Assembly: GCF_003852895.1 (NCBI RefSeq)
Contig: NZ_QUSW01000007.1
Location: 231,411-295,410 of the forward strand
Length of the DNA: 64,000 nucleotides
Source of the DNA: Piscinibacter terrae
Lineage (GTDB): Bacteria; Pseudomonadota; Gammaproteobacteria; Burkholderiales; Burkholderiaceae_C
Direction of reading: 5' to 3'
Shown: one piece after another, positions 1-64,000 of the stretch
How positions within the stretch are numbered: position 1 is the stretch's first letter
Layout of the letters: every line of letters begins with the position of its first letter
Position numbers and translations under genes: made by a program
The notes under the pieces: model-generated
The model's database searches: none
What the model saw: only the letters and a program-made list of their open reading frames with translations
Told to the model about the DNA's origin: nothing

Positions 1-2
1 TG

Positions 3-110
3 TGGACCGTGAACTCGCAGGTGCTCAACGGCAAGATGACGCCCAAGGACGCAGGCCAGCGCATCCAGGCCGGCTTTGCCAAGTGGTACGCGCCCCAGCA
101 GGGCCAGTGA
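3..110 (+). CDS. C-terminal end of a periplasmic solute-binding protein (partial, start lies upstream of the window); probable substrate-binding component of the downstream sugar ABC transporter
   Basis: Frame-3 reading ...NGKMTPKDAGQRIQAGFAKWYAPQQGQ* ends at TGA 108-110 immediately upstream of two permease genes; C-terminal KWY..Q composition typical of sugar-binding proteins. Confidence 0.45.
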   Translation, partial: WTVNSQVLNGKMTPKDAGQRIQAGFAKWYAPQQGQ

Positions 111-134
111 TCGAGCGCGTGGAGTCCTGACCTC

Positions 135-1049
135 ATGAAGCAGCGTTTCGGCTGGCATGTGCTGGTGTTCCTGGCGCCGGCGTTCCTGATCTACAGCGCC
201 TTCAGCGCCTGGCCGCTGGCCGACACGCTGCGTCTCGGGCTCTACGCGACCGACGAGCATGGGGGCGTGGCCTTCGCGGGCCTCGCCAACTTCCAGAAGC
301 TGCTCTTCGACCCGCAGTGGTTCGAGAGTTTTCGCAATGCGATGCGCAACAACATCGTGTTCTTCGGCATCCACACGCTGGTGCAGAACCCGGTGGCCCT
401 GCTGCTGGCGGCGTTGCTGTCGCTGAAGGGCGTGCGTGGTGCGGCAACGTACCGCACCGTGCTGTTCCTGCCCACGCTGCTGTCGGTGGTGATCATCGGC
501 TTCACTTGGCAGCTCATCCTCTCGCCGCTGTGGGGCCTGGCGGAGAAGGTCCTCGGCGTCTTCGGCCTGGCCGACTGGTTCGGGCCGTGGCTGGGCATGG
601 AGAACACCGCCTTGCCCACCATCGCGCTCATCTCGGTGTGGCAGTTCGTGGGCATTCCGATGATGCTCATCTACGCCGCGCTGATCGCGATTCCCGATGA
701 CGTGATCGAGGCCGCGCAGGTGGAAGGCGCCAGCCCATGGCGCATCTTCTGGCAGATCCGCCTGCCGCTCATCCTGCCCACGCTGGGTCTCGTGAACATC
801 CTCACCTTCGTGGGCAACTTCAACGCCTTCGACCTCATCTACTCGGTGAAGGGCGCCTCGGCCGGGCCCAACTTCAGCACCGACTTGCTGGGCACCTTGT
901 TCTACCGCACCTTTTTCGGCTACCAGTCGCAAGTCGGCAGCGCCACCATGGGCGCGGCGCTGGCCACCTTGATGTTCCTCGTGATCCTCTCGGGCGTGGC
1001 GCTGTACTTCTTTGTCATCCAACGGCGCCTGCAGCGCTTCGCACTGTGA
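135..1049 (+). CDS. sugar ABC transporter permease (MalF/UgpA-like)
   Basis: 304-aa ORF with multiple hydrophobic TM segments and the ABC permease EAA-type loop region (DDVIEAAQVEGASPWRIFWQIRLP). Confidence 0.85.
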   Translation: MKQRFGWHVLVFLAPAFLIYSAFSAWPLADTLRLGLYATDEHGGVAFAGLANFQKLLFDPQWFESFRNAMRNNIVFFGIHTLVQNPVALLLAALLSLKGVRGAATYRTVLFLPTLLSVVIIGFTWQLILSPLWGLAEKVLGVFGLADWFGPWLGMENTALPTIALISVWQFVGIPMMLIYAALIAIPDDVIEAAQVEGASPWRIFWQIRLPLILPTLGLVNILTFVGNFNAFDLIYSVKGASAGPNFSTDLLGTLFYRTFFGYQSQVGSATMGAALATLMFLVILSGVALYFFVIQRRLQRFAL

Positions 1050-1060
1050 GCGCGGTCATC

Positions 1061-1936
1061 ATGTCTTCTCCTTCCACGGACCGCGCTGCATCGCACGGTG
1101 GGCTGCGTGCCGCCGCCATGGCGCGCTCCACCTTCGTGCACCTGGTGCTGGGCGGCTACAGCCTGCTGGTGCTGTGCCCCATCCTGCTGGTCATCCTCAA
1201 CTCGTTCAAGACGCGGCGCGCCATCTTCGACGACCCGCTCGCGTTACCCGCGGCGGCCAGCTTCAGCGTGGCGGGCTACCTGAAGGTGCTGTCCAACGCC
1301 TCCGTGCTGGGCATGTTCGCCAACAGCGCGCTCGTGACCGGCGTGTCGCTGGCGCTGATCCTGCTGTTCGGCGCGATGGCCGCCTGGGGGCTCACCGAAT
1401 ACGGTTTTCGCGGCAACCGCTGGCTCGTGCTCTTCTTCGCCTTCGGCATCATGGTGCCCATCCGCCTCGGGTCGGTGTCCATCCTGCAGACCATGGTCGC
1501 GCTGGACCTCGTCAACACGCTGACCGCGCTGGTGCTGGTCTATGTGGCGCAGGGGCTGCCGCTGGCGATCATGATCCTGTCGGAGTTCATCCAGCAGGTG
1601 CCCGGCGAGCTCAAGGACGCGGCGCGCTGCGACGGCGTGGGCGAGTTCACCATCTTCTTTCGCATCATCCTGCCGCTCATCCGCCCTGCGGTCGCCACCG
1701 TCACCGTGTTCACCATGGTGCCGATCTGGAACGACCTGTGGTTCCCGCTGATCCTCGCGCCGTCCGAGGGCACGCAGACCATCACGCTGGGCGTGCAGCA
1801 GTTCATCGGCCAGTTCGCCACCGACTGGAACGCGGTGCTGGCCGCGCTGTCGCTGGCCGTGCTGCCCATCCTCGTGCTGTACGCGCTGTCGTCGCGCCAG
1901 CTCATCCGCGGCATCACCGCGGGTGCCGTCAAGTAA
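1061..1936 (+). CDS. sugar ABC transporter permease (MalG/UgpE-like)
   Basis: ATG at 1061 (MSSPSTD...) 12 nt after the upstream stop; TM-rich; conserved permease loop DAARCDGVGEFTIFFRIILPL. Confidence 0.85.
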   Translation: MSSPSTDRAASHGGLRAAAMARSTFVHLVLGGYSLLVLCPILLVILNSFKTRRAIFDDPLALPAAASFSVAGYLKVLSNASVLGMFANSALVTGVSLALILLFGAMAAWGLTEYGFRGNRWLVLFFAFGIMVPIRLGSVSILQTMVALDLVNTLTALVLVYVAQGLPLAIMILSEFIQQVPGELKDAARCDGVGEFTIFFRIILPLIRPAVATVTVFTMVPIWNDLWFPLILAPSEGTQTITLGVQQFIGQFATDWNAVLAALSLAVLPILVLYALSSRQLIRGITAGAVK

Positions 1937-1949
1937 GCGAGCCTGACCC

Positions 1950-3074
<1,125 letters not shown>

Positions 3075-3200
3075 CCTCCTGAAGCTGGCCTAGGCCACTT
3101 CCCCTCCCATCACCTTTTCCACATCCGACGCGCGGCGTGGGGCCTGCGCGTGGGCGAACTCGTCCCCACGATTCTCACAACACCACGAGGAAGACGAAAC

Positions 3201-4388
3201 ATGAACCAACTCATGAAGGGGTGCGCACGGCTGGGCCTGTGCGCCATGACATTGGCGGCAGCCCAGGCAGCGAACGCAGTCGATGCGTCGGGCTACTTCC
3301 GTGCCGGACCGGGGTCCACGAGCAAGGGCCATGCACGGCAGTGCTACGGCATCGCCGACCCGGGCCTGAAGTACCGGCTGGGCAACGAATGCGACATCTA
3401 CGCCGAGCTCATCCTGTCGCAGCCGATGAAGGTGGACAACATCGAGGCCAGCGCGGTGATCATGACCGACCTGTGGAACGGTGCCACCGACAGCGGCTCC
3501 GAACGGCTGGAGATCGGCCAGCTCTTCGGCACCATCAAGGGCGTGGACTTCCTGCCCGAGGCCACTTTCTGGGCCGGCAAGCGCTTCTACTACGCCAACC
3601 AGGGCGTGCACATCGTCGACACCTGGTTCTGGAAGCCGGGCGCCGGCAGCGTGGGTGCGGGCGTGGATGACATCAAGATTCCGGTGGGCAAGTTCGGCCT
3701 GGCCTACTTCCGCACCGACGGCGCAGCCGCCGACGGCACCATGCCTTCGAGCCGCCTGCACATGGACTGGTCGGGCATCGAGGTGAATCCGGATGGCAAG
3801 CTGCGCGTGAACGCCAGCCTGTCGCGCGGCGACTTCAGCGGCGGCAAGTCGGGCATCGCGCTGAACTTGCATCACACGCAGTCGAACTTCCTCGGCCTGG
3901 GCGGCGCCAACGAGCTGATGCTGCAGTACGCGCAGGGGTCTGCGAACATCAACGGCTCGTTCGGTGTGGCCACGGAAGGCTCGGAAGTGAAAACCTGGCG
4001 CCTGGTGGAAAGCCCGACCTGGCAGGTCGGCCCGCTGGGCGGCCAGGGCCTGCTGATGCTGGCCAAGACCACCAAGCCGGCCGGCGAGACCAAGGAGATG
4101 AGCCTGGGCGGCCGTGCCTCGTATGCGGTGAGCAAGAACGTCAAGCTGCTGGCTGAGCTGGGCATCTCCAGCAAGACCCCGCCCACCGGCGGCAAGCAGC
4201 ACGTGGACAAGCTGACCCTGGGCCCGGCCATCGCCCCGGCGGCGGACTTCTGGAGCCGCCCGGAGTTCCGTGTCTATGCGACCTTCGGCAAGTGGAACGC
4301 GGCGGCCTCGGCCGATGCGGCCAACAGCCTGCCCACGGACAAGAGCCACGCCACCAGCCTGGGGGCGCAGTTCGAAGTCTGGTTCTGA
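3201..4388 (+). CDS. carbohydrate-selective porin, LamB/maltoporin-like
   Basis: ATG 3201 (MNQLMKG..) with signal peptide ...AAQAANA; beta-barrel-like alternating pattern, C-terminal ...QFEVWF; adjacent to sugar ABC operon. Confidence 0.7.
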   Translation: MNQLMKGCARLGLCAMTLAAAQAANAVDASGYFRAGPGSTSKGHARQCYGIADPGLKYRLGNECDIYAELILSQPMKVDNIEASAVIMTDLWNGATDSGSERLEIGQLFGTIKGVDFLPEATFWAGKRFYYANQGVHIVDTWFWKPGAGSVGAGVDDIKIPVGKFGLAYFRTDGAAADGTMPSSRLHMDWSGIEVNPDGKLRVNASLSRGDFSGGKSGIALNLHHTQSNFLGLGGANELMLQYAQGSANINGSFGVATEGSEVKTWRLVESPTWQVGPLGGQGLLMLAKTTKPAGETKEMSLGGRASYAVSKNVKLLAELGISSKTPPTGGKQHVDKLTLGPAIAPAADFWSRPEFRVYATFGKWNAAASADAANSLPTDKSHATSLGAQFEVWF

Positions 4389-4504
4389 GAAAGAAATTGT
4401 TTCGGCCTTGTCGATTCCACGGCGGCTGGTTCGTCGTGGAATCGTGAGGCCTCGAAAAAGCAAAGCGGCGCCTCTATGATCCCACCCACTTCACGGAGGC
4501 TCCC

Positions 4505-5089
4505 ATGCGCTACTCGACCCTTCTTCTGCTGTCCATCGCTTCTGCCGGCTTCATCGCCGCCACGGCCAATGCGGCACCGGTGACCTACAAGGTCGATCCG
4601 TCCCACACCTTCCCGAGCTTTGAGGCCGACCACATGGGCATCTCCGTGTGGCGCGGCAAGATGAACAAGAACAGCGGCACCATCGTCTACGACAAGGCGG
4701 CCGGCACCGGCACGGTGGACATCGCCATCGACCTCGCGGCCATCGACTTCGGCCAGGACCAGCTCAACAAGTGGGCCATGGGCAAGGACTTCTTCGACGT
4801 GAAGAAGAACCCCAAGGCCACCTTCAAGGGCATGTTCGATGCACCTGCCAACGGCGTGCCGACGCAAGTGGTGGGCGAGCTGACGCTGCACGGCGTGACC
4901 AAGCCGATGACGCTGAAGATCAACCAGCTCAAGTGCGTGCCGCATCCCATGCTCAAGCGCGAGCTGTGCGGGGCGGACGCGGTGGGCACCTTCAACCGCG
5001 ACGACTTCGGCCTCGCGGCAGGCAAGGACTGGGGCTTCAAGATGAACGTGGACCTGCGCATCCAGGTCGAGGCCGTGGCCGAGAAGTGA
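4505..5089 (+). CDS. yceI: YceI-family periplasmic polyisoprenoid-binding protein
   Basis: 194 aa, signal peptide, YceI-like motifs (YKVDPSHTFPSFEADHMGISVWRGKM...GELTLHGVTKPMTL). Confidence 0.85.
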   Translation: MRYSTLLLLSIASAGFIAATANAAPVTYKVDPSHTFPSFEADHMGISVWRGKMNKNSGTIVYDKAAGTGTVDIAIDLAAIDFGQDQLNKWAMGKDFFDVKKNPKATFKGMFDAPANGVPTQVVGELTLHGVTKPMTLKINQLKCVPHPMLKRELCGADAVGTFNRDDFGLAAGKDWGFKMNVDLRIQVEAVAEK

Positions 5090-5302
5090 TGCGCGGGCGA
5101 CGATTGATGCAACTTTGCGCAATGGTGTGATGCCAACAAAGTCCTTGCGCGCAGGTGTGTCGATCGTTCAAAATCCGCAGCCTTCACAGAGACGAATCAT
5201 GTTTGCCCATCAAGTGACCCAAGCGACCATCGAAGCCAAGGCTGTGCGCCTTGCCTTCTTCGCTCGCGTCCTTATCTAGCAAACGCCGTCTTTCCACCTG
5301 AA

Positions 5303-5340
5303 CCCCGGACGGCACCCCCTCCGGGGTTTTTGTTTTTTGA
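5303..5340 (+). terminator. rho-independent terminator-like hairpin plus T-run (ccccggacggcaccccctccgggg-TTTTTGTTTTTT)
   Basis: GC stem with 7-8 bp arms followed by a T-rich tract; lies about 210 nt downstream of yceI and about 200 nt upstream of the EF-G paralog start. Confidence 0.5.
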
Positions 5341-5544
5341 GCCTTTGATCATGCGCACCTACGACAAGCTGATCGCCACGATTCACGACCGCCGAAGCAC
5401 GTGCACACTGCACCCGTGTTTCGGCCGCGTCGTGGACGCGTGCTGCCTTGTCGGTCAAGATCAAGGGCACGCGATTTTTCTCACAGCAAGCGGCTGACCT
5501 CCATCGTGCGAATCTCGCCGGGAGGCGCTGCAAGAAAGATTCGC

Positions 5545-7581
5545 ATGAACACCACCAGATTCAGAAACCTCCGCAACATCGGCGTCATTGCGCACGTGGA
5601 CGCAGGCAAGACCACGACCACCGAGCGCATCCTGTTCCACACGGGCGAAACGCACCGCATCGGCAACGTCGATGACGGCAACACCCGCATGGACTACGAC
5701 GAGCAGGAGAAGAAGCGCGGCATCACCATCAAGAGCGCGGCGACCACCGTGTTCTGGAAGGGCACGCAGGTCAACGTCATCGACACGCCCGGGCACATCG
5801 ATTTCAACATCGAGGTGAACCGTTCGCTGCGCGTGCTCGACGGCGCGGTCGTGGTGTTCGATGCCGTGGCCGGCGTGGAACCACAGACAGAGACCAACTG
5901 GCGCCTGGCCGACAAGTACCGCGTGCCGCGCGTGGCCTTCATCAACAAGATGGACCGCGTGGGTTCGGACTTCCACCGTGTCGTGTCGATGATGACGGAC
6001 CGGCTGGGTGTGGTGCCGCTGGTGACGCAGTTGCCCATCGGCGCGGAGAGCGACTTCCGCGGCGTGGTGGATCTGCTCACGATGCGTTCGCTGGTGTGGC
6101 TGGACGATGAAGCGAAACAGCCGGCCGTCGTGGGCGACGTGCCTGCCGATCTGCTCGACGCCGCACGCTCGCATCGCGCACGTCTGGTGGAACTGGCCGT
6201 CGAACAGGACGAGTCCCTGCTCGAAGCCTTCGTGCACGGCCGTGAGCCCACTGTCGACCAACTGCGCGAGTGCATCCGCCGCGGCACGCTGGCGGGCGCC
6301 TTCGTGCCGGTGCTGGCTGGTGCGGCCTACCGCAACAAGGGTGTCGAGCCTTTGCTCGATGCGGTGGTGTCGTACCTGCCCAGCCCCGGCGAGCTCGCGT
6401 CGCAGATCGGCCAGCCGGAAGCGGACGCCGACGGCACCCTGGCGGCCCTGGCCTTCAAGGTGACGAGCGACGACCATGGCTCGATGGTGTTCATTCGTGT
6501 ATACCGCGGCCGCCTGCGCCAGGGCGACAGCGTCTTCAACGCCAGCACCGGCAAGCGCGAACGAGTGGGTCGGCTGTATGAGATCCATGCGGCCGACCGC
6601 GTCGAGCGCCATGAAGTGGTGGCAGGGGACATTGCCGGCATCGTGGGCCTGAAGGACACGCTGACCGGGCACACGCTGACCGACCAGGCCCACCCTGTGA
6701 TCCTGGAAGAAATCAGCGCGCCCGATCCGGTGATCGACGTGGCCATCGAGCCGAAGACGCAGGGCGACCAGCAGAACCTCGGCAAGGCCTTGCAGACCTT
6801 GACGCGGGAGGATCCGAGCCTTCGGGTGCGGCACGACGCCGACTCCGGGCAGACGATCCTCTCGGGCATGGGCGAGTTGCAGCTGGAGGTGACGCTGGAA
6901 AGCCTGCGCAGCAAGCACGCCGTGGAAGTCACGGTGGGTCGCCCGCAGGTGGCCTATCGCGAAACCATCGGCCGCGCGAGCGAGGTTCGCCACGTGCACA
7001 AGAAGCAGTCGGGTGGCCCTGGGCAGTTCGCCGAGGTGGTGTTGCGCATCGAGCCCTTGCCGCGAGGCGAGGGATTCCGCTTCGACAACGAGGTTGTCGG
7101 CGGCGCGGTGCCGCGGGAGTTCATCCCTGCGGTGGAAGCGGGTGTGCGGCGCGCCGCGCAGACAGGCGTGGTGGCCGGCTTCCCGGTGGTCGACTTCAAG
7201 GCGACGCTGGTGGACGGCGGCTTCCACGAACGCGACTCGTCGTCGCTAGCCTTCGAGCTGGCATCGGCGGCCACGTTCCGCGAGGCTGCGGCGCTTGCTC
7301 TGCCTCAGTTGCTGGAGCCGGTGATGGCTGTGGAGGTCATCACGCCGGCCGAGTACCTGGGCGATTGCATCGGCGACCTGAACCGTCGTCGCGGCCATGT
7401 ACGCGGCCAGCATCCGCGCGGCAACGCGACGGCCATCGAGGCCCACGTGCCGCTGAAGGAGATGTTCGGCTACATCGGCAGTTTGCGTGCCCTGTCGTCT
7501 GGGCGGGCCAGCTATTCGATGCAGCTGGATCATTACGCTGTGGCGCCGGCTGGCGTTGTGGCTGAAGTGGTTGCTGCGTGA
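5545..7581 (+). CDS. elongation factor G paralog (EF-G2-like translational GTPase)
   Basis: MNTTRFRNLRNIGVIAHVDAGKTTTTERILFHTG..., G1-G4 GTPase motifs, EF-G domains II-V; RBS GGGAGG upstream of ATG 5545; upstream in-frame extension to 5401 judged non-coding. Confidence 0.85.
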   Translation: MNTTRFRNLRNIGVIAHVDAGKTTTTERILFHTGETHRIGNVDDGNTRMDYDEQEKKRGITIKSAATTVFWKGTQVNVIDTPGHIDFNIEVNRSLRVLDGAVVVFDAVAGVEPQTETNWRLADKYRVPRVAFINKMDRVGSDFHRVVSMMTDRLGVVPLVTQLPIGAESDFRGVVDLLTMRSLVWLDDEAKQPAVVGDVPADLLDAARSHRARLVELAVEQDESLLEAFVHGREPTVDQLRECIRRGTLAGAFVPVLAGAAYRNKGVEPLLDAVVSYLPSPGELASQIGQPEADADGTLAALAFKVTSDDHGSMVFIRVYRGRLRQGDSVFNASTGKRERVGRLYEIHAADRVERHEVVAGDIAGIVGLKDTLTGHTLTDQAHPVILEEISAPDPVIDVAIEPKTQGDQQNLGKALQTLTREDPSLRVRHDADSGQTILSGMGELQLEVTLESLRSKHAVEVTVGRPQVAYRETIGRASEVRHVHKKQSGGPGQFAEVVLRIEPLPRGEGFRFDNEVVGGAVPREFIPAVEAGVRRAAQTGVVAGFPVVDFKATLVDGGFHERDSSSLAFELASAATFREAAALALPQLLEPVMAVEVITPAEYLGDCIGDLNRRRGHVRGQHPRGNATAIEAHVPLKEMFGYIGSLRALSSGRASYSMQLDHYAVAPAGVVAEVVAA

Positions 7582-7588
7582 GCTGTTG

Positions 7589-7626
7589 AGGGAGGTGCGG
7601 GGTGATCTGCACCTCCCTTTTTTGCT
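7589..7626 (+). terminator. rho-independent terminator of the EF-G paralog gene
   Basis: gggaggtgcggggtgatctgcacctccc followed by TTTTTTGC directly after the stop codon. Confidence 0.7.
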
Positions 7627-7639
7627 TTCGCCTTCCGTC

Positions 7640-8060
7640 GGGTGGGTCCGCGGCAGGCGGCATGGGCCAGGGGCTCCGACTGTGGCGGTCGGCGCTGAGC
7701 GCCGACTTCGCTGCGCTGCTCGCACCAAGGGGTGTGCCGCGGAACTCGCTCTGCGCCCCTGCGGTGCGCGCCGCTCAAACAGCCGCGGCAAGTATGAAGA
7801 CGAAGCGCGCTGCGCGCGCCACCCCTCGGTGCTGCGCTGCTCGCCGCCACACACGGAGCCCCTGGCCCATGCCGCCTGCCGCTCAAGTGGCGAAGGCTTT
7901 GCTCGACGAGAAAACCCGGTGCTGCTTTGCAAAGGTGCGGGCGGGCTGGGGGCGTTGCGCAGCGAAGTAAAGGAGGAGGGCCGGGCGAAGCCCGGACCGG
8001 GGGACATGAGCGGAGCAGCGCCCCCAGCCCGCTCGCACCTTTGCCCAACCCCAGGTTGGT
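7640..8060. repeat. non-coding block of nested inverted repeats (REP/MITE-like structured element)
   Basis: Inverted repeats ggccaggggctcc (7661-7673)/ggagcccctggcc (7856-7868); caccaaggggtg/cacccctcggtg; 28-bp arms ttgcaaaggtgcgggcgggctgggggcg (7926-7953)/cgcccccagcccgctcgcacctttgccc (8019-8046) flanking hairpin ggccgggcgaagcccggacc. Confidence 0.5.
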
Positions 8061-8071
8061 GAAAGAAGCGC

Positions 8072-8764
8072 TCAAGACATCCGCGAATTCAACCCCCGAT
8101 CCAGCATCGACAGCGAATGCCGAAACTCCCTGCGCAGCCGATACAGCTGCGCCGGCCGATTCGCCCGCCCCGACTGCATCTCGCCTTCGATGGCCTCCAG
8201 CATCCCCAGCTCATCCACCTTGCGCCGGAAGCTCACCTTGTTGATCGGCTCGCCGAGCACGCTTTCGTACACGGCCTGGAGCTGCGGCAAGGTGAAGCTT
8301 TCGCCGCACAGGTAGACCGGCAGCGAGGAATAGAGGCTCTTGGAGCGCACCCGATCGAGTGCGTGTTCGACGATGCTCTTGTGGTCGAAGGGCAGGCTGG
8401 GCAGCCGGTTCACAGGTACAACGTGGATGCCTTCGTCCTGGGCGGGCAGGATGCTCTCGGGCACCAGCGCGTAGTAGGCGATGGACACTGACCAGCCGCG
8501 CGGATCGCGCCCCGGCCCGGTGAAGCTGGCCAGTTGTTCGAGGTAAGGGCTGACGATGCCCGTCTTCTCCAGCAGCACACGGGCGGCCGCGTCGGAGGCG
8601 CTCTGGTCGGTGTCGATGTGCACGTAGCCGCCTGGCAGCGCCAGCGCATTGCGGAAGGGCTCGCGGTCGCGCTTGAGCAGGACGACGTGGAGCTGGTCCT
8701 GCCGCAGGGTGAGCAGCACCACGTCGACGGTGCAGATGATGGTTTCGGCGTCTGGACGGGGCAT
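8072..8764 (-). CDS. nrtR: NrtR-family transcriptional regulator (Nudix domain fused to C-terminal winged HTH) of NAD metabolism
   Basis: 230 aa; N-terminal Nudix fold (LLKRDREPFRNALALPGGYVH..EKTGI), C-terminal wHTH (FTLPQLQAVYESVLGEPINKVSFRRKV); divergent from pncA-pncB-nadE-nadM. Confidence 0.8.
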   Translation of the reverse strand: MPRPDAETIICTVDVVLLTLRQDQLHVVLLKRDREPFRNALALPGGYVHIDTDQSASDAAARVLLEKTGIVSPYLEQLASFTGPGRDPRGWSVSIAYYALVPESILPAQDEGIHVVPVNRLPSLPFDHKSIVEHALDRVRSKSLYSSLPVYLCGESFTLPQLQAVYESVLGEPINKVSFRRKVDELGMLEAIEGEMQSGRANRPAQLYRLRREFRHSLSMLDRGLNSRMS

Positions 8765-8775
8765 GGACTTATTTT

Positions 8776-8888
8776 ATTTCCACAACTAAGGGATTGATTG
8801 ATCGGAATCTCTTCGATCTCCACCTCAAAAGTTGTGGAAATTTGTCACAACTTACTTAGTTGCAAAATAGAACTAACAAAGCTATAGT
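8776..8888. promoter_or_regulatory. nrtR/pncA divergent control region: candidate NrtR operators overlapping a sigma70-like promoter
   Basis: Perfect 12-bp inverted repeat ATTTCCACAACT (8776-8787)/AGTTGTGGAAAT (8830-8841); palindrome CAACTtacttAGTTG (8848-8862) overlapping -35 TTGCAA (8860-8865), 17-bp spacer, -10 TATAGT (8883-8888) upstream of pncA ATG 8918. Confidence 0.45.
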
Positions 8889-8917
8889 TCAATCACACCG
8901 AACGAAAGGACAGCATC

Positions 8918-9787
8918 ATGAAGCGCAAGATCCAGCTCCTCATCATCGATCCGCAGAACGACTTCTGCGATCTGCCGGAAGCCTACCGCCCCGCAGACCC
9001 GGTGACTGGTGCGAAGGTCGCCCCCGCGCTGCCCGTGGCCGGTGCACATGCCGACATGCAGCGCACCGCCGAGCTGATCCGCCAAGGCGGCGCCGGCCTC
9101 ACCGACATCGCCATCACGCTCGACTCCCACCACCGCTTCGACATTGCGCACCCCACGTTCTGGAAGACGGGGCAGGGTGCCGCGGTCACGCCCTTCACGC
9201 AGATCACTGCCGCGCAGGTCCGCAGCGGCGAGTATCTGCCGCGTGATCCATCCGCCTTGCCGCGCACGCTGAGCTACCTGGATGCGCTGGAAGCCCGCGG
9301 CCGCTACACCCTGATGGTGTGGCCCGTTCACTGCGAGATCGGTTCCTGGGGCCACAACGTCCATGCCGATGTGCGTGCCGCCTACAACGCCTGGGAAGAA
9401 CGGCAACTGGGCGTGGTGCAGAAGGTCAACAAGGGCTCCAACCCCTGGACCGAGCACTACAGTGCCCTGCTGGCCGAAGTGCCCGATGCCGAGGACCCCG
9501 ACACGCAGCTGAACCAGGCGCTCATCGACCAGCTCGACCAGGCCGACACGCTGCTCATCACCGGTGAAGCCAGCAGCCATTGCGTGAAGGCCACCACCGA
9601 ACACATCGTGCAGAACCTGCCGGGCGGCCGGCTCGAGCGCATCGTGCTGCTCACCGACTGCATGAGCCCGGTGGGGGGCTTCGAGGCCCAGCACGCGGCC
9701 TTCCTGGCCGACATGCGCGGCAAGGGCGTGCAACTGGCCACCACGGCCGACGTGCTGCCTTCGCTGATTGCAAACGCCACCCGCTGA
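8918..9787 (+). CDS. pncA: isochorismatase-family cysteine hydrolase, probable nicotinamidase (PncA-like, unusually long at 289 aa)
   Basis: N-terminal [11 protein letters not shown] motif (catalytic Asp), conserved Lys and Cys ([11 protein letters not shown]) of the cysteine-hydrolase triad; first gene of NrtR-linked NAD salvage operon. Confidence 0.6.
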
Positions 9788-9806
9788 ACAACGAACCACA
9801 GACACC

Positions 9807-10994
9807 ATGCGTCCCGTCATCACCAGCCTGCTCGACACCGACCTCTACAAGTTCACGATGTGGCAGACCATGCTGCATCGCCATCCGCAGACGCAGGCCG
9901 AGTACACGTTCGTTTGCCGGAACCAGCCCACCTACCCGCTCGCCGAGCTGGTGGCCGAGGTGAATGAACAGCTCGACCACCTGTGCACGCTCAGCTTCAA
10001 GCCCGATGAGCTGGCATACCTGGCGGGCCTGCGCTTCATCAAGTCCGACTTCGTCGACTTCCTGCGCATCTTCCACTTCCAGCGCGAGTTCATCAGCGCA
10101 CGCGCCAACGGCGACAAGCTGGAGATCGTGGCCCGCGGTCCGCAGGTGCATGTGATGGCGTTCGAGATCTTCGTGCTCGCGATGGTCAATGAGCTGTACT
10201 TCCGCCGATTCGATCGTGAACCTGCGCTGATAGAGGGCCGCAAGCGCCTGCAGGCCAAGATCGAACAGCTTCGCGCGTTCGGCCAGGAACCGGCTCGCCG
10301 CAACCCCTTCGAATTCTTCGACTTCGGTGTGCGCCGCCGCTTCGCTGGTGACTGGCAGCGCGAAGTCGTCACCACGCTCAAGCGCGAGGTGCCGCAGTTC
10401 TTCAAGGGCACGTCCAACGTGCTGCTGGCGCGCGACCTCCAGCTCGTGCCCATCGGCACCATGGCCCACGAATATCTGCAGACCTATCAGGCCCTGGGCG
10501 TGCGGCTGCGCGATTTCCAGAAGGCGGCGCTCGAAGACTGGGTGCAGGAATACCGCGGCGACCTCGGCGTGGCGCTCACCGACGTGGTGGGCATGGACGC
10601 CTTCATCAGCGACTTCGACCTGTATTTCGCCAAGCTCTTCGACGGCCTGCGCCACGACTCCGGCGATCCGACGGTCTGGGGCGAGAAGGCACTCGCGCAC
10701 TATGCAAAGCTGCGCATCGATGCCAACACCAAGCGCCTGGTGTTCTCCGACGGGCTCGACATCGCACGCGCCATCGACCTTTACCGACACTTCGCCGATC
10801 GCACGCAACTGGGCTTCGGCATCGGCACCAACCTGAGCAACGACGTGGGCCAGACGCCACTCAACATCGTGATGAAGCTCACCCGCTGCAACGACCAGCC
10901 GGTGGCGAAGCTGTCCGACAGCCCCGGCAAGACGCTGTGCGACGACCAGACCTTCCTGGCCTACCTGCGCCAGGTCTTCAACGTCCCGGCCTGA
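9807..10994 (+). CDS. pncB: nicotinate phosphoribosyltransferase
   Basis: [20 protein letters not shown]... canonical PncB N-terminus and full-length similarity; alternative upstream ATG at 9768 overlapping pncA. Confidence 0.85.
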
Positions 10995-11004
10995 GGGCAT
11001 TGCC

Positions 11005-12705
11005 ATGCTCAAACTCACGCTGGCTCAGCTCAACTACACCGTCGGCGACATCGAGGGCAATGCCCAGAAGATGATCGACGCTGCCCAGAAGGCCGCGCGG
11101 GACGGGTCCGAGCTGGTCATCTTTTCCGAGCTGTCGCTCACGGGCTACTACCCCGGCGACTTGCTCGACGAGCCCGACTTCCTCGCTCGAGTGGACGCCG
11201 GCATCGACACCTTGCTGCAGGCGTCGCGCCAACTGCGCAACCTGCACTGGGTCATCGGCGCACCGCTGCGTCGCGACGGGCCCGGCAAGCGGTTGTCCAA
11301 CATGCTGCTGGTGCTCAGGGCGGGCGACGTCGTGCTGCGCTACGCCAAGCAACTCCTGCCCACCTACAACATCTTCGACGAGCGCCGCCACTTCGAGCCC
11401 GGGCCCGATGTGGGCCGCGTGCTGCGCATCGGCCAGACGCAGGTGGGCATGATGATCTGCGAGGACGGCTGGAACGACGGCGGCGCCGACTACGCCGTCA
11501 ACCCCTTCGAGCGCCTGCGCGATGCGGCGCCCGATTTCGTGGTGAGCATCAACGCCAGCCCCTCCAACATCGGCAAGCGCGAACAGCGGCACCAGGTGTT
11601 CGGCGCGGCCAGCAGGCGGCATGGGTTGCCGCTGGTCTACGTGAACCAGGTCGGTGGACAGGACCAGGTCATCTTCGACGGCGCTTCGTTCATCGTCGAG
11701 CCGGAGGCCGGCGTGATGCACGAGGCGCATCGCTTCGTCGAGGACGTGACGACGCTGCGCTTCGAGGACGGACACTTCAGTGCCGTCGATGGATCCGAGC
11801 TGCCCCGGCCTGCGCCGGAAGGCCTGCCCACCATGGCGTTCTATCGCGCACAGATCGTGCTCGGCCTGAAGGACTACGCACGCCGCTGCGGTTTCTCCAA
11901 GGCGGTGGTGGGATCTTCCGGCGGCATCGACAGTGCGCTGACGCTGGCCTTGGCCGTGGAGGCACTGGGGGCCGAGAACGTGGAGGCGGTGACCATGCCC
12001 TCGCGCTACTCATCGGCCGGTTCCGTGGATGACTCCGTCGCGCTGTGCCGCAACCTCGGCATTCGGCTGCACACCCACCCCATCGCTGACCTCGTGGCCG
12101 GCTACTCGGCGCAGTTCGCCGACAGCTTCCAGCAGCCTTTGCAGGGGCTGCCGCTGGAGAACCTGCAGGCACGCATCCGCGGCACGATCCTCATGGAGTT
12201 CTCCAACGCCTTCGGCCACCTCTTGCTGACCACGGGCAACAAGTCCGAGATCTCGGTGGGCTATTGCACGCTGTACGGCGACACCAACGGCGGACTCGGC
12301 CTGATCGGCGATCTCTACAAGACCGAGGTGTTCGCGCTGGCCAGGCACCTCAATGACAGTGCAGGCCGGGAGATCATTCCGGCGGCCATCATCGACAAGC
12401 CACCGTCCGCCGAACTCGCGCCGGACCAGAAGGACACCGACAGCCTGCCGCCTTATGAGGTGCTCGACGAAGTCCTCAAGATGCAGATCGAAGGCCAGGG
12501 CCTGGCCAAGGCGGAATTCGAGCAGGCGTCGGGTTTCTGCGCCAGGCTGCAGGCCAGCGATGAAGGGCGGGCGCTCATTGCCCGCGTGCGCCGCATGATC
12601 GCCCGCAACGAATACAAGCGCCGCCAGGCACCGCCCATCATCCGCGTGCGTTCGCGCGCCTTCGGCACGGGACGCCAGATGCCCATCGCCGCCAAGACCC
12701 TGTGA
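11005..12705 (+). CDS. nadE: glutamine-dependent NAD+ synthetase (nitrilase-like N-domain plus NAD synthase domain)
   Basis: 566 aa; N-terminal carbon-nitrogen hydrolase domain, C-terminal P-loop SGGIDS (VVGSSGGIDSALTLALA). Confidence 0.9.
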   Translation: MLKLTLAQLNYTVGDIEGNAQKMIDAAQKAARDGSELVIFSELSLTGYYPGDLLDEPDFLARVDAGIDTLLQASRQLRNLHWVIGAPLRRDGPGKRLSNMLLVLRAGDVVLRYAKQLLPTYNIFDERRHFEPGPDVGRVLRIGQTQVGMMICEDGWNDGGADYAVNPFERLRDAAPDFVVSINASPSNIGKREQRHQVFGAASRRHGLPLVYVNQVGGQDQVIFDGASFIVEPEAGVMHEAHRFVEDVTTLRFEDGHFSAVDGSELPRPAPEGLPTMAFYRAQIVLGLKDYARRCGFSKAVVGSSGGIDSALTLALAVEALGAENVEAVTMPSRYSSAGSVDDSVALCRNLGIRLHTHPIADLVAGYSAQFADSFQQPLQGLPLENLQARIRGTILMEFSNAFGHLLLTTGNKSEISVGYCTLYGDTNGGLGLIGDLYKTEVFALARHLNDSAGREIIPAAIIDKPPSAELAPDQKDTDSLPPYEVLDEVLKMQIEGQGLAKAEFEQASGFCARLQASDEGRALIARVRRMIARNEYKRRQAPPIIRVRSRAFGTGRQMPIAAKTL

Positions 12706-12715
12706 GGAGTCGAGC

Positions 12716-13783
12716 GTGAACACCAGCGTGAGCACCCATGACGTGGCCGTCACCATCGGCCGCTTCCAGCCCTTCCACAACGGCCACCTCGCGGTGCTGC
12801 GGCAGGCGCTGGCGGCGGCGCCCGCCTGCATCGTGGTGATCGGGTCGGCCCACCAGGCCCGCACGCCGAAGAACCCGTTCAGCTGGGAAGAGCGGGTCGA
12901 GATGATCCGGCTGGCGTTGCCGGAGCCGGATCGTGCCCGCGTGTCGTTCATTCCCGTGCGCGACTACTACGATGAATCGCGATGGTTGTCGGTGGTCCGG
13001 CGCAGCGTCGAAAGCCTGCTGGCCGAGCGCGGCATGCCCACCGCGCGTGTCGCGCTGGTGGGGCACCTGAAGGATCCGACCAGCGAATACCTTCGTGGAT
13101 TTGCGGGCTGGCATTTCAAGAACATCGACCGCGTGTCGTCCTTCGACGCGACGGCTGTTCGAGATGCCTACTTCGGCCATGCCGCCGGCGAACTCGATGC
13201 GAGCCTGGCGGCGCTGGTGAGCCAGGCACCGCCCAGCACGGTCGCCTTCCTGCGCGCGTGGGCCGAGCTGCCCTTCTTCGACGAACTGGTCCGAGAATGG
13301 GAGATGCTCAGGCGCTACAAGCAGTCGTGGGACGCAGCGCCTTATCCACCGGTGTTCGTGACGGTGGATGCCATCGTCAAGTGCAACCAGCACGTGCTGC
13401 TGATCCGGCGCGGACAGGCGCCTGGAAAAGGCTTGTTCGCGGCGCCGGGAGGCTTCATCGAGCAGCGTGAGACGACCTACCAATCCGCCTTGCGTGAGCT
13501 GGAAGAAGAGACGCACCTCAAGTTGCTGGACACCGCCATGCGCCATGCCTTGAAGGCCGCGGTGGTGTTCGACCATCCAGACCGCAGCCAGCGTGGCCGC
13601 ACCATCACCCATGCGCATTTCTTCGACCTGGGCGAGCGCGAGTTCCCCGAGGTCAGGGCGGATGACGATGCCGCGGCGGTGGAGTGGGTGCCGATCGAAC
13701 GGCTGGTCGAGATGGAGGACCGCTTCCTGGACGATCACTTCCACATGCTGGACCACTTCCTGGGCTTGACGCAGGAAGCCTGA
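12716..13783 (+). CDS. nadM: bifunctional NMN adenylyltransferase / ADP-ribose pyrophosphatase (NadM-Nudix type)
   Basis: N-terminal (H/T)xGH nucleotidyltransferase motif IGRFQPFHNGH; C-terminal Nudix box (GGFIEQRETTYQSALRELEEETHL). Confidence 0.8.
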   Translation: MNTSVSTHDVAVTIGRFQPFHNGHLAVLRQALAAAPACIVVIGSAHQARTPKNPFSWEERVEMIRLALPEPDRARVSFIPVRDYYDESRWLSVVRRSVESLLAERGMPTARVALVGHLKDPTSEYLRGFAGWHFKNIDRVSSFDATAVRDAYFGHAAGELDASLAALVSQAPPSTVAFLRAWAELPFFDELVREWEMLRRYKQSWDAAPYPPVFVTVDAIVKCNQHVLLIRRGQAPGKGLFAAPGGFIEQRETTYQSALRELEEETHLKLLDTAMRHALKAAVVFDHPDRSQRGRTITHAHFFDLGEREFPEVRADDDAAAVEWVPIERLVEMEDRFLDDHFHMLDHFLGLTQEA

Positions 13784-13787
13784 GCCT

Positions 13788-14384
13788 TCAAGCGGTCGGG
13801 TAGACCGCTTCCGTGGGCGTTTGCAATTCCCGGTTGTCGTCTTGCGCATGCTCGCGTTGCGCAGCCACGAAACCGGTCATGTCGATGACCTCCAGCAGAT
13901 CGTCATGGGCCATGCGCCGCAGCATGCTGCCGCGCAGGCCCAGCTGGATGGCGCGACGACTCTGCCGCGCGCCGCTGGGTGAGTGGTCCGGATCCCACTG
14001 CAGGCGAACCTCGGAGCCTTCCACCGCGGCTTGCCACGCTTCGCGGCTTGGATGCACGGACGGGTCGTATGCGGACTCGACGGCCTGTGCCAGCAGTTCG
14101 TCAAAGAACGGCCGCTTCAGGCGCAACGCGAGGATCATCTCCTGGCCTTCCTTGGTGCCCCATCCACAGCGGTACATCATCCACAGGAAATTGGGCTTGA
14201 TCCAGCTCATCCGCTGGAAGCTGAAGTCCGGCCCACCGAAGCGGCCATGCTCGATGGCATGGCGTGCGATGGACGGCCGGTAGGCCTGGTAGACGATCAC
14301 CGAGGTGTCGTCGAATTGGGCAAGGATGTGCCGGCCTTCCGATGGCCAGCGATGCTGTTGTTGGAGATGGTTGCTGAAATTCAT
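13788..14384 (-). CDS. DUF4291-family protein (uncharacterised; last gene of KptA/NADAR operon)
   Basis: 198-aa ORF; ATGA start/stop overlap with upstream NADAR gene (14381-14384). Confidence 0.55.
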   Translation of the reverse strand: MNFSNHLQQQHRWPSEGRHILAQFDDTSVIVYQAYRPSIARHAIEHGRFGGPDFSFQRMSWIKPNFLWMMYRCGWGTKEGQEMILALRLKRPFFDELLAQAVESAYDPSVHPSREAWQAAVEGSEVRLQWDPDHSPSGARQSRRAIQLGLRGSMLRRMAHDDLLEVIDMTGFVAAQREHAQDDNRELQTPTEAVYPTA

Positions 14385-14962
14385 TGTCGTTTCTGTTGTT
14401 CTTGTTCAATCAGGCGTTCTCGAACCTCCATGAGCGCGAAGCCCAGCAGGTTCAAGCCTTTCCACAGCAGCGGGTTCTCCGCGTGAGGCTCATCCGCCGC
14501 CGTGCCGATGCCCCAGACCTTGTCGACCGGGCTGGCTTCGACGATGACGCGGTCGCCGGTCGATTTCAGGAACTCGCCCATGGCCGCGTTCTGGGAGAAC
14601 TTGGCCAAGTTGCCCGCGACGACCAGATCGAACCGGGCGGCTTTCCATTGGACGTCGTCGAATCCCTGGACGGTACGGCCCAGCTTCTTGGCCTCATTCG
14701 GACTTGCCGCCGCGACGATTCGTTCGTGGGCCTGCGCATCGCCGAACAAGCGGGCCTTGCCAGCCATCATGAAGTGCTCGGCCGTGGTGTAGCGGGTTCC
14801 CTCCACGACGAAGGGCGCCTCGTACCACTGGCTGAACACGCTCTTGCCGATCTCCCCGCCAGGGAGCGGCCGATGACCCCAGAAGAAGAGGTACTTGGGC
14901 CGATGGCCGTGCTCGACGGCGGCGATGAGTTGTTCGATGCTGCGCACTTGCTGGCTGTTCAT
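14381..14962 (-). CDS. NADAR-domain protein (YbiA-like, DUF1768; predicted NAD/ADP-ribose-related N-glycosidase)
   Basis: Start MNSQQVRS at 14962; NADAR-like motifs (FFWGHRP..GEIGKSVFSQWYEAPF..YTTAEHFMMAGKARLF...KVWGIG). Confidence 0.7.
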   Translation of the reverse strand: MNSQQVRSIEQLIAAVEHGHRPKYLFFWGHRPLPGGEIGKSVFSQWYEAPFVVEGTRYTTAEHFMMAGKARLFGDAQAHERIVAAASPNEAKKLGRTVQGFDDVQWKAARFDLVVAGNLAKFSQNAAMGEFLKSTGDRVIVEASPVDKVWGIGTAADEPHAENPLLWKGLNLLGFALMEVRERLIEQEQQKRQ

Positions 14963-14978
14963 TCTTTTCCTCTCCTGC

Positions 14979-15539
14979 TCACACCAGCGACTGATGCCGG
15001 CTGAGATACCGCACCGGCACATGATCTGTGAGCCACACGTTGTTGTCCGATCGGTAGAAGCGATGGCCATCGGCACGCATCGCGGCAGCGTCGATGGCCA
15101 GGATGACCGGGACGCCGTAGCGCTGCCCGACCGAACGGGCGGTGCCGATGTCGGCGGTCATGTGCACGTGATGACGCTGCCGCTTGTCCAGCCCCGTGCG
15201 CATCACCGAGTCGATGAATCTCGATGCCGTGCCGTGGTACAGCACCGCCGGAGGTTCGAGTTCTTCCAGCCCGAGTTCCACGTCGATCGAGTGTCCCTGG
15301 TTGGCGCGAATGCGTGTTCCGTCCTCGCTGAAACTGAATCGTTGCTTGTCATTGCCAGCCACCACTTCGCGCAGCAGATCCAGGCTCACCGGGCGTCCGG
15401 CGATGGCGAGCTTTTGCAGCAGCTCGCCCACGTCTGTCCATCCTGCATCGTCCAGCGACAGGCCGATCTTTTCCGGTTGGTGCCTCAGCACCAGGCTGAG
15501 GAACTTGCTGATCGACACGATGTTGTGCTTGTTGGTCAT
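14979..15539 (-). CDS. kptA: RNA 2'-phosphotransferase (Tpt1/KptA family, NAD-dependent)
   Basis: Start MTNKHNIV at 15539; KptA motifs ([39 protein letters not shown]); long upstream in-frame extension of the track ORF rejected. Confidence 0.8.
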
Positions 15540-15577
15540 GGTTGTTTTCCTTGTTGTGTTGTTCTCGTTCGGTGGCC

Positions 15578-16510
15578 TCACACCACCAGATGTCCTTTGC
15601 TCGCCGCCACCGTCACCACCGCTTCCATGCCTGCGGTGAAGGCCAGGTAGTCGGCTTCCATGCCGTCTGAAAAGATCACGCCGTTCTCCGGCATGCGTGA
15701 GCGCAGTTTGAGCGATTGTTCGTGCGTCACGCCGCCGAACACGAGCTCCGCCTGTGAACCCCTGCTCGGAAACGGCTCGCGCACGGCGAAGGTCAGCTGG
15801 TCGCTGTCCCAGGCCTGCGGCCGATACGCCAGCGGCGCGGATGTGCCGACCGCACGCGCAATGCCGGACGCACCCGTCACCACGCTCTTGAGCCATGCGG
15901 TCGATCCCAGCCCGGTGGACACGATGATCCCGGACGAGGACTGCGATTCGCGACGGCCTCCGAGTTCGATGTCGTACAGCGCCGAGGTGTGCGTGCGCGG
16001 GCCGATGAACAGGTCATTGACCGCGCGCAGGCATTGCCCGTCCGACAGGATCGCCTGGGCCATCGTCACCGCCTTGTGGGCGCGGCGACCGCCCGCCACT
16101 TCGCGCAGGATGGGACCGAGGTCGCCGGCCTCGAAGGGCAGCAGCACGCCATCCCACCGCGCAGGCTCCGGGTTCACGCCCACCAGGGGTTGCCCCTCCA
16201 GGTACTTCATCGTGTTGGCCACCAGGCCGTCCTGGCCCAGGGCCACCACGATGTCGTCCGGCGCGAACACGAAGTTCGGCAGGTAGCCGCGGTCGATGAC
16301 CTGGTAGCGGCCCCAGGCCTGCAATGTCTGCATCGCGACGCGCAGCTGCCTGGCATACACCTCATCCTCCTTCACGTAGTCGGAGAAGTCGGCGCCCAAG
16401 TGCTCGACATAGAAGCGCGATTGCTCCAGCGTGTGATAGCGCGCTACCAGCTCCTGCAGCCTCGTGCGGCGCGTCACCAGCACGACCTTGCAGTCATTCC
16501 TTGCGTTCAC
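15578..16510 (-). CDS. ATP-NAD kinase-family protein (NadK-like fold, atypical)
   Basis: 310 aa; GGDG-like motif ([12 protein letters not shown]) and NadK C-terminal-like [15 protein letters not shown]; embedded in SPFH/KptA/NADAR operon. Confidence 0.55.
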
Positions 16511-17549
16511 GGTGTGCCTTTCCTCGTTCGTCTTGCGTGCTGCTGCCCATCAACGACTGCAGCAGGTCCGGTGACAGGTTGAGCTGCCCGATGCGTTCGG
16601 CCCGTTCGGCGATGCCGCCAAACGCCTGCGCAATGAGCTGTCCCGGCTGCATGCCCGCTGCAGTCAACGCCTGCACGACGCGCGGATCGGCGGCTTCGAG
16701 GGCGCGCATCACCGCGCTCACCCGGTAGGCCTCGGCATCGGCCGACGTCCGCTGGTTCTGCGCCTGGCCATCGACGAAGGCCTTGCGCTGGTCTTCCAGC
16801 GCGACGTCCGCCGCCATCTGCTCCGTGCGCAGCGTGTTCTCCTTGCGCAGCATCGCCGCCTTGGCCTCCATCTGCGTCTCGCGGATCTGCCGCTTCTTCT
16901 GCTCCACCGCGATGTCGGTGTCCAGCTCGTTCTGGCGGATGGATCGCTCCTTTTCCACCGCCGACATGCGGCGCGCATACACGGCATCGTCCGCGGCCTG
17001 CAGGTTGGATTCGCGGGCTTCGGCCTCCAGTGCGCGCGCAATGTCAGGCGTGGGCTTCACGGCCATCACCGACACGCCCAGGATTTCCAGGCCCAGCGCC
17101 GCGATCTCCGGCTGGTTGCCCAGCTCCTTCTGCGCCGCCCGGGCAATGAGCGCCGACGAACGCAGCGCCTGCTTGAGCTCCAGCGACTGCACCGCCTGCT
17201 GAACGATGACCTCGACCTGCATCGCCACCCGGTCGCCCAGGCGCTTGGGGTCTTCGGACACGTAGCCGCGTCCATCCTTGTTCAGCGAGAAGTCCATCAT
17301 CGCCGAGGTGCGGCGCGGATCGCTGATGCGGTAGGTGACCTGGCCTTGCACCGTCACCGTCTGGAAGTCGGCGGTGACGAGCTGGAGGATGAACGGCCGG
17401 TCCTGGCTGGCCACCGGCACGGCCACCAGCGTGGTGGTGGGTGCGTAGTAGAAGAAGGACTCGCCCGCCCCTTCGCGCAGCAGCTTGCCGCCCTTGAACT
17501 GCATGAGGTGGACGGTGGGTTGGGCCTTGATGAACTGGATGCCGAACAT
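16494..17549 (-). CDS. SPFH/band-7 (stomatin/prohibitin/flotillin-like) domain protein with C-terminal coiled-coil region
   Basis: Start MFGIQFIKAQP at 17549; SPFH core plus long Glu/Ala/Arg-rich helical tail; first gene of operon; divergent from nrtR paralog. Confidence 0.75.
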   Translation of the reverse strand: MFGIQFIKAQPTVHLMQFKGGKLLREGAGESFFYYAPTTTLVAVPVASQDRPFILQLVTADFQTVTVQGQVTYRISDPRRTSAMMDFSLNKDGRGYVSEDPKRLGDRVAMQVEVIVQQAVQSLELKQALRSSALIARAAQKELGNQPEIAALGLEILGVSVMAVKPTPDIARALEAEARESNLQAADDAVYARRMSAVEKERSIRQNELDTDIAVEQKKRQIRETQMEAKAAMLRKENTLRTEQMAADVALEDQRKAFVDGQAQNQRTSADAEAYRVSAVMRALEAADPRVVQALTAAGMQPGQLIAQAFGGIAERAERIGQLNLSPDLLQSLMGSSTQDERGKAHRERKE

Positions 17550-17641
17550 GGCAGACTCCTTGTTTGGTTGTTCTGTACAACTTGTTAATGGTTGCACAAT
17601 ACAACTTAAAATCCGATGCGTCAAGCAAGGAGCCCCAACCC
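17550..17641. promoter_or_regulatory. divergent control region between SPFH operon and second nrtR paralog with ACAACTT direct repeats
   Basis: ACAACTT at 17577-17583 and 17601-17607; CAACttgttaatgGTTG dyad; same ACAACT core as the nrtR1-pncA operators. Confidence 0.35.
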
Positions 17642-18373
17642 ATGGTCAGCAAGGCCCCCGGCCGCATGCCGCCGTTTCCTCTGCCGTTCACCACGGTGGA
17701 CGTGGTCATCTTCACCGTGCTCGACGATGCGCTGCAGGTGCTGCTGGTGCAGCGGCCGGACACGCCCAAGGAGCCGCACCCCGGCAAATGGGCGCTGCCG
17801 GGCGGCTTCGTGGACATCGACCGCGACGCGGACCTCATCGCCTGTGCGCGCCGCAAGCTGCGCGAGAAGACGGCGGTGGAGAGCCCCTACCTCGAACAGC
17901 TCGGCAGCTGGGGAAGCCGGTCGCGCGATCCGCGCGGCTGGTCGGCCACGCACGTGTACTTCGCGCTGGTGGCGGCGGACCATCTGGTGATCGAGAAGGG
18001 GGCCAATGCGGCGGACGTCGCATGGTTCAAGGTCGACGAGATGCTCAAGCGCCCCAGGCTGGCCTTCGACCATGCGCAGATCCTGCAGGCGGCCGCCGAG
18101 CGGCTGCGCAGCAAGGTGGAGTACACCTCGCTGCCGGCGTTCCTGCTGAGCGAGCCGTTCACCTTGCCGCAGTTGCAGCGAACCTATGAAATCGTGCTGG
18201 GCCGCCCGGTGGACAAGAGCGGCTTTCGGACCCGCATGCTGGCGGCGGACTTCCTGGTCGAGGATGGCTACGCCGACGGCAGCTCCAAGCGGCCGGCCAT
18301 GGGCTACCGGCTGCGCGACCGGCAGGAGCCCGTCACCTTCCCCCGCACCTTCAGCCCACGCGGGGCGGAGTAG
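17642..18373 (+). CDS. second NrtR-family (Nudix-wHTH) regulator paralog
   Basis: Start MVSKAPG at 17642; Nudix region (LLVQRPDTPKEPHPGKWALPGGFVD..REKTAV) and wHTH (FTLPQLQRTYEIVLGRPVDKSGFRTRM) colinear with the nrtR gene at 8072-8764. Confidence 0.7.
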   Translation: MVSKAPGRMPPFPLPFTTVDVVIFTVLDDALQVLLVQRPDTPKEPHPGKWALPGGFVDIDRDADLIACARRKLREKTAVESPYLEQLGSWGSRSRDPRGWSATHVYFALVAADHLVIEKGANAADVAWFKVDEMLKRPRLAFDHAQILQAAAERLRSKVEYTSLPAFLLSEPFTLPQLQRTYEIVLGRPVDKSGFRTRMLAADFLVEDGYADGSSKRPAMGYRLRDRQEPVTFPRTFSPRGAE

Positions 18374-18376
18374 GCC

Positions 18377-21238
18377 TCAGCGCAGTCCGATGCTGGTCTG
18401 CGCGCTGGTGGCAACGTCCAGCGCCCACAGCCGCCCCTGCCGGTCGAAGACGATGAGGTGGCTCTCGCTCAACCGCGCCTGCGGCAAGGATGGGGCGGGC
18501 CAGTCGATGCGCGCGCAAACACGCCCGTTGCCCATGGCGATGGCGGCCCAGTGCGTGGTGGTCTCGTCGCCGATGCCCGCCAGCAGCCACGAGCCCGCCA
18601 CGACCACGCGCAGCGGATCCCCTTCGGCCACCATCTGCGGCCAGGCGATGTTCTGCTTGCGGCCGTTGAGCATGAAGGCGAGCGTCTGCGCACCATCGGC
18701 ATCGACCTGGATCCACGCCTCGATCACGCCGCCATTCGGCGCGAGCACCTGTGTCGAGCCCGCCGAGATCGGCGAGGGCACCAGTTCGTCGCGCACGAAC
18801 AGGCGCCGCTGCGGCAGCGAGTAGCGCCACAGCGAATACTGCGCGGTCGGCAGCGCCAGGCAGACCTGCTCGACGCGCGAGTTCACCGACAGGTCGCACA
18901 CCTTGCCGGGCAGGTCGCCCACCTGCCAGAGCACTTCGTTCAGTGAACGCTGCGTGTCCAGCACGCGCAGCCGGTTGCCGCTCGCGACGGTCCAGGCGAT
19001 GCCGTCGAATTCGCGGGCGAAGTGATGCAGCTCGGCCATGCCCAGGTCGGTGACCTGCCGGTTGGCGAGGTCGAGCCGGCTGACGCGGCACACGAGGTCG
19101 CGCCGCGCCACGGCCAGCGCCATCTGCCGGCTGGGCGCGATGACGAGCTGGTCCGCGGGCACGGCGAAGCGCGACTGCACCTTGCCATGCCGGTTCACGA
19201 TGACGGCGCCTGTCTCGCCCAGCGCGAGCAGGAACTGGCCATCGTCGAGCGCCACCGCATCCAGCGGCGCGAGCTGGCCAGCGTCGGGCAGCCGGCCCTG
19301 AACGGGCGCGGCCGACTGCGAAAGCTCCTGCCGCTGGTGGGCCGGCAGCGCTGTGTTCTCCAGGTCCGCACTCAGCCAGGGGTCGTTGGCCAGGGACACG
19401 ACCCGCTGTAGATCGTTGCGGCTCAGTCCGCCCAGACCCGCGGCCTGGTCTGCCACCAGGCCAGGGGCTATCACGCGAGCGATGCCCGAGGTGCGTGCTT
19501 CCGCCTGCTTGAGTTCGAGCAAGGCCGCAGCAATGGCCTCGCGCTCGGCATGCAGTTCGGGGTCGTCGCGCAGCTCGTGCAGACGATCGGCAGATTGCGT
19601 CATGGTGTCGGGCAGTAGCACGGCCCGCTTGACCAGCGCGCGGGCGCCGAGGCGGCCGCCGGCGGCCTGCGCGTTCTCCAGCCATTGGATGGCGAGCGTC
19701 CGCTGCTCCTTCACCGGCCAGATGGCGTCGATCGCACCGAGCCAGTCTCCACGTTGTGCAAGGGCGTGCGCCCATTCCTGGCGCAGGCGGCGTGCCGGGT
19801 CGGGCCACTTGGGTTCCATCTGCAGCACGGCTGTGGCGAAGGCGTTGTCCCGCCGCGCCACGGCCAGCGCCTTGCGCCAGTCGTCAGCCAGGCAGAAGAG
19901 GCGAACGATGACGGCGGCCGGATGGTCCCATGCCAACGCCAGTTCGGCCGCCTGCTTGAAGCGGCCATGCTTCTCCAGGTAGTCCAGCGCTTCCTGCCGC
20001 GCATGCAGCAGCTCGGCCAGCACGAACACCGCTTCGTCGATGCGCCCCTCGCGGTCGAGCTTCTCGAAGCTGCGGCGGTAGAGCTGCCGCAGGTGGGACT
20101 CCAGATCCGATCCGAGGTTGATGCTGGTGTGGTAGGTCGGCCCCGAACTCAGGCCGAGGTCGCTGCGTGCGCCCGGCGTGCCGAAGGCCTGGCCGAGGGA
20201 CTGGTTGTCTCCACCGAGCGGAATGGCGTGGCGCAGGGCCTCGTCGAGCTGGCCCGACTCGAACAGATCGAGCATCTTGCGGACGTAGGCTGCCTGGCGC
20301 TGGCCCAGCAACCGGGCGATCTGGGAGGTGATCGCCAGCCGCGCGAGCCAGTCGCGCCACATCTGGCGAGGGTTGCGAGGGCGGTGCCGTGGCGGGATGG
20401 TGCCGGTGGGTGTGCCGGCAGGGCGTGCAGCGGCCACCGGCTGAGCCGGGGCGCCTGCCGATGTCCAACTCGTCGGGGCGCGTGAGCTCCTGGCCAGGAA
20501 GAAGCCAATGGCGAAGAGCACGATCGTCCACAGCGGCATGGCGTCGACACCGGTGCTGGAGACTCCGGCGATGACGGCAATGACGACGAGAACCCACAGC
20601 ACCAGCCGCAGGGCATGGCCTGGGCGGGAGCTTGACTGCTGAGATCGCGACGAGCCGGATATCCCGTCGGATTCCCGTGATTGCGCCATCGCCCGCAGGA
20701 ATTCCCGGTGCTCGTCGCTGGCTGGCGGGACCTTGCCGTCGAAGATGGCACGCAGGTCCTGCACTGGAACCGGCGTGACGAATACAGATGGCGGCAGAGC
20801 TTCGCGGCAGTCGAAGGTGTCGTGCAATGCGACGGACGCGGTGGCCAGCCACTCGGCCGGATCCAGAGGCTGCCCGTCGTCGAAGTGCATCGACAGGCAT
20901 TGCGCCCCGTGCACCACATGGAAGTCCGCCGCAGGCAAGGCCGCGAGCTCGGCGTCAGCCAGAGGTGCGGAGCACAGGGTGCGTCCCTGCCGGACGAGTG
21001 CCCAGCCTTCCAACGCATCGCACGACTGCTCGAACGGTTCGGCAAAGCGCAGCAGGTCGCCTTGCGCAAAGCGGTGGGCCGACGCACCGGGACGCCATGC
21101 GGCCAGCAGGCGCCGGGCCCGCTGCGTTTCGTCGAACCAGGAGACTGGGAACCACAGGGCGCAGACCTTCTGCTGCCCCTGCAACAGCGGCTGCCGAACC
21201 TCGGCGGGCCTCGTGAAGATGGGATCGTGTGGTGTCAT
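18377..21238 (-). CDS. 953-aa protein with central predicted transmembrane segment(s) and large C-terminal repeat region; candidate third component of a MoxR-vWA-beta-propeller (bpX-like) system
   Basis: Long uninterrupted ORF; ATGA overlap with upstream gene at 21235-21238; hydrophobic segments LRLVLWVLVVIAVIAGV and LWTIVLFAIGFFL; no similarity to housekeeping families recognised. Confidence 0.55.
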   Translation of the reverse strand: MTPHDPIFTRPAEVRQPLLQGQQKVCALWFPVSWFDETQRARRLLAAWRPGASAHRFAQGDLLRFAEPFEQSCDALEGWALVRQGRTLCSAPLADAELAALPAADFHVVHGAQCLSMHFDDGQPLDPAEWLATASVALHDTFDCREALPPSVFVTPVPVQDLRAIFDGKVPPASDEHREFLRAMAQSRESDGISGSSRSQQSSSRPGHALRLVLWVLVVIAVIAGVSSTGVDAMPLWTIVLFAIGFFLARSSRAPTSWTSAGAPAQPVAAARPAGTPTGTIPPRHRPRNPRQMWRDWLARLAITSQIARLLGQRQAAYVRKMLDLFESGQLDEALRHAIPLGGDNQSLGQAFGTPGARSDLGLSSGPTYHTSINLGSDLESHLRQLYRRSFEKLDREGRIDEAVFVLAELLHARQEALDYLEKHGRFKQAAELALAWDHPAAVIVRLFCLADDWRKALAVARRDNAFATAVLQMEPKWPDPARRLRQEWAHALAQRGDWLGAIDAIWPVKEQRTLAIQWLENAQAAGGRLGARALVKRAVLLPDTMTQSADRLHELRDDPELHAEREAIAAALLELKQAEARTSGIARVIAPGLVADQAAGLGGLSRNDLQRVVSLANDPWLSADLENTALPAHQRQELSQSAAPVQGRLPDAGQLAPLDAVALDDGQFLLALGETGAVIVNRHGKVQSRFAVPADQLVIAPSRQMALAVARRDLVCRVSRLDLANRQVTDLGMAELHHFAREFDGIAWTVASGNRLRVLDTQRSLNEVLWQVGDLPGKVCDLSVNSRVEQVCLALPTAQYSLWRYSLPQRRLFVRDELVPSPISAGSTQVLAPNGGVIEAWIQVDADGAQTLAFMLNGRKQNIAWPQMVAEGDPLRVVVAGSWLLAGIGDETTTHWAAIAMGNGRVCARIDWPAPSLPQARLSESHLIVFDRQGRLWALDVATSAQTSIGLR

Positions 21239-23085
21239 GCGTTGTCGCCCGTCTGCACATCGGCCTGCACCACGAGGCGGGCCTGCCGCCGCGAGATGTC
21301 GAAGACGTGCAGCTCACGGGTGCGGGTGGTCAGCGCCATGACGCCGCTGTTGGCGCAGACGGTCATCCGTTCGATGGGGGCGCCGGTGCTGTAGGTGAGC
21401 TCTGTTTCGCCCGAGGTCTGAAGCGAGATGTCTCGACCGTTGGCCGACTTCACCACCAGTGCGCAGCGCTGTGTCGGCGCGCTCTTGAAGAGCCCCGCCA
21501 CCGTGGCTCCGGCCGGCAGGCGGACTTGCCACGACAGGCTGGGAAGCTCCTCGCCTGCCTCGACATCGCTGACCAGCCAGCTTTCCTGCGAGTCCTCCAG
21601 CGCGCTTCGCACGGCGCAGGCACCCAGGCCGCTGCGCTGGTCGGTGCTGCCGACGAGGAAGACAGGCGCCGAGGCATCGAGGGCGTAGGGGATGCGGTGA
21701 TCCAGCTTTTCGCGCCCGTGGTCGGCGAGCGCCCGGATGGCGACGCTGTGCCCATCCGAGCAGGCGTAGACCACGCCGCGATCGCCGACGCGGGCCATGG
21801 CGAGCACGTTCTTGTCCATCAACATGGGACCGCGCGCGCGATGCTTCGAGTCGGCCATCCACAGCACCAGGTGCCCCGAAGCGTCCAGTACGTACAGGCG
21901 TTGCATGCCGGCGTTGCGAAGCCACACGCACGGCAGCAACCCAGCGCGACCCGGCGGTGCGTTGAACTCATCGGCGGAAGGGCGCGTCTGTATGCCGAGG
22001 CCCGACATCTGCCAGAACAGCAGGTGCGATGCCGGACTGGGATAGGCTTGCCGGGACATCACCATGCCCAGGGTCTTGCCCGCGAACGCAGCGGCCAGAG
22101 GCTCGGCGCGGACAGGTAACTGCTCCCGTCGAGGCGGCTTCGGGCCTTGCCTGCGGGACGACACGGTTTGGAAAACGAGCACGCCATGGCCATCCAGCGC
22201 CATGAGAGCCACCTTCGCGCCAGTGCTCGACAGGATCGGCGCAACGGTCAACGAGAAGCGCTCCGAACGCAAGCTGCGCACATCCGGTGGGACTTCCTTC
22301 TCGAAGCGGCCCTTGAGCAACTCCGGTGTGCGGCGCGGCGACGGCAGTGGCAGGTGGAGTCCACGTGCCATTGCGCCGGCAGACAGCTTCAATTCAAGGG
22401 ATTCGCCGTCCAGCGACCGCCGCAGCTGGACCGCATGGGAAGGCGGTGGTGTCGCACGCTGGATGGCCTCGGTGTCGTGCGCGACCAGCCAGCGCTCGCC
22501 GATGCCGTTGGCGTGCTGGTCCAACCAGCGCATCCATTCGTCCCAGTGTTCAGGCCGAACGCTGGCGAACGTGCGCGCGTTCAGCAATCGCTTGAGATCG
22601 GCCGCTGAAGCCGCTTCATGCCACTGGCCTGGCTGTTGCAGGCTGCCCCAGCGCATGACGCCGCCTGCCTCGACGGCACGGCGAGAGAGAAGAATCCATA
22701 GGGCCAGATGCGCCAGGCGCGGCGCACCGAGCTGCATGGGGCCGCAATCGAACAAGGCCACGATGAGGCTGTCGGCCTGGTGCGCTCGCGGCCGCGGCGC
22801 GAGAAAGAGGTGCTCGCCGCCTGCAGCGCGGCGCAGGAATTCATCGGGCAACTCCGACGCCAGCAGCCATTCACTGGACAACAGCCGCTCGTAGGAGCCA
22901 CGCCGGCGCAGGTCGTCCACGCCGTCCGGTTCGGCCGCATCGCCCGGGCGCCGGCCGCGGAACCGGCCCAGCCACGGATGCATCCGCAGCAGAAGCTCGC
23001 CGACCTGGGCGGCGAGGTCGGCATCGAACCAGCTCAGCCAAGGGCGCCAGGATTCCAGCGCGTCGGGCAAGCGAAGGCTGCTCAT
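21235..23085 (-). CDS. 616-aa protein with N-terminal vWA-like domain (degenerate MIDAS) and C-terminal beta-propeller-like repeats
   Basis: Start MSSLRLPD at 23085 overlaps upstream stop (ATGA); segment LIVALFDCGPMQLG resembles vWA beta-strand/MIDAS region with DxSxS degraded; repeated hydrophobic-D/S-G-H motifs (LYVLDASGHLVLW, VVYACSDGHSVAIR, LHVFDISRRQ). Confidence 0.5.
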   Translation of the reverse strand: MSSLRLPDALESWRPWLSWFDADLAAQVGELLLRMHPWLGRFRGRRPGDAAEPDGVDDLRRRGSYERLLSSEWLLASELPDEFLRRAAGGEHLFLAPRPRAHQADSLIVALFDCGPMQLGAPRLAHLALWILLSRRAVEAGGVMRWGSLQQPGQWHEAASAADLKRLLNARTFASVRPEHWDEWMRWLDQHANGIGERWLVAHDTEAIQRATPPPSHAVQLRRSLDGESLELKLSAGAMARGLHLPLPSPRRTPELLKGRFEKEVPPDVRSLRSERFSLTVAPILSSTGAKVALMALDGHGVLVFQTVSSRRQGPKPPRREQLPVRAEPLAAAFAGKTLGMVMSRQAYPSPASHLLFWQMSGLGIQTRPSADEFNAPPGRAGLLPCVWLRNAGMQRLYVLDASGHLVLWMADSKHRARGPMLMDKNVLAMARVGDRGVVYACSDGHSVAIRALADHGREKLDHRIPYALDASAPVFLVGSTDQRSGLGACAVRSALEDSQESWLVSDVEAGEELPSLSWQVRLPAGATVAGLFKSAPTQRCALVVKSANGRDISLQTSGETELTYSTGAPIERMTVCANSGVMALTTRTRELHVFDISRRQARLVVQADVQTGDNA

Positions 23086-23573
23086 GCGGCAGCCCCGGGC
23101 TGGTCGTCCCACAGTGCTGCGATTCGTGCGAGAAGGGCTGCGGAGACGGGCAATTGGCGATCCATCGGCACCAGGACCGATGGATCAGGCCAGAGCAGCA
23201 GCGGCTTGCGCTGGTGGCGCCGGTCAAGTGCGATCGCCAGCAGATCGCAGGCAACGTCCGGGCGCCGCAAGGTGGGCAGCCACAGGTTGGGCGCTTCGGG
23301 GCAGGGCGCGGCGTAGGCTGCGCCATCGATCCAGGGCAACGCGGCTGTCGCGCCGCTGACGACCATCACGTCGCGGCTGGCCGTGGCGTGCAGGCGTGCC
23401 TGCTCTTCGGCACTCATGAGTTGCAGGCGTGCATGCAGCCGGCGCGCCGCGGGGCCGAAGGCCACGACCGCGCGTGCGGGCGCGGGCTCAGGCTGGCCGG
23501 CCCAGCGCCAGTCGAATCGTCCAGCGAGGCTCACGCGGCAACCGCAATCAGCGCAGCCAGCTTCACGCGCCAT
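23082..23573 (-). CDS. small hypothetical protein (163 aa as drawn; start uncertain) between MoxR ATPase and vWA-like gene
   Basis: ORF in operon context; overlaps AAA gene 3' end by 43 nt if the 23573 start is used; internal alternative start MSAEEQ at 23417. Confidence 0.35.
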   Translation of the reverse strand: MAREAGCADCGCRVSLAGRFDWRWAGQPEPAPARAVVAFGPAARRLHARLQLMSAEEQARLHATASRDVMVVSGATAALPWIDGAAYAAPCPEAPNLWLPTLRRPDVACDLLAIALDRRHQRKPLLLWPDPSVLVPMDRQLPVSAALLARIAALWDDQPGAAA

Positions 23574-24652
23574 TCGGCCAGATCGGCCGGCAGCGTGTCG
23601 GCATCGAAGTTCGCGTCGATCTCACGCAGCAAGGCTTCGACTTCCAGGCGGCGTCCTTCGACGGAACCGGCCAGCAGACCTTGGGCCGATTCCTTGAGAC
23701 GTGCGGCCCTGGACAGCGGCTGCAAGGTGGCTTGCTCCACGGCGCTGAGCAGGTTCGGATGCGCCGCATCGGCGAACAGTTCGCGCAGGACCTCGCGTGC
23801 GCTGTGCTGGGCCTCCTGCGTCGGCAGCACATACAGCAGCGGCCAGAGGTCTGCCTGCGTGGCTTGCACGCGACCCGCCAGCACGGCGGCCGCCGCGATG
23901 AGCCGCTGCGCCTTCACGATGCGGCGGTCCGAGAGCTGGATGCCGGCCTGGCGCAATTGACGGATCGCGCTGGCCAGTGCCGGGCGGGCGATGTCCAGGT
24001 TCGCGAGCTTCACCGCGTGACACAGCACGTCCAGGTGCGCCATGCCGGCCTGCGGCTCGACGCGCTGCTGGTCCGATTGCCAGCCGCCAGCCAGCATCGC
24101 TTCGAGTTGGTGATCGGGCACGGCCTCGATGAACAGATGCAGCAGGAAGCGGTCGCCAAAGGCGGCGAGTGCTTCGTCTTCCGGCAAGCCGTTGGCAGCA
24201 CCCACGCACACGCGCAGCGGGCACTGGATTTGTGTGTGGCCGCGGCGAAAGCGCCGCTCGTTCAGCACACCCAGGAGCGTGTTCAGGATGGCCGTGGAAC
24301 CGAGGAACACCTCGTCGAGAAACGCCACCTCGGCCTCCGGCAGCATGCCGGTGACGTCGGTCTCGACGGTGCCCTCGCGCAGCTTCTTCAGGTCCACCGG
24401 ACCGAAGAGCTCCGACGGTTCGGTGAAACGTCCGAGCAGGTATTCGAAGTAGCGCCCACCCATGGCTTGCGCGACGCGGCGAACCACCGCGCTCTTGGCG
24501 GTGCCAGGCGGCCCGATCACCAGCAGGTGCTCCTGGGCGACAGCGGCCAGCACGATCAGCTCGGCCAGTTGATCGCGCCCGACCAGGCCGGCCGTGGCTG
24601 CGCGGATGCCCTGCCGGACTTGGCTGGCGGAGTCTTGGAGAGAGAGGGTCAT
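23531..24652 (-). CDS. MoxR-like AAA+ ATPase
   Basis: 373 aa; Walker A LLVIGPPGTAKS, Walker B AFLDEVF, sensor/arginine finger region; MoxR/RavA-type single AAA+ module with C-terminal helical domain. Confidence 0.85.
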   Translation of the reverse strand: MTLSLQDSASQVRQGIRAATAGLVGRDQLAELIVLAAVAQEHLLVIGPPGTAKSAVVRRVAQAMGGRYFEYLLGRFTEPSELFGPVDLKKLREGTVETDVTGMLPEAEVAFLDEVFLGSTAILNTLLGVLNERRFRRGHTQIQCPLRVCVGAANGLPEDEALAAFGDRFLLHLFIEAVPDHQLEAMLAGGWQSDQQRVEPQAGMAHLDVLCHAVKLANLDIARPALASAIRQLRQAGIQLSDRRIVKAQRLIAAAAVLAGRVQATQADLWPLLYVLPTQEAQHSAREVLRELFADAAHPNLLSAVEQATLQPLSRAARLKESAQGLLAGSVEGRRLEVEALLREIDANFDADTLPADLAEWRVKLAALIAVAA

Positions 24653-24713
24653 GATGTGCGTCGGGTTCGAAAGAGACAGTCTGCCTGAGCAGGCCGTCAG
24701 TGGGATGCAGGTG

Positions 24714-25082
24714 TCAGGCGCCGACCGTGAGGTCCTTCAGCAAGCTGCGCAATTTCTTGCGGCCGTCGCTGTTCGTCGAGCGCCAGGCCTTGAGTGCCAG
24801 CGCGAGAAACTGCTGTTCGGCCTGGTTCAGGCCCGCGGCTTCGCGCTCTTCATCAAGCCAGCCCACCGGCTTCTTGCAGTGCTGCTCGATCTGCCGGGCG
24901 AGCTTGTCGCCGATGGGTCGGGATGACTTGATCTGGCTCCACATGCTGGGCGAAATCTCCAGGCTCGTGGCGAAGGTTTGCTCCAGCCCCTTGGGAGCGG
25001 CGCCATTGGCCACGGCCGACTCGGCATAGGCCTGGAAGAGCGCCAGCACGTTGCGGCGCCGATGGATGGTGATGTTGCTCAC
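24714..25082 (-). CDS. XRE/lambda-repressor-like HTH DNA-binding protein (122 aa), probable regulator of the downstream MoxR operon
   Basis: HTH segment TFATSLEISPSMWSQIKSSRPIGDKLARQIE; 60-nt gap to AAA gene, same strand. Confidence 0.55.
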   Translation of the reverse strand: MSNITIHRRRNVLALFQAYAESAVANGAAPKGLEQTFATSLEISPSMWSQIKSSRPIGDKLARQIEQHCKKPVGWLDEEREAAGLNQAEQQFLALALKAWRSTNSDGRKKLRSLLKDLTVGA

Positions 25083-25445
25083 GCTGAGTGTGTGTTGCGT
25101 ACGACAAGAATTTCGAGCCGCGATTGTCGGGGGGGTTGACGATGGCGTAAAGACTCTTTACAGTCCGCTCCCGTCGCTGCATGAAGCGACATTCTTCAAC
25201 GATTTCAAGGACTCGACGTGACCCGATTCGCCGCCAAACAAAACCTTCGACCCTGCCAGGGCCGTGGTGCGTTTGTGCGCGTCGTCGCGACGTTCCAGCT
25301 AGGAGCGGCCGATGGTTGCTCGTATCGCAACAGCAAGTCCATGCATCTGGCCGCTGCCTTGGAGTGCCCGCAATGGCACATCAAGAGTGACGAGGATCCG
25401 ATGCATCCGGGAGAGGGAGGCGCATAGCCGCACCCCTTCAAGCTC

Positions 25446-25485
25446 TGTACGCAGAGGCCCGGATTCCGCGAAGGATCCGGGCCTT
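25446..25485 (+). terminator. orphan rho-independent terminator (ggcccggattccgcgaaggatccgggcc-TTTTTGTTTT)
   Basis: Perfect 9-bp stem plus T-run on plus strand about 150 nt upstream of the tRNA array; no confident CDS upstream (25083-25445). Confidence 0.45.
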
Positions 25486-25632
25486 TTTGTTTTCAACCTC
25501 CAACCCGCGTCGTGGCCGGCAGCCGCGACGCAGCGATCCACCGGGTCGCACACCGGCAACGGTGCATTGTTCTTTCAAAACTTGCCGCAAGACGACGCCA
25601 GTACTGGCTGGCCATCAGCGTCTTGCACACAT

Positions 25633-25708
25633 GCGGATGTAGCTCAGCAGGCAGAGCGGGACCACGCCATGGTTCAGGCCACGAGTTCGATTCTCGTCAT
25701 CCGCTCCA
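25633..25708 (+). tRNA. tRNA-Gly(GCC)-like, non-canonical C33
   Basis: GCGGATG/CATCCGC acceptor, D arm TAGCTCAGCAGGCAGAGC, anticodon loop ACGCCAT (C at position 33), T arm ACGAG-TTCGATT-CTCGT, CCA encoded. Confidence 0.6.
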
Positions 25709-25869
25709 CGATTCACTTCGGGTGTGTCCTTGCACTCCGTGGCCGCACTTGCATGGTGTTGGCGGCGCGGGATGTGCGCGGTCGCAGGCCTGAGGCTCCG
25801 TGCAGCGAGACACCACGTCCGACGGGACGCTCGCGCTTGGGCACAGCCGAAGTGGATTGCCATGAATTG

Positions 25870-25944
25870 GTCGCGTTCGTCTAACGGTCAGGACGCTGGG
25901 CTTTCAATCCGGCAATGCGGGTTCGACTCCCGCACGCGATACCA
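25870..25944 (+). tRNA. tRNA-Glu(TTC)
   Basis: Acceptor GTCGCGT/ACGCGAT (G1-U72), TTCGTCTAACGGTCAGGAC Glu-type D arm, anticodon loop CTTTCAA, T arm GCGGG-TTCGACT-CCCGC, CCA. Confidence 0.65.
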
Positions 25945-26036
25945 GCAAACAGAAGCCATCGTCGAGCTCACGCTTCGATGGCGGAAATCGGCCGCAACGA
26001 TTGGGCGGCACCGGAACCCGTCACCGGAAAATATTT

Positions 26037-26112
26037 GCTTCGTTAACTCAGTGGTCAGAGTGCCGGCCTGTCTAGTCGGAAGCCGCGGGTTCGAATCCCG
26101 CACGAGGCGCCA
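26037..26112 (+). tRNA. tRNA-Asp(GTC)
   Basis: Anticodon stem-loop CCGGC-CTGTCTA-GTCGG (U37 unusual), T arm GCGGG-TTCGAAT-CCCGC, 3' ACGAGGCGCCA. Confidence 0.65.
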
Positions 26113-26120
26113 GTCAATTT

Positions 26121-26196
26121 GCCGCGGTAGCTCAATGGGTAGAGCGCCGGCCTGAAGAGCCGGGCGTAGGAGGTTCGAACCCTTCCCGCGGCACCA
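26121..26196 (+). tRNA. tRNA-Phe(GAA)
   Basis: GCCGCGG acceptor, anticodon stem-loop CCGGC-CTGAAGA-GCCGG, T arm GGAGG-TTCGAAC-CCTTC, CCA. Confidence 0.8.
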
Positions 26197-26200
26197 GTTT

Positions 26201-26277
26201 GTCTCGTTAGCTCAATGGATGAGAGCGCCGGTCTACGAAGCCGGAGGTTGCATGTTCGAGTCATGCACGAGGCGCCA
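26201..26277 (+). tRNA. tRNA-Arg(ACG)
   Basis: Anticodon stem-loop CCGGT-CTACGAA-GCCGG, T arm GCATG-TTCGAGT-CATGC, 3' end identical to the Asp gene (ACGAGGCGCCA). Confidence 0.7.
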
Positions 26278-26285
26278 ATTCTCCT

Positions 26286-26372
26286 GGGTGTGTGGCAGAG
26301 AGGCCGATTGCAGCTGCCTGTAAAGCAGCCTCCCGAAAGGACACGGTGGTTCGAATCCATCCGCACCCACCA
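26286..26372 (+). tRNA. tRNA-Tyr(GTA), class II (long variable arm)
   Basis: Acceptor GGGTGTG/CGCACCC, anticodon GCTGC-CTGTAAA-GCAGC, variable arm TCC-CGAAA-GGA, T arm GGTGG-TTCGAAT-CCATC, ACCA. Confidence 0.75.
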
Positions 26373-26378
26373 GACAAA

Positions 26379-26454
26379 TCCGGGCTAGCTCAATTGGCAG
26401 AGCAGCGGCCTCCAAAGCCGAAGGTTCGCGGTTCGACCCCGTGGTCCGGAGCCA
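26379..26454 (+). tRNA. tRNA-Trp(CCA)
   Basis: Anticodon loop CTCCAAA, D arm TAGCTCAATTGGCAGAGC, T arm CGCGG-TTCGACC-CCGTG, GCCA. Confidence 0.75.
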
Positions 26455-26461
26455 GATTCTT

Positions 26462-26547
26462 CTCGATGTAGCCAAGTGGTCGAAGGCGACTGATTGCAAA
26501 TCAGTTGGCGCAAGCCCACGTCCGTTCGAATCGGACCGTCGAGTCCA
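26462..26547 (+). tRNA. class II (long variable arm, 3-bp D stem) tRNA with Cys anticodon GCA; allo-tRNA / SelC-like non-canonical tRNA
   Basis: Acceptor CTCGATG/CGTCGAG, D arm GCC-AAGTGGTCGAA-GGC, anticodon ACTGA-TTGCAAA-TCAGT, 14-nt variable arm GGC-GCAA-GCC, T arm GTCCG-TTCGAAT-CGGAC, TCCA. Confidence 0.55.
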
Positions 26548-26554
26548 GCTTTGT

Positions 26555-26630
26555 TTCCCGATAGCTCAATGGGTAGAGCGCCCGGCTGTTAACCGGGAGG
26601 TTCTTGGTTCGAGACCAAGTCGGGGAGCCA
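26555..26630 (+). tRNA. tRNA-Asn(GTT)
   Basis: Anticodon CCCGG-CTGTTAA-CCGGG, T arm CTTGG-TTCGAGA-CCAAG, GCCA. Confidence 0.8.
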
Positions 26631-26634
26631 GTTT

Positions 26635-26709
26635 GCCCGTGTAGCTCAGTGGTAGAGCACTCGCTTGATAAGCGAGAGGTCGTTGGTTCGAGCCCAACCG
26701 CGAGTACCA
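26635..26709 (+). tRNA. tRNA-Ile(GAT) with one acceptor-stem mismatch (C3-A70)
   Basis: D arm TAGCTCAGTGGTAGAGC, anticodon CTCGC-TTGATAA-GCGAG, T arm GTTGG-TTCGAGC-CCAAC, ACCA. Confidence 0.65.
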
Positions 26710-26718
26710 ATGGTCAGT

Positions 26719-26794
26719 CTCCGTGTAGCGCAGCTGGGAGCGCACGTGCCTTGGGAGCACGGGGTCGCAGGTTCGAACCCTGCCGCGGAGACCA
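26719..26794 (+). tRNA. tRNA-Pro(GGG)
   Basis: Acceptor CTCCGTG/CGCGGAG (C1-G72), anticodon CGTGC-CTTGGGA-GCACG, T arm GCAGG-TTCGAAC-CCTGC, ACCA. Confidence 0.75.
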
Positions 26795-26820
26795 ACTTCT
26801 TTCGATGCATGTGTTTGGGT

Positions 26821-26894
26821 GTGGCCGTAGCTCAATGGCAGAGCCATGGATTGTGGATCCGTTGATGTCGGTTCGACTCCGACCGGTCACCCCC
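26821..26894 (+). tRNA. tRNA-His(GTG) lacking encoded G-1 and CCA
   Basis: Acceptor GTGGCCG/CGGTCAC, anticodon ATGGA-TTGTGGA-TCCGT, T arm GTCGG-TTCGACT-CCGAC, discriminator C followed by CCCA rather than CCA; -1 position is T. Confidence 0.6.
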
Positions 26895-43537: not shown

Positions 43538-46500
43538 ATGAAGAGCCAGCGCCGGGACCGTCATCCGGGACGTGTTCCCATGCGTGTTCGTTTGCTTGCC
43601 GTTGCCGCCGCCGCAACGCTTTCCCAGGCCCCCTTGCACGCTGCCCAGTTCGGCAGCGGCAGCTACCGCGACGGCCTGCCCACCAGCAACCCCGCCGACA
43701 GCGGCTGGGCCGTGCCATCGCAGATCACCAGCTGGGGCCCGGGTGGCGTGCCCATCTACAGCCCGGCCACCCCGAAGTTCAAGGCCGGCGTGCCGGCCGT
43801 CAGCAACAAGTGGTGGTCGGGCCTGGGCTGGAACTACTGGGGCACGCAATCCAGCGGCCTCAACTCGGTGCCCAACTACGCCTTGCCGCTGTCCTTCATG
43901 GCCGTGCCCAGCGGCGCGGGCGTGTGGCAGCCCGACCAGCCCAGCATCCTGCGCGTCAACGGCGGCGGCACGGACTGGATGGCCGGCACACCCATTGACG
44001 GCATGGAGTTCATCAACAACGGCTACCCGAACTCGCAGCACTTCAACTTCTACGACCAGGACCTGATCGCGGGCCTGGAGGGCCTGGTGAGCGGCGACCC
44101 GCTGGTCGCGGGCTATTCCGACTGGGCCGTGACTGCGGAGTGGACGGGCGGCGGCAGCACGCTGCAGATGACCAGCGCCAGCGGCTCGCCGTACTTCTTC
44201 TTCAAGCGCACGGCGGGCTCGGCCAACGCGCGCGTGGAGGCCACCGGCGGCCTCACGGTGTTCTACAGCGCGGGCAACGTCATCGGCGTGTCGGTGAGCA
44301 AGGCCGCGGCCAACTACCGTCCGGGCACGCTGCACCACTACCTGCTGGTCGCGCCCTCGGGCGTGAACTGGGTGCAGTCGGGCAGCGTGTTCACCGCGCC
44401 GCTGGGCGGCAAGGGCTTCTTCACTGTCGCGGCCTTGCCCGACACATCCAACGCCACCGTCACCGACTACGCGCAGTACGCCCACAACCACATCACCGAC
44501 ACGCAGCTGAGCTGGAACTACAACGACGCCACGGCCACGCTGTCGTCGACCTTCAGCTTCAGCACCACCAACCAGGACACGGGGGCCACCAACCAGCCCA
44601 CGCTGTCGGCGGTGTTCCCGCACACCTGGAAGGGCAACCTCAACAACCCGGTGAACACCGGTTATGCCTACGCCTCGCCGCGCGGGCAGATGAAGGTGGT
44701 GAAGGGCACCAGCTACACCAGCAACATGCGCTTCAACGGCCTGCTGCCGGTGATGCCGGTGGCCTCGGCGGATGTGGCCAAGCTGAACGGCTACGTCAAC
44801 GACGTCGCCAACAACGCGGGCAGCATCTGGCAGACGCCGCCCGAGGGCACCATCGATGACGCCTACTGGACCGGCCGCTCGCTGGGCCGGCTCGCGAGCC
44901 TGATCTCCATTGCCGAGCAGACGGGCAACACGACCGCGCGCGACAAGCTGCTCACCGAGGTGAAGGCCAAGCTGCAGGACTGGCTCAGCTACACGCCCGG
45001 CAAGGCCAACAAGCACTTTGCCTACGACAGCAAGTGGCGCACGCTGTGCCCCATCTACGACATGCACTACGCCTGCCGCGACATGTCGGACCACCACTTC
45101 ATCAACGGCTACTTCATCCGTGCGGCGGCCATCGTGGCGATGTTCGATCCGAACGGCGCGAGCTGGGCGGGACAGTGGGGCCCGATGGTGGAGCAGCTCA
45201 TCAAGGACCCGATGAACTGGGACCGCAGCGACACCAGGTACGGGTTCCTGCGTCATTTCAGCCCGGTGGAAGGGCACAGCTGGGCCAGCGGCATGGCCTT
45301 CGGCAACGGGTTGAACGAAGAGTCGTCCAGCGAAGGCATGAACTTCGCCACCGGCGTTGCGCTGTGGGGCATGGCGACCAGCAACAAGGCCATCCGCGAC
45401 CTGGGCGTCATGTACTACGCGAACCAGTCGCGCGCCATCGAGGAATACTGGTTCGACGTGGACCAGAGCAACCACCCTGCGGAGTTCAAGCCGCCGCAGG
45501 TGGGCATCATCTGGGGCAACGGCGGCCTGTACGGCACCTGGTGGACGGCCGAGCCGCGCGCGGTGCATGGCATCAACATCCTGCCCGTCACCTCGGGCTC
45601 GATCTACTTCGGCCGGCGTGCGGACCAGGTCACGCGCCTCATGAACGCGACCAACACCTACCAGGCCAAGTACCAGGGCTTGCCGGCACCCTCGGCCCCC
45701 GGTTTCAAGCCGCTGATGGGTCCGCTGGAGTGGAGCGACCTGTTCTGGTCGTACCAGGCGGTGAACGACCCGGCCGGTGCTCTCGGCCAGTTCAACGCCA
45801 ACCCGAGCGCGCCGCCGGAGTGGGGCCAGACCAAGGCCGACATCTACAACTTCCTGTCGGCGCTCAACACCTGGGGCAAGCTGGAGACCGGTGTCACCGC
45901 GAACATCGCGTCCTACCAGGTGTTCAACAAGGGTGGGATCAAGCACTACGCGGCCTACAACCCGGGTGCGTCGGCGGTGTGCGTGAGCTACTCCGACGGC
46001 AAGAGCATGAGCGTCGCTGCGAAGCAGCTCGTGGTGGATGGCGGCGCCTGCAGCGGCGGCGGCGACACCACGCCGCCCAGCGTGCCGGGCAGCGTCACGG
46101 TGGGAACACGCACCTCCAACAGCATCGCGCTGTCGTGGGCGGCGTCGACCGACAACGTGGGCGTGACGGGCTACGAGGTGCTGCGCAACGGCGCCGTGGT
46201 GGGCTCGCCGACGTCCACCAGCTACGTCGACACCGGCCTGGCGGCCAGCACGAGCTATGGCTACAGCATCCGCGCCAAGGATGCGGCGGGCAACAAGTCG
46301 GCAGGCAGCCCGGCGGTGAATGCCACCACGCTGGCGGCATCGGACACGGTCGCGCCAACGGTGCCCACGGGCCTGGCCGTTGGTGCGGTCACCACCAGCA
46401 GCATCGCGCTGTCGTGGTCGGCGTCCACCGACAACGTCGGCGTGACCGGCTACCAGGTGCTGCGCAACGGCGCGGTGGTGGGCACGCCCACAGCCACGAG

Positions 46501-47029
46501 CTACAACGACACCGGCCTGGCCGCGAACACCACCTACACCTACACGGTGAAGGCGCGCGATGCAGCAGGCAATGTGTCGGGCGCCAGCACGTCCGTGAAC
46601 GGCAAGACCGCGAGCGCGAGCAGCACGACGCCTGCACGCAGCACCATCCAGGTGGAGAACTACAGCAGCGCCGACCCGCGCATCACCAAGGTCGCCGGCG
46701 GCACCGCGGTGGGCACGACGGCGGACGGCACCTGGATCAAGCTGGGCAGCATCGACTTCGGCAGCACATCGCCGATCGACTTCGTGCTCAACATCGCATC
46801 GGGCATTTCGGGCAGCGGCTCGGTCACCTTGTACCGCGACGGCATCAGCGCGGCCAACAAGATCGCGAGCCTGGGCGTGGGCAACACGGGGGGATGGTCG
46901 TCCTGGCAACAGGTGGCCATGAACCTCACCACACCCACGACCGGCGTGCACGACCTGTACATCCAGTTCAACACCCCCTACGTCGACCCGAACGGCCTCG
47001 TCAATGTGGACTGGATCCAGTTCCGCTGA
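43538..47029 (+). CDS. secreted glycoside hydrolase family 81 endo-beta-1,3-glucanase with two Fn3 domains and C-terminal carbohydrate-binding module
   Basis: GH81 signatures SDHHFINGYFI and LNEESSSEGMNF; two about 90-aa Fn3 repeats (PPSVPGSVTVGTRTSNSIALSW..., APTVPTGLAVGAVTTSSIALSW...); CBM6-like tail ...NVDWIQFR; signal peptide. Confidence 0.75.
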   Translation: MKSQRRDRHPGRVPMRVRLLAVAAAATLSQAPLHAAQFGSGSYRDGLPTSNPADSGWAVPSQITSWGPGGVPIYSPATPKFKAGVPAVSNKWWSGLGWNYWGTQSSGLNSVPNYALPLSFMAVPSGAGVWQPDQPSILRVNGGGTDWMAGTPIDGMEFINNGYPNSQHFNFYDQDLIAGLEGLVSGDPLVAGYSDWAVTAEWTGGGSTLQMTSASGSPYFFFKRTAGSANARVEATGGLTVFYSAGNVIGVSVSKAAANYRPGTLHHYLLVAPSGVNWVQSGSVFTAPLGGKGFFTVAALPDTSNATVTDYAQYAHNHITDTQLSWNYNDATATLSSTFSFSTTNQDTGATNQPTLSAVFPHTWKGNLNNPVNTGYAYASPRGQMKVVKGTSYTSNMRFNGLLPVMPVASADVAKLNGYVNDVANNAGSIWQTPPEGTIDDAYWTGRSLGRLASLISIAEQTGNTTARDKLLTEVKAKLQDWLSYTPGKANKHFAYDSKWRTLCPIYDMHYACRDMSDHHFINGYFIRAAAIVAMFDPNGASWAGQWGPMVEQLIKDPMNWDRSDTRYGFLRHFSPVEGHSWASGMAFGNGLNEESSSEGMNFATGVALWGMATSNKAIRDLGVMYYANQSRAIEEYWFDVDQSNHPAEFKPPQVGIIWGNGGLYGTWWTAEPRAVHGINILPVTSGSIYFGRRADQVTRLMNATNTYQAKYQGLPAPSAPGFKPLMGPLEWSDLFWSYQAVNDPAGALGQFNANPSAPPEWGQTKADIYNFLSALNTWGKLETGVTANIASYQVFNKGGIKHYAAYNPGASAVCVSYSDGKSMSVAAKQLVVDGGACSGGGDTTPPSVPGSVTVGTRTSNSIALSWAASTDNVGVTGYEVLRNGAVVGSPTSTSYVDTGLAASTSYGYSIRAKDAAGNKSAGSPAVNATTLAASDTVAPTVPTGLAVGAVTTSSIALSWSASTDNVGVTGYQVLRNGAVVGTPTATSYNDTGLAANTTYTYTVKARDAAGNVSGASTSVNGKTASASSTTPARSTIQVENYSSADPRITKVAGGTAVGTTADGTWIKLGSIDFGSTSPIDFVLNIASGISGSGSVTLYRDGISAANKIASLGVGNTGGWSSWQQVAMNLTTPTTGVHDLYIQFNTPYVDPNGLVNVDWIQFR

Positions 47030-47192
47030 TCACTGACCGGCGCTGACGCAGTTGACCCCGGGGCGGGCGGCGCACGGCGTGCGTCCGCCCCAACTTCCGA
47101 GGAGACATTCATGAGGATCATCTCAAGGACCGCGCTCGCCTTCGCGTGGCGTCGAGTACTGGTTCACCTACGAGAAGAACGGGCCCCTGTAC

Positions 47193-47783
47193 GTGACGCC
47201 GCATTCCAGCTTCACGCAGGGCGGTGGCGGTGGCGGTGGAGGAGGTGGCGGCACCACAGTGGCGGCGCCGAGCTTCAATCCGCCGGGCGGAAGCTACGCC
47301 GGCATCCAGTCGGTGTCGATCGGCTACATCGACCAGGTGTGGAACCAGTACACGGCCGCTGACTTCGTGTTCACGCGGCCGGGCGACACCTTCCGCGGCC
47401 GTGTCGTCGCGGGACGTCTGCAGTTCACGTGGAATGGTGCGGGTCCGTTCTTCATCGACAAGCCCACCACCTTCGACGTGTTCGGCTGCACCGGCTACCT
47501 CGCCAAGGGTTCGACCATGGAGCTGGCGCTGGAAGCCGGGTTCTGCGGCGCGTTCAACCGCGGCGTGGCGCACAACACCGCCAACTGGCACACCCCGGCG
47601 AGCTACTACCAGAACGGCGTGATGCAGAACGAGTACGCCCACTTCTGGCACGTGAACGGCATCAACGGCAAGGCCTACGCGTTCGCCTATGACGACGCGA
47701 ACGACCAGAGCTCGGTGATCATCATTCCGAACCTGGCGGCCAAGCCGTATCCGGACAGCGTGACGATCACGGTCGGGTGGTGA
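47193..47783 (+). pseudogene. remnant of a GH64/thaumatin-like beta-1,3-glucanase (C-terminal fragment preceded by poly-Gly linker), probably a gene fragment
   Basis: GTG-start ORF without N-terminal catalytic region or signal peptide; thaumatin/GH64-like ...KAYAFAYDDANDQSS motif; in-frame upstream run (from 47115) encodes a domain tail ...GVEYWFTYEKNGPLYV then (GGY)11 tract at 47221-47253. Confidence 0.4.
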
Positions 47784-48260
47784 TCAGACCGCCTTCTCGT
47801 ACCTGAACCAATGCTCCGAGGTGGAACTCGGCTTGCTGTCCAGCGACTCGTGCTTGATGAGCACGTGCAACTGGCGCTGGCCGTTGTTCTCCACGGAGCG
47901 CATCCACAGGTTGTCGATGTAGCCGCCGGTGGGCACGCGGCCCGTCATCCAGCGTTGGCCCTTCCAGGTCTTGTAGGACGCGGCCACGCTGGGCCGGCCA
48001 TAGAACTGGCCTGAGGATTGGCGGACCCAGACCCGCAGCTTGTAGGCGGTCTCGGTCTGCTCACCATTGAGCACCTGATCACCGCAACTGGTCATGCGCA
48101 CGTCGAGGACGGCCGGGTCGGTGTCCTTGGCGTCGATGTTGCGCCAGCGGCCCGCTTCGCTGGGCGAAGCGCACAGCGCCCGCGAGGCCAGGGGCCAGCC
48201 CAGGGCCGGGAGGCACAGGCCGGCGAGCATGGCCCGGCGAGAGACGGCAACGGATGTCAT
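47784..48260 (-). CDS. Tat-signal exported hypothetical protein
   Basis: Start MTSVAVSRRAMLAGLCLPALG (twin-arginine motif); 158 aa; C-terminus ...SEHWFRYEKAV. Confidence 0.5.
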   Translation of the reverse strand: MTSVAVSRRAMLAGLCLPALGWPLASRALCASPSEAGRWRNIDAKDTDPAVLDVRMTSCGDQVLNGEQTETAYKLRVWVRQSSGQFYGRPSVAASYKTWKGQRWMTGRVPTGGYIDNLWMRSVENNGQRQLHVLIKHESLDSKPSSTSEHWFRYEKAV

Positions 48261-48500
48261 GGCGAATTCCCTTCGCGTGCGAGTGCGATCCTGCACGGAC
48301 CGTGGATTCACTCTAGGCGCCGCTGCCGCGGGGTCACATCCTGTGCGTTAGGGGGATGCCTCCCACGTTTGATGGAGAGACTGGGGCCCCAGTGGCCTTC
48401 AGTTCAACGATGTGCCCTGCCAATCCGGAGGCCTCGGCTGCGCCATGGGCTGGTGGCGGATGCCGCAACAATGTGCGATCGCTCGACAAGAGGAACCCCC

Positions 48501-49190
48501 ATGCCCGCACACATCGGCATCGTCGCCTGCTCGGCCGAAGGCGCATCGCTGTGCTACCGCACCATCTGCGCGGAAGGCGCCGCGCTGCTGGGTGCGCATT
48601 CGCATCCGGAGGTGTCCATGCACACGCCGTCCCTGCATGAATACGTCGCCTGCCTTGATCGCGGCGACGTGCAAGGCGTGGCTGCACTGATGCTCGATTC
48701 CGCCCGCAAGCTCGCCGCCATCGGCGTGGACTTTCTCATCTGCCCGGACAACACCATCCACCAGGCCATGCACCTGGTGCGGCCGCAATCGCCCAAGCCC
48801 TGGCTTCACATCGCCGAAGTGGCGGCAGATGAAGCTGCCGCGCGCGGCTTTCGGCGCGTGGGTGTTCTCGGAACGACGTGGCTCGTGAACAGCGCGGTGT
48901 ACCCGCAGGCGCTGGCAGCGCGCGGCATCGATGCGGTGCGGCCGAACGATGCCGATCGCGACCGCATCGGCCAGATCATCATGGACGAATTGGTGGCCGG
49001 CATCGTCCGGCCTGGCAGCGTCCAGGTGTTCCAGCAGGTCATCGAGCGCTTGAAGGCCCAGGGCTGCGATGCCGTGGTGCTCGGCTGCACCGAGATCCCG
49101 CTGGTCATCAGCGACGCGAATTCCGCCTTGCCCACGCTGGACTCGACCCGGCTGCTGGCACGGGCGGCCTTGCGTCGCGCGGTGGGCTGA
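48501..49190 (+). CDS. Asp/Glu/hydantoin racemase family protein (aspartate racemase-like)
   Basis: MPAHIGIVACSAEGASLCY...DAVVLGCTEIPLV two-Cys racemase architecture; RBS AAGAGGAA; long upstream in-frame extension rejected. Confidence 0.75.
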   Translation: MPAHIGIVACSAEGASLCYRTICAEGAALLGAHSHPEVSMHTPSLHEYVACLDRGDVQGVAALMLDSARKLAAIGVDFLICPDNTIHQAMHLVRPQSPKPWLHIAEVAADEAAARGFRRVGVLGTTWLVNSAVYPQALAARGIDAVRPNDADRDRIGQIIMDELVAGIVRPGSVQVFQQVIERLKAQGCDAVVLGCTEIPLVISDANSALPTLDSTRLLARAALRRAVG

Positions 49191-49369
49191 TGCGCTGCCA
49201 AGGCTTCCGTTCGACATCCGATTCCTTCCGCTGACCGGGCCGATCCGTCGATTCACTGCAGTGGCTGTCGATGCCGCGGGCCATCTTCGCTAGGCTGTCA
49301 AGCCTGAAGAAGCAGCTGGCGGACAGGGGAGTCCGAGCCTGGCGGCTTGGCACCGAGAGGAGGACATCC

Positions 49370-50683
49370 ATGCACGCGACATTCGACACCCTTCGGTTCC
49401 GCGTTGGAGCCATCGGGGCCACGGTCATCGCCGCAGCCCTGCTCGCCGCCTGCGGAGGAGGCGGCGAGCAGGGCACCGATGGCGCTACCGCGCAAGCCCA
49501 GTCCGTGGCCCAAGGGCTGCCCGCGCCAGTCCGATTGAGCATCAACGGCGCGAAGATCTTCGGCCCGGACGGCCAGCCCATCCGCCTTCGCGGCGTGAAC
49601 GTGCAGGGGGTGGACGACAAGGCGCTGGACGACATCGTCGGCAAGTTCCACATGAACCTGATCCGCCTGCGCATCTCGTTCACGCCGGAGAACCGCGACG
49701 AGACCGGCACCAGGGCGTCGGGCTTCAAGTCCACCTATGAGGATGCGATCCGCAGCTGGGTCGATGCGGCCCGCGCACGCAAGGTCTGGATGGTGCTGGA
49801 GATGCGCGCCAACGACAACGTCGCGAACAGTCGTGACCTCTACGACACGACCAAGACCGGTGCCTGCGATGCCCCCACCGACGCCGCGCATTGTCCCAAC
49901 TACGGCTACTACCTCAAGGCCTGGCAGTACCTCGCGCGCACCTACCAGAACACCGACTATGTCGCCGGCTACGGCCTGCTGGCCGAGCCCAGCACCGACA
50001 AGACGGGCGACCCGGACCCGGTGGGCTTGCTGGTCAACTTCCAGAAGGCGCTGATGGCGGAGATCACGCGCATCGACGACCACACGCCCTTCTTCATCGG
50101 GCCGGCCTTCAACTACGACACGATGGAGTACCGGCCGGCCACCTATCCGCGCATCGGGCTGTATCCGAACCGCATCGTCTACGAGGTGAACTTCCTCATG
50201 CCCAAGGAATGGGTGCAGGACGGCAGCTGGAGCGTGACCTGCGACACACCGCCGTGCGCGACGCCGCACTACCCGTACAGCGATCCCAAGGACGGCTACC
50301 TGTCCTTGCTGGACGGCAAGAGTGACGCCGTGCCCTGGGAGCGCACCTTCAACATCAACCGCGTGAGCGAAGCGAACTACAAGAAGACCCTGAGCAAGGG
50401 CTTCATCAACTGGTACCTGAAGTGGCCGCTCGATTTCCGGGCCAAGTACAACGTGCCGTTCTACGTCGACCAGTTCGGCGCGAGCAGCAAGGCCGCGGGC
50501 CAGATCGCCTACGAGAAGGACCTGATCGACTTCTTCGAGGCCAACGACCTGCACTGGTCGCGCTGGTCCTACAACGCCTACAACGACGACAGCGATACCA
50601 GCTTCCTGCGGACGCTGCTGGCGAAGCCGTCAGGCAACGACACCGTGATCCAGTTCTACACCGACCTGGGCAAGACCTGGTGA
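49370..50683 (+). CDS. glycoside hydrolase family 5-like lipoprotein (cellulase-superfamily TIM barrel)
   Basis: Start MHATFDT, lipobox LAACGGGG; GH5-like strand motifs (IRLRGVNVQG, HMNLIRLRISF, WMVLEMRAND, GYGLLAEPS, YVDQFGAS). Confidence 0.55.
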   Translation: MHATFDTLRFRVGAIGATVIAAALLAACGGGGEQGTDGATAQAQSVAQGLPAPVRLSINGAKIFGPDGQPIRLRGVNVQGVDDKALDDIVGKFHMNLIRLRISFTPENRDETGTRASGFKSTYEDAIRSWVDAARARKVWMVLEMRANDNVANSRDLYDTTKTGACDAPTDAAHCPNYGYYLKAWQYLARTYQNTDYVAGYGLLAEPSTDKTGDPDPVGLLVNFQKALMAEITRIDDHTPFFIGPAFNYDTMEYRPATYPRIGLYPNRIVYEVNFLMPKEWVQDGSWSVTCDTPPCATPHYPYSDPKDGYLSLLDGKSDAVPWERTFNINRVSEANYKKTLSKGFINWYLKWPLDFRAKYNVPFYVDQFGASSKAAGQIAYEKDLIDFFEANDLHWSRWSYNAYNDDSDTSFLRTLLAKPSGNDTVIQFYTDLGKTW

Positions 50684-50708
50684 GCTGAAGCCGCGGACCG
50701 TGCCGGTG

Positions 50709-51422
50709 TCAGAGCGTGCGCAGCGCTTCGGCCCCGGCGCGGCTCACCTCCACCTGCCCGAGCCCGTGCTTGAGCTCCACCACGCAGCGCCCCGGCCGCT
50801 CGCGCACGATGCGCTGCACGAAGTTCAGGTTGACGATGGCCGCGCGGTGCACCTGCACGAAGCTGTTCGCGTCCAGCCGCAGCTGCAGGTTCTTGAGGGG
50901 CTCCTCGATGAGGTGCTCGCCCTCTTGCGTCAGCAGTTGCGTGTAGCCGGGCACCGCGCGCAGGCAGGCGATGTCCTGGATAGGCACGAGCTGCGTGCTG
51001 GTGCCGCGGGTCGCGCGCAGCCACTGCGGGGCCTGTGATGCCGGCGCCGCCGTGCCGCCGGCCAGCTTGGCCTTCAGTCGCGTCACTGTGTCGCCCAGCC
51101 GCTCGGGCTCCAGCGGCTTGACCAGGTAGTCGATCGCACGCGCATCGAAGGCCTTGAGCGCGAACTGGTCGTAGGCGGTGACGAAGACGATCTCGCCGGT
51201 GTAGCCGCGCTCGCGCATGCGCTGGGCTGCGGCCATGCCGTCCAGGTGGGGCATGCTCACGTCCAGGAAGGCGACTTCCGGTCGCTGTTCCAGTGCGGCA
51301 GCCAGTGCCCCGCGCCCATCGGACGCTTCGGCCACGATGCGCAGCTCGGGCCAGGCCACGGCCAGCGCATCGCGCAGTTCCGCACGCAGCAGCGGTTCAT
51401 CGTCGGCGATCAAGGCACGCAT
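50709..51422 (-). CDS. LytTR-family two-component response regulator
   Basis: Start MRALIADDEPLLR; receiver domain with phospho-acceptor Asp (AFLDVSMP), C-terminal LytTR DNA-binding domain. Confidence 0.85.
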   Translation of the reverse strand: MRALIADDEPLLRAELRDALAVAWPELRIVAEASDGRGALAAALEQRPEVAFLDVSMPHLDGMAAAQRMRERGYTGEIVFVTAYDQFALKAFDARAIDYLVKPLEPERLGDTVTRLKAKLAGGTAAPASQAPQWLRATRGTSTQLVPIQDIACLRAVPGYTQLLTQEGEHLIEEPLKNLQLRLDANSFVQVHRAAIVNLNFVQRIVRERPGRCVVELKHGLGQVEVSRAGAEALRTL

Positions 51423-51432
51423 GGAAGTCTCC

Positions 51433-52539
51433 TCAACGTTGCTGCGGTGCCGGCGTTTCCCAGGGCAGGGTGAGCACGGCTTCGCAGCCCGGATGGATGT
51501 TGTACAGCTGCACGCTCGCACCGTCGCCATACAGCAGGCGCAGCCGCTCGCGCAGGTTGGCGATGCCGGTGCCGCCGGGACGCGAGGCATCGGTTGAGCC
51601 AGGTGCAGCGGGCGGGCCGGCGCCGTTGTCCTGCACGCGCAGCACCAGGCTGTGGCCCAGGTGGCGTGCGCTCACCAGCAGCTTGAGTTCCGAACCGTCC
51701 TCAGGCAGCCCATGCTTGACGGCGTTCTCCGCGAAGCACAGCAGCGCGCCGGGCAGCAGCGAGATGCCGGCGATGTGGTCGGGCACGTCCACCTGCATGC
51801 GCATGGGACGGCCCATGCGCTCGCTCAGCAGGTCCAGGTAGGCCTGCACCAGCGCCAGCTCGTCGCGCAGTGGCAACCGGTCTTCGCGGAAGCTGGGCAG
51901 CACCAGCTTGAAGTAGCGGATGAGGTGGTCGAGCATCTGCAATGCCCGCGCGCTGTCCAGCTTCACGAGCTGGCGCAGGTTGGCCAGGGTGTTGTAGATG
52001 AAGTGGGGCTCGATCTGCGCCTGCAGCAACTGCAGTTGTGCCAATCCGCGCTCATGCTGCGATTGCGACTCGCGCGCACGTGCTGCTTCCTCGGCCTGCC
52101 ACGCGGCGCGCTCGCGCTGCCGCGCCCGTTCCAGCAGCCACAGGCCGGCGCCGATCAGCGCGCCGAGCAAGGGGGCGCTCACGAAGCCCCGCTCGACCAG
52201 TGGTCGCGCGAGGATGAGGTCCACCGCCCGGTCGGCCCAGGCAGCGCGCATGAGCACCATCGCCAGCATCGACGCGGTGGTGGCTGCGGCAGGCCCCACC
52301 AGCAGCAGCCACAAGGGGGCCTTGGTGCGACGCAGCAGCCACAGGGCCGCGGCTCCGCCGCCCAGCATCATCACGAGGGTGGTGGGCACCACCTGCACCA
52401 TCACCATGCGTGGATTGCGCGTGGCCAGCGCCGCCACCAGGGCTACCAGGCAGGCGCCGATGGTGGCCAGCACCAGCGTGTAGCCTTCCAGCGCGCGGGG
52501 CGAGCCGGTTTCGGGGTACGTGGGGTCGATGGCGGACAT
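51433..52539 (-). CDS. LytS/YehU-type sensor histidine kinase (5TM-like N-terminus plus His_kinase plus HATPase_c)
   Basis: HFIYNTLANLRQL His-kinase motif, multiple N-terminal TM helices, C-terminal ATP-binding G-boxes. Confidence 0.8.
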   Translation of the reverse strand: MSAIDPTYPETGSPRALEGYTLVLATIGACLVALVAALATRNPRMVMVQVVPTTLVMMLGGGAAALWLLRRTKAPLWLLLVGPAAATTASMLAMVLMRAAWADRAVDLILARPLVERGFVSAPLLGALIGAGLWLLERARQRERAAWQAEEAARARESQSQHERGLAQLQLLQAQIEPHFIYNTLANLRQLVKLDSARALQMLDHLIRYFKLVLPSFREDRLPLRDELALVQAYLDLLSERMGRPMRMQVDVPDHIAGISLLPGALLCFAENAVKHGLPEDGSELKLLVSARHLGHSLVLRVQDNGAGPPAAPGSTDASRPGGTGIANLRERLRLLYGDGASVQLYNIHPGCEAVLTLPWETPAPQQR

Positions 52540-52696
52540 GCAGGAAGCGACAGCAGGCGGATGTCATGCAGACGTCCGGACTGTATCGTCGATGCCGGGC
52601 AAAGGCCTTGTCCAGGACCAACCAGGCCGGTGGTGGATCCGGCCTGGTGAATGGCGGAATGCGGGGGGTGAGCGGAACGCCGTCTGGGTGGCCGGG

Positions 52697-53113
52697 TCAG
52701 AGCGCCGCCTTCACCAGCGCGACAATCTGCTCCTGCGTGATCTGCTTGCCGTGCAGTGCGCTGGGCGTCACGCACACTGCGCTGGACGCCGTGCTGGCAC
52801 ACACCGAGCGGAAGCTGTTGACCACGAAGGCATCAGAGCCCACGCCGGACACGGGCGAGGCGTCCTGCGCCATCGCCTGCTTCCAGGCAGCGTACTGCTC
52901 CGGGTTGCCGATGCGCAGCGTCACGATGCCTTTGTCGCCGATCTTGTACGCGACGTCGGCGTAGGTCTGCCCGTACCGGGTGTTGGTCTTGGCGGTGTGG
53001 CTCACGCCGGCGATGCCCAGCGTCTTCTCGACGGTGGCATCAGACAGCTCGGCCGCGAACGTGCCGGTGGCGCTCAAAGTGGAAACGAGCGTGATCGCAA
53101 GAACGCGCTTCAT
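52697..53113 (-). CDS. small exported hypothetical protein
   Basis: Start MKRVLAITLVSTLSATGTFAA (signal peptide); 138 aa. Confidence 0.45.
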   Translation of the reverse strand: MKRVLAITLVSTLSATGTFAAELSDATVEKTLGIAGVSHTAKTNTRYGQTYADVAYKIGDKGIVTLRIGNPEQYAAWKQAMAQDASPVSGVGSDAFVVNSFRSVCASTASSAVCVTPSALHGKQITQEQIVALVKAAL

Positions 53114-53202
53114 GATGGGGGGCTCCCTTCGGTTGTGGTGGATGAGTGGCGCGCACTCTATCGACCAGGCACGAAGGGATTGTTTCCGTTCGATGCTGCG
53201 TT

Positions 53203-54681
53203 TCAGAATCTCACCAGAACGCGATAGCGCAGCGTGGTGCTGCCGCCGGCCGGCACCGTCACCTGCCACTGCGCCGTGCCCGACGCCACCTTCGTGTGGC
53301 GCTGCGATTCCTCCAGCATCTGCCAGTCGCCCGGCACCGGCTCGCGAACAGTGACCGTCACCGTCTCGGTCTTGGCGTTGCGCAGCGTGATCTCGTAGGC
53401 GCTCTCGGACACGTAGCTCGCCTTGTTGGTCGGCTCGCGGCGCTTGAAGTCAGTCTGCTTCTTGTCGGCCGTGACGTCGAAGGCTTCGCCCAGCTTGAGC
53501 CGCACGGTCTCATTCTTGGGCGTGTGGTCGATGCGGTCTTCGCCGACGAACTGCGCATTGCCCATGCTGTCTCGCTTGTACACGCGCACCACGCCCTTGG
53601 GCAGCGGCTGGCCCAGGTGCGAAGCTTCGCGGTTCTCGAACTCCACGAACACGCCCAGCTTCATCTTCTGGCCGATGTCGCCGATGCTGTTGCGGTAGTA
53701 GTAGTCATTGCCTTGCAGCAGCAGCTCCTTCTTCACCGGCACGGCAGCGGCGTTGAGCAGCGCGACCTGCTTGGTCTGGTTGTCGGCCAGTGTGGTGGGG
53801 CGGTTCAGGGTGTAGAGGTGGTATTCGAACAGCGCTTCCTGCGCCATGCCCGCGGCTGCCACGGGTGCGGCCAGCATCGCGCGCTCGGCCTTGGCGGCCA
53901 CGCGCATCTCATCTCGCACCCGGTTCACGTTGCCCGCCACCAGCTGAAGCTTCGCATTGGGATAGGCCGTGCCGCTGCGGTTGGTGAGCGTGACCCAGCC
54001 GTTGAGGTCCAGCGTCTTGTCGTCAGCGCCCAGCTCGGCCACGTAGTCGGCCTGCCAATTCAGGCCGCCCGTGAGGTAGGACAGCTCCACCTGCTGCGAT
54101 CCCGCGCGGCGGTTGACGAGCTCCGTCACGAGGGTGGGGCGGTCGCGCAGGTTGGCCGGCACGTCGTCGTACACGATGCGGCCGGGCACGCCCGTCTCGA
54201 TGCGGTCGCCGATCTTCAGCACCACGCCGTTGTTCGCGGCCAGCACCTGCGCGGTCTCCACCGTCTCGGCGCCCGTGGTGGGGTGGGTCTTCACCACGCG
54301 CACGCTGCGGCCCACGTACTTCTCCAGCAGCTTGCCCGGCGTGAGCAGGTCGAAGTCGAAGTTCTGCTCCAGCAGGTCGAACGACCCCGGGTGCGACACG
54401 CTGCGCAGTTGCGCGGTCTCGGGCCGCATGCGCGCGCTGACGTCGCGCAGCGCGAGGCGGTTGGCGCCGGCATCCAGGCTCACGCTGCGCGCATCCTTCA
54501 CCAGCGCCAGGTCTTCGTTGTAGATTGTGATGGCGACGGCTTGCTGGTCGCTGAGCGTGACGCGGCGCTCCTGGACAGCCGTGTTGTCGGCCGGGCGCGA
54601 CTGGGCCGTTGCGCCCATGGCGGCCAACGCCAGAGCCAAGGCCAAAGCAAGGGTTGCGGGGCGGGGGCGGATCGAAGTCAT
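53203..54681 (-). CDS. DUF4139-domain exported protein (conserved hypothetical)
   Basis: Start MTSIRPRPATLALALALALAA signal peptide; 492 aa; DUF4139-like architecture with terminal ...YRVLVRF. Confidence 0.6.
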   Translation of the reverse strand: MTSIRPRPATLALALALALAAMGATAQSRPADNTAVQERRVTLSDQQAVAITIYNEDLALVKDARSVSLDAGANRLALRDVSARMRPETAQLRSVSHPGSFDLLEQNFDFDLLTPGKLLEKYVGRSVRVVKTHPTTGAETVETAQVLAANNGVVLKIGDRIETGVPGRIVYDDVPANLRDRPTLVTELVNRRAGSQQVELSYLTGGLNWQADYVAELGADDKTLDLNGWVTLTNRSGTAYPNAKLQLVAGNVNRVRDEMRVAAKAERAMLAAPVAAAGMAQEALFEYHLYTLNRPTTLADNQTKQVALLNAAAVPVKKELLLQGNDYYYRNSIGDIGQKMKLGVFVEFENREASHLGQPLPKGVVRVYKRDSMGNAQFVGEDRIDHTPKNETVRLKLGEAFDVTADKKQTDFKRREPTNKASYVSESAYEITLRNAKTETVTVTVREPVPGDWQMLEESQRHTKVASGTAQWQVTVPAGGSTTLRYRVLVRF

Positions 54682-54871
54682 GAAGGTCTCCTGCGAGGTG
54701 GGACGAGTGTCGTTCATGCCCCTTGTACGCACGGTCCCGGCCAATGGGGTGAATGCGCCTGGACCTTTTTGTCCGTCCCGCACATGGGGGATTCTTCGGG
54801 GGCGACTAGGGATGTTCCATGGGCGCACAGCGCACTACATTGCCGCCCACTCCAACAACGAGCTTGCGTCC

Positions 54872-57130
54872 ATGTCCCAGATCCAACGCCGCGACTTCAT
54901 CGCCACCGGCATCGCCGGCCTGAGCCTTCCGCTGTGGTCCACGCCGGCGCGTGCCGCACTCACGCCGCAGAACACCGTGGCATGGCATGGCCGCAACACC
55001 GCCGAGCACAAGGCCCTGGTGGACAAGTGGGCGGCCGATGGCTTCCGCACCCTGTCGCTGTCCATCTACGACGAGCCGGCCAACCCGCTGTACGCCGCGG
55101 TGATGGTCAAGCGCGCGGCGGTGCATGCCGAGCACCAGGTGTTCCCCCGCACCCATGCGCAGATGCTGCAGGAAATCACCGACCACACCAAGCAGGGCCG
55201 CGGCATGTACCTGGTGGGCGTGACCGGTTCGGGCAACTCGGCGGTGTATGCGGCCAGCTTCAAGCCGATGAACGACCTGCCCATCGTCCACCTGGACATG
55301 AGCCGCAGCGACTTCTCCACCATCAACACCGCCCAGCACAAGGCCGGCCGCATGCTGATGTGGGTGGATGCCTTCGGCGACGCCGCCAACCCGCGCTTCG
55401 CCGGGATCTGGAACACCAACCCCGGCAACGTGGCCTGGACCATCGATGGCTACGACCCCGCCACCGGCAAGCAGGACCTGGACCTCACCGACACCTTGCT
55501 GCAGCAGCGCTTCGAGGCCATCTCGTCCATCGGCGGGCGGCCGGCCCACATCGCGCTGTCGCCCAGCGGCGCCACGGTGGAGAACTTCGTGGACACCACC
55601 ATCGGCCCCTGGGTCTCGCGTGGCGCGATGACCTCGCAGGCCTACCAGGACGAGTTCGACAAGCAGGTGAAGGCAGGCCGCCTGCCGCTGCAGGTCTCGG
55701 CCAACGGCTCCGGTGCCAACGCGCGCTTCGCCGCCATCTTCGCCACGCGCGAGGAGACCGATGCCCGCGTGCACCGCAACCAGGGCCCGGTCACCGTCGC
55801 CGCCATCGACAAGGCGATGAAGGACTACCTGGAAGCCGAGAACCTTCGCGGCGTGGCGCTGGCCATCGCGCGCGGCAACAAGCTGGTGTACGCCAAGGGC
55901 TACACCTGGGCCGAGCCCGGCTACACCGACATCACGCCGCAGACCCTGTTCCGCCAGGCCAGCGTGTCCAAGACCTACTGCGGCGTGGCCATGATGCGGC
56001 TGATGCAGCTCAAGCCCGAGATCAAGCTGGACACCAAGGTCCAGAGCATCATGAACCTCAAGCAGCCCAACGGGAGCGCGCCGGCGGACTCGCGCTGGGC
56101 CGACATCACCATCAAGCACCTGCTGGAAAGCGACTCGGGCATTCCGCAAGGGCTGATGTACAGCAGCGCCGCCGCGGCCCAGGCCTTCAACAAGCCGCTG
56201 CCGGCCACGCATGCGCAGCTGCTCAGCTACGCCACCACCCAGATGCTCACCGGCGCGCCGGGCGACAAGAACAACTCGGTGTACGGCAACTTCGACTACA
56301 TGTTCCTCGGCGAGATCATTGCCAAGGTGCTGGGCGTGGGCAGCTTCGTGCAGGCGCTGGACCAGCTCGTGCTCAAGCCGCTGAGCCTGACCCACACCCG
56401 CGGCTCGCGCAGTCTCATCACCGACCAGTTGCCCGGCGAGGCCCGCCACCACATGACGGTGTACGACCCGGACGCCGGCTGGGCGCTGTATCCCTTCGAG
56501 GTGCTGCCTGACCAGCGCGGCCTGGGCGGCAAGCTCGTTCCCACGCACTACGGCAACCTCGACTATGAGATGTTCACCGGTGCCGGCGGCCTCTCGGCCT
56601 CGGTGGTGGACGTGGCGCGCCTGGGCGCGATGTTCAGCGTGCGCAGCGGCAACCCGGTGCTCAGCAGCGACACCATCGACAAGATGATGCAGGCCGTGGT
56701 CGATGCGGGCGCCACGCTCAAGACCTCCGCCGGCAAGGGCTCGCACGGCTACTACGGGCTGGACTGGGCGCAGATCAATGATGCCGCCAAGCACGTGGTC
56801 ACCGGCTCCAAGGGCGGCTGGCTGCCGGGGCAGGGCACGGTGCTGCAGTTCACCACCGGCGGCTTCACCTATGCCATTGCCATCAACGGCAATGCCGACG
56901 TGAAGTTCGACTGGATGACGCCCGTGGCCACGGCGGCGCAGGCGCAGTCGTGGAGCGACGACGACCTGTTCCACACCGCCTTCGGGATGCCCACGCTGGG
57001 CAACAACTTCTCGCAGATCATCCAGCTGCCGGTGAGCCAGCTGCAGGCGGTGAAGTCCATGACCATGGTGCGCGAGTCCATGGGCGTGGCGCGGCCGACG
57101 AGGCCGCAGTTCATCCTGCAAAAACGCTGA
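54872..57130 (+). CDS. Tat-exported serine hydrolase of the beta-lactamase/PBP superfamily with N-terminal triple-repeat domain
   Basis: Start MSQIQRRDFIATGIAGLSLPLWSTPARA (Tat); three about 110-aa N-terminal repeats; C-terminal beta-lactamase domain with SxxK (FRQASVSKTY) and downstream YxN-like motifs. Confidence 0.7.
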   Translation: MSQIQRRDFIATGIAGLSLPLWSTPARAALTPQNTVAWHGRNTAEHKALVDKWAADGFRTLSLSIYDEPANPLYAAVMVKRAAVHAEHQVFPRTHAQMLQEITDHTKQGRGMYLVGVTGSGNSAVYAASFKPMNDLPIVHLDMSRSDFSTINTAQHKAGRMLMWVDAFGDAANPRFAGIWNTNPGNVAWTIDGYDPATGKQDLDLTDTLLQQRFEAISSIGGRPAHIALSPSGATVENFVDTTIGPWVSRGAMTSQAYQDEFDKQVKAGRLPLQVSANGSGANARFAAIFATREETDARVHRNQGPVTVAAIDKAMKDYLEAENLRGVALAIARGNKLVYAKGYTWAEPGYTDITPQTLFRQASVSKTYCGVAMMRLMQLKPEIKLDTKVQSIMNLKQPNGSAPADSRWADITIKHLLESDSGIPQGLMYSSAAAAQAFNKPLPATHAQLLSYATTQMLTGAPGDKNNSVYGNFDYMFLGEIIAKVLGVGSFVQALDQLVLKPLSLTHTRGSRSLITDQLPGEARHHMTVYDPDAGWALYPFEVLPDQRGLGGKLVPTHYGNLDYEMFTGAGGLSASVVDVARLGAMFSVRSGNPVLSSDTIDKMMQAVVDAGATLKTSAGKGSHGYYGLDWAQINDAAKHVVTGSKGGWLPGQGTVLQFTTGGFTYAIAINGNADVKFDWMTPVATAAQAQSWSDDDLFHTAFGMPTLGNNFSQIIQLPVSQLQAVKSMTMVRESMGVARPTRPQFILQKR

Positions 57131-57967
57131 TCAGGTGACGCGCTGGCGCTGGGTCCCCAGGGGCCCGGCGCTGAGCGTCATCACGTCGCCACGCTTGAGG
57201 AACACCGGCGGCTTCATGCCCAGGCCCACACCGGCCGGCGTGCCGGTGATGATCACGTCACCGGGCAGCAGCGTCATGAACTGGCTGAGGTAGGACACGA
57301 TGTGCGCCACCGGGAAGATCATGTCCGAGCTGTGGCCGTCCTGGCGCAGTTCGCCGTTCACGCGCAGCTCCAGCGGGATGGTCTGCGGGTCGGGCAGTTC
57401 ATCGGCCGTGACCAGCCACGGGCCGATGGGGCCGAAGCCGTCGTAGCTCTTGCCCTTGATCCATTGCCCATTGCGCTTCATCTGCCAGTCGCGCTCGGAG
57501 ATGTCGTTGGCGAGCACGTAGCCGGCCACGTGCGACAGGGCCCGCTCCGCGCTCACGCGCTGCGCCGTGGTGCCGATGACGAAACCCAGCTCCACTTCCC
57601 AGTCGGATGCCTGCGAACCTTCGGGCAGCGCCACGTCGTCGTTCGGCCCGGCCAGCGCGGTGATGGCCTTGGAGAACACGACAGGCTCCTTGGGAATCTC
57701 CAGGCCGGCTTCTTCCGCATGCTTGCGGTAGTTCAGGCCGATGGCGATGAATTGGCGCGAGCCCGCGATGGGCACGCCCAGGCGCTCTCCTTCAGGCACC
57801 AGCGGCATGCGGCGCAAATCGATTGCAGCCAGGGCGTTGAGCTTGGCAGGGGACAGCCATTGCGGCGTGAAATCGGGAACGAGCAGCGAGAGGTCGCGCG
57901 GACGACCGTCGCCGTCGAGTGCGCCCGGTTTTTCCTGCCCTGCCGGGCCGTGTCGCAGCAGCTTCAT
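57131..57967 (-). CDS. fumarylacetoacetate hydrolase (FAH) family protein
   Basis: Start MKLLRHGPAGQEKPGALDGDG; FAH-fold motifs (LPEGSQASDWEVELGFVIG, ANDISERDWQ, DVIITGTPAGVG). Confidence 0.8.
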   Translation of the reverse strand: MKLLRHGPAGQEKPGALDGDGRPRDLSLLVPDFTPQWLSPAKLNALAAIDLRRMPLVPEGERLGVPIAGSRQFIAIGLNYRKHAEEAGLEIPKEPVVFSKAITALAGPNDDVALPEGSQASDWEVELGFVIGTTAQRVSAERALSHVAGYVLANDISERDWQMKRNGQWIKGKSYDGFGPIGPWLVTADELPDPQTIPLELRVNGELRQDGHSSDMIFPVAHIVSYLSQFMTLLPGDVIITGTPAGVGLGMKPPVFLKRGDVMTLSAGPLGTQRQRVT

Positions 57968-58113
57968 GGAAAACGTCCTTGTGCGATTTGGGGTCTTGAT
58001 GATGAGGCATTTGGTAACACACGCGAGCACATCGTCCCCCTAAACGCAGGGGGCTGGTACTGCAGCGCCCAACCTAAGCTTCGCGCTCCAACAATTCACG
58101 GGAGAGAGATTCC

Positions 58114-58929
58114 ATGCGATCCATTCTTGCCGGCTTGTGCTGCCTGACCCTGGCGGCTTCGGGTGCCCACGCCGCGACCTCCAACGCCAGTGCCCAGCTC
58201 GGGACCTTGCATTTCAGCGTGACCGATCTGGACCTCACCGATGGCGTGACGGCCGACTACTCACTGCTGCAAAGCGTCGATGGCCCAGCGGGCAACGGCA
58301 GGTCCGTGGCACGCTTCGGTGCGGCCGACGTCATCACGGTCGAGAACCGGGTTGAAGGCCCCGAGACCTTCGGAGCCTACGTACCGGTCAGCGCACTGAG
58401 TGCGGCGGCGCAGGCACGTGTGACCCTGGTCCCGGGCGGGGCGACAGCCGAGGCGAGCGCGATCAAGGACAACGCCTTCGCAGAGTCCGGGGCGCTCTCG
58501 TCCACCGGCTACCTGAGCAGCGCCCCCTACGCGTTCACGCTGGAGTTGACCGCGAACACCGCGCTCACCATCACCATGGACGCCGCCACGCTGGCCTCCG
58601 CGGGCACGGTGTGCGGCATCCTCGGCGATTTCTGCGGAAGCGCTGCGTCCTTCGTGAGCCTCTCCGGGCGCATGCGGGTGGCCGGAGAAGGCACCACCGA
58701 GAGCGTTCTGCGCAGCGATGCCGGTTTCCTGTCCGGCAGCGCCTTTGACGCGAAGACCGGGCTGCTCACCATCACGCTCTTCAACCACCAGGCGTTCACC
58801 AACTCGGGGTGGCTGGACACCTCCGTCTACTCCACTGCCTCGGTCGTGCCGGAGCCTGAGACCTATGCGTTGATGCTGGCCGGCCTCGCGCTCATCGCCG
58901 GCCTCCGCCGGCGCCGCAGCGTCCGGTAG
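58114..58929 (+). CDS. PEP-CTERM sorting-domain secreted protein
   Basis: Signal peptide; C-terminal VPEPETYALMLAGLALIAGLRRRRS PEP-CTERM anchor. Confidence 0.75.
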   Translation: MRSILAGLCCLTLAASGAHAATSNASAQLGTLHFSVTDLDLTDGVTADYSLLQSVDGPAGNGRSVARFGAADVITVENRVEGPETFGAYVPVSALSAAAQARVTLVPGGATAEASAIKDNAFAESGALSSTGYLSSAPYAFTLELTANTALTITMDAATLASAGTVCGILGDFCGSAASFVSLSGRMRVAGEGTTESVLRSDAGFLSGSAFDAKTGLLTITLFNHQAFTNSGWLDTSVYSTASVVPEPETYALMLAGLALIAGLRRRRSVR

Positions 58930-58948
58930 ATGGCGCCCGGCCGCCGGT

Positions 58949-59251
58949 TCAGGCCGACTTCGCCAGCAAGCTGAAGTGCTCCACCACCGGCGGCTTGGCG
59001 AAGTACGGCCCGACGATCGCCCGCCACTGCGGGAACAGCGGGCCGCCGCGGAAGCCGACGGTGTGGTCCTCCAGCGTGTCCCAATAGATCATCAGCACGT
59101 AGCGCTCGGGCGATTCGATGCCCTTGTTGACCTTGAAGCCGCGAAAGCCCTGGGCCTGCGAGACGACGGTGGCGATGCCGCGCTGGATGGCTTCGTCGAA
59201 TTCCGCCTGTTTGCCGGGCGGGATGGTGATGTCGGCGATTTCAAGGATCAT
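58949..59251 (-). CDS. antibiotic-biosynthesis-monooxygenase (ABM)-like small protein
   Basis: 100 aa from MILEIADITIPPGKQAEFDEAI...; ferredoxin-like ABM pattern. Confidence 0.55.
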   Translation of the reverse strand: MILEIADITIPPGKQAEFDEAIQRGIATVVSQAQGFRGFKVNKGIESPERYVLMIYWDTLEDHTVGFRGGPLFPQWRAIVGPYFAKPPVVEHFSLLAKSA

Positions 59252-59286
59252 GGTGCTTGTCAGGTTGATGGTGCCGGCGCCGATTC

Positions 59287-59991
59287 TCACACCCCGAGCC
59301 AGCGCGCCAGCCCGTCGTGGTCGCGCGCCAGTTCGGCGGACGCGCCTTCCATGACGATGCGGCCCTTCTCCATCACCACCGCGCGGTCGGTGTGCGCCAG
59401 TACGGCGCGGTAGTTGCGGTCCACGATCAGCGTGCCGATGCCCGTGGCGCGGATCTCGCTGATCACGCGCCAGATCTCCGCCACCACCAGCGGCGCGAGG
59501 CCCTCGGTGGCTTCGTCAAGGATGAGCAGCCGAGGGTTGGTCATCAGCGCGCGGCCGATCGCCAGCATCTGCTGCTCACCGCCGGACAGTTGCTGGCCGC
59601 CGTGCCTGAGCCGCTCGGCCAGGCGCGGGAAGGTGTGCAGCACGCGCTCCAGCGACCAGTGCTGCTCGCCGCCGACGCCGGCGCGTGCGCACATCACGAG
59701 GTTCTCGCGCACCGAGAGGTTGGCGAAGATGCCCCGGCCCTCGGGCACGTAGCCCACGCCCAGCCGCGCGATGCGCTCGGGCGCGAAGCCGGTGACCTCG
59801 CGATCTCCCCAACGCAACGACCCACCGGTGGCGCGCACATAGCCCATCAGCGTGCGGATGAGCGTGGTCTTGCCCATGCCGTTGCGTCCCAGCAGGCCGG
59901 TGGAGACGCCCGCTGGCAGCGACAGGCTCACGCCGCGCAGCACGTGGCTGTCGCCGTAGTGGGCATGGAGCTGGTCGACGTACAGCATCAA
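59287..59991 (-). CDS. livF: branched-chain amino acid ABC transporter ATP-binding protein LivF
   Basis: Walker A GRNGMGKTT, signature LSGGEQQML, Walker B LLILDEAT; ATGA overlap with livG. Confidence 0.9.
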   Translation of the reverse strand: MMLYVDQLHAHYGDSHVLRGVSLSLPAGVSTGLLGRNGMGKTTLIRTLMGYVRATGGSLRWGDREVTGFAPERIARLGVGYVPEGRGIFANLSVRENLVMCARAGVGGEQHWSLERVLHTFPRLAERLRHGGQQLSGGEQQMLAIGRALMTNPRLLILDEATEGLAPLVVAEIWRVISEIRATGIGTLIVDRNYRAVLAHTDRAVVMEKGRIVMEGASAELARDHDGLARWLGV

Positions 59992-60749
59992 TGCCCCTGC
60001 GTGCCATCGCCGAGGTAGGCCATCTGCACCTCGCGGTTGTTGCGGATATGCTGTGGCCTGTCGCTGGCGATGGTCTCGCCGTTGACCATCACCGTGATGC
60101 GGTCGGCGATGCGGAACACCGCGTCCATGTCGTGTTCGACCAGCAGTACCGCATGCCCGGCCTTGAGCTGGTCCAGCAGGCCCAGCATGCGTTCGCTTTC
60201 CTCCGCACCCATGCCGGCCAGCGGCTCGTCCAGCAGCAGCACGCACGGGCGCGTGGCCAGGCACATCGCGATCTCCAGTTGGCGCTTGCCGCCGTGGCTC
60301 AGGGCACCGGCGGGGCGCTGTGCGTGCTCCTCCAGCCCCGTTGCGGCCAAGGCCTCGTGCGCGGCGCGCGTGCTCGCATCGCAACGCGCGGCGGATTCCC
60401 ACAGGGCCCATGCCCGCGGCTGCATCGCTTGCGCTGCCAGCCGGCAGTTCTCGAACACGCTGAATTCCGCAAAGACGGTGGTGCGCTGGTAGCTGCGGCC
60501 AACGCCGGCGCGGGCGCGCCGTGGTTGTGGCCAGCGCGTCACCTCGTGGCCCGCGAATTCGATGCGGCCGCTGGTGGCGGGCAGTTCGCCCGACAGCATG
60601 TTGATCAGCGTGGACTTGCCCGCGCCATTGGTGCCGATCACGGCATGCACCTCGCCCACGTTCAAGTCCAGGCTCACGCCATTGACGGCGGCCAGCCCGC
60701 CGAAGCGGCGCGTCAGGCCCGTCGCGCGAAGCAGGGGCGCCTCAGTCAT
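59988..60749 (-). CDS. livG: branched-chain amino acid ABC transporter ATP-binding protein LivG
   Basis: Walker A GTNGAGKST, signature LSHGGKRQLEI, Walker B LLLDEPLAG. Confidence 0.9.
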   Translation of the reverse strand: MTEAPLLRATGLTRRFGGLAAVNGVSLDLNVGEVHAVIGTNGAGKSTLINMLSGELPATSGRIEFAGHEVTRWPQPRRARAGVGRSYQRTTVFAEFSVFENCRLAAQAMQPRAWALWESAARCDASTRAAHEALAATGLEEHAQRPAGALSHGGKRQLEIAMCLATRPCVLLLDEPLAGMGAEESERMLGLLDQLKAGHAVLLVEHDMDAVFRIADRITVMVNGETIASDRPQHIRNNREVQMAYLGDGTQGH

Positions 60750-61731
60750 GGGCGGGCTCCCCGGTGGCCGCCGGCTTGACGCGCCTCACGCTGGCCAATC
60801 CGATCAGCCCGCGCGGCAGCAAGGCCACGAAGGCGATCACCGTGAAGCCGTAGGTGAGCTGCCAATGCGACGCCAGCGCCCCCAGCCAGGCCTCGGTCTG
60901 GAAAAACTCCTTGAGCAGCGTGAGCGCGATCGCGCCCAGCACCGCGCCGCGCAAGTGGCCGATGCCGCCGAGGATCACCATCAGCAGCACGCCGCCGGAT
61001 TCATGCCAGCTCAGCAGCTCCGGGTTGACGGCGCCGTCCTTCACCGCGAGCAGGAAGCCCGCGAGGCCCGCGAGAGCACCGGCCAGCACGAAGGCGGCCA
61101 GCTTGTACGCAGTGGTCGGGAAGCCCGTGGCCCGCATGCGCTGCTCGTTCGCGCGGATGCCCGCCAATGCATGGCCGAAGCGCGAGCGCCGCACCAGCGC
61201 CAGCAGCGCATACGTGAAGACCAGCGCGGCCCACACGGCGAAGTAGATGTGCTGCTTGTCGTCGAGGTTGACCAGCGTCTTGCCGCCGAAGGCCAGCACC
61301 GGCTTGTTGTAGAGGAACAGCCCGTCGCTGCCGCCGGCGATCCTGGTGTCGTGCACCACGAAGTAGGCCATCTGCGCGAAGGCCAGCGTGACCATGATGA
61401 AGTACACGCCCTTGGTGCGCAGGCTGAGCGCGCCGACGAAGAGGGCGTACAGCGCGGCGGCGCCGATGGCGGCGAGCAATGTCGTTGCCAGGCCAGGCGC
61501 AGACGCATCGGCCGCGAGCAGCACCGTCACGTAGGCGCCGATGCCCAGGAACGCGGCATGGCCCAGGCTCACGAGTCCCGTCATGCCCACCAGCAATTCC
61601 AGGCTGAGCGCAAAGATGGCGTAGATGGCGATCTTCACCACCAGGTCATGCGTGTATGGCGTGAGCACCACGGGCAGGGCCGCCAGCAGCAAGGCGGCGA
61701 TCGCCGGCGTCAACCAGGCAGGCCATTTCAT
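60742..61731 (-). CDS. livM: branched-chain amino acid ABC transporter permease LivM
   Basis: Start MKWPAWLTPAIAALLLA at 61731 (3 nt after livH stop); TM-rich; the 612-aa track ORF is an out-of-frame read-through. Confidence 0.85.
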   Translation of the reverse strand: MKWPAWLTPAIAALLLAALPVVLTPYTHDLVVKIAIYAIFALSLELLVGMTGLVSLGHAAFLGIGAYVTVLLAADASAPGLATTLLAAIGAAALYALFVGALSLRTKGVYFIMVTLAFAQMAYFVVHDTRIAGGSDGLFLYNKPVLAFGGKTLVNLDDKQHIYFAVWAALVFTYALLALVRRSRFGHALAGIRANEQRMRATGFPTTAYKLAAFVLAGALAGLAGFLLAVKDGAVNPELLSWHESGGVLLMVILGGIGHLRGAVLGAIALTLLKEFFQTEAWLGALASHWQLTYGFTVIAFVALLPRGLIGLASVRRVKPAATGEPAHD

Positions 61732-61733
61732 CG

Positions 61734-62606
61734 TCAGGCCGCCCGCCGCACCAGGCCCTCGGGCCGCCACACCAGGATGACGGCCATCAACAGGTACACC
61801 CCCACGCCGCTGTACTCCGAGAAGAACACCTTGCCGAAGGTGTCCACGACACCCACCAGCAGCGACGCCACCAGCGCGCCGGTGATGGAGCCGATGCCGC
61901 CGATCACCACCACCACGAAGCAGATGATGAGCACGCTGGAGCCCATGCCCGGGTACACCGAGGACATCGGCGCCGCGATCATCCCCGCCAGCGCGGCCAG
62001 CGCCACGCCGCCCGCGAACACCGTGCGGTACAGCAGCTGGATGTTCACGCCCAGCCCGCGCACCATGTCGCGGTTGCTCGCGCCGGCGCGGATCATCATG
62101 CCCAGCCGCGTGCGGTTGACCACCCAGTACAGCCCGACGGCCAGCACGATGCACGCCGCCGAGGCGAAGAGCCGGTACCACGGGTAGGACATCAGGCTGC
62201 CCAGCGCGAAGCTCCCCGACAGCCACTGTGGAATCGGCACCCCGTGCACGTCGTTGCCCACCAGCAGCGAGCGCACTTCCTCGAACACGAGGATGAGCGC
62301 GTAGGTCATCAGCACCTGCTGCAGGTGCTCGCGCTGGTAGAGGAAGCTGAAGAACACCCACTCCAGCACGAAGCCGAAGAGGGCCGCCAGCACCACGCCC
62401 GCGAGCAGCATGCCGATGAAGTTGCCACCGAACGCCGGCGCCAGCACGAAGGCCATGTAGGCGCCCAGCATGTAGAAGCTGCCATGGGCGAGGTTGATCA
62501 CGCCCATGATCCCGAAGATGAGCGTCAGGCCACTGGCGACCAGGAAGAGCAGCAAGCCGTACTGGACGGCGTTGAGGCACTGGACGAGGAAGGTGGGGAG
62601 GTCCAC
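61734..62606 (-). CDS. livH: branched-chain amino acid ABC transporter permease LivH
   Basis: 290 aa TM-rich permease (MDLPTFLVQCLNAVQYGLLLFLVASGLTLIFG...). Confidence 0.9.
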   Translation of the reverse strand: MDLPTFLVQCLNAVQYGLLLFLVASGLTLIFGIMGVINLAHGSFYMLGAYMAFVLAPAFGGNFIGMLLAGVVLAALFGFVLEWVFFSFLYQREHLQQVLMTYALILVFEEVRSLLVGNDVHGVPIPQWLSGSFALGSLMSYPWYRLFASAACIVLAVGLYWVVNRTRLGMMIRAGASNRDMVRGLGVNIQLLYRTVFAGGVALAALAGMIAAPMSSVYPGMGSSVLIICFVVVVIGGIGSITGALVASLLVGVVDTFGKVFFSEYSGVGVYLLMAVILVWRPEGLVRRAA

Positions 62607-62616
62607 TCAGCCTCGG

Positions 62617-64000: not shown

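Follow-up and report, generated by a model that had tools for sequence, protein, structure and literature searches.

Beta-propeller-containing MoxR-vWA ternary systems were defined computationally by Kaur, Burroughs, Iyer and Aravind (eLife 2020, PMC7159879). Less is understood about this branch than about any other of the MoxR-vWA ternary systems, and it has no recognisable effector. The initial annotation of the locus described here had stated that such systems are not known to have been characterised experimentally, and likewise no experimental study of the beta-propeller family was found in the literature. The only experimentally supported case found for a comparable combination is the Esr pathway of oral Actinobacteria, in which an analogous MoxR-vWA pair with a sequence-divergent beta-propeller sensor was shown to mediate threat sensing (bioRxiv 2026, PMC13622651). 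In another line of comparative work, vWA and other peptide-binding chaperones were predicted in NrtR/WYL-regulated systems for ADP-ribose removal (Iyer et al., Viruses 2022, PMC9503650 section 3.8). Among proteins of solved structure, RavA of the RavA-ViaA pair is the closest relative of the ATPase of the present locus.

The window analysed is a stretch of 64,000 nucleotides from Piscinibacter terrae. It carries on its minus strand a cassette of four genes encoding bpMoxR, bpX5, a 616-aa protein and a 953-aa protein. The cassette and its immediate neighbours are as follows.

23531..24652, minus strand: bpMoxR, a 373-aa single-module MoxR-clade AAA+ ATPase
23082..23534, minus strand: bpX5, 150 aa when started at the GTG at 23534 (163 aa with the alternative ATG at 23573)
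21235..23085, minus strand: the 616-aa 'vWA component', an alpha/beta domain with a C-terminal beta-propeller
18377..21238, minus strand: the 953-aa third component, with bpX6 domain, TM hairpin, TPR-like helical solenoid and beta-propeller
24714..25082, minus strand: a 122-aa phage-repressor-like HTH gene, which adjoins the cassette and is not a conserved component of it
17564..18373, plus strand: an NrtR-type regulator (Nudix and winged helix), which is context and not a cassette component and starts a NAD/ADP-ribose cluster

Five minus-strand reading frames forming one unit with three ATGA junctions had been proposed in the initial annotation. All five frames are present at the coordinates given there, while the conserved unit comprises only four of them, as a homologue of the HTH gene was found only in the closest relative among about 85 loci. 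All three junctions within the cassette are start/stop overlaps of 4 nt. Two of them are ATGA as proposed, between the bpX5 and 616-aa genes at 23085-23082 and between the 616-aa and 953-aa genes at 21238-21235, while the bpMoxR/bpX5 junction is GTGA, formed from the GTG at 23534. bpX5 is most likely a protein of 150 aa because its homologues are 144-149 aa long and this GTG provides the overlap with the MoxR stop codon; the start at ATG 23573 would overlap the MoxR gene by 43 nt. It is nearly certain that the four genes make up a translationally coupled cassette.

The locus can be assigned with near certainty to the beta-propeller-containing MoxR-vWA ternary systems of the bpX5/bpX6 type. Profile searches, which had been suggested as a check, matched three of its proteins to the Pfam models named after the ternary system: the ATPase to bpMoxR (PF20030, 1.2e-90, 302 bits, model positions 2-196 of 205), the small protein to bpX5 (PF19921, 5e-53, whole model covered) and the 953-aa protein to bpX6 (PF19922, 1.6e-64). 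The anatomy also fits the description of Kaur et al., point for point, and the earlier proposal of a bpX-type system is supported. The ATPase has the GxxxTAKS P-loop, the protein at the vWA position lacks most MIDAS residues and is fused to a C-terminal propeller, and the third component combines a globular N-terminal domain with TM, TPR and propeller segments; the linked small additional gene and the proteobacterial host agree as well. The differences are that about four blades were described in the paper whereas the AF2 model of the 616-aa protein has a complete seven-bladed propeller, that bpX6 shows no hypervariability in this subfamily (54% identity), and that the NAD/ADP-ribose/KptA and Rtc neighbourhoods given below are absent from the paper's account. 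The locus adds no new architecture to the family. It supplies confident structural models, a corrected four-gene set and a testable NAD/ADP-ribose/RNA-repair context.

bpMoxR contains a GPPGTAKS Walker A motif, a DEVF Walker B motif and an AAA lid and ends in about 100 aa of helical tail; further Pfam matches were obtained to AAA_5 (2.3e-26) and AAA_lid_8 (1.8e-7). Its residues 20-270 align to residues 19-278 of RavA (E 4.8e-39) with all catalytic motifs conserved, indicating an intact RavA-like AAA+ module and agreeing with the single-module MoxR-type ATPase recognised initially from its P-loop. The alignment ends at RavA residue 278 of 498, and the triple helix and LARA domain of RavA are absent from bpMoxR; the protein scored 161.7 bits against the NCBIfam RavA equivalog cut-off of 681. 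The earlier statement that no cassette protein resembles housekeeping MoxR partners accordingly holds for the partner proteins, which are unlike ViaA, and fails for the ATPase, which is nearest to RavA. The two systems also share an ATPase gene coupled to a downstream partner gene and a link to the membrane. They differ in the length of the ATPase (373 aa vs 498 aa in RavA) and in what the cassette has besides, namely bpX5 and two propeller proteins, one of them the TM-anchored TPR protein. bpX5 was found in essentially every related locus, and a search of the PDB returned no relative and no known fold for it.

The 616-aa protein starts with a conserved N-terminal region that is helical or of low confidence (1-97), continues with an alpha/beta domain (about 98-225) and a beta-hairpin, and ends in a seven-bladed propeller (about 263-608). 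It had been described as a vWA-like region with the motif FDCGPMQ followed by a propeller-like C-terminus; the motif and, in the AF2 model, the propeller are present, while the vWA fold found no confirmation in any sequence test. FDCGPMQ represents the invariant motif FDxGPxQ just after the first beta-strand. The predicted order of elements, bA-a1-bB-bC-a2-a3-bD-a4-bE, is that of the vWA fold up to bE, and the invariant Asp113 follows the first strand at the place of DxSxS, where the first MIDAS Asp would lie. Pfam VWA gave no match in this protein or in 101 homologues at E-values up to 1-5, and the PDB contains no sequence match to it. VWA_2 (PF13519) and VWA_CoxE (PF05762), the ViaA-type domains carried by ViaA homologues, are absent from the protein and its relatives, and hhalign against ViaA, with a shallow template alignment, gave a probability of only 0.1-0.2%. 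Fold searches with the model were dominated by the propeller. The domain is a candidate degenerate vWA, in which only the element order and the first MIDAS Asp fit. The chaperone logic of MoxR-vWA pairs rests on the vWA fold, which the sequence of the 616-aa protein does not confirm. Identity among homologues falls from 68% in the N-terminal region to 53% in the alpha/beta domain and 34% in the propeller, as expected if one end is conserved for interaction and the other diversifies as a sensor.

The 953-aa protein was initially described as having a soluble N-region, one or two TM helices and a repeat-rich C-terminus. Two helices were found, and the C-terminus resolves into a helical solenoid and a propeller. 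It consists of the beta-rich bpX6 domain (14-183), a TM hairpin, a TPR-like solenoid (291-626) and a propeller of about seven blades (about 645-953). The hydrophobic helices at 209-228 and 235-253 coincide with hydropathy peaks, and Arg residues flank the hairpin at both ends. Structure prediction showed a propeller in each of the two large proteins; the AF2 model of the 953-aa protein has a pLDDT of 84.0 and Foldseek matches to propellers. The ATGA-coupled start is favoured over the 935-aa database annotation because M1 is conserved in the homologue alignment. The membrane topology of this protein and the presence of both propellers are supported by the models, and both propellers are predicted to be cytoplasmic.

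Order and orientation of the four genes are identical in about 80 species-level loci, conservation across genomes having been among the checks proposed; called genes of the loci L001-L005 and L086-L089 show the same order and strand. The hosts include Pseudomonas, Variovorax, Ralstonia, Xanthomonadales, Oxalobacteraceae, Chromobacteriaceae and Rhodocyclales, and plant-associated Pseudomonas, Ralstonia and Xanthomonas are among those of the family. The family is large, a profile of the 616-aa alpha/beta domain having matched 1083 cluster representatives at 50% identity. The distribution of the cassette is very patchy, with relatives confirmed by pattern scan in only 138 stretches of a collection of 185,579 species. 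The P. syringae copies of the four genes, which are clade-specific, occupy a region of genomic plasticity (PMC9677677). The cassette is chromosomal and was absent from the 72,556 plasmids and 50,697 phage records searched. The MoxR tree follows taxonomy, which indicates mostly vertical inheritance and not the rampant transfer typical of many defence systems. In PADLOC-DB v2 the ATPase had only sub-threshold matches to generic AAA+ models (E 7e-4 or weaker) and the other cassette proteins had none.

A four-gene bp ternary cassette working by the mechanism outlined here is, at slightly better than an even chance, the best overall explanation of the locus; the mechanism taken by itself is inferred, at an even chance or somewhat less. 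The 953-aa protein would be anchored in the inner membrane by its helical hairpin, and both its bpX6 domain and its TPR-propeller arm would lie in the cytoplasm. The 616-aa protein may dock on it either propeller to propeller or by binding of its strongly conserved N-terminal peptide to the TPR solenoid, and its fast-diverging propeller would provide the surface that senses a ligand derived from stress or from an invader. A RavA-like MoxR hexamer, possibly recruited via bpX5, would then use ATP to remodel the vWA-like domain. Such remodelling could act as a threshold switch changing the state of the membrane-anchored partner, with oligomerisation, or an effect on the membrane via the bpX6/TM module, as its possible output. 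The Esr pathway is a precedent for this scheme and resembles it in its MoxR, vWA and divergent propeller sensor, whereas its propellers are surface-exposed and filamentous and it includes a Ser/Thr kinase/phosphatase, an FHA relay and an Esx secretion output, none of which is present in the cassette. Counting against the overall explanation are, among other things, the lack of a recognisable effector domain, the low variability of bpX6, the vWA fold that sequence did not confirm, the predicted cytoplasmic position of both propellers, which contrasts with the surface sensors of Esr, and the small share of species that show the NAD/RNA-repair linkage.

A role of the cassette in defence or conflict is a prediction. 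The patchy distribution, the plasticity region of P. syringae and the fast-diverging propeller speak for it, while the lack of a PADLOC match, the absence from plasmids and phages and the mostly ordinary chromosomal flanks speak against it. The main alternative makes the cassette a chaperone for housekeeping or stress, of the RavA-ViaA type and with no role in conflict with invaders, in which MoxR and the vWA-like partner would assemble, insert or quality-control a membrane complex and the 953-aa protein would serve as membrane scaffold. Besides the points just named against conflict, this reading draws on RavA as the closest characterised relative of the ATPase, on the congruence of the tree with taxonomy, on the lack of a recognisable effector domain in the cassette and on its neighbours in Pseudomonas and Variovorax, which are ordinary metabolic, transport and regulatory genes and not defence islands. 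The same three observations that favour conflict count against it, the 616-aa propeller diverging much faster than the rest of that protein. The cassette moreover lacks both a LARA domain and a ViaA-like partner, and no candidate client gene was found conserved beside it across lineages. We regard the housekeeping chaperone as unlikely, though as an alternative to be taken seriously.

The neighbourhood of the cassette offers a further context. The NrtR-type gene (Pfam NrtR_WHD 1.4e-18, NUDIX 4.4e-18), here NrtR2, converges on the 953-aa gene, the two stop codons being 3 bp apart, an arrangement repeated in the closest relative (L001). A tandem GTTG-N7-CAAC operator-like pair lies upstream of it and is kept in L001 and Ideonella. 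NrtR, NADAR and KptA are adjacent to the cassette in the window, and the set NrtR, NADAR, KptA, NadM, NadE and PncB adjoins it here and in L001, Ideonella, two Rhodocyclales, Andreprevotia and two Janthinobacterium species. Linkage to a cluster of NrtR, NAD-salvage, KptA, NADAR, Macro and ARH genes was observed at four separate positions of the MoxR tree in differing gene orders. The Rhodocyclales and Ideonella loci have ARH and Macro next to the cassette, and in Rhodocyclales the genes form a co-directional PncB-NADAR-NadE-NadM-PnuC-NadR-ARH-Macro-KptA-cassette array. KptA is directly upstream of the cassette and co-directional in three lineages, and in Ideonella the cassette follows, in the same direction, a KptA-NADAR operon which bears conserved NrtR-operator-like palindromes. 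An Rtc RNA-repair operon occurs near the cassette in Ralstonia and in the window. This position within an NrtR-governed NAD-salvage, ADP-ribose-removal, KptA and RNA-repair neighbourhood, here and in a number of other betaproteobacteria, suggests that the cassette is deployed in the same physiological situation as its neighbours, namely an attack on NAD or RNA.

A stronger form of this link would make the cassette the chaperone arm of an NrtR-controlled response to ADP-ribosylation, NAD depletion or RNA damage, in which the propellers would recognise ADP-ribosylated or damaged macromolecules and MoxR would either remodel these or hand them on to NADAR, Macro, ARH and KptA. The recurrent adjacency in different gene orders, the upstream co-directional KptA, the palindrome-bearing Ideonella operon and the prediction of Iyer et al. 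are in its favour. The ARG-centred systems of that paper likewise have a Nudix-HTH (NrtR-type) regulator, NADAR/Macro/ARH nearby and a chaperone predicted to bind peptides, which may be of the vWA type; they differ in that no ARG gene is found beside the cassette in the window and that neither MoxR nor the bp cassette appears in the paper. Against this reading, the linkage was seen in only about 10% of the species covered, and about 90% of cassettes, among them every one from Pseudomonas, Variovorax and Xanthomonadales, lack such genes within 10 kb. No operator-like palindrome was found directly upstream of bpMoxR in any locus examined, the convergent cassette of the window stands outside the NrtR2 operon, and unrelated conflict and repair modules sharing islands could give the same pattern. 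The chaperone arm is improbable. An equally doubtful broader version ties the bp system to NAD/ADP-ribose and RNA-damage biology in general, the propellers sensing ADP-ribosylated or damaged targets or the damaging enzymes and the MoxR switch acting with the NrtR-controlled NAD salvage, NADAR/Macro/ARH, KptA and Rtc genes. If true, it would be the first concrete physiological context for the bp family, and the neighbourhood narrows the worthwhile challenges to NADases, ADP-ribosyltransferase toxins, ribotoxins and phage.

The remaining alternative, that the HTH protein is a dedicated regulator and all five genes are one unit, is very unlikely: the gene shares the strand of the cassette, its stop codon is only 61 bp from the start of bpMoxR and the adjacency recurs in the closest relative (L001/L002), but no homologue stands beside the cassette in about 80 other loci and the protein matches a phage repressor in PHROG (transcriptional repressor, 3.9e-9), having no match in Pfam or NCBIfam. 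The initial annotation had noted a tRNA array next to the locus, and 18 tRNAs were found there. Since the HTH homologue (87% identity) is found only in that relative, together with the array and in the same gene order, the gene is not a core part of the cassette. It borders the array in both genomes, and an unusually conserved region of 550 bp between them ties it to the tRNA-array module. In L001 an integrase is located just beyond the tRNA array.

The cassette is almost certainly a member of the MoxR-vWA-beta-propeller ternary family, and the bpX-type assignment made in the initial annotation is borne out by both Pfam matches and anatomy. The ATPase matched bpMoxR (PF20030, 1.2e-90) along with AAA_5 and AAA_lid_8, the small protein matched bpX5 (PF19921, 5e-53) and the N-terminus of the 953-aa protein matched bpX6 (PF19922, 1.6e-64). 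These three bp models were made to capture the ternary system that Kaur et al. defined in 2020 (PMC7159879). The anatomy set out in section 22 of their article comprises an ATPase with a GxxxTAKS P-loop, a divergent vWA protein which lacks the MIDAS aspartates and ends in a C-terminal propeller, additional small linked genes, and a third protein that has a globular domain at its N-terminus as well as a membrane segment, TPR region and propeller. The P-loop at this locus, GPPGTAKS, fits the pattern and, together with the bpMoxR score, upholds the earlier reading of a MoxR-type ATPase. Its nearest solved relative is RavA (E 4.8e-39 across ATPase residues 20-270). The two proteins align at the Walker A and B, sensor and arginine motifs alike, and judged from these motifs the ATPase is intact. 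It is devoid of the LARA region of RavA and scores far under the RavA equivalog cut-off. P0382, a RavA-ViaA fusion-like entry, has a precomputed PF20030 match, which indicates that the bpMoxR model is not fully specific against RavA. The assignment is best made from score and coverage combined with synteny to bpX5 and bpX6.

The five minus-strand ORFs of the initial annotation were all present, with a changed start for the small protein:
18377-21238, minus strand, 953-aa protein with bpX6 domain
21235-23085, minus strand, 616-aa protein
23082-23534, minus strand, bpX5
23531-24652, minus strand, bpMoxR
24714-25082, minus strand, 122-aa HTH ORF

Coupled expression signals are found across the cassette genes. 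ATGA overlaps had been proposed for three junctions; they are present at 23085-23082 and 21238-21235, while the junction between MoxR and the small protein is GTGA instead. With the ATG at 23573, bpX5 overlaps the MoxR gene by 43 nt; with the GTG at 23534, the GTGA overlap is formed and the product is 150 aa. As bpX5 homologues are 144-149 aa long, product length and overlap favor the GTG start. In the 953-aa protein, M1 and the following residues are conserved in 52 homologues, supporting the ATGA-coupled start. The P. terrae database entry for this product, a 935-aa 'bpX6 domain' protein, is identical except for the start codon chosen, and the entry for the 616-aa product is a 100% identical hypothetical protein.

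The HTH gene was rejected as a component of the system, so the proposed five-gene unit with its own HTH was not retained. Its only homologue, at 87% identity, was found in L001/L002, the closest relative, where it adjoins a tRNA array in the same gene order as here, and its protein matches a phage repressor PHROG. For these reasons it was assigned to the tRNA-array module.

The AF2 model of the 616-aa protein (52 homologues as input, pLDDT 83.7) is composed of a helical region at residues 1-97, in part of low confidence, an alpha/beta domain at 107-223 followed by a beta-hairpin, and 28 strands at 271-608 which form seven sets of four, in accordance with the C-terminal propeller suggested earlier. 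In the 953-aa model (pLDDT 84.0), a beta-rich bpX6 domain (22-130) is followed by two hydrophobic helices (209-228 and 235-253) with flanking Arg at both sides, a helical solenoid (291-626) and a propeller (about 645-953). This layout agrees with the soluble N-region, one or two TM helices and repeat-rich C-terminus described initially. Since this protein has no signal peptide and its anchor is a hairpin, both soluble parts probably face the cytoplasm. Divergence is uneven along both proteins. Within the subfamily, the 616-aa protein shows 68% identity in the N-terminal region, 53% in the alpha/beta domain and 34% in the propeller, and the 953-aa protein shows 54% in the bpX6 domain, 20% in the TM hairpin, 63% in the solenoid and 46% in the propeller.

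Two features of the alpha/beta domain in the 616-aa protein would fit a degenerate vWA fold with a truncated C-terminus. The element order predicted for this domain, bA-a1-bB-bC-a2-a3-bD-a4-bE, is that of the vWA fold as far as bE, and at the DxSxS position the family has an invariant F112-D113-x-G115-P116-x-Q118, in which the first Asp alone is retained. Only element order and first Asp fit the vWA-like N-terminal region of the initial annotation, and the fold is unconfirmed by sequence. Pfam VWA gave no match in the protein itself or in 101 homologues (52 close and 49 distant, down to 25% identity), profile searches against PDB sequences gave no match, and hhalign against E. coli ViaA and the ViaA family alignment, a shallow one (Neff 1.7), gave a probability of 0.1-0.2%. 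Fold searches with the model listed propellers alone. A domain-only profile aimed at distant vWA relatives among 1.84 billion representatives returned 150 proteins, all with the same architecture.

The same four genes form a colinear set at about 80 genome loci, counted at species level, as well as in several metagenome contigs, which answers the neighbourhood conservation check proposed initially. The alpha/beta-domain profile collected 1083 representatives of clusters made at 50% identity; almost all of them are close to 600 aa in length and share the layout. The MoxR neighbour-joining tree agrees with taxonomy. Cassette flanks in Pseudomonas and Variovorax are ordinary genes; in P. syringae (PMC9677677), all four are clade-specific and situated within a genomically plastic region. 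When the flanking ORFs were clustered de novo, nothing besides the NAD cluster proved conserved across lineages; the remaining clusters are common families (LysR, two-component systems, ABC transporters, TonB receptors) explained by within-genus synteny. PADLOC gave no meaningful match for any cassette component, and repeat and Rfam scans of the region returned only chance GC-rich matches. No nucleotide or protein match to the cassette was found among 50,697 phage records, and a phage origin of the window was rejected in view of this and of its bacterial housekeeping flanks. Among 72,556 plasmid records the sole match was a marginal, N-terminal one in the actinobacterial Embleya replicon NZ_CP108785.1 (3148418-3148816), which aligns at 42% identity to the 616-aa protein over its residues 4-137. 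It spans the conserved N-terminal region and the beginning of the alpha/beta domain, hinting at distant relatives outside Proteobacteria.

The cassette is genomically linked to NAD/ADP-ribose genes. In the window, it is situated between a NAD/ADP-ribose module, downstream of the 953-aa gene, and a tRNA-array/Rtc module past the HTH gene:
5401-7581, EF-G-like GTPase, second copy, 726 aa, at the edge of the NAD cluster
8072-17624, cluster of NAD salvage and ADP-ribose genes, NrtR present as two paralogues
29100-36793, RtcR-controlled RNA-repair operon
29100-30716, minus strand, RtcR
31054-31121, tRNA-like Rfam match (34.8 bits), uncalled by ARAGORN
31431-32570, SPFH protein of the RNA-repair operon
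32597-34192, Rsr/Ro60
34557-34689, YrlA, Y-RNA-like (Rfam 81 bits)
34711-35934, RtcB
35966-36793, RlaP

The NAD module runs NrtR2, SPFH, NAD-kinase-like, KptA/Tpt1, NADAR, NadM-Nudix, NadE, PncB, PncA-like, NrtR1 and EF-G paralogue. Its NAD-kinase-like protein (310 aa) has a weak NCBIfam match only, and its gene is overlapped by the SPFH gene over 17 nt. Past the HTH gene, the 18-tRNA array with RNA ligase and HNH is followed by RtcR, SPFH, Rsr, YrlA, RtcB and RlaP. NAD/ADP-ribose genes also lie beside the cassette in L001/L002, Ideonella and Andreprevotia. Viridibacterium and a Rhodocyclaceae MAG carry a co-directional PncB-NADAR-NadE-NadM-DUF4291-PnuC-NadR-ARH-Macro-KptA-cassette, and two Janthinobacterium species have NadM and NadE alone. 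The NAD-linked cassettes fall at four separate places of the MoxR tree, and their gene orders differ. Two Ralstonia species have Rtc operons no more than about 2-7 kb away from the cassette. By a rough, informal estimate, a random cassette would fall <10 kb from a cluster of ~10 kb in a 5-Mb genome in well under 1% of cases, which makes four or more independent co-locations unlikely to be due to chance. The EF-G-like orthologue of Ideonella (6279-8306, 72% identity) is positioned directly upstream of bpMoxR and co-directional with it.

In the divergent gap between NrtR2 and SPFH, a pair of perfect GTTG-N7-CAAC palindromes is present (17567-17605), their starts offset by 24 bp, and the 64 kb contain no other perfect copy. 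An identically spaced pair occurs in L001 (15569-15607) and in an Ideonella locus (3818-3856), in the orthologous NrtR divergent gaps upstream of NADAR/KptA operons. This tandem pair, conserved at NrtR divergent promoters of three genomes, is a likely NrtR operator. Immediately upstream of bpMoxR, no operator-like palindrome was found. A 1-mismatch site upstream of the HTH gene gives no support for control by NrtR, as such sites are at chance level (27 found, 25 expected).

A role in conflict or stress response is held tentatively, with prospects close to even. The family was previously known from prediction, with two of the cassette's proteins already labelled in databases, and our literature search, like the initial annotation, found no experimental work on it. 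The first experimental precedent is Esr (2026 preprint, PMC13622651), in which a MoxR-vWA pair and a divergent propeller form a threat-sensing module; however, its outputs and topology are unlike those of the cassette. In the proposed mechanism, the 953-aa protein would be a membrane-anchored scaffold in the cytoplasm on which the 616-aa protein would dock; the divergent propeller of the latter would do the sensing, and its conserved N-terminus would mediate the interaction. Possibly together with bpX5, the MoxR hexamer may use ATP to remodel the vWA-like domain and so work as a threshold switch, with the output exerted at the membrane. That the cassette is instead a housekeeping chaperone is rather unlikely. 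A specific NAD/ADP-ribose/RNA-damage function is improbable; about 90% of cassettes have no NAD/ADP-ribose/Rtc neighbours.

The locus refines the structural picture, corrects the list of components and offers, in its NAD/ADP-ribose/RNA-repair context, a modest new lead. A link between the cassette and NAD/ADP-ribose/Rtc genes is absent from Kaur et al. 2020 and Iyer et al. 2022; the latter predicted that NrtR/WYL-regulated ADP-ribose-removal systems include peptide-binding chaperones, vWA proteins among them (PMC9503650).

The tRNA array noted initially beside the locus comprises 18 tRNA genes and is preceded by a 550-bp gap:
25136-25164, plus strand, promoter-like site in the gap
25218-25427, plus strand, candidate 69-aa ORF in the gap, frame kept across two 3-nt indels
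25453-25496, plus strand, strong terminator in the gap
25633-28408, plus strand, 18-tRNA array, no isoacceptor twice, lower GC (about 0.60)
27743-28318, phage-type RNA ligase inside the array (phrog_14301, 8e-78)
28460-29041, HNH endonuclease with the array module

The L001 array (6353-7319) is shorter; its genes, Gly-Glu-Asp-Phe-Arg-Trp-Asn, follow the order seen here, and an integrase gene lies immediately past them. The gap that separates the HTH gene from the first tRNA (25083-25632) shows about 85-90% nucleotide identity with L001 and is conserved better than the 616-aa coding region (56% amino-acid identity). Its RNA fold z-score is -1.97. The gap may represent a small RNA or small protein gene.

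Follow-up and report, generated by a model that had tools for sequence, protein, structure and literature searches.

To our knowledge, bacteria place a long variable arm only on the tRNAs for leucine, serine, tyrosine and selenocysteine. The locus studied here, part of a 64,000-nucleotide stretch of Piscinibacter terrae DNA (hereafter the window), raises the question of what to make of a gene that joins such an arm to the cysteine anticodon GCA: whether it is a working tRNA, which synthetase would charge it, and what its part may be among the genes around it. The first-pass annotation labelled it an allo-tRNA or SelC-like tRNA and suggested mis-charging with serine or selenocysteine and recoding of UGU and UGC. 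We find that 26462–26547 (+ strand) is a real, conserved tRNA-Cys gene with a long variable arm. It is probably functional, charged by CysRS and decoding cysteine codons normally, with a class II-type body.

ARAGORN calls the interval as tRNA-Cys(gca) of 86 nt, with the anticodon at position 35 of the gene. The Rfam model RF00005 scores it at 55.9 bits against a gathering score of 29 (E = 1.5e-10 over 4 kb), matches it full-length (1–71) and outscores the other models of the clan; the score lies in the middle of the range of the 18 tRNAs of the surrounding array. Both tools confirm the class II-type tRNA with a cysteine GCA anticodon that had been read at these coordinates, and the 3-bp D stem, 14-nt variable arm, 86-nt length and TTGCAAA loop described at the time are each present in the sequence. 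In the Rfam alignment GCA stays at positions 34–36 of the UUGCAAA loop (posterior probabilities close to 1), and a D-loop ‘cg’ and 11 nt of the variable region appear as insertions relative to the model. The covariance model thus retains the GCA register and does not prefer the alternative one that the annotation had named as its own refutation.

Read from the sequence, the acceptor stem pairs CTCGATG (26462–26468) with CGTCGAG (26537–26543) in 7 bp, of which the first is C1:G72. U8, A9, the D arm and G26 occupy 26469–26488, where the sequence and the Rfam alignment give GCC, A13, AGTGGTCGA, A22 and GGC in order, that is, a 3-bp GCC/GGC stem with an A13·A22 mismatch, G15, G18G19 and, at 20a/20b, a 2-base CG insertion relative to the Rfam tRNA model. 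A 3-bp D stem, a non-Watson-Crick 13:22 and an enlarged D loop together mark the class II type. The anticodon arm ACTGA-TTGCAAA-TCAGT (26489–26505) is supported by ARAGORN, the Rfam alignment and covariation in 4 of its 5 stem pairs; the anticodon itself lies at 26496–26498 and is accompanied by A36, A37 and A38. The variable region TGGCGCAAGCCCAC (14 nt, 26506–26519), delimited by sequence, isolated fold and covariation, consists of one unpaired nucleotide, a 3-bp GGC/GCC stem, a GCAA tetraloop and a 3-nt tail, CAC, that ends in C48. By itself it folds as.(((....)))... at −4.2 kcal/mol, and at this length it exceeds the limit of about 10 nt, with a stem-loop of its own, by which class II variable regions are recognised. 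The T arm GTCCG-TTCGAAT-CGGAC (26520–26536) has a 5-bp stem that is 99.4% paired in relatives and covaries in 4 of 5 pairs, and the discriminator U73 with an encoded CCA completes the gene (26544–26547); all these elements lie on the + strand. A structural pattern derived from the gene is expected to match 0.00 times by chance, as judged from window shuffles. When the single sequence is folded, the cloverleaf reaches −26.2 kcal/mol and the optimum −31.8 kcal/mol. A cloverleaf that falls short of the thermodynamic optimum is common for tRNAs, and the comparative evidence outweighs this energy difference.

BLAST with the 86-nt tRNA alone returned only two plasmid and three phage records and was too insensitive, so structural patterns were used. 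At least 53 distinct long-arm tRNA-Cys sequences passed strict stem checks, mostly from tRNA arrays of Burkholderiales, with similar genes in unrelated phages. Long tRNA-Cys genes of 85–87 nt are present in four of five Burkholderiales plasmid arrays that had been picked irrespective of Cys, and a genome-wide pattern scan yielded about 58 more in 69 loci. Hosts of the long form include Methylibium petroleiphilum PM1 and Roseateles chitinivorans P36/P47. Because the scan pattern fixed CCAAG...AAGG, the D-arm conservation of scan-derived members is partly by construction; GCA is found in all members by construction of the search, and U73 was absent from the first search pattern. A second, viral pattern, TGCAA...GTTCGAATC...TCCA, was designed to avoid a D-arm bias, but most of its matches were to a different phage tRNA-Cys of 78 nt, picked up by a TGCAA at the junction of the D stem and position 26, and only about 20 of its 87 Cys hits are truly long-armed. 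Archaeal scan hits (L022, L036 and others) look like intron-containing class I tRNA-Cys genes beside cysS and were excluded as class II candidates. Within the literature covered, which is incomplete, no account of a 7/5 class II (long-arm) tRNA-Cys turned up, and on this absence of evidence alone the widespread family on mobile tRNA arrays and phages appears to be undescribed.

In an alignment of 32 distinct long tRNA-Cys sequences, 97.3% of stem cells are paired, compared with 66% in shuffles and 28–45% in slid controls. Compensatory changes occur in 20 of the 23 pairs, and the observed pairing was matched by none of 500 shuffles. All seven acceptor pairs covary (99.6% paired), as do all three pairs of the variable-arm stem (90.6% paired), and the fifth T-stem pair, formed in 32/32 sequences, also covaries (GC 20, AU 7, CG 4, GU 1). 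Selection thus acts on every stem, the variable arm included. C48 and U73 are each found in 53/53 distinct members, and U33, A37, G18G19, the T loop, the anticodon and the encoded CCA are conserved as well. The variable region ranges from 12 to 17 nt, with an arm stem of 3–4 bp in 48/53, and the first pair (n = 53) is CG in 35, GC in 14, AU in 3 and UA in 1, the A1:U72 members being those of Variovorax. Even reduced arrays of 2–6 tRNAs retain the long tRNA-Cys.

The geometry of the arm is that of the array’s tRNA-Tyr, not of its tRNA-Ser or tRNA-Leu. Family members mostly have a 3-bp stem with a 3-nt 3′ tail, whereas the arm of array tRNA-Ser has 5–7 bp and a tail of 1–2 nt. Apart from the CG, the D arm matches the class I tRNA-Cys of L031, L105 and phage avDM12. 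To look at ancestry, sequences were compared pairwise after the variable region had been taken out and the anticodon masked. No isotype stood out for the body, whose identity was about 0.6 to each of them, and the D region was nearly as similar to class I tRNA-Cys (maximum 0.85) as to array tRNA-Ser (maximum 0.90). As these identities are uninformative, no origin is claimed for the long tRNA-Cys.

The discriminator U73 and the GCA anticodon are the two major determinants for CysRS (PMC9976931), and the Cys discriminator is always present in the long-arm family. Array tRNAs largely follow canonical discriminator rules, given A73 in 23/23 tRNA-Tyr and 33/33 tRNA-Leu and mostly G73 in tRNA-Ser, and remoulded tRNAs of related arrays keep the discriminator of their parent (G73 on a Ser body with GUU, A73 on a Tyr body with UUA). 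Since 6/44 array tRNA-Ser have U73 as well, this base is not by itself sufficient to exclude SerRS. The commonest first pair of tRNA-Cys, G1:C72, is read by the CP1 domain of CysRS, and a Desulfomonile CysRS required CP1 changes for acceptance of A1:U72 (PMC5389517). Our gene has C1:G72 in place of G1:C72, and its charging could therefore be inefficient. It also has G15:C48 rather than the G15:G48 Levitt pair, a determinant specific to E. coli and Haemophilus; this pair is reported for few species only (PMC9976931), and its absence thus has little bearing. The selC* tRNA-Cys with a long arm, U73 and GCA or UCA is cysteinylated by CysRS variants, which gives a precedent for CysRS-type enzymes charging a long-armed tRNA (PMC5389517).

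The gene belongs to an array of 18 tRNA genes (25633–28408, +; ARAGORN and Rfam), all on one strand and one per amino acid, so that 18 amino acids are served within 2.8 kb. Ala and Thr are missing, and the long tRNA is the array’s only tRNA-Cys. Divergent from the array lies a conserved 122-aa ORF (24714–25082, −) that has tblastn homologues beside arrays in 32 loci and no Pfam or NCBIfam match; it is a possible regulator. TrcR, which represses cyanobacterial arrays, is an RHH protein confined to cyanobacteria, and for this reason no homology is claimed between the two. An HNH endonuclease (28460–29041, +; Pfam HNH_5/HNH) follows immediately 3′ of the array. Its homologues adjoin arrays in 36 loci and are also annotated in plasmid arrays. 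Next comes an RNA-repair locus (29100–37832) recognised by Pfam matches, Rfam YrlA and a sigma54 pattern. It comprises RtcR (29100–30716, −), a sigma54-like site with 1 mismatch (30851–30866, +), a Band-7 protein (31431–32570), a Ro60/TROVE-vWA protein (Rsr, 32597–34192), Y RNAs (34345–34689; YrlA, 81.1 bits), RtcB (34711–35934), RlaP (35966–36793) and RtcA (36765–37832). RtcR, Ro60, RtcB and Band-7 recur near related arrays, each in 6–8 of the 8-kb loci. Scans for promoters and terminators near the array did no better than on shuffles and gave no convincing array promoter; the sigma54 consensus lies only ahead of the Rsr/RtcB operon, not ahead of the array. The locus shares 77–80% DNA identity with loci of Rubrivivax, Piscinibacter and Pseudaquabacterium, and in many genera array cassettes of this type occur both on megaplasmids and in chromosomes.

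Taken together, a conventional role can be proposed. The host’s CysRS would recognise the tRNA through U73 and GCA and charge it with cysteine, and the charged tRNA would read UGU and UGC as ordinary cysteine. CysRS probably tolerates the long arm rather than using it as an identity signal, and the extra D-loop bases at 20a/20b are the usual class II accommodation for a 14-nt variable hairpin of Tyr geometry. The long tRNA fills the Cys slot of a horizontally mobile, 18-member L-type array. The array lies beside the HNH endonuclease and the RtcR-controlled Rsr/Y-RNA/RtcB/RtcA operon, and the whole set is likely to provide replacement tRNAs under translational stress or after damage to the housekeeping pool. 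This context fits the known L-arrays, for which induction by translational stress has been shown in Anabaena only (PMC8421152). Expression of the gene, its charging by CysRS, its role as a backup and whatever advantage the arm may bring are inferred.

Several other accounts were weighed against this one. Mis-charging, in which the long arm recruits SerRS and either serine is inserted at UGU/UGC or the tRNA-bound serine is changed to Cys or Sec, is improbable in our judgement, even though SerRS relies mainly on the long arm and not on the anticodon (PMC7609411). The D arm of the long tRNA-Cys is up to 90% identical to that of array tRNA-Ser, one change turns GCU into GCA, a Ser-bodied tRNA with an Asn anticodon exists in a related array (L003), and the U73 of some array tRNA-Ser would fit as well. 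The arm, however, is short, with 3–4 bp in 48/53 members against the 5–7 bp of array tRNA-Ser and a tail of 3 nt against 1–2 nt, and conversion of E. coli tRNA-Tyr to Ser identity required a longer arm. Furthermore, the acceptor stem is without the GGA start of nearly all listed array tRNA-Ser, and the SerRS element G73 gives way to an invariant U73, which is expected for CysRS and not required by SerRS. In addition, tblastn, with E. coli SelA, SelB and CysRS as the queries for Sec/Cys machinery, found no homologue of SelA, SelB, CysRS or SerRS in the 64-kb window or any related array locus, and the scanned window ORFs have no Pfam or NCBIfam match that points to a SepCysS- or PSTK-like enzyme. 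The earlier suggestion of Ser/Sec mis-charging and UGU/UGC recoding is thus probably wrong, as far as U73 in 53/53, GCA and a short Tyr-like arm allow a judgement. A role outside translation, as a decoy or sponge for tRNA nucleases or as a source of fragments signalling to RtcR, seems to us about equally improbable. The array does adjoin the RtcR/RtcB/RtcA/Rsr/Y-RNA locus, a sponge role has been proposed for array tRNAs (PMC8421152), and tRNA arrays have been termed putative anti-defence systems (PMC12803027). Yet the anticodon, U33, A37, the G18G19 and T-loop elements, C48, U73 and CCA are kept as in a working decoder, and a decoy for a tRNA-Cys nuclease would be expected to mimic the class I shape of the host’s tRNA, not to depart from it.

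The remaining two accounts are much less probable still. That the gene is a decaying paralogue of tRNA-Tyr or tRNA-Ser which acquired the GCA anticodon through random drift could draw on the single substitutions that separate GUA and GCU from GCA, on the Tyr-like arm and on a phage tRNA-Tyr D arm only one base away; it is very hard to reconcile with 53 distinct sequences, 97% pairing, abundant compensatory changes, invariant U73, C48 and GCA, and retention even in two-tRNA arrays. The covariation data contradict it. Membership of the allo-tRNA or selC* tRNA-Cys groups, with a tRNA-Sec-like 8/4 or 9/3 branch, is the least credible of all. The long variable arm speaks for it, as do U73 and GCA, which selC* tRNA-Cys also has, but pair 8:65 forms in only 4/32 relatives whereas the covarying pair 49:65 forms in 32/32, so that the 8/4 register fails in 28/32 on the family alignment. 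There is also no A51a bulge and no adjoining selB*/cysS* or Sec machinery, and the hosts are aerobic Burkholderiales, not the anaerobes reported for selC*. tRNA-Sec proper (UCA, G73, 13-bp 8/5 acceptor branch) does not fit the GCA, U73 and 7/5 branch of this gene. The class II-type tRNA in a tRNA array that the first-pass annotation had pointed to is borne out as unusual, whereas its ‘allo-tRNA’ and ‘SelC-like’ labels do not fit a canonical 7/5 architecture with no SelA, SelB, extra CysRS or SerRS homologue nearby.

A bolder extension of the CysRS-charged reading is that mobile elements have time and again turned a class I isotype into a class II tRNA, so that a disguised Cys tRNA evades a nuclease or other factor while CysRS still charges it. 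We regard this as possible but doubtful. It might have come about by reassigning a tRNA-Tyr scaffold to Cys through U35C and A73U, or by grafting a Tyr-type arm onto a tRNA-Cys, and the altered shape would hide the element’s tRNA-Cys from a host or competitor nuclease or factor that recognises ordinary tRNA-Cys. Long-arm Asn and Thr tRNAs were also seen in phages and arrays; they suggest that such switching could extend to other isotypes.

If the CysRS-charged reading holds, this widespread and strongly conserved family, with its 7/5 branch and Tyr-type arm, would be a natural case of crossing the class I/II boundary with the rest of the tRNA undisturbed; in the known exceptions, allo-tRNA and selC* tRNA-Cys, the 7/5 acceptor/T rule is broken too (PMC5389517). 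CysRS identity (U73 and GCA) would then probably be compatible with a class II body, and mobile elements and phages would be a reservoir of re-engineered tRNAs. The family makes it possible to test in a concrete case how aminoacyl-tRNA synthetases shut out or accept a long arm, allows one to ask if the structural disguise of element-borne tRNAs counters tRNA-targeting toxins, and may supply natural scaffolds for orthogonal tRNA design. Were the tRNA serylated instead, it would be a natural Cys-to-Ser mistranslator.

Among known systems, the setting is closest to the L-type arrays (Tran et al., 2016, PMC4758250; Santamaria-Gomez et al., 2021, PMC8421152), which are likewise dense, confined to one strand and horizontally spread; they lie on megaplasmids and chromosomes and are linked to an HNH endonuclease and rtcB, as here (PMC8421152). 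The present array, with 18 genes, is slightly below the 20-gene threshold of Tran et al. (PMC4758250). Neither PMC4758250 nor PMC8421152 mentions tRNA-Cys structure. Ordinary class I tRNA-Cys occurs in arrays of Pseudomonas, Mycobacterium and Priestia and in that of one Variovorax replicon; Variovorax sp. WDL1 has both kinds in arrays, a class I tRNA-Cys on plasmid 2 and a long one on plasmid 3. Class I tRNA-Cys (e.g., E. coli cysT and those of Priestia, Neisseria and Aeromonas phage avDM12) likewise has GCA, U73, a 7/5 branch and A36A37A38, and in Priestia, Ignavibacteria and avDM12 its D arm (U8-A9-GCC-A13...A22-GGC, G15) equals that of the long tRNA-Cys save for two inserted bases. The long form differs in a structured 12–17-nt arm in place of 4–5 nt, in its extra bases at 20a/b, in a first pair that is mostly C1:G72 rather than G1:C72, and in its residence on mobile arrays, whereas the class I gene sits at a chromosomal Gly-Cys-Leu locus.

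Bacterial tRNA-Tyr shares the arm geometry (1 nt, a 3-bp stem, a loop and a tail of 3 nt with C48 as its last base) as well as a D loop of 9 nt, AGNGGYCGA, and the D arm of the phage PM2 tRNA-Tyr differs from that of the long tRNA-Cys by one base. Their anticodons differ only at position 35, which is C in the long tRNA-Cys and U in tRNA-Tyr. On the other hand, the long tRNA-Cys has U73 and A9/A13 where tRNA-Tyr has A73 and G9/G13, and mostly C1:G72 where array tRNA-Tyr invariantly has G1:C72; judged by what is known of Tyr identity, TyrRS would not be expected to accept it. Allo-tRNAs (Mukai et al., 2017) have in common with it a long arm, a non-Ser/Leu/Tyr anticodon and occurrence in gene clusters, but have a 12-bp acceptor branch, 8/4 or 9/3, and SerRS elements (G73), neither of which is found in the long tRNA-Cys; it is by the 8/4 or 9/3 acceptor/T-stem architecture that the allo-tRNA and selC*-type families are defined (PMC5389517). 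The selC* tRNA-Cys (Mukai et al., 2017, PMC5389517) is likewise a natural tRNA-Cys with a long arm, U73 and GCA. It is an 8/4 mimic of tRNA-Sec with an A51a bulge, linked to selB*/cysS* and Sec machinery in anaerobes (PMC5389517), whereas the long tRNA-Cys described here has a 7/5 branch with a regular, unbulged 5-bp T stem and resides in mobile arrays of aerobic Burkholderiales.

A tRNA-Cys(gca) gene of 86 nt is called by ARAGORN at window 26462–26547 (+), within a tRNA gene array at 25633–28408 that, according to the same program, holds 18 tRNAs, each for a different amino acid, with Ala and Thr absent. It scores 55.9 bits against the Rfam tRNA model (gathering score 29), which is mid-range among the array's 18 tRNAs. 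Read from the sequence, the gene has a 7-bp acceptor stem (CTCGATG/CGTCGAG) with C1:G72, U8 and A9, a D stem (GCC/GGC) with an A13·A22 mismatch, an anticodon stem (ACTGA/TCAGT), a 14-nt variable region (U-GGC-GCAA-GCC-CAC), a 5-bp T arm (GTCCG-TTCGAAT-CGGAC), and U73 followed by an encoded CCA. The first-pass annotation is borne out in that the tRNA is of class II and carries a Cys anticodon. In the covariance-model alignment, GCA occupies positions 34–36 within the loop UUGCAAA, with posteriors near 1, and two stretches appear as insertions relative to the model, 'cg' of the D loop and 11 nt of the variable region; therefore, the alternative anticodon register that the annotation had named as a refutation is not preferred. 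When the sequence is folded singly, the cloverleaf (−26.2 kcal/mol) is not the minimum free energy fold (−31.8 kcal/mol), but comparative data outweigh this result.

The long-variable-arm tRNA-Cys(GCA), hereafter long Cys, is not confined to the window. The most similar arrays, which were picked on overall similarity without regard to the Cys gene, lie on megaplasmids of Methylibium petroleiphilum PM1, Variovorax sp. WDL1, Polaromonas sp. P1-6 and Burkholderia sp. M701, and all four carry an 85–87-nt tRNA-Cys(GCA). A first structural pattern (Cys-type D arm, GCA loop, long gap and T loop), for which 0.00 chance matches are expected in the window, hit 69 loci among species-representative genomes, about 58 of them 84–90-nt tRNA-Cys(GCA) genes. 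The genome loci of long Cys are mostly in Burkholderiales (Rhizobacter, Rubrivivax, Roseateles, Piscinibacter, Polaromonas, Variovorax, Pelomonas, Aquabacterium, Ramlibacter) and mostly amid many other tRNAs, and reduced arrays keep the gene, as on Roseateles chromosomes with only Cys plus His. In viral contigs of 30–48% GC and up to 385 kb, the same pattern gave 24 loci, and a second pattern with an unconstrained D arm added about 20 further long-arm Cys tRNAs, all distinct, whose D arms vary. Control arrays on Pseudomonas, Mycobacterium and Priestia plasmids contain ordinary 72–75-nt Cys tRNAs, so the long-arm trait of array Cys is lineage-specific; chromosomal tRNA-Cys of E. coli and Neisseria is class I. 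Of two large arrays in Variovorax sp. WDL1, the one on plasmid 2 (L225; 41 tRNAs), a further control, has an ordinary class I Cys of 72–75 nt, whereas that on plasmid 3 (L002; at least 27 tRNAs) has a long-arm Cys, which makes the strain a ready-made system in which to compare both forms.

The first-pass annotation had assigned the gene to the allo-tRNA or SelC-like tRNAs. A MAFFT alignment of 32 distinct Cys family members was scored as a cloverleaf with 7 bp in the acceptor and 5 bp in the T stem (7/5) plus a 3-bp variable-arm stem. Paired cells amount to 97.3%, against 66% in shuffles and 28–45% with slid partners; both-sided changes occur in 20 of 23 pairs, including all three of the variable arm. 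The 8/4 register is family-defining for selC* tRNA-Cys and, like 9/3, marks allo-tRNAs; its extra acceptor pair is formed in only 4 of the 32 sequences, whereas the T-stem pair that it would displace is formed in 32/32, with four pair types. Despite the shared long arm, the family label is therefore wrong, and we give allo-tRNA or selC* membership virtually no chance. Long Cys is a canonical 7/5 tRNA carrying a long arm, and that the gene is a pseudogene seems highly improbable. A 7/5 long-arm tRNA-Cys is apparently undescribed, as no description was found in full-text searches or key papers, with incomplete coverage of the literature.

Identity elements were tabulated for distinct sequences passing strict stem checks only. 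Long Cys (n = 53) has U73 and C48 in 53/53 and UA at positions 8–9 in 48/53, with CG (35), GC (14), AU (3) or UA (1) at 1:72, a variable region of 12–17 nt, an arm stem of 3 bp (34) or 4 bp (14), and a 3-nt 3′ tail (33). The first search pattern included neither U73 nor C48; it did include D-arm bases 11–15 and 21–24, so that their constancy in scan-derived members is partly by construction. Tyr tRNAs (n = 23) have A73 and 1:72 GC throughout, C48 and 8–9 UG in 16/23 each, a variable region of 11–16 nt, a 3-bp arm stem (15) and a 3-nt tail (16). In Leu tRNAs (n = 33), A73, U48 and 8–9 UG are invariant, 1:72 is CG (23) or GC (10), and a variable region of 12–18 nt comprises a stem of 3–5 bp and a tail of 1–2 nt. 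Ser tRNAs (n = 44) show G73 (35) or U73 (6), C48 in 40/44, 8–9 UG in 42/44, 1:72 GC in 44/44, and a variable region of 16–23 nt with a 5–7-bp stem and a 1–2-nt tail. The arm of long Cys thus has the same geometry as that of tRNA-Tyr and is clearly shorter than that of tRNA-Ser. By known identity rules, C35 plus U73 should bar TyrRS, and U73 should bar LeuRS. Mis-charging by SerRS, which the first-pass annotation had linked to recoding, is unlikely: the short arm, set against the 5–7 bp of Ser, and the missing Ser-type GGA acceptor start argue against it.

Long Cys therefore joins U73 and GCA, the two major CysRS determinants (PMC9976931), to a Tyr-geometry arm. The recoding proposal is probably wrong. 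A long arm is compatible with CysRS-type enzymes, which can charge selC* tRNA-Cys (PMC5389517). Because the CP1 domain of CysRS reads the 1:72 pair (PMC5389517), C1:G72 (or A1:U72) is the main uncertainty for Cys charging. With E. coli queries, tblastn against the 64-kb window and every bacterial or viral array locus found no CysRS, SerRS, SelA or SelB; the only CysRS matches lie beside archaeal, apparently intron-containing tRNA-Cys genes caught by the pattern by accident. Archaeal tRNA-Cys genes of L022, L036, L059 and L065 (Methanosarcinales or Woesearchaeota) carry extra sequence, probably an intron, past the anticodon loop, and those of L022, L036 and L059 directly adjoin cysS (CysRS). 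Pfam scans agree for the called window ORFs other than those at 38705–39079, 53423–53698, 58949–59290, 61734–62606 and 62617–63777 and two weakly supported ORFs at 1276–1932. tRNA arrays have been proposed as anti-defence devices (PMC12803027), and a non-translational decoy or signal would be another role for long Cys, though we consider it improbable.

The D arm of long Cys differs from a class I Cys D arm (Priestia, Ignavibacteria, Aeromonas phage avDM12) solely by a two-base 'CG' insertion, is one base from that of tRNA-Tyr of phage PM2, and reaches 90% identity with some array tRNA-Ser; the remaining body shows about 60% identity to each isotype. Two phage members (L087, L091) have a class I-type D loop and a 21-nt variable region. 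The gene may have arisen by arm insertion into tRNA-Cys, from tRNA-Tyr through U35C and A73U, or from tRNA-Ser(GCU) through U36A, G73U and arm shortening. Single-step anticodon remoulding does occur in related arrays, in L003 and L033, which keep the parental discriminator, whereas the Cys family is uniformly U73. The L003 case (Polaromonas plasmid, 2856–2940) is an 85-nt tRNA with a Ser body (GGAAGAT acceptor, G73, 17-nt arm) and the Asn anticodon GUU, a candidate natural Asn-to-Ser mistranslator in an array that also holds a normal tRNA-Asn. That of L033 (Caldimonas MAG, 3046–3132) is an 87-nt tRNA with a Tyr body (A73, Tyr-type arm) and anticodon UUA, a candidate ochre suppressor; L010 and L064 hold amber-type (CUA) tRNAs, and L045 has an opal-type (UCA) one. 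Gain of an arm may be more general among mobile-element tRNAs, as long arms are also seen on other class I isotypes: an 85-nt long-arm tRNA-Thr(UGU) with U73 adjoins long Cys in L056 (3111–3195), and T4-like phages PM2 and avDM12 carry 82–83-nt long-arm tRNA-Asn(GUU) (L223 1755–1836, L224 546–628). Interconversion of Tyr and Cys bodies in phages is also suggested by a very abundant 78-nt phage tRNA-Cys in viral contigs (L106–L222), which has U73, a variable region of 6 nt and a Tyr-like D arm (TGGCAGAGNGGCCCAATGCA).

With its nearest loci at 77–80% identity, the window seems to come from a Burkholderiales bacterium of Sphaerotilaceae type. Genes for maltose transport, LamB, an EF-G paralogue, NAD salvage, malic enzyme and glycoside hydrolases give it the look of a chromosome or chromid. 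Divergent from the array, a 122-aa ORF (24714–25082, −) without a Pfam or NCBIfam family match has homologues beside arrays in 32 loci, including those on Methylibium, Variovorax and Polaromonas plasmids, and is a candidate array regulator. Directly 3′ of the array lies an HNH endonuclease gene with homologues in 36 loci, and a complete RNA-repair locus under RtcR control (29100–37832) adjoins the array. After the HNH gene, RtcR (−) is divergent from a sigma54-like site (30851–30866), which is followed by Band-7, Ro60/TROVE-vWA (Rsr), Y-RNA-like elements (YrlB-like, 34345–34418; a weaker YrlA, 34445–34545; YrlA, 34557–34689, 81 bits), RtcB, RlaP and RtcA. RtcR, Ro60, RtcB and Band-7 each recur in 6–8 of the 8-kb loci beside related arrays (Sphaerotilaceae). 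Between the sigma54-like site and the Band-7 gene, some 190 nt past the former, lies a degenerate tRNA-like element (31054–31121, +; Rfam tRNA 34.8 bits, shortened anticodon loop, no ARAGORN call), which may serve the repair operon as a tRNA-like leader.

Other neighbours were also recorded. Upstream of the array is a MoxR-vWA-beta-propeller ternary conflict system (18377–24652, −) with a bpMoxR AAA+ protein (23531–24652), a 625-aa protein without family match and a 953-aa bpX6 protein; unlike HNH and Rtc, it was not found beside related arrays. Within the array, between tRNA-Gln and tRNA-Val, a 191-aa ORF (27743–28318, +) partially matches RNA ligase 1 (RLIG1), resembles mycobacteriophage RNA ligase genes at the DNA level, and has no counterpart in related loci. 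An NAD gene cluster (8072–15076: NrtR-like Nudix regulator, nicotinamidase-like protein, NAPRTase, NAD synthase, NMNAT-Nudix) precedes DUF4291 and a NADAR-family protein, and a NADAR gene also lies upstream of the Methylibium plasmid array. The 726-aa EF-G-like paralogue (5401–7581, +) sits about 18 kb upstream of the array amid transport and NAD genes.

Long Cys is probably a tRNA-Cys that CysRS charges and that decodes normally, with a long arm of the Tyr type. Within a spare set of tRNAs it would fill the place of cysteine, and CysRS would charge it via U73 and GCA, probably tolerating the arm. L-type arrays spread horizontally, show linkage to HNH and rtcB, are normally silent and, in Anabaena, are switched on by translational stress (PMC8421152), and the context of the window array fits this published picture.
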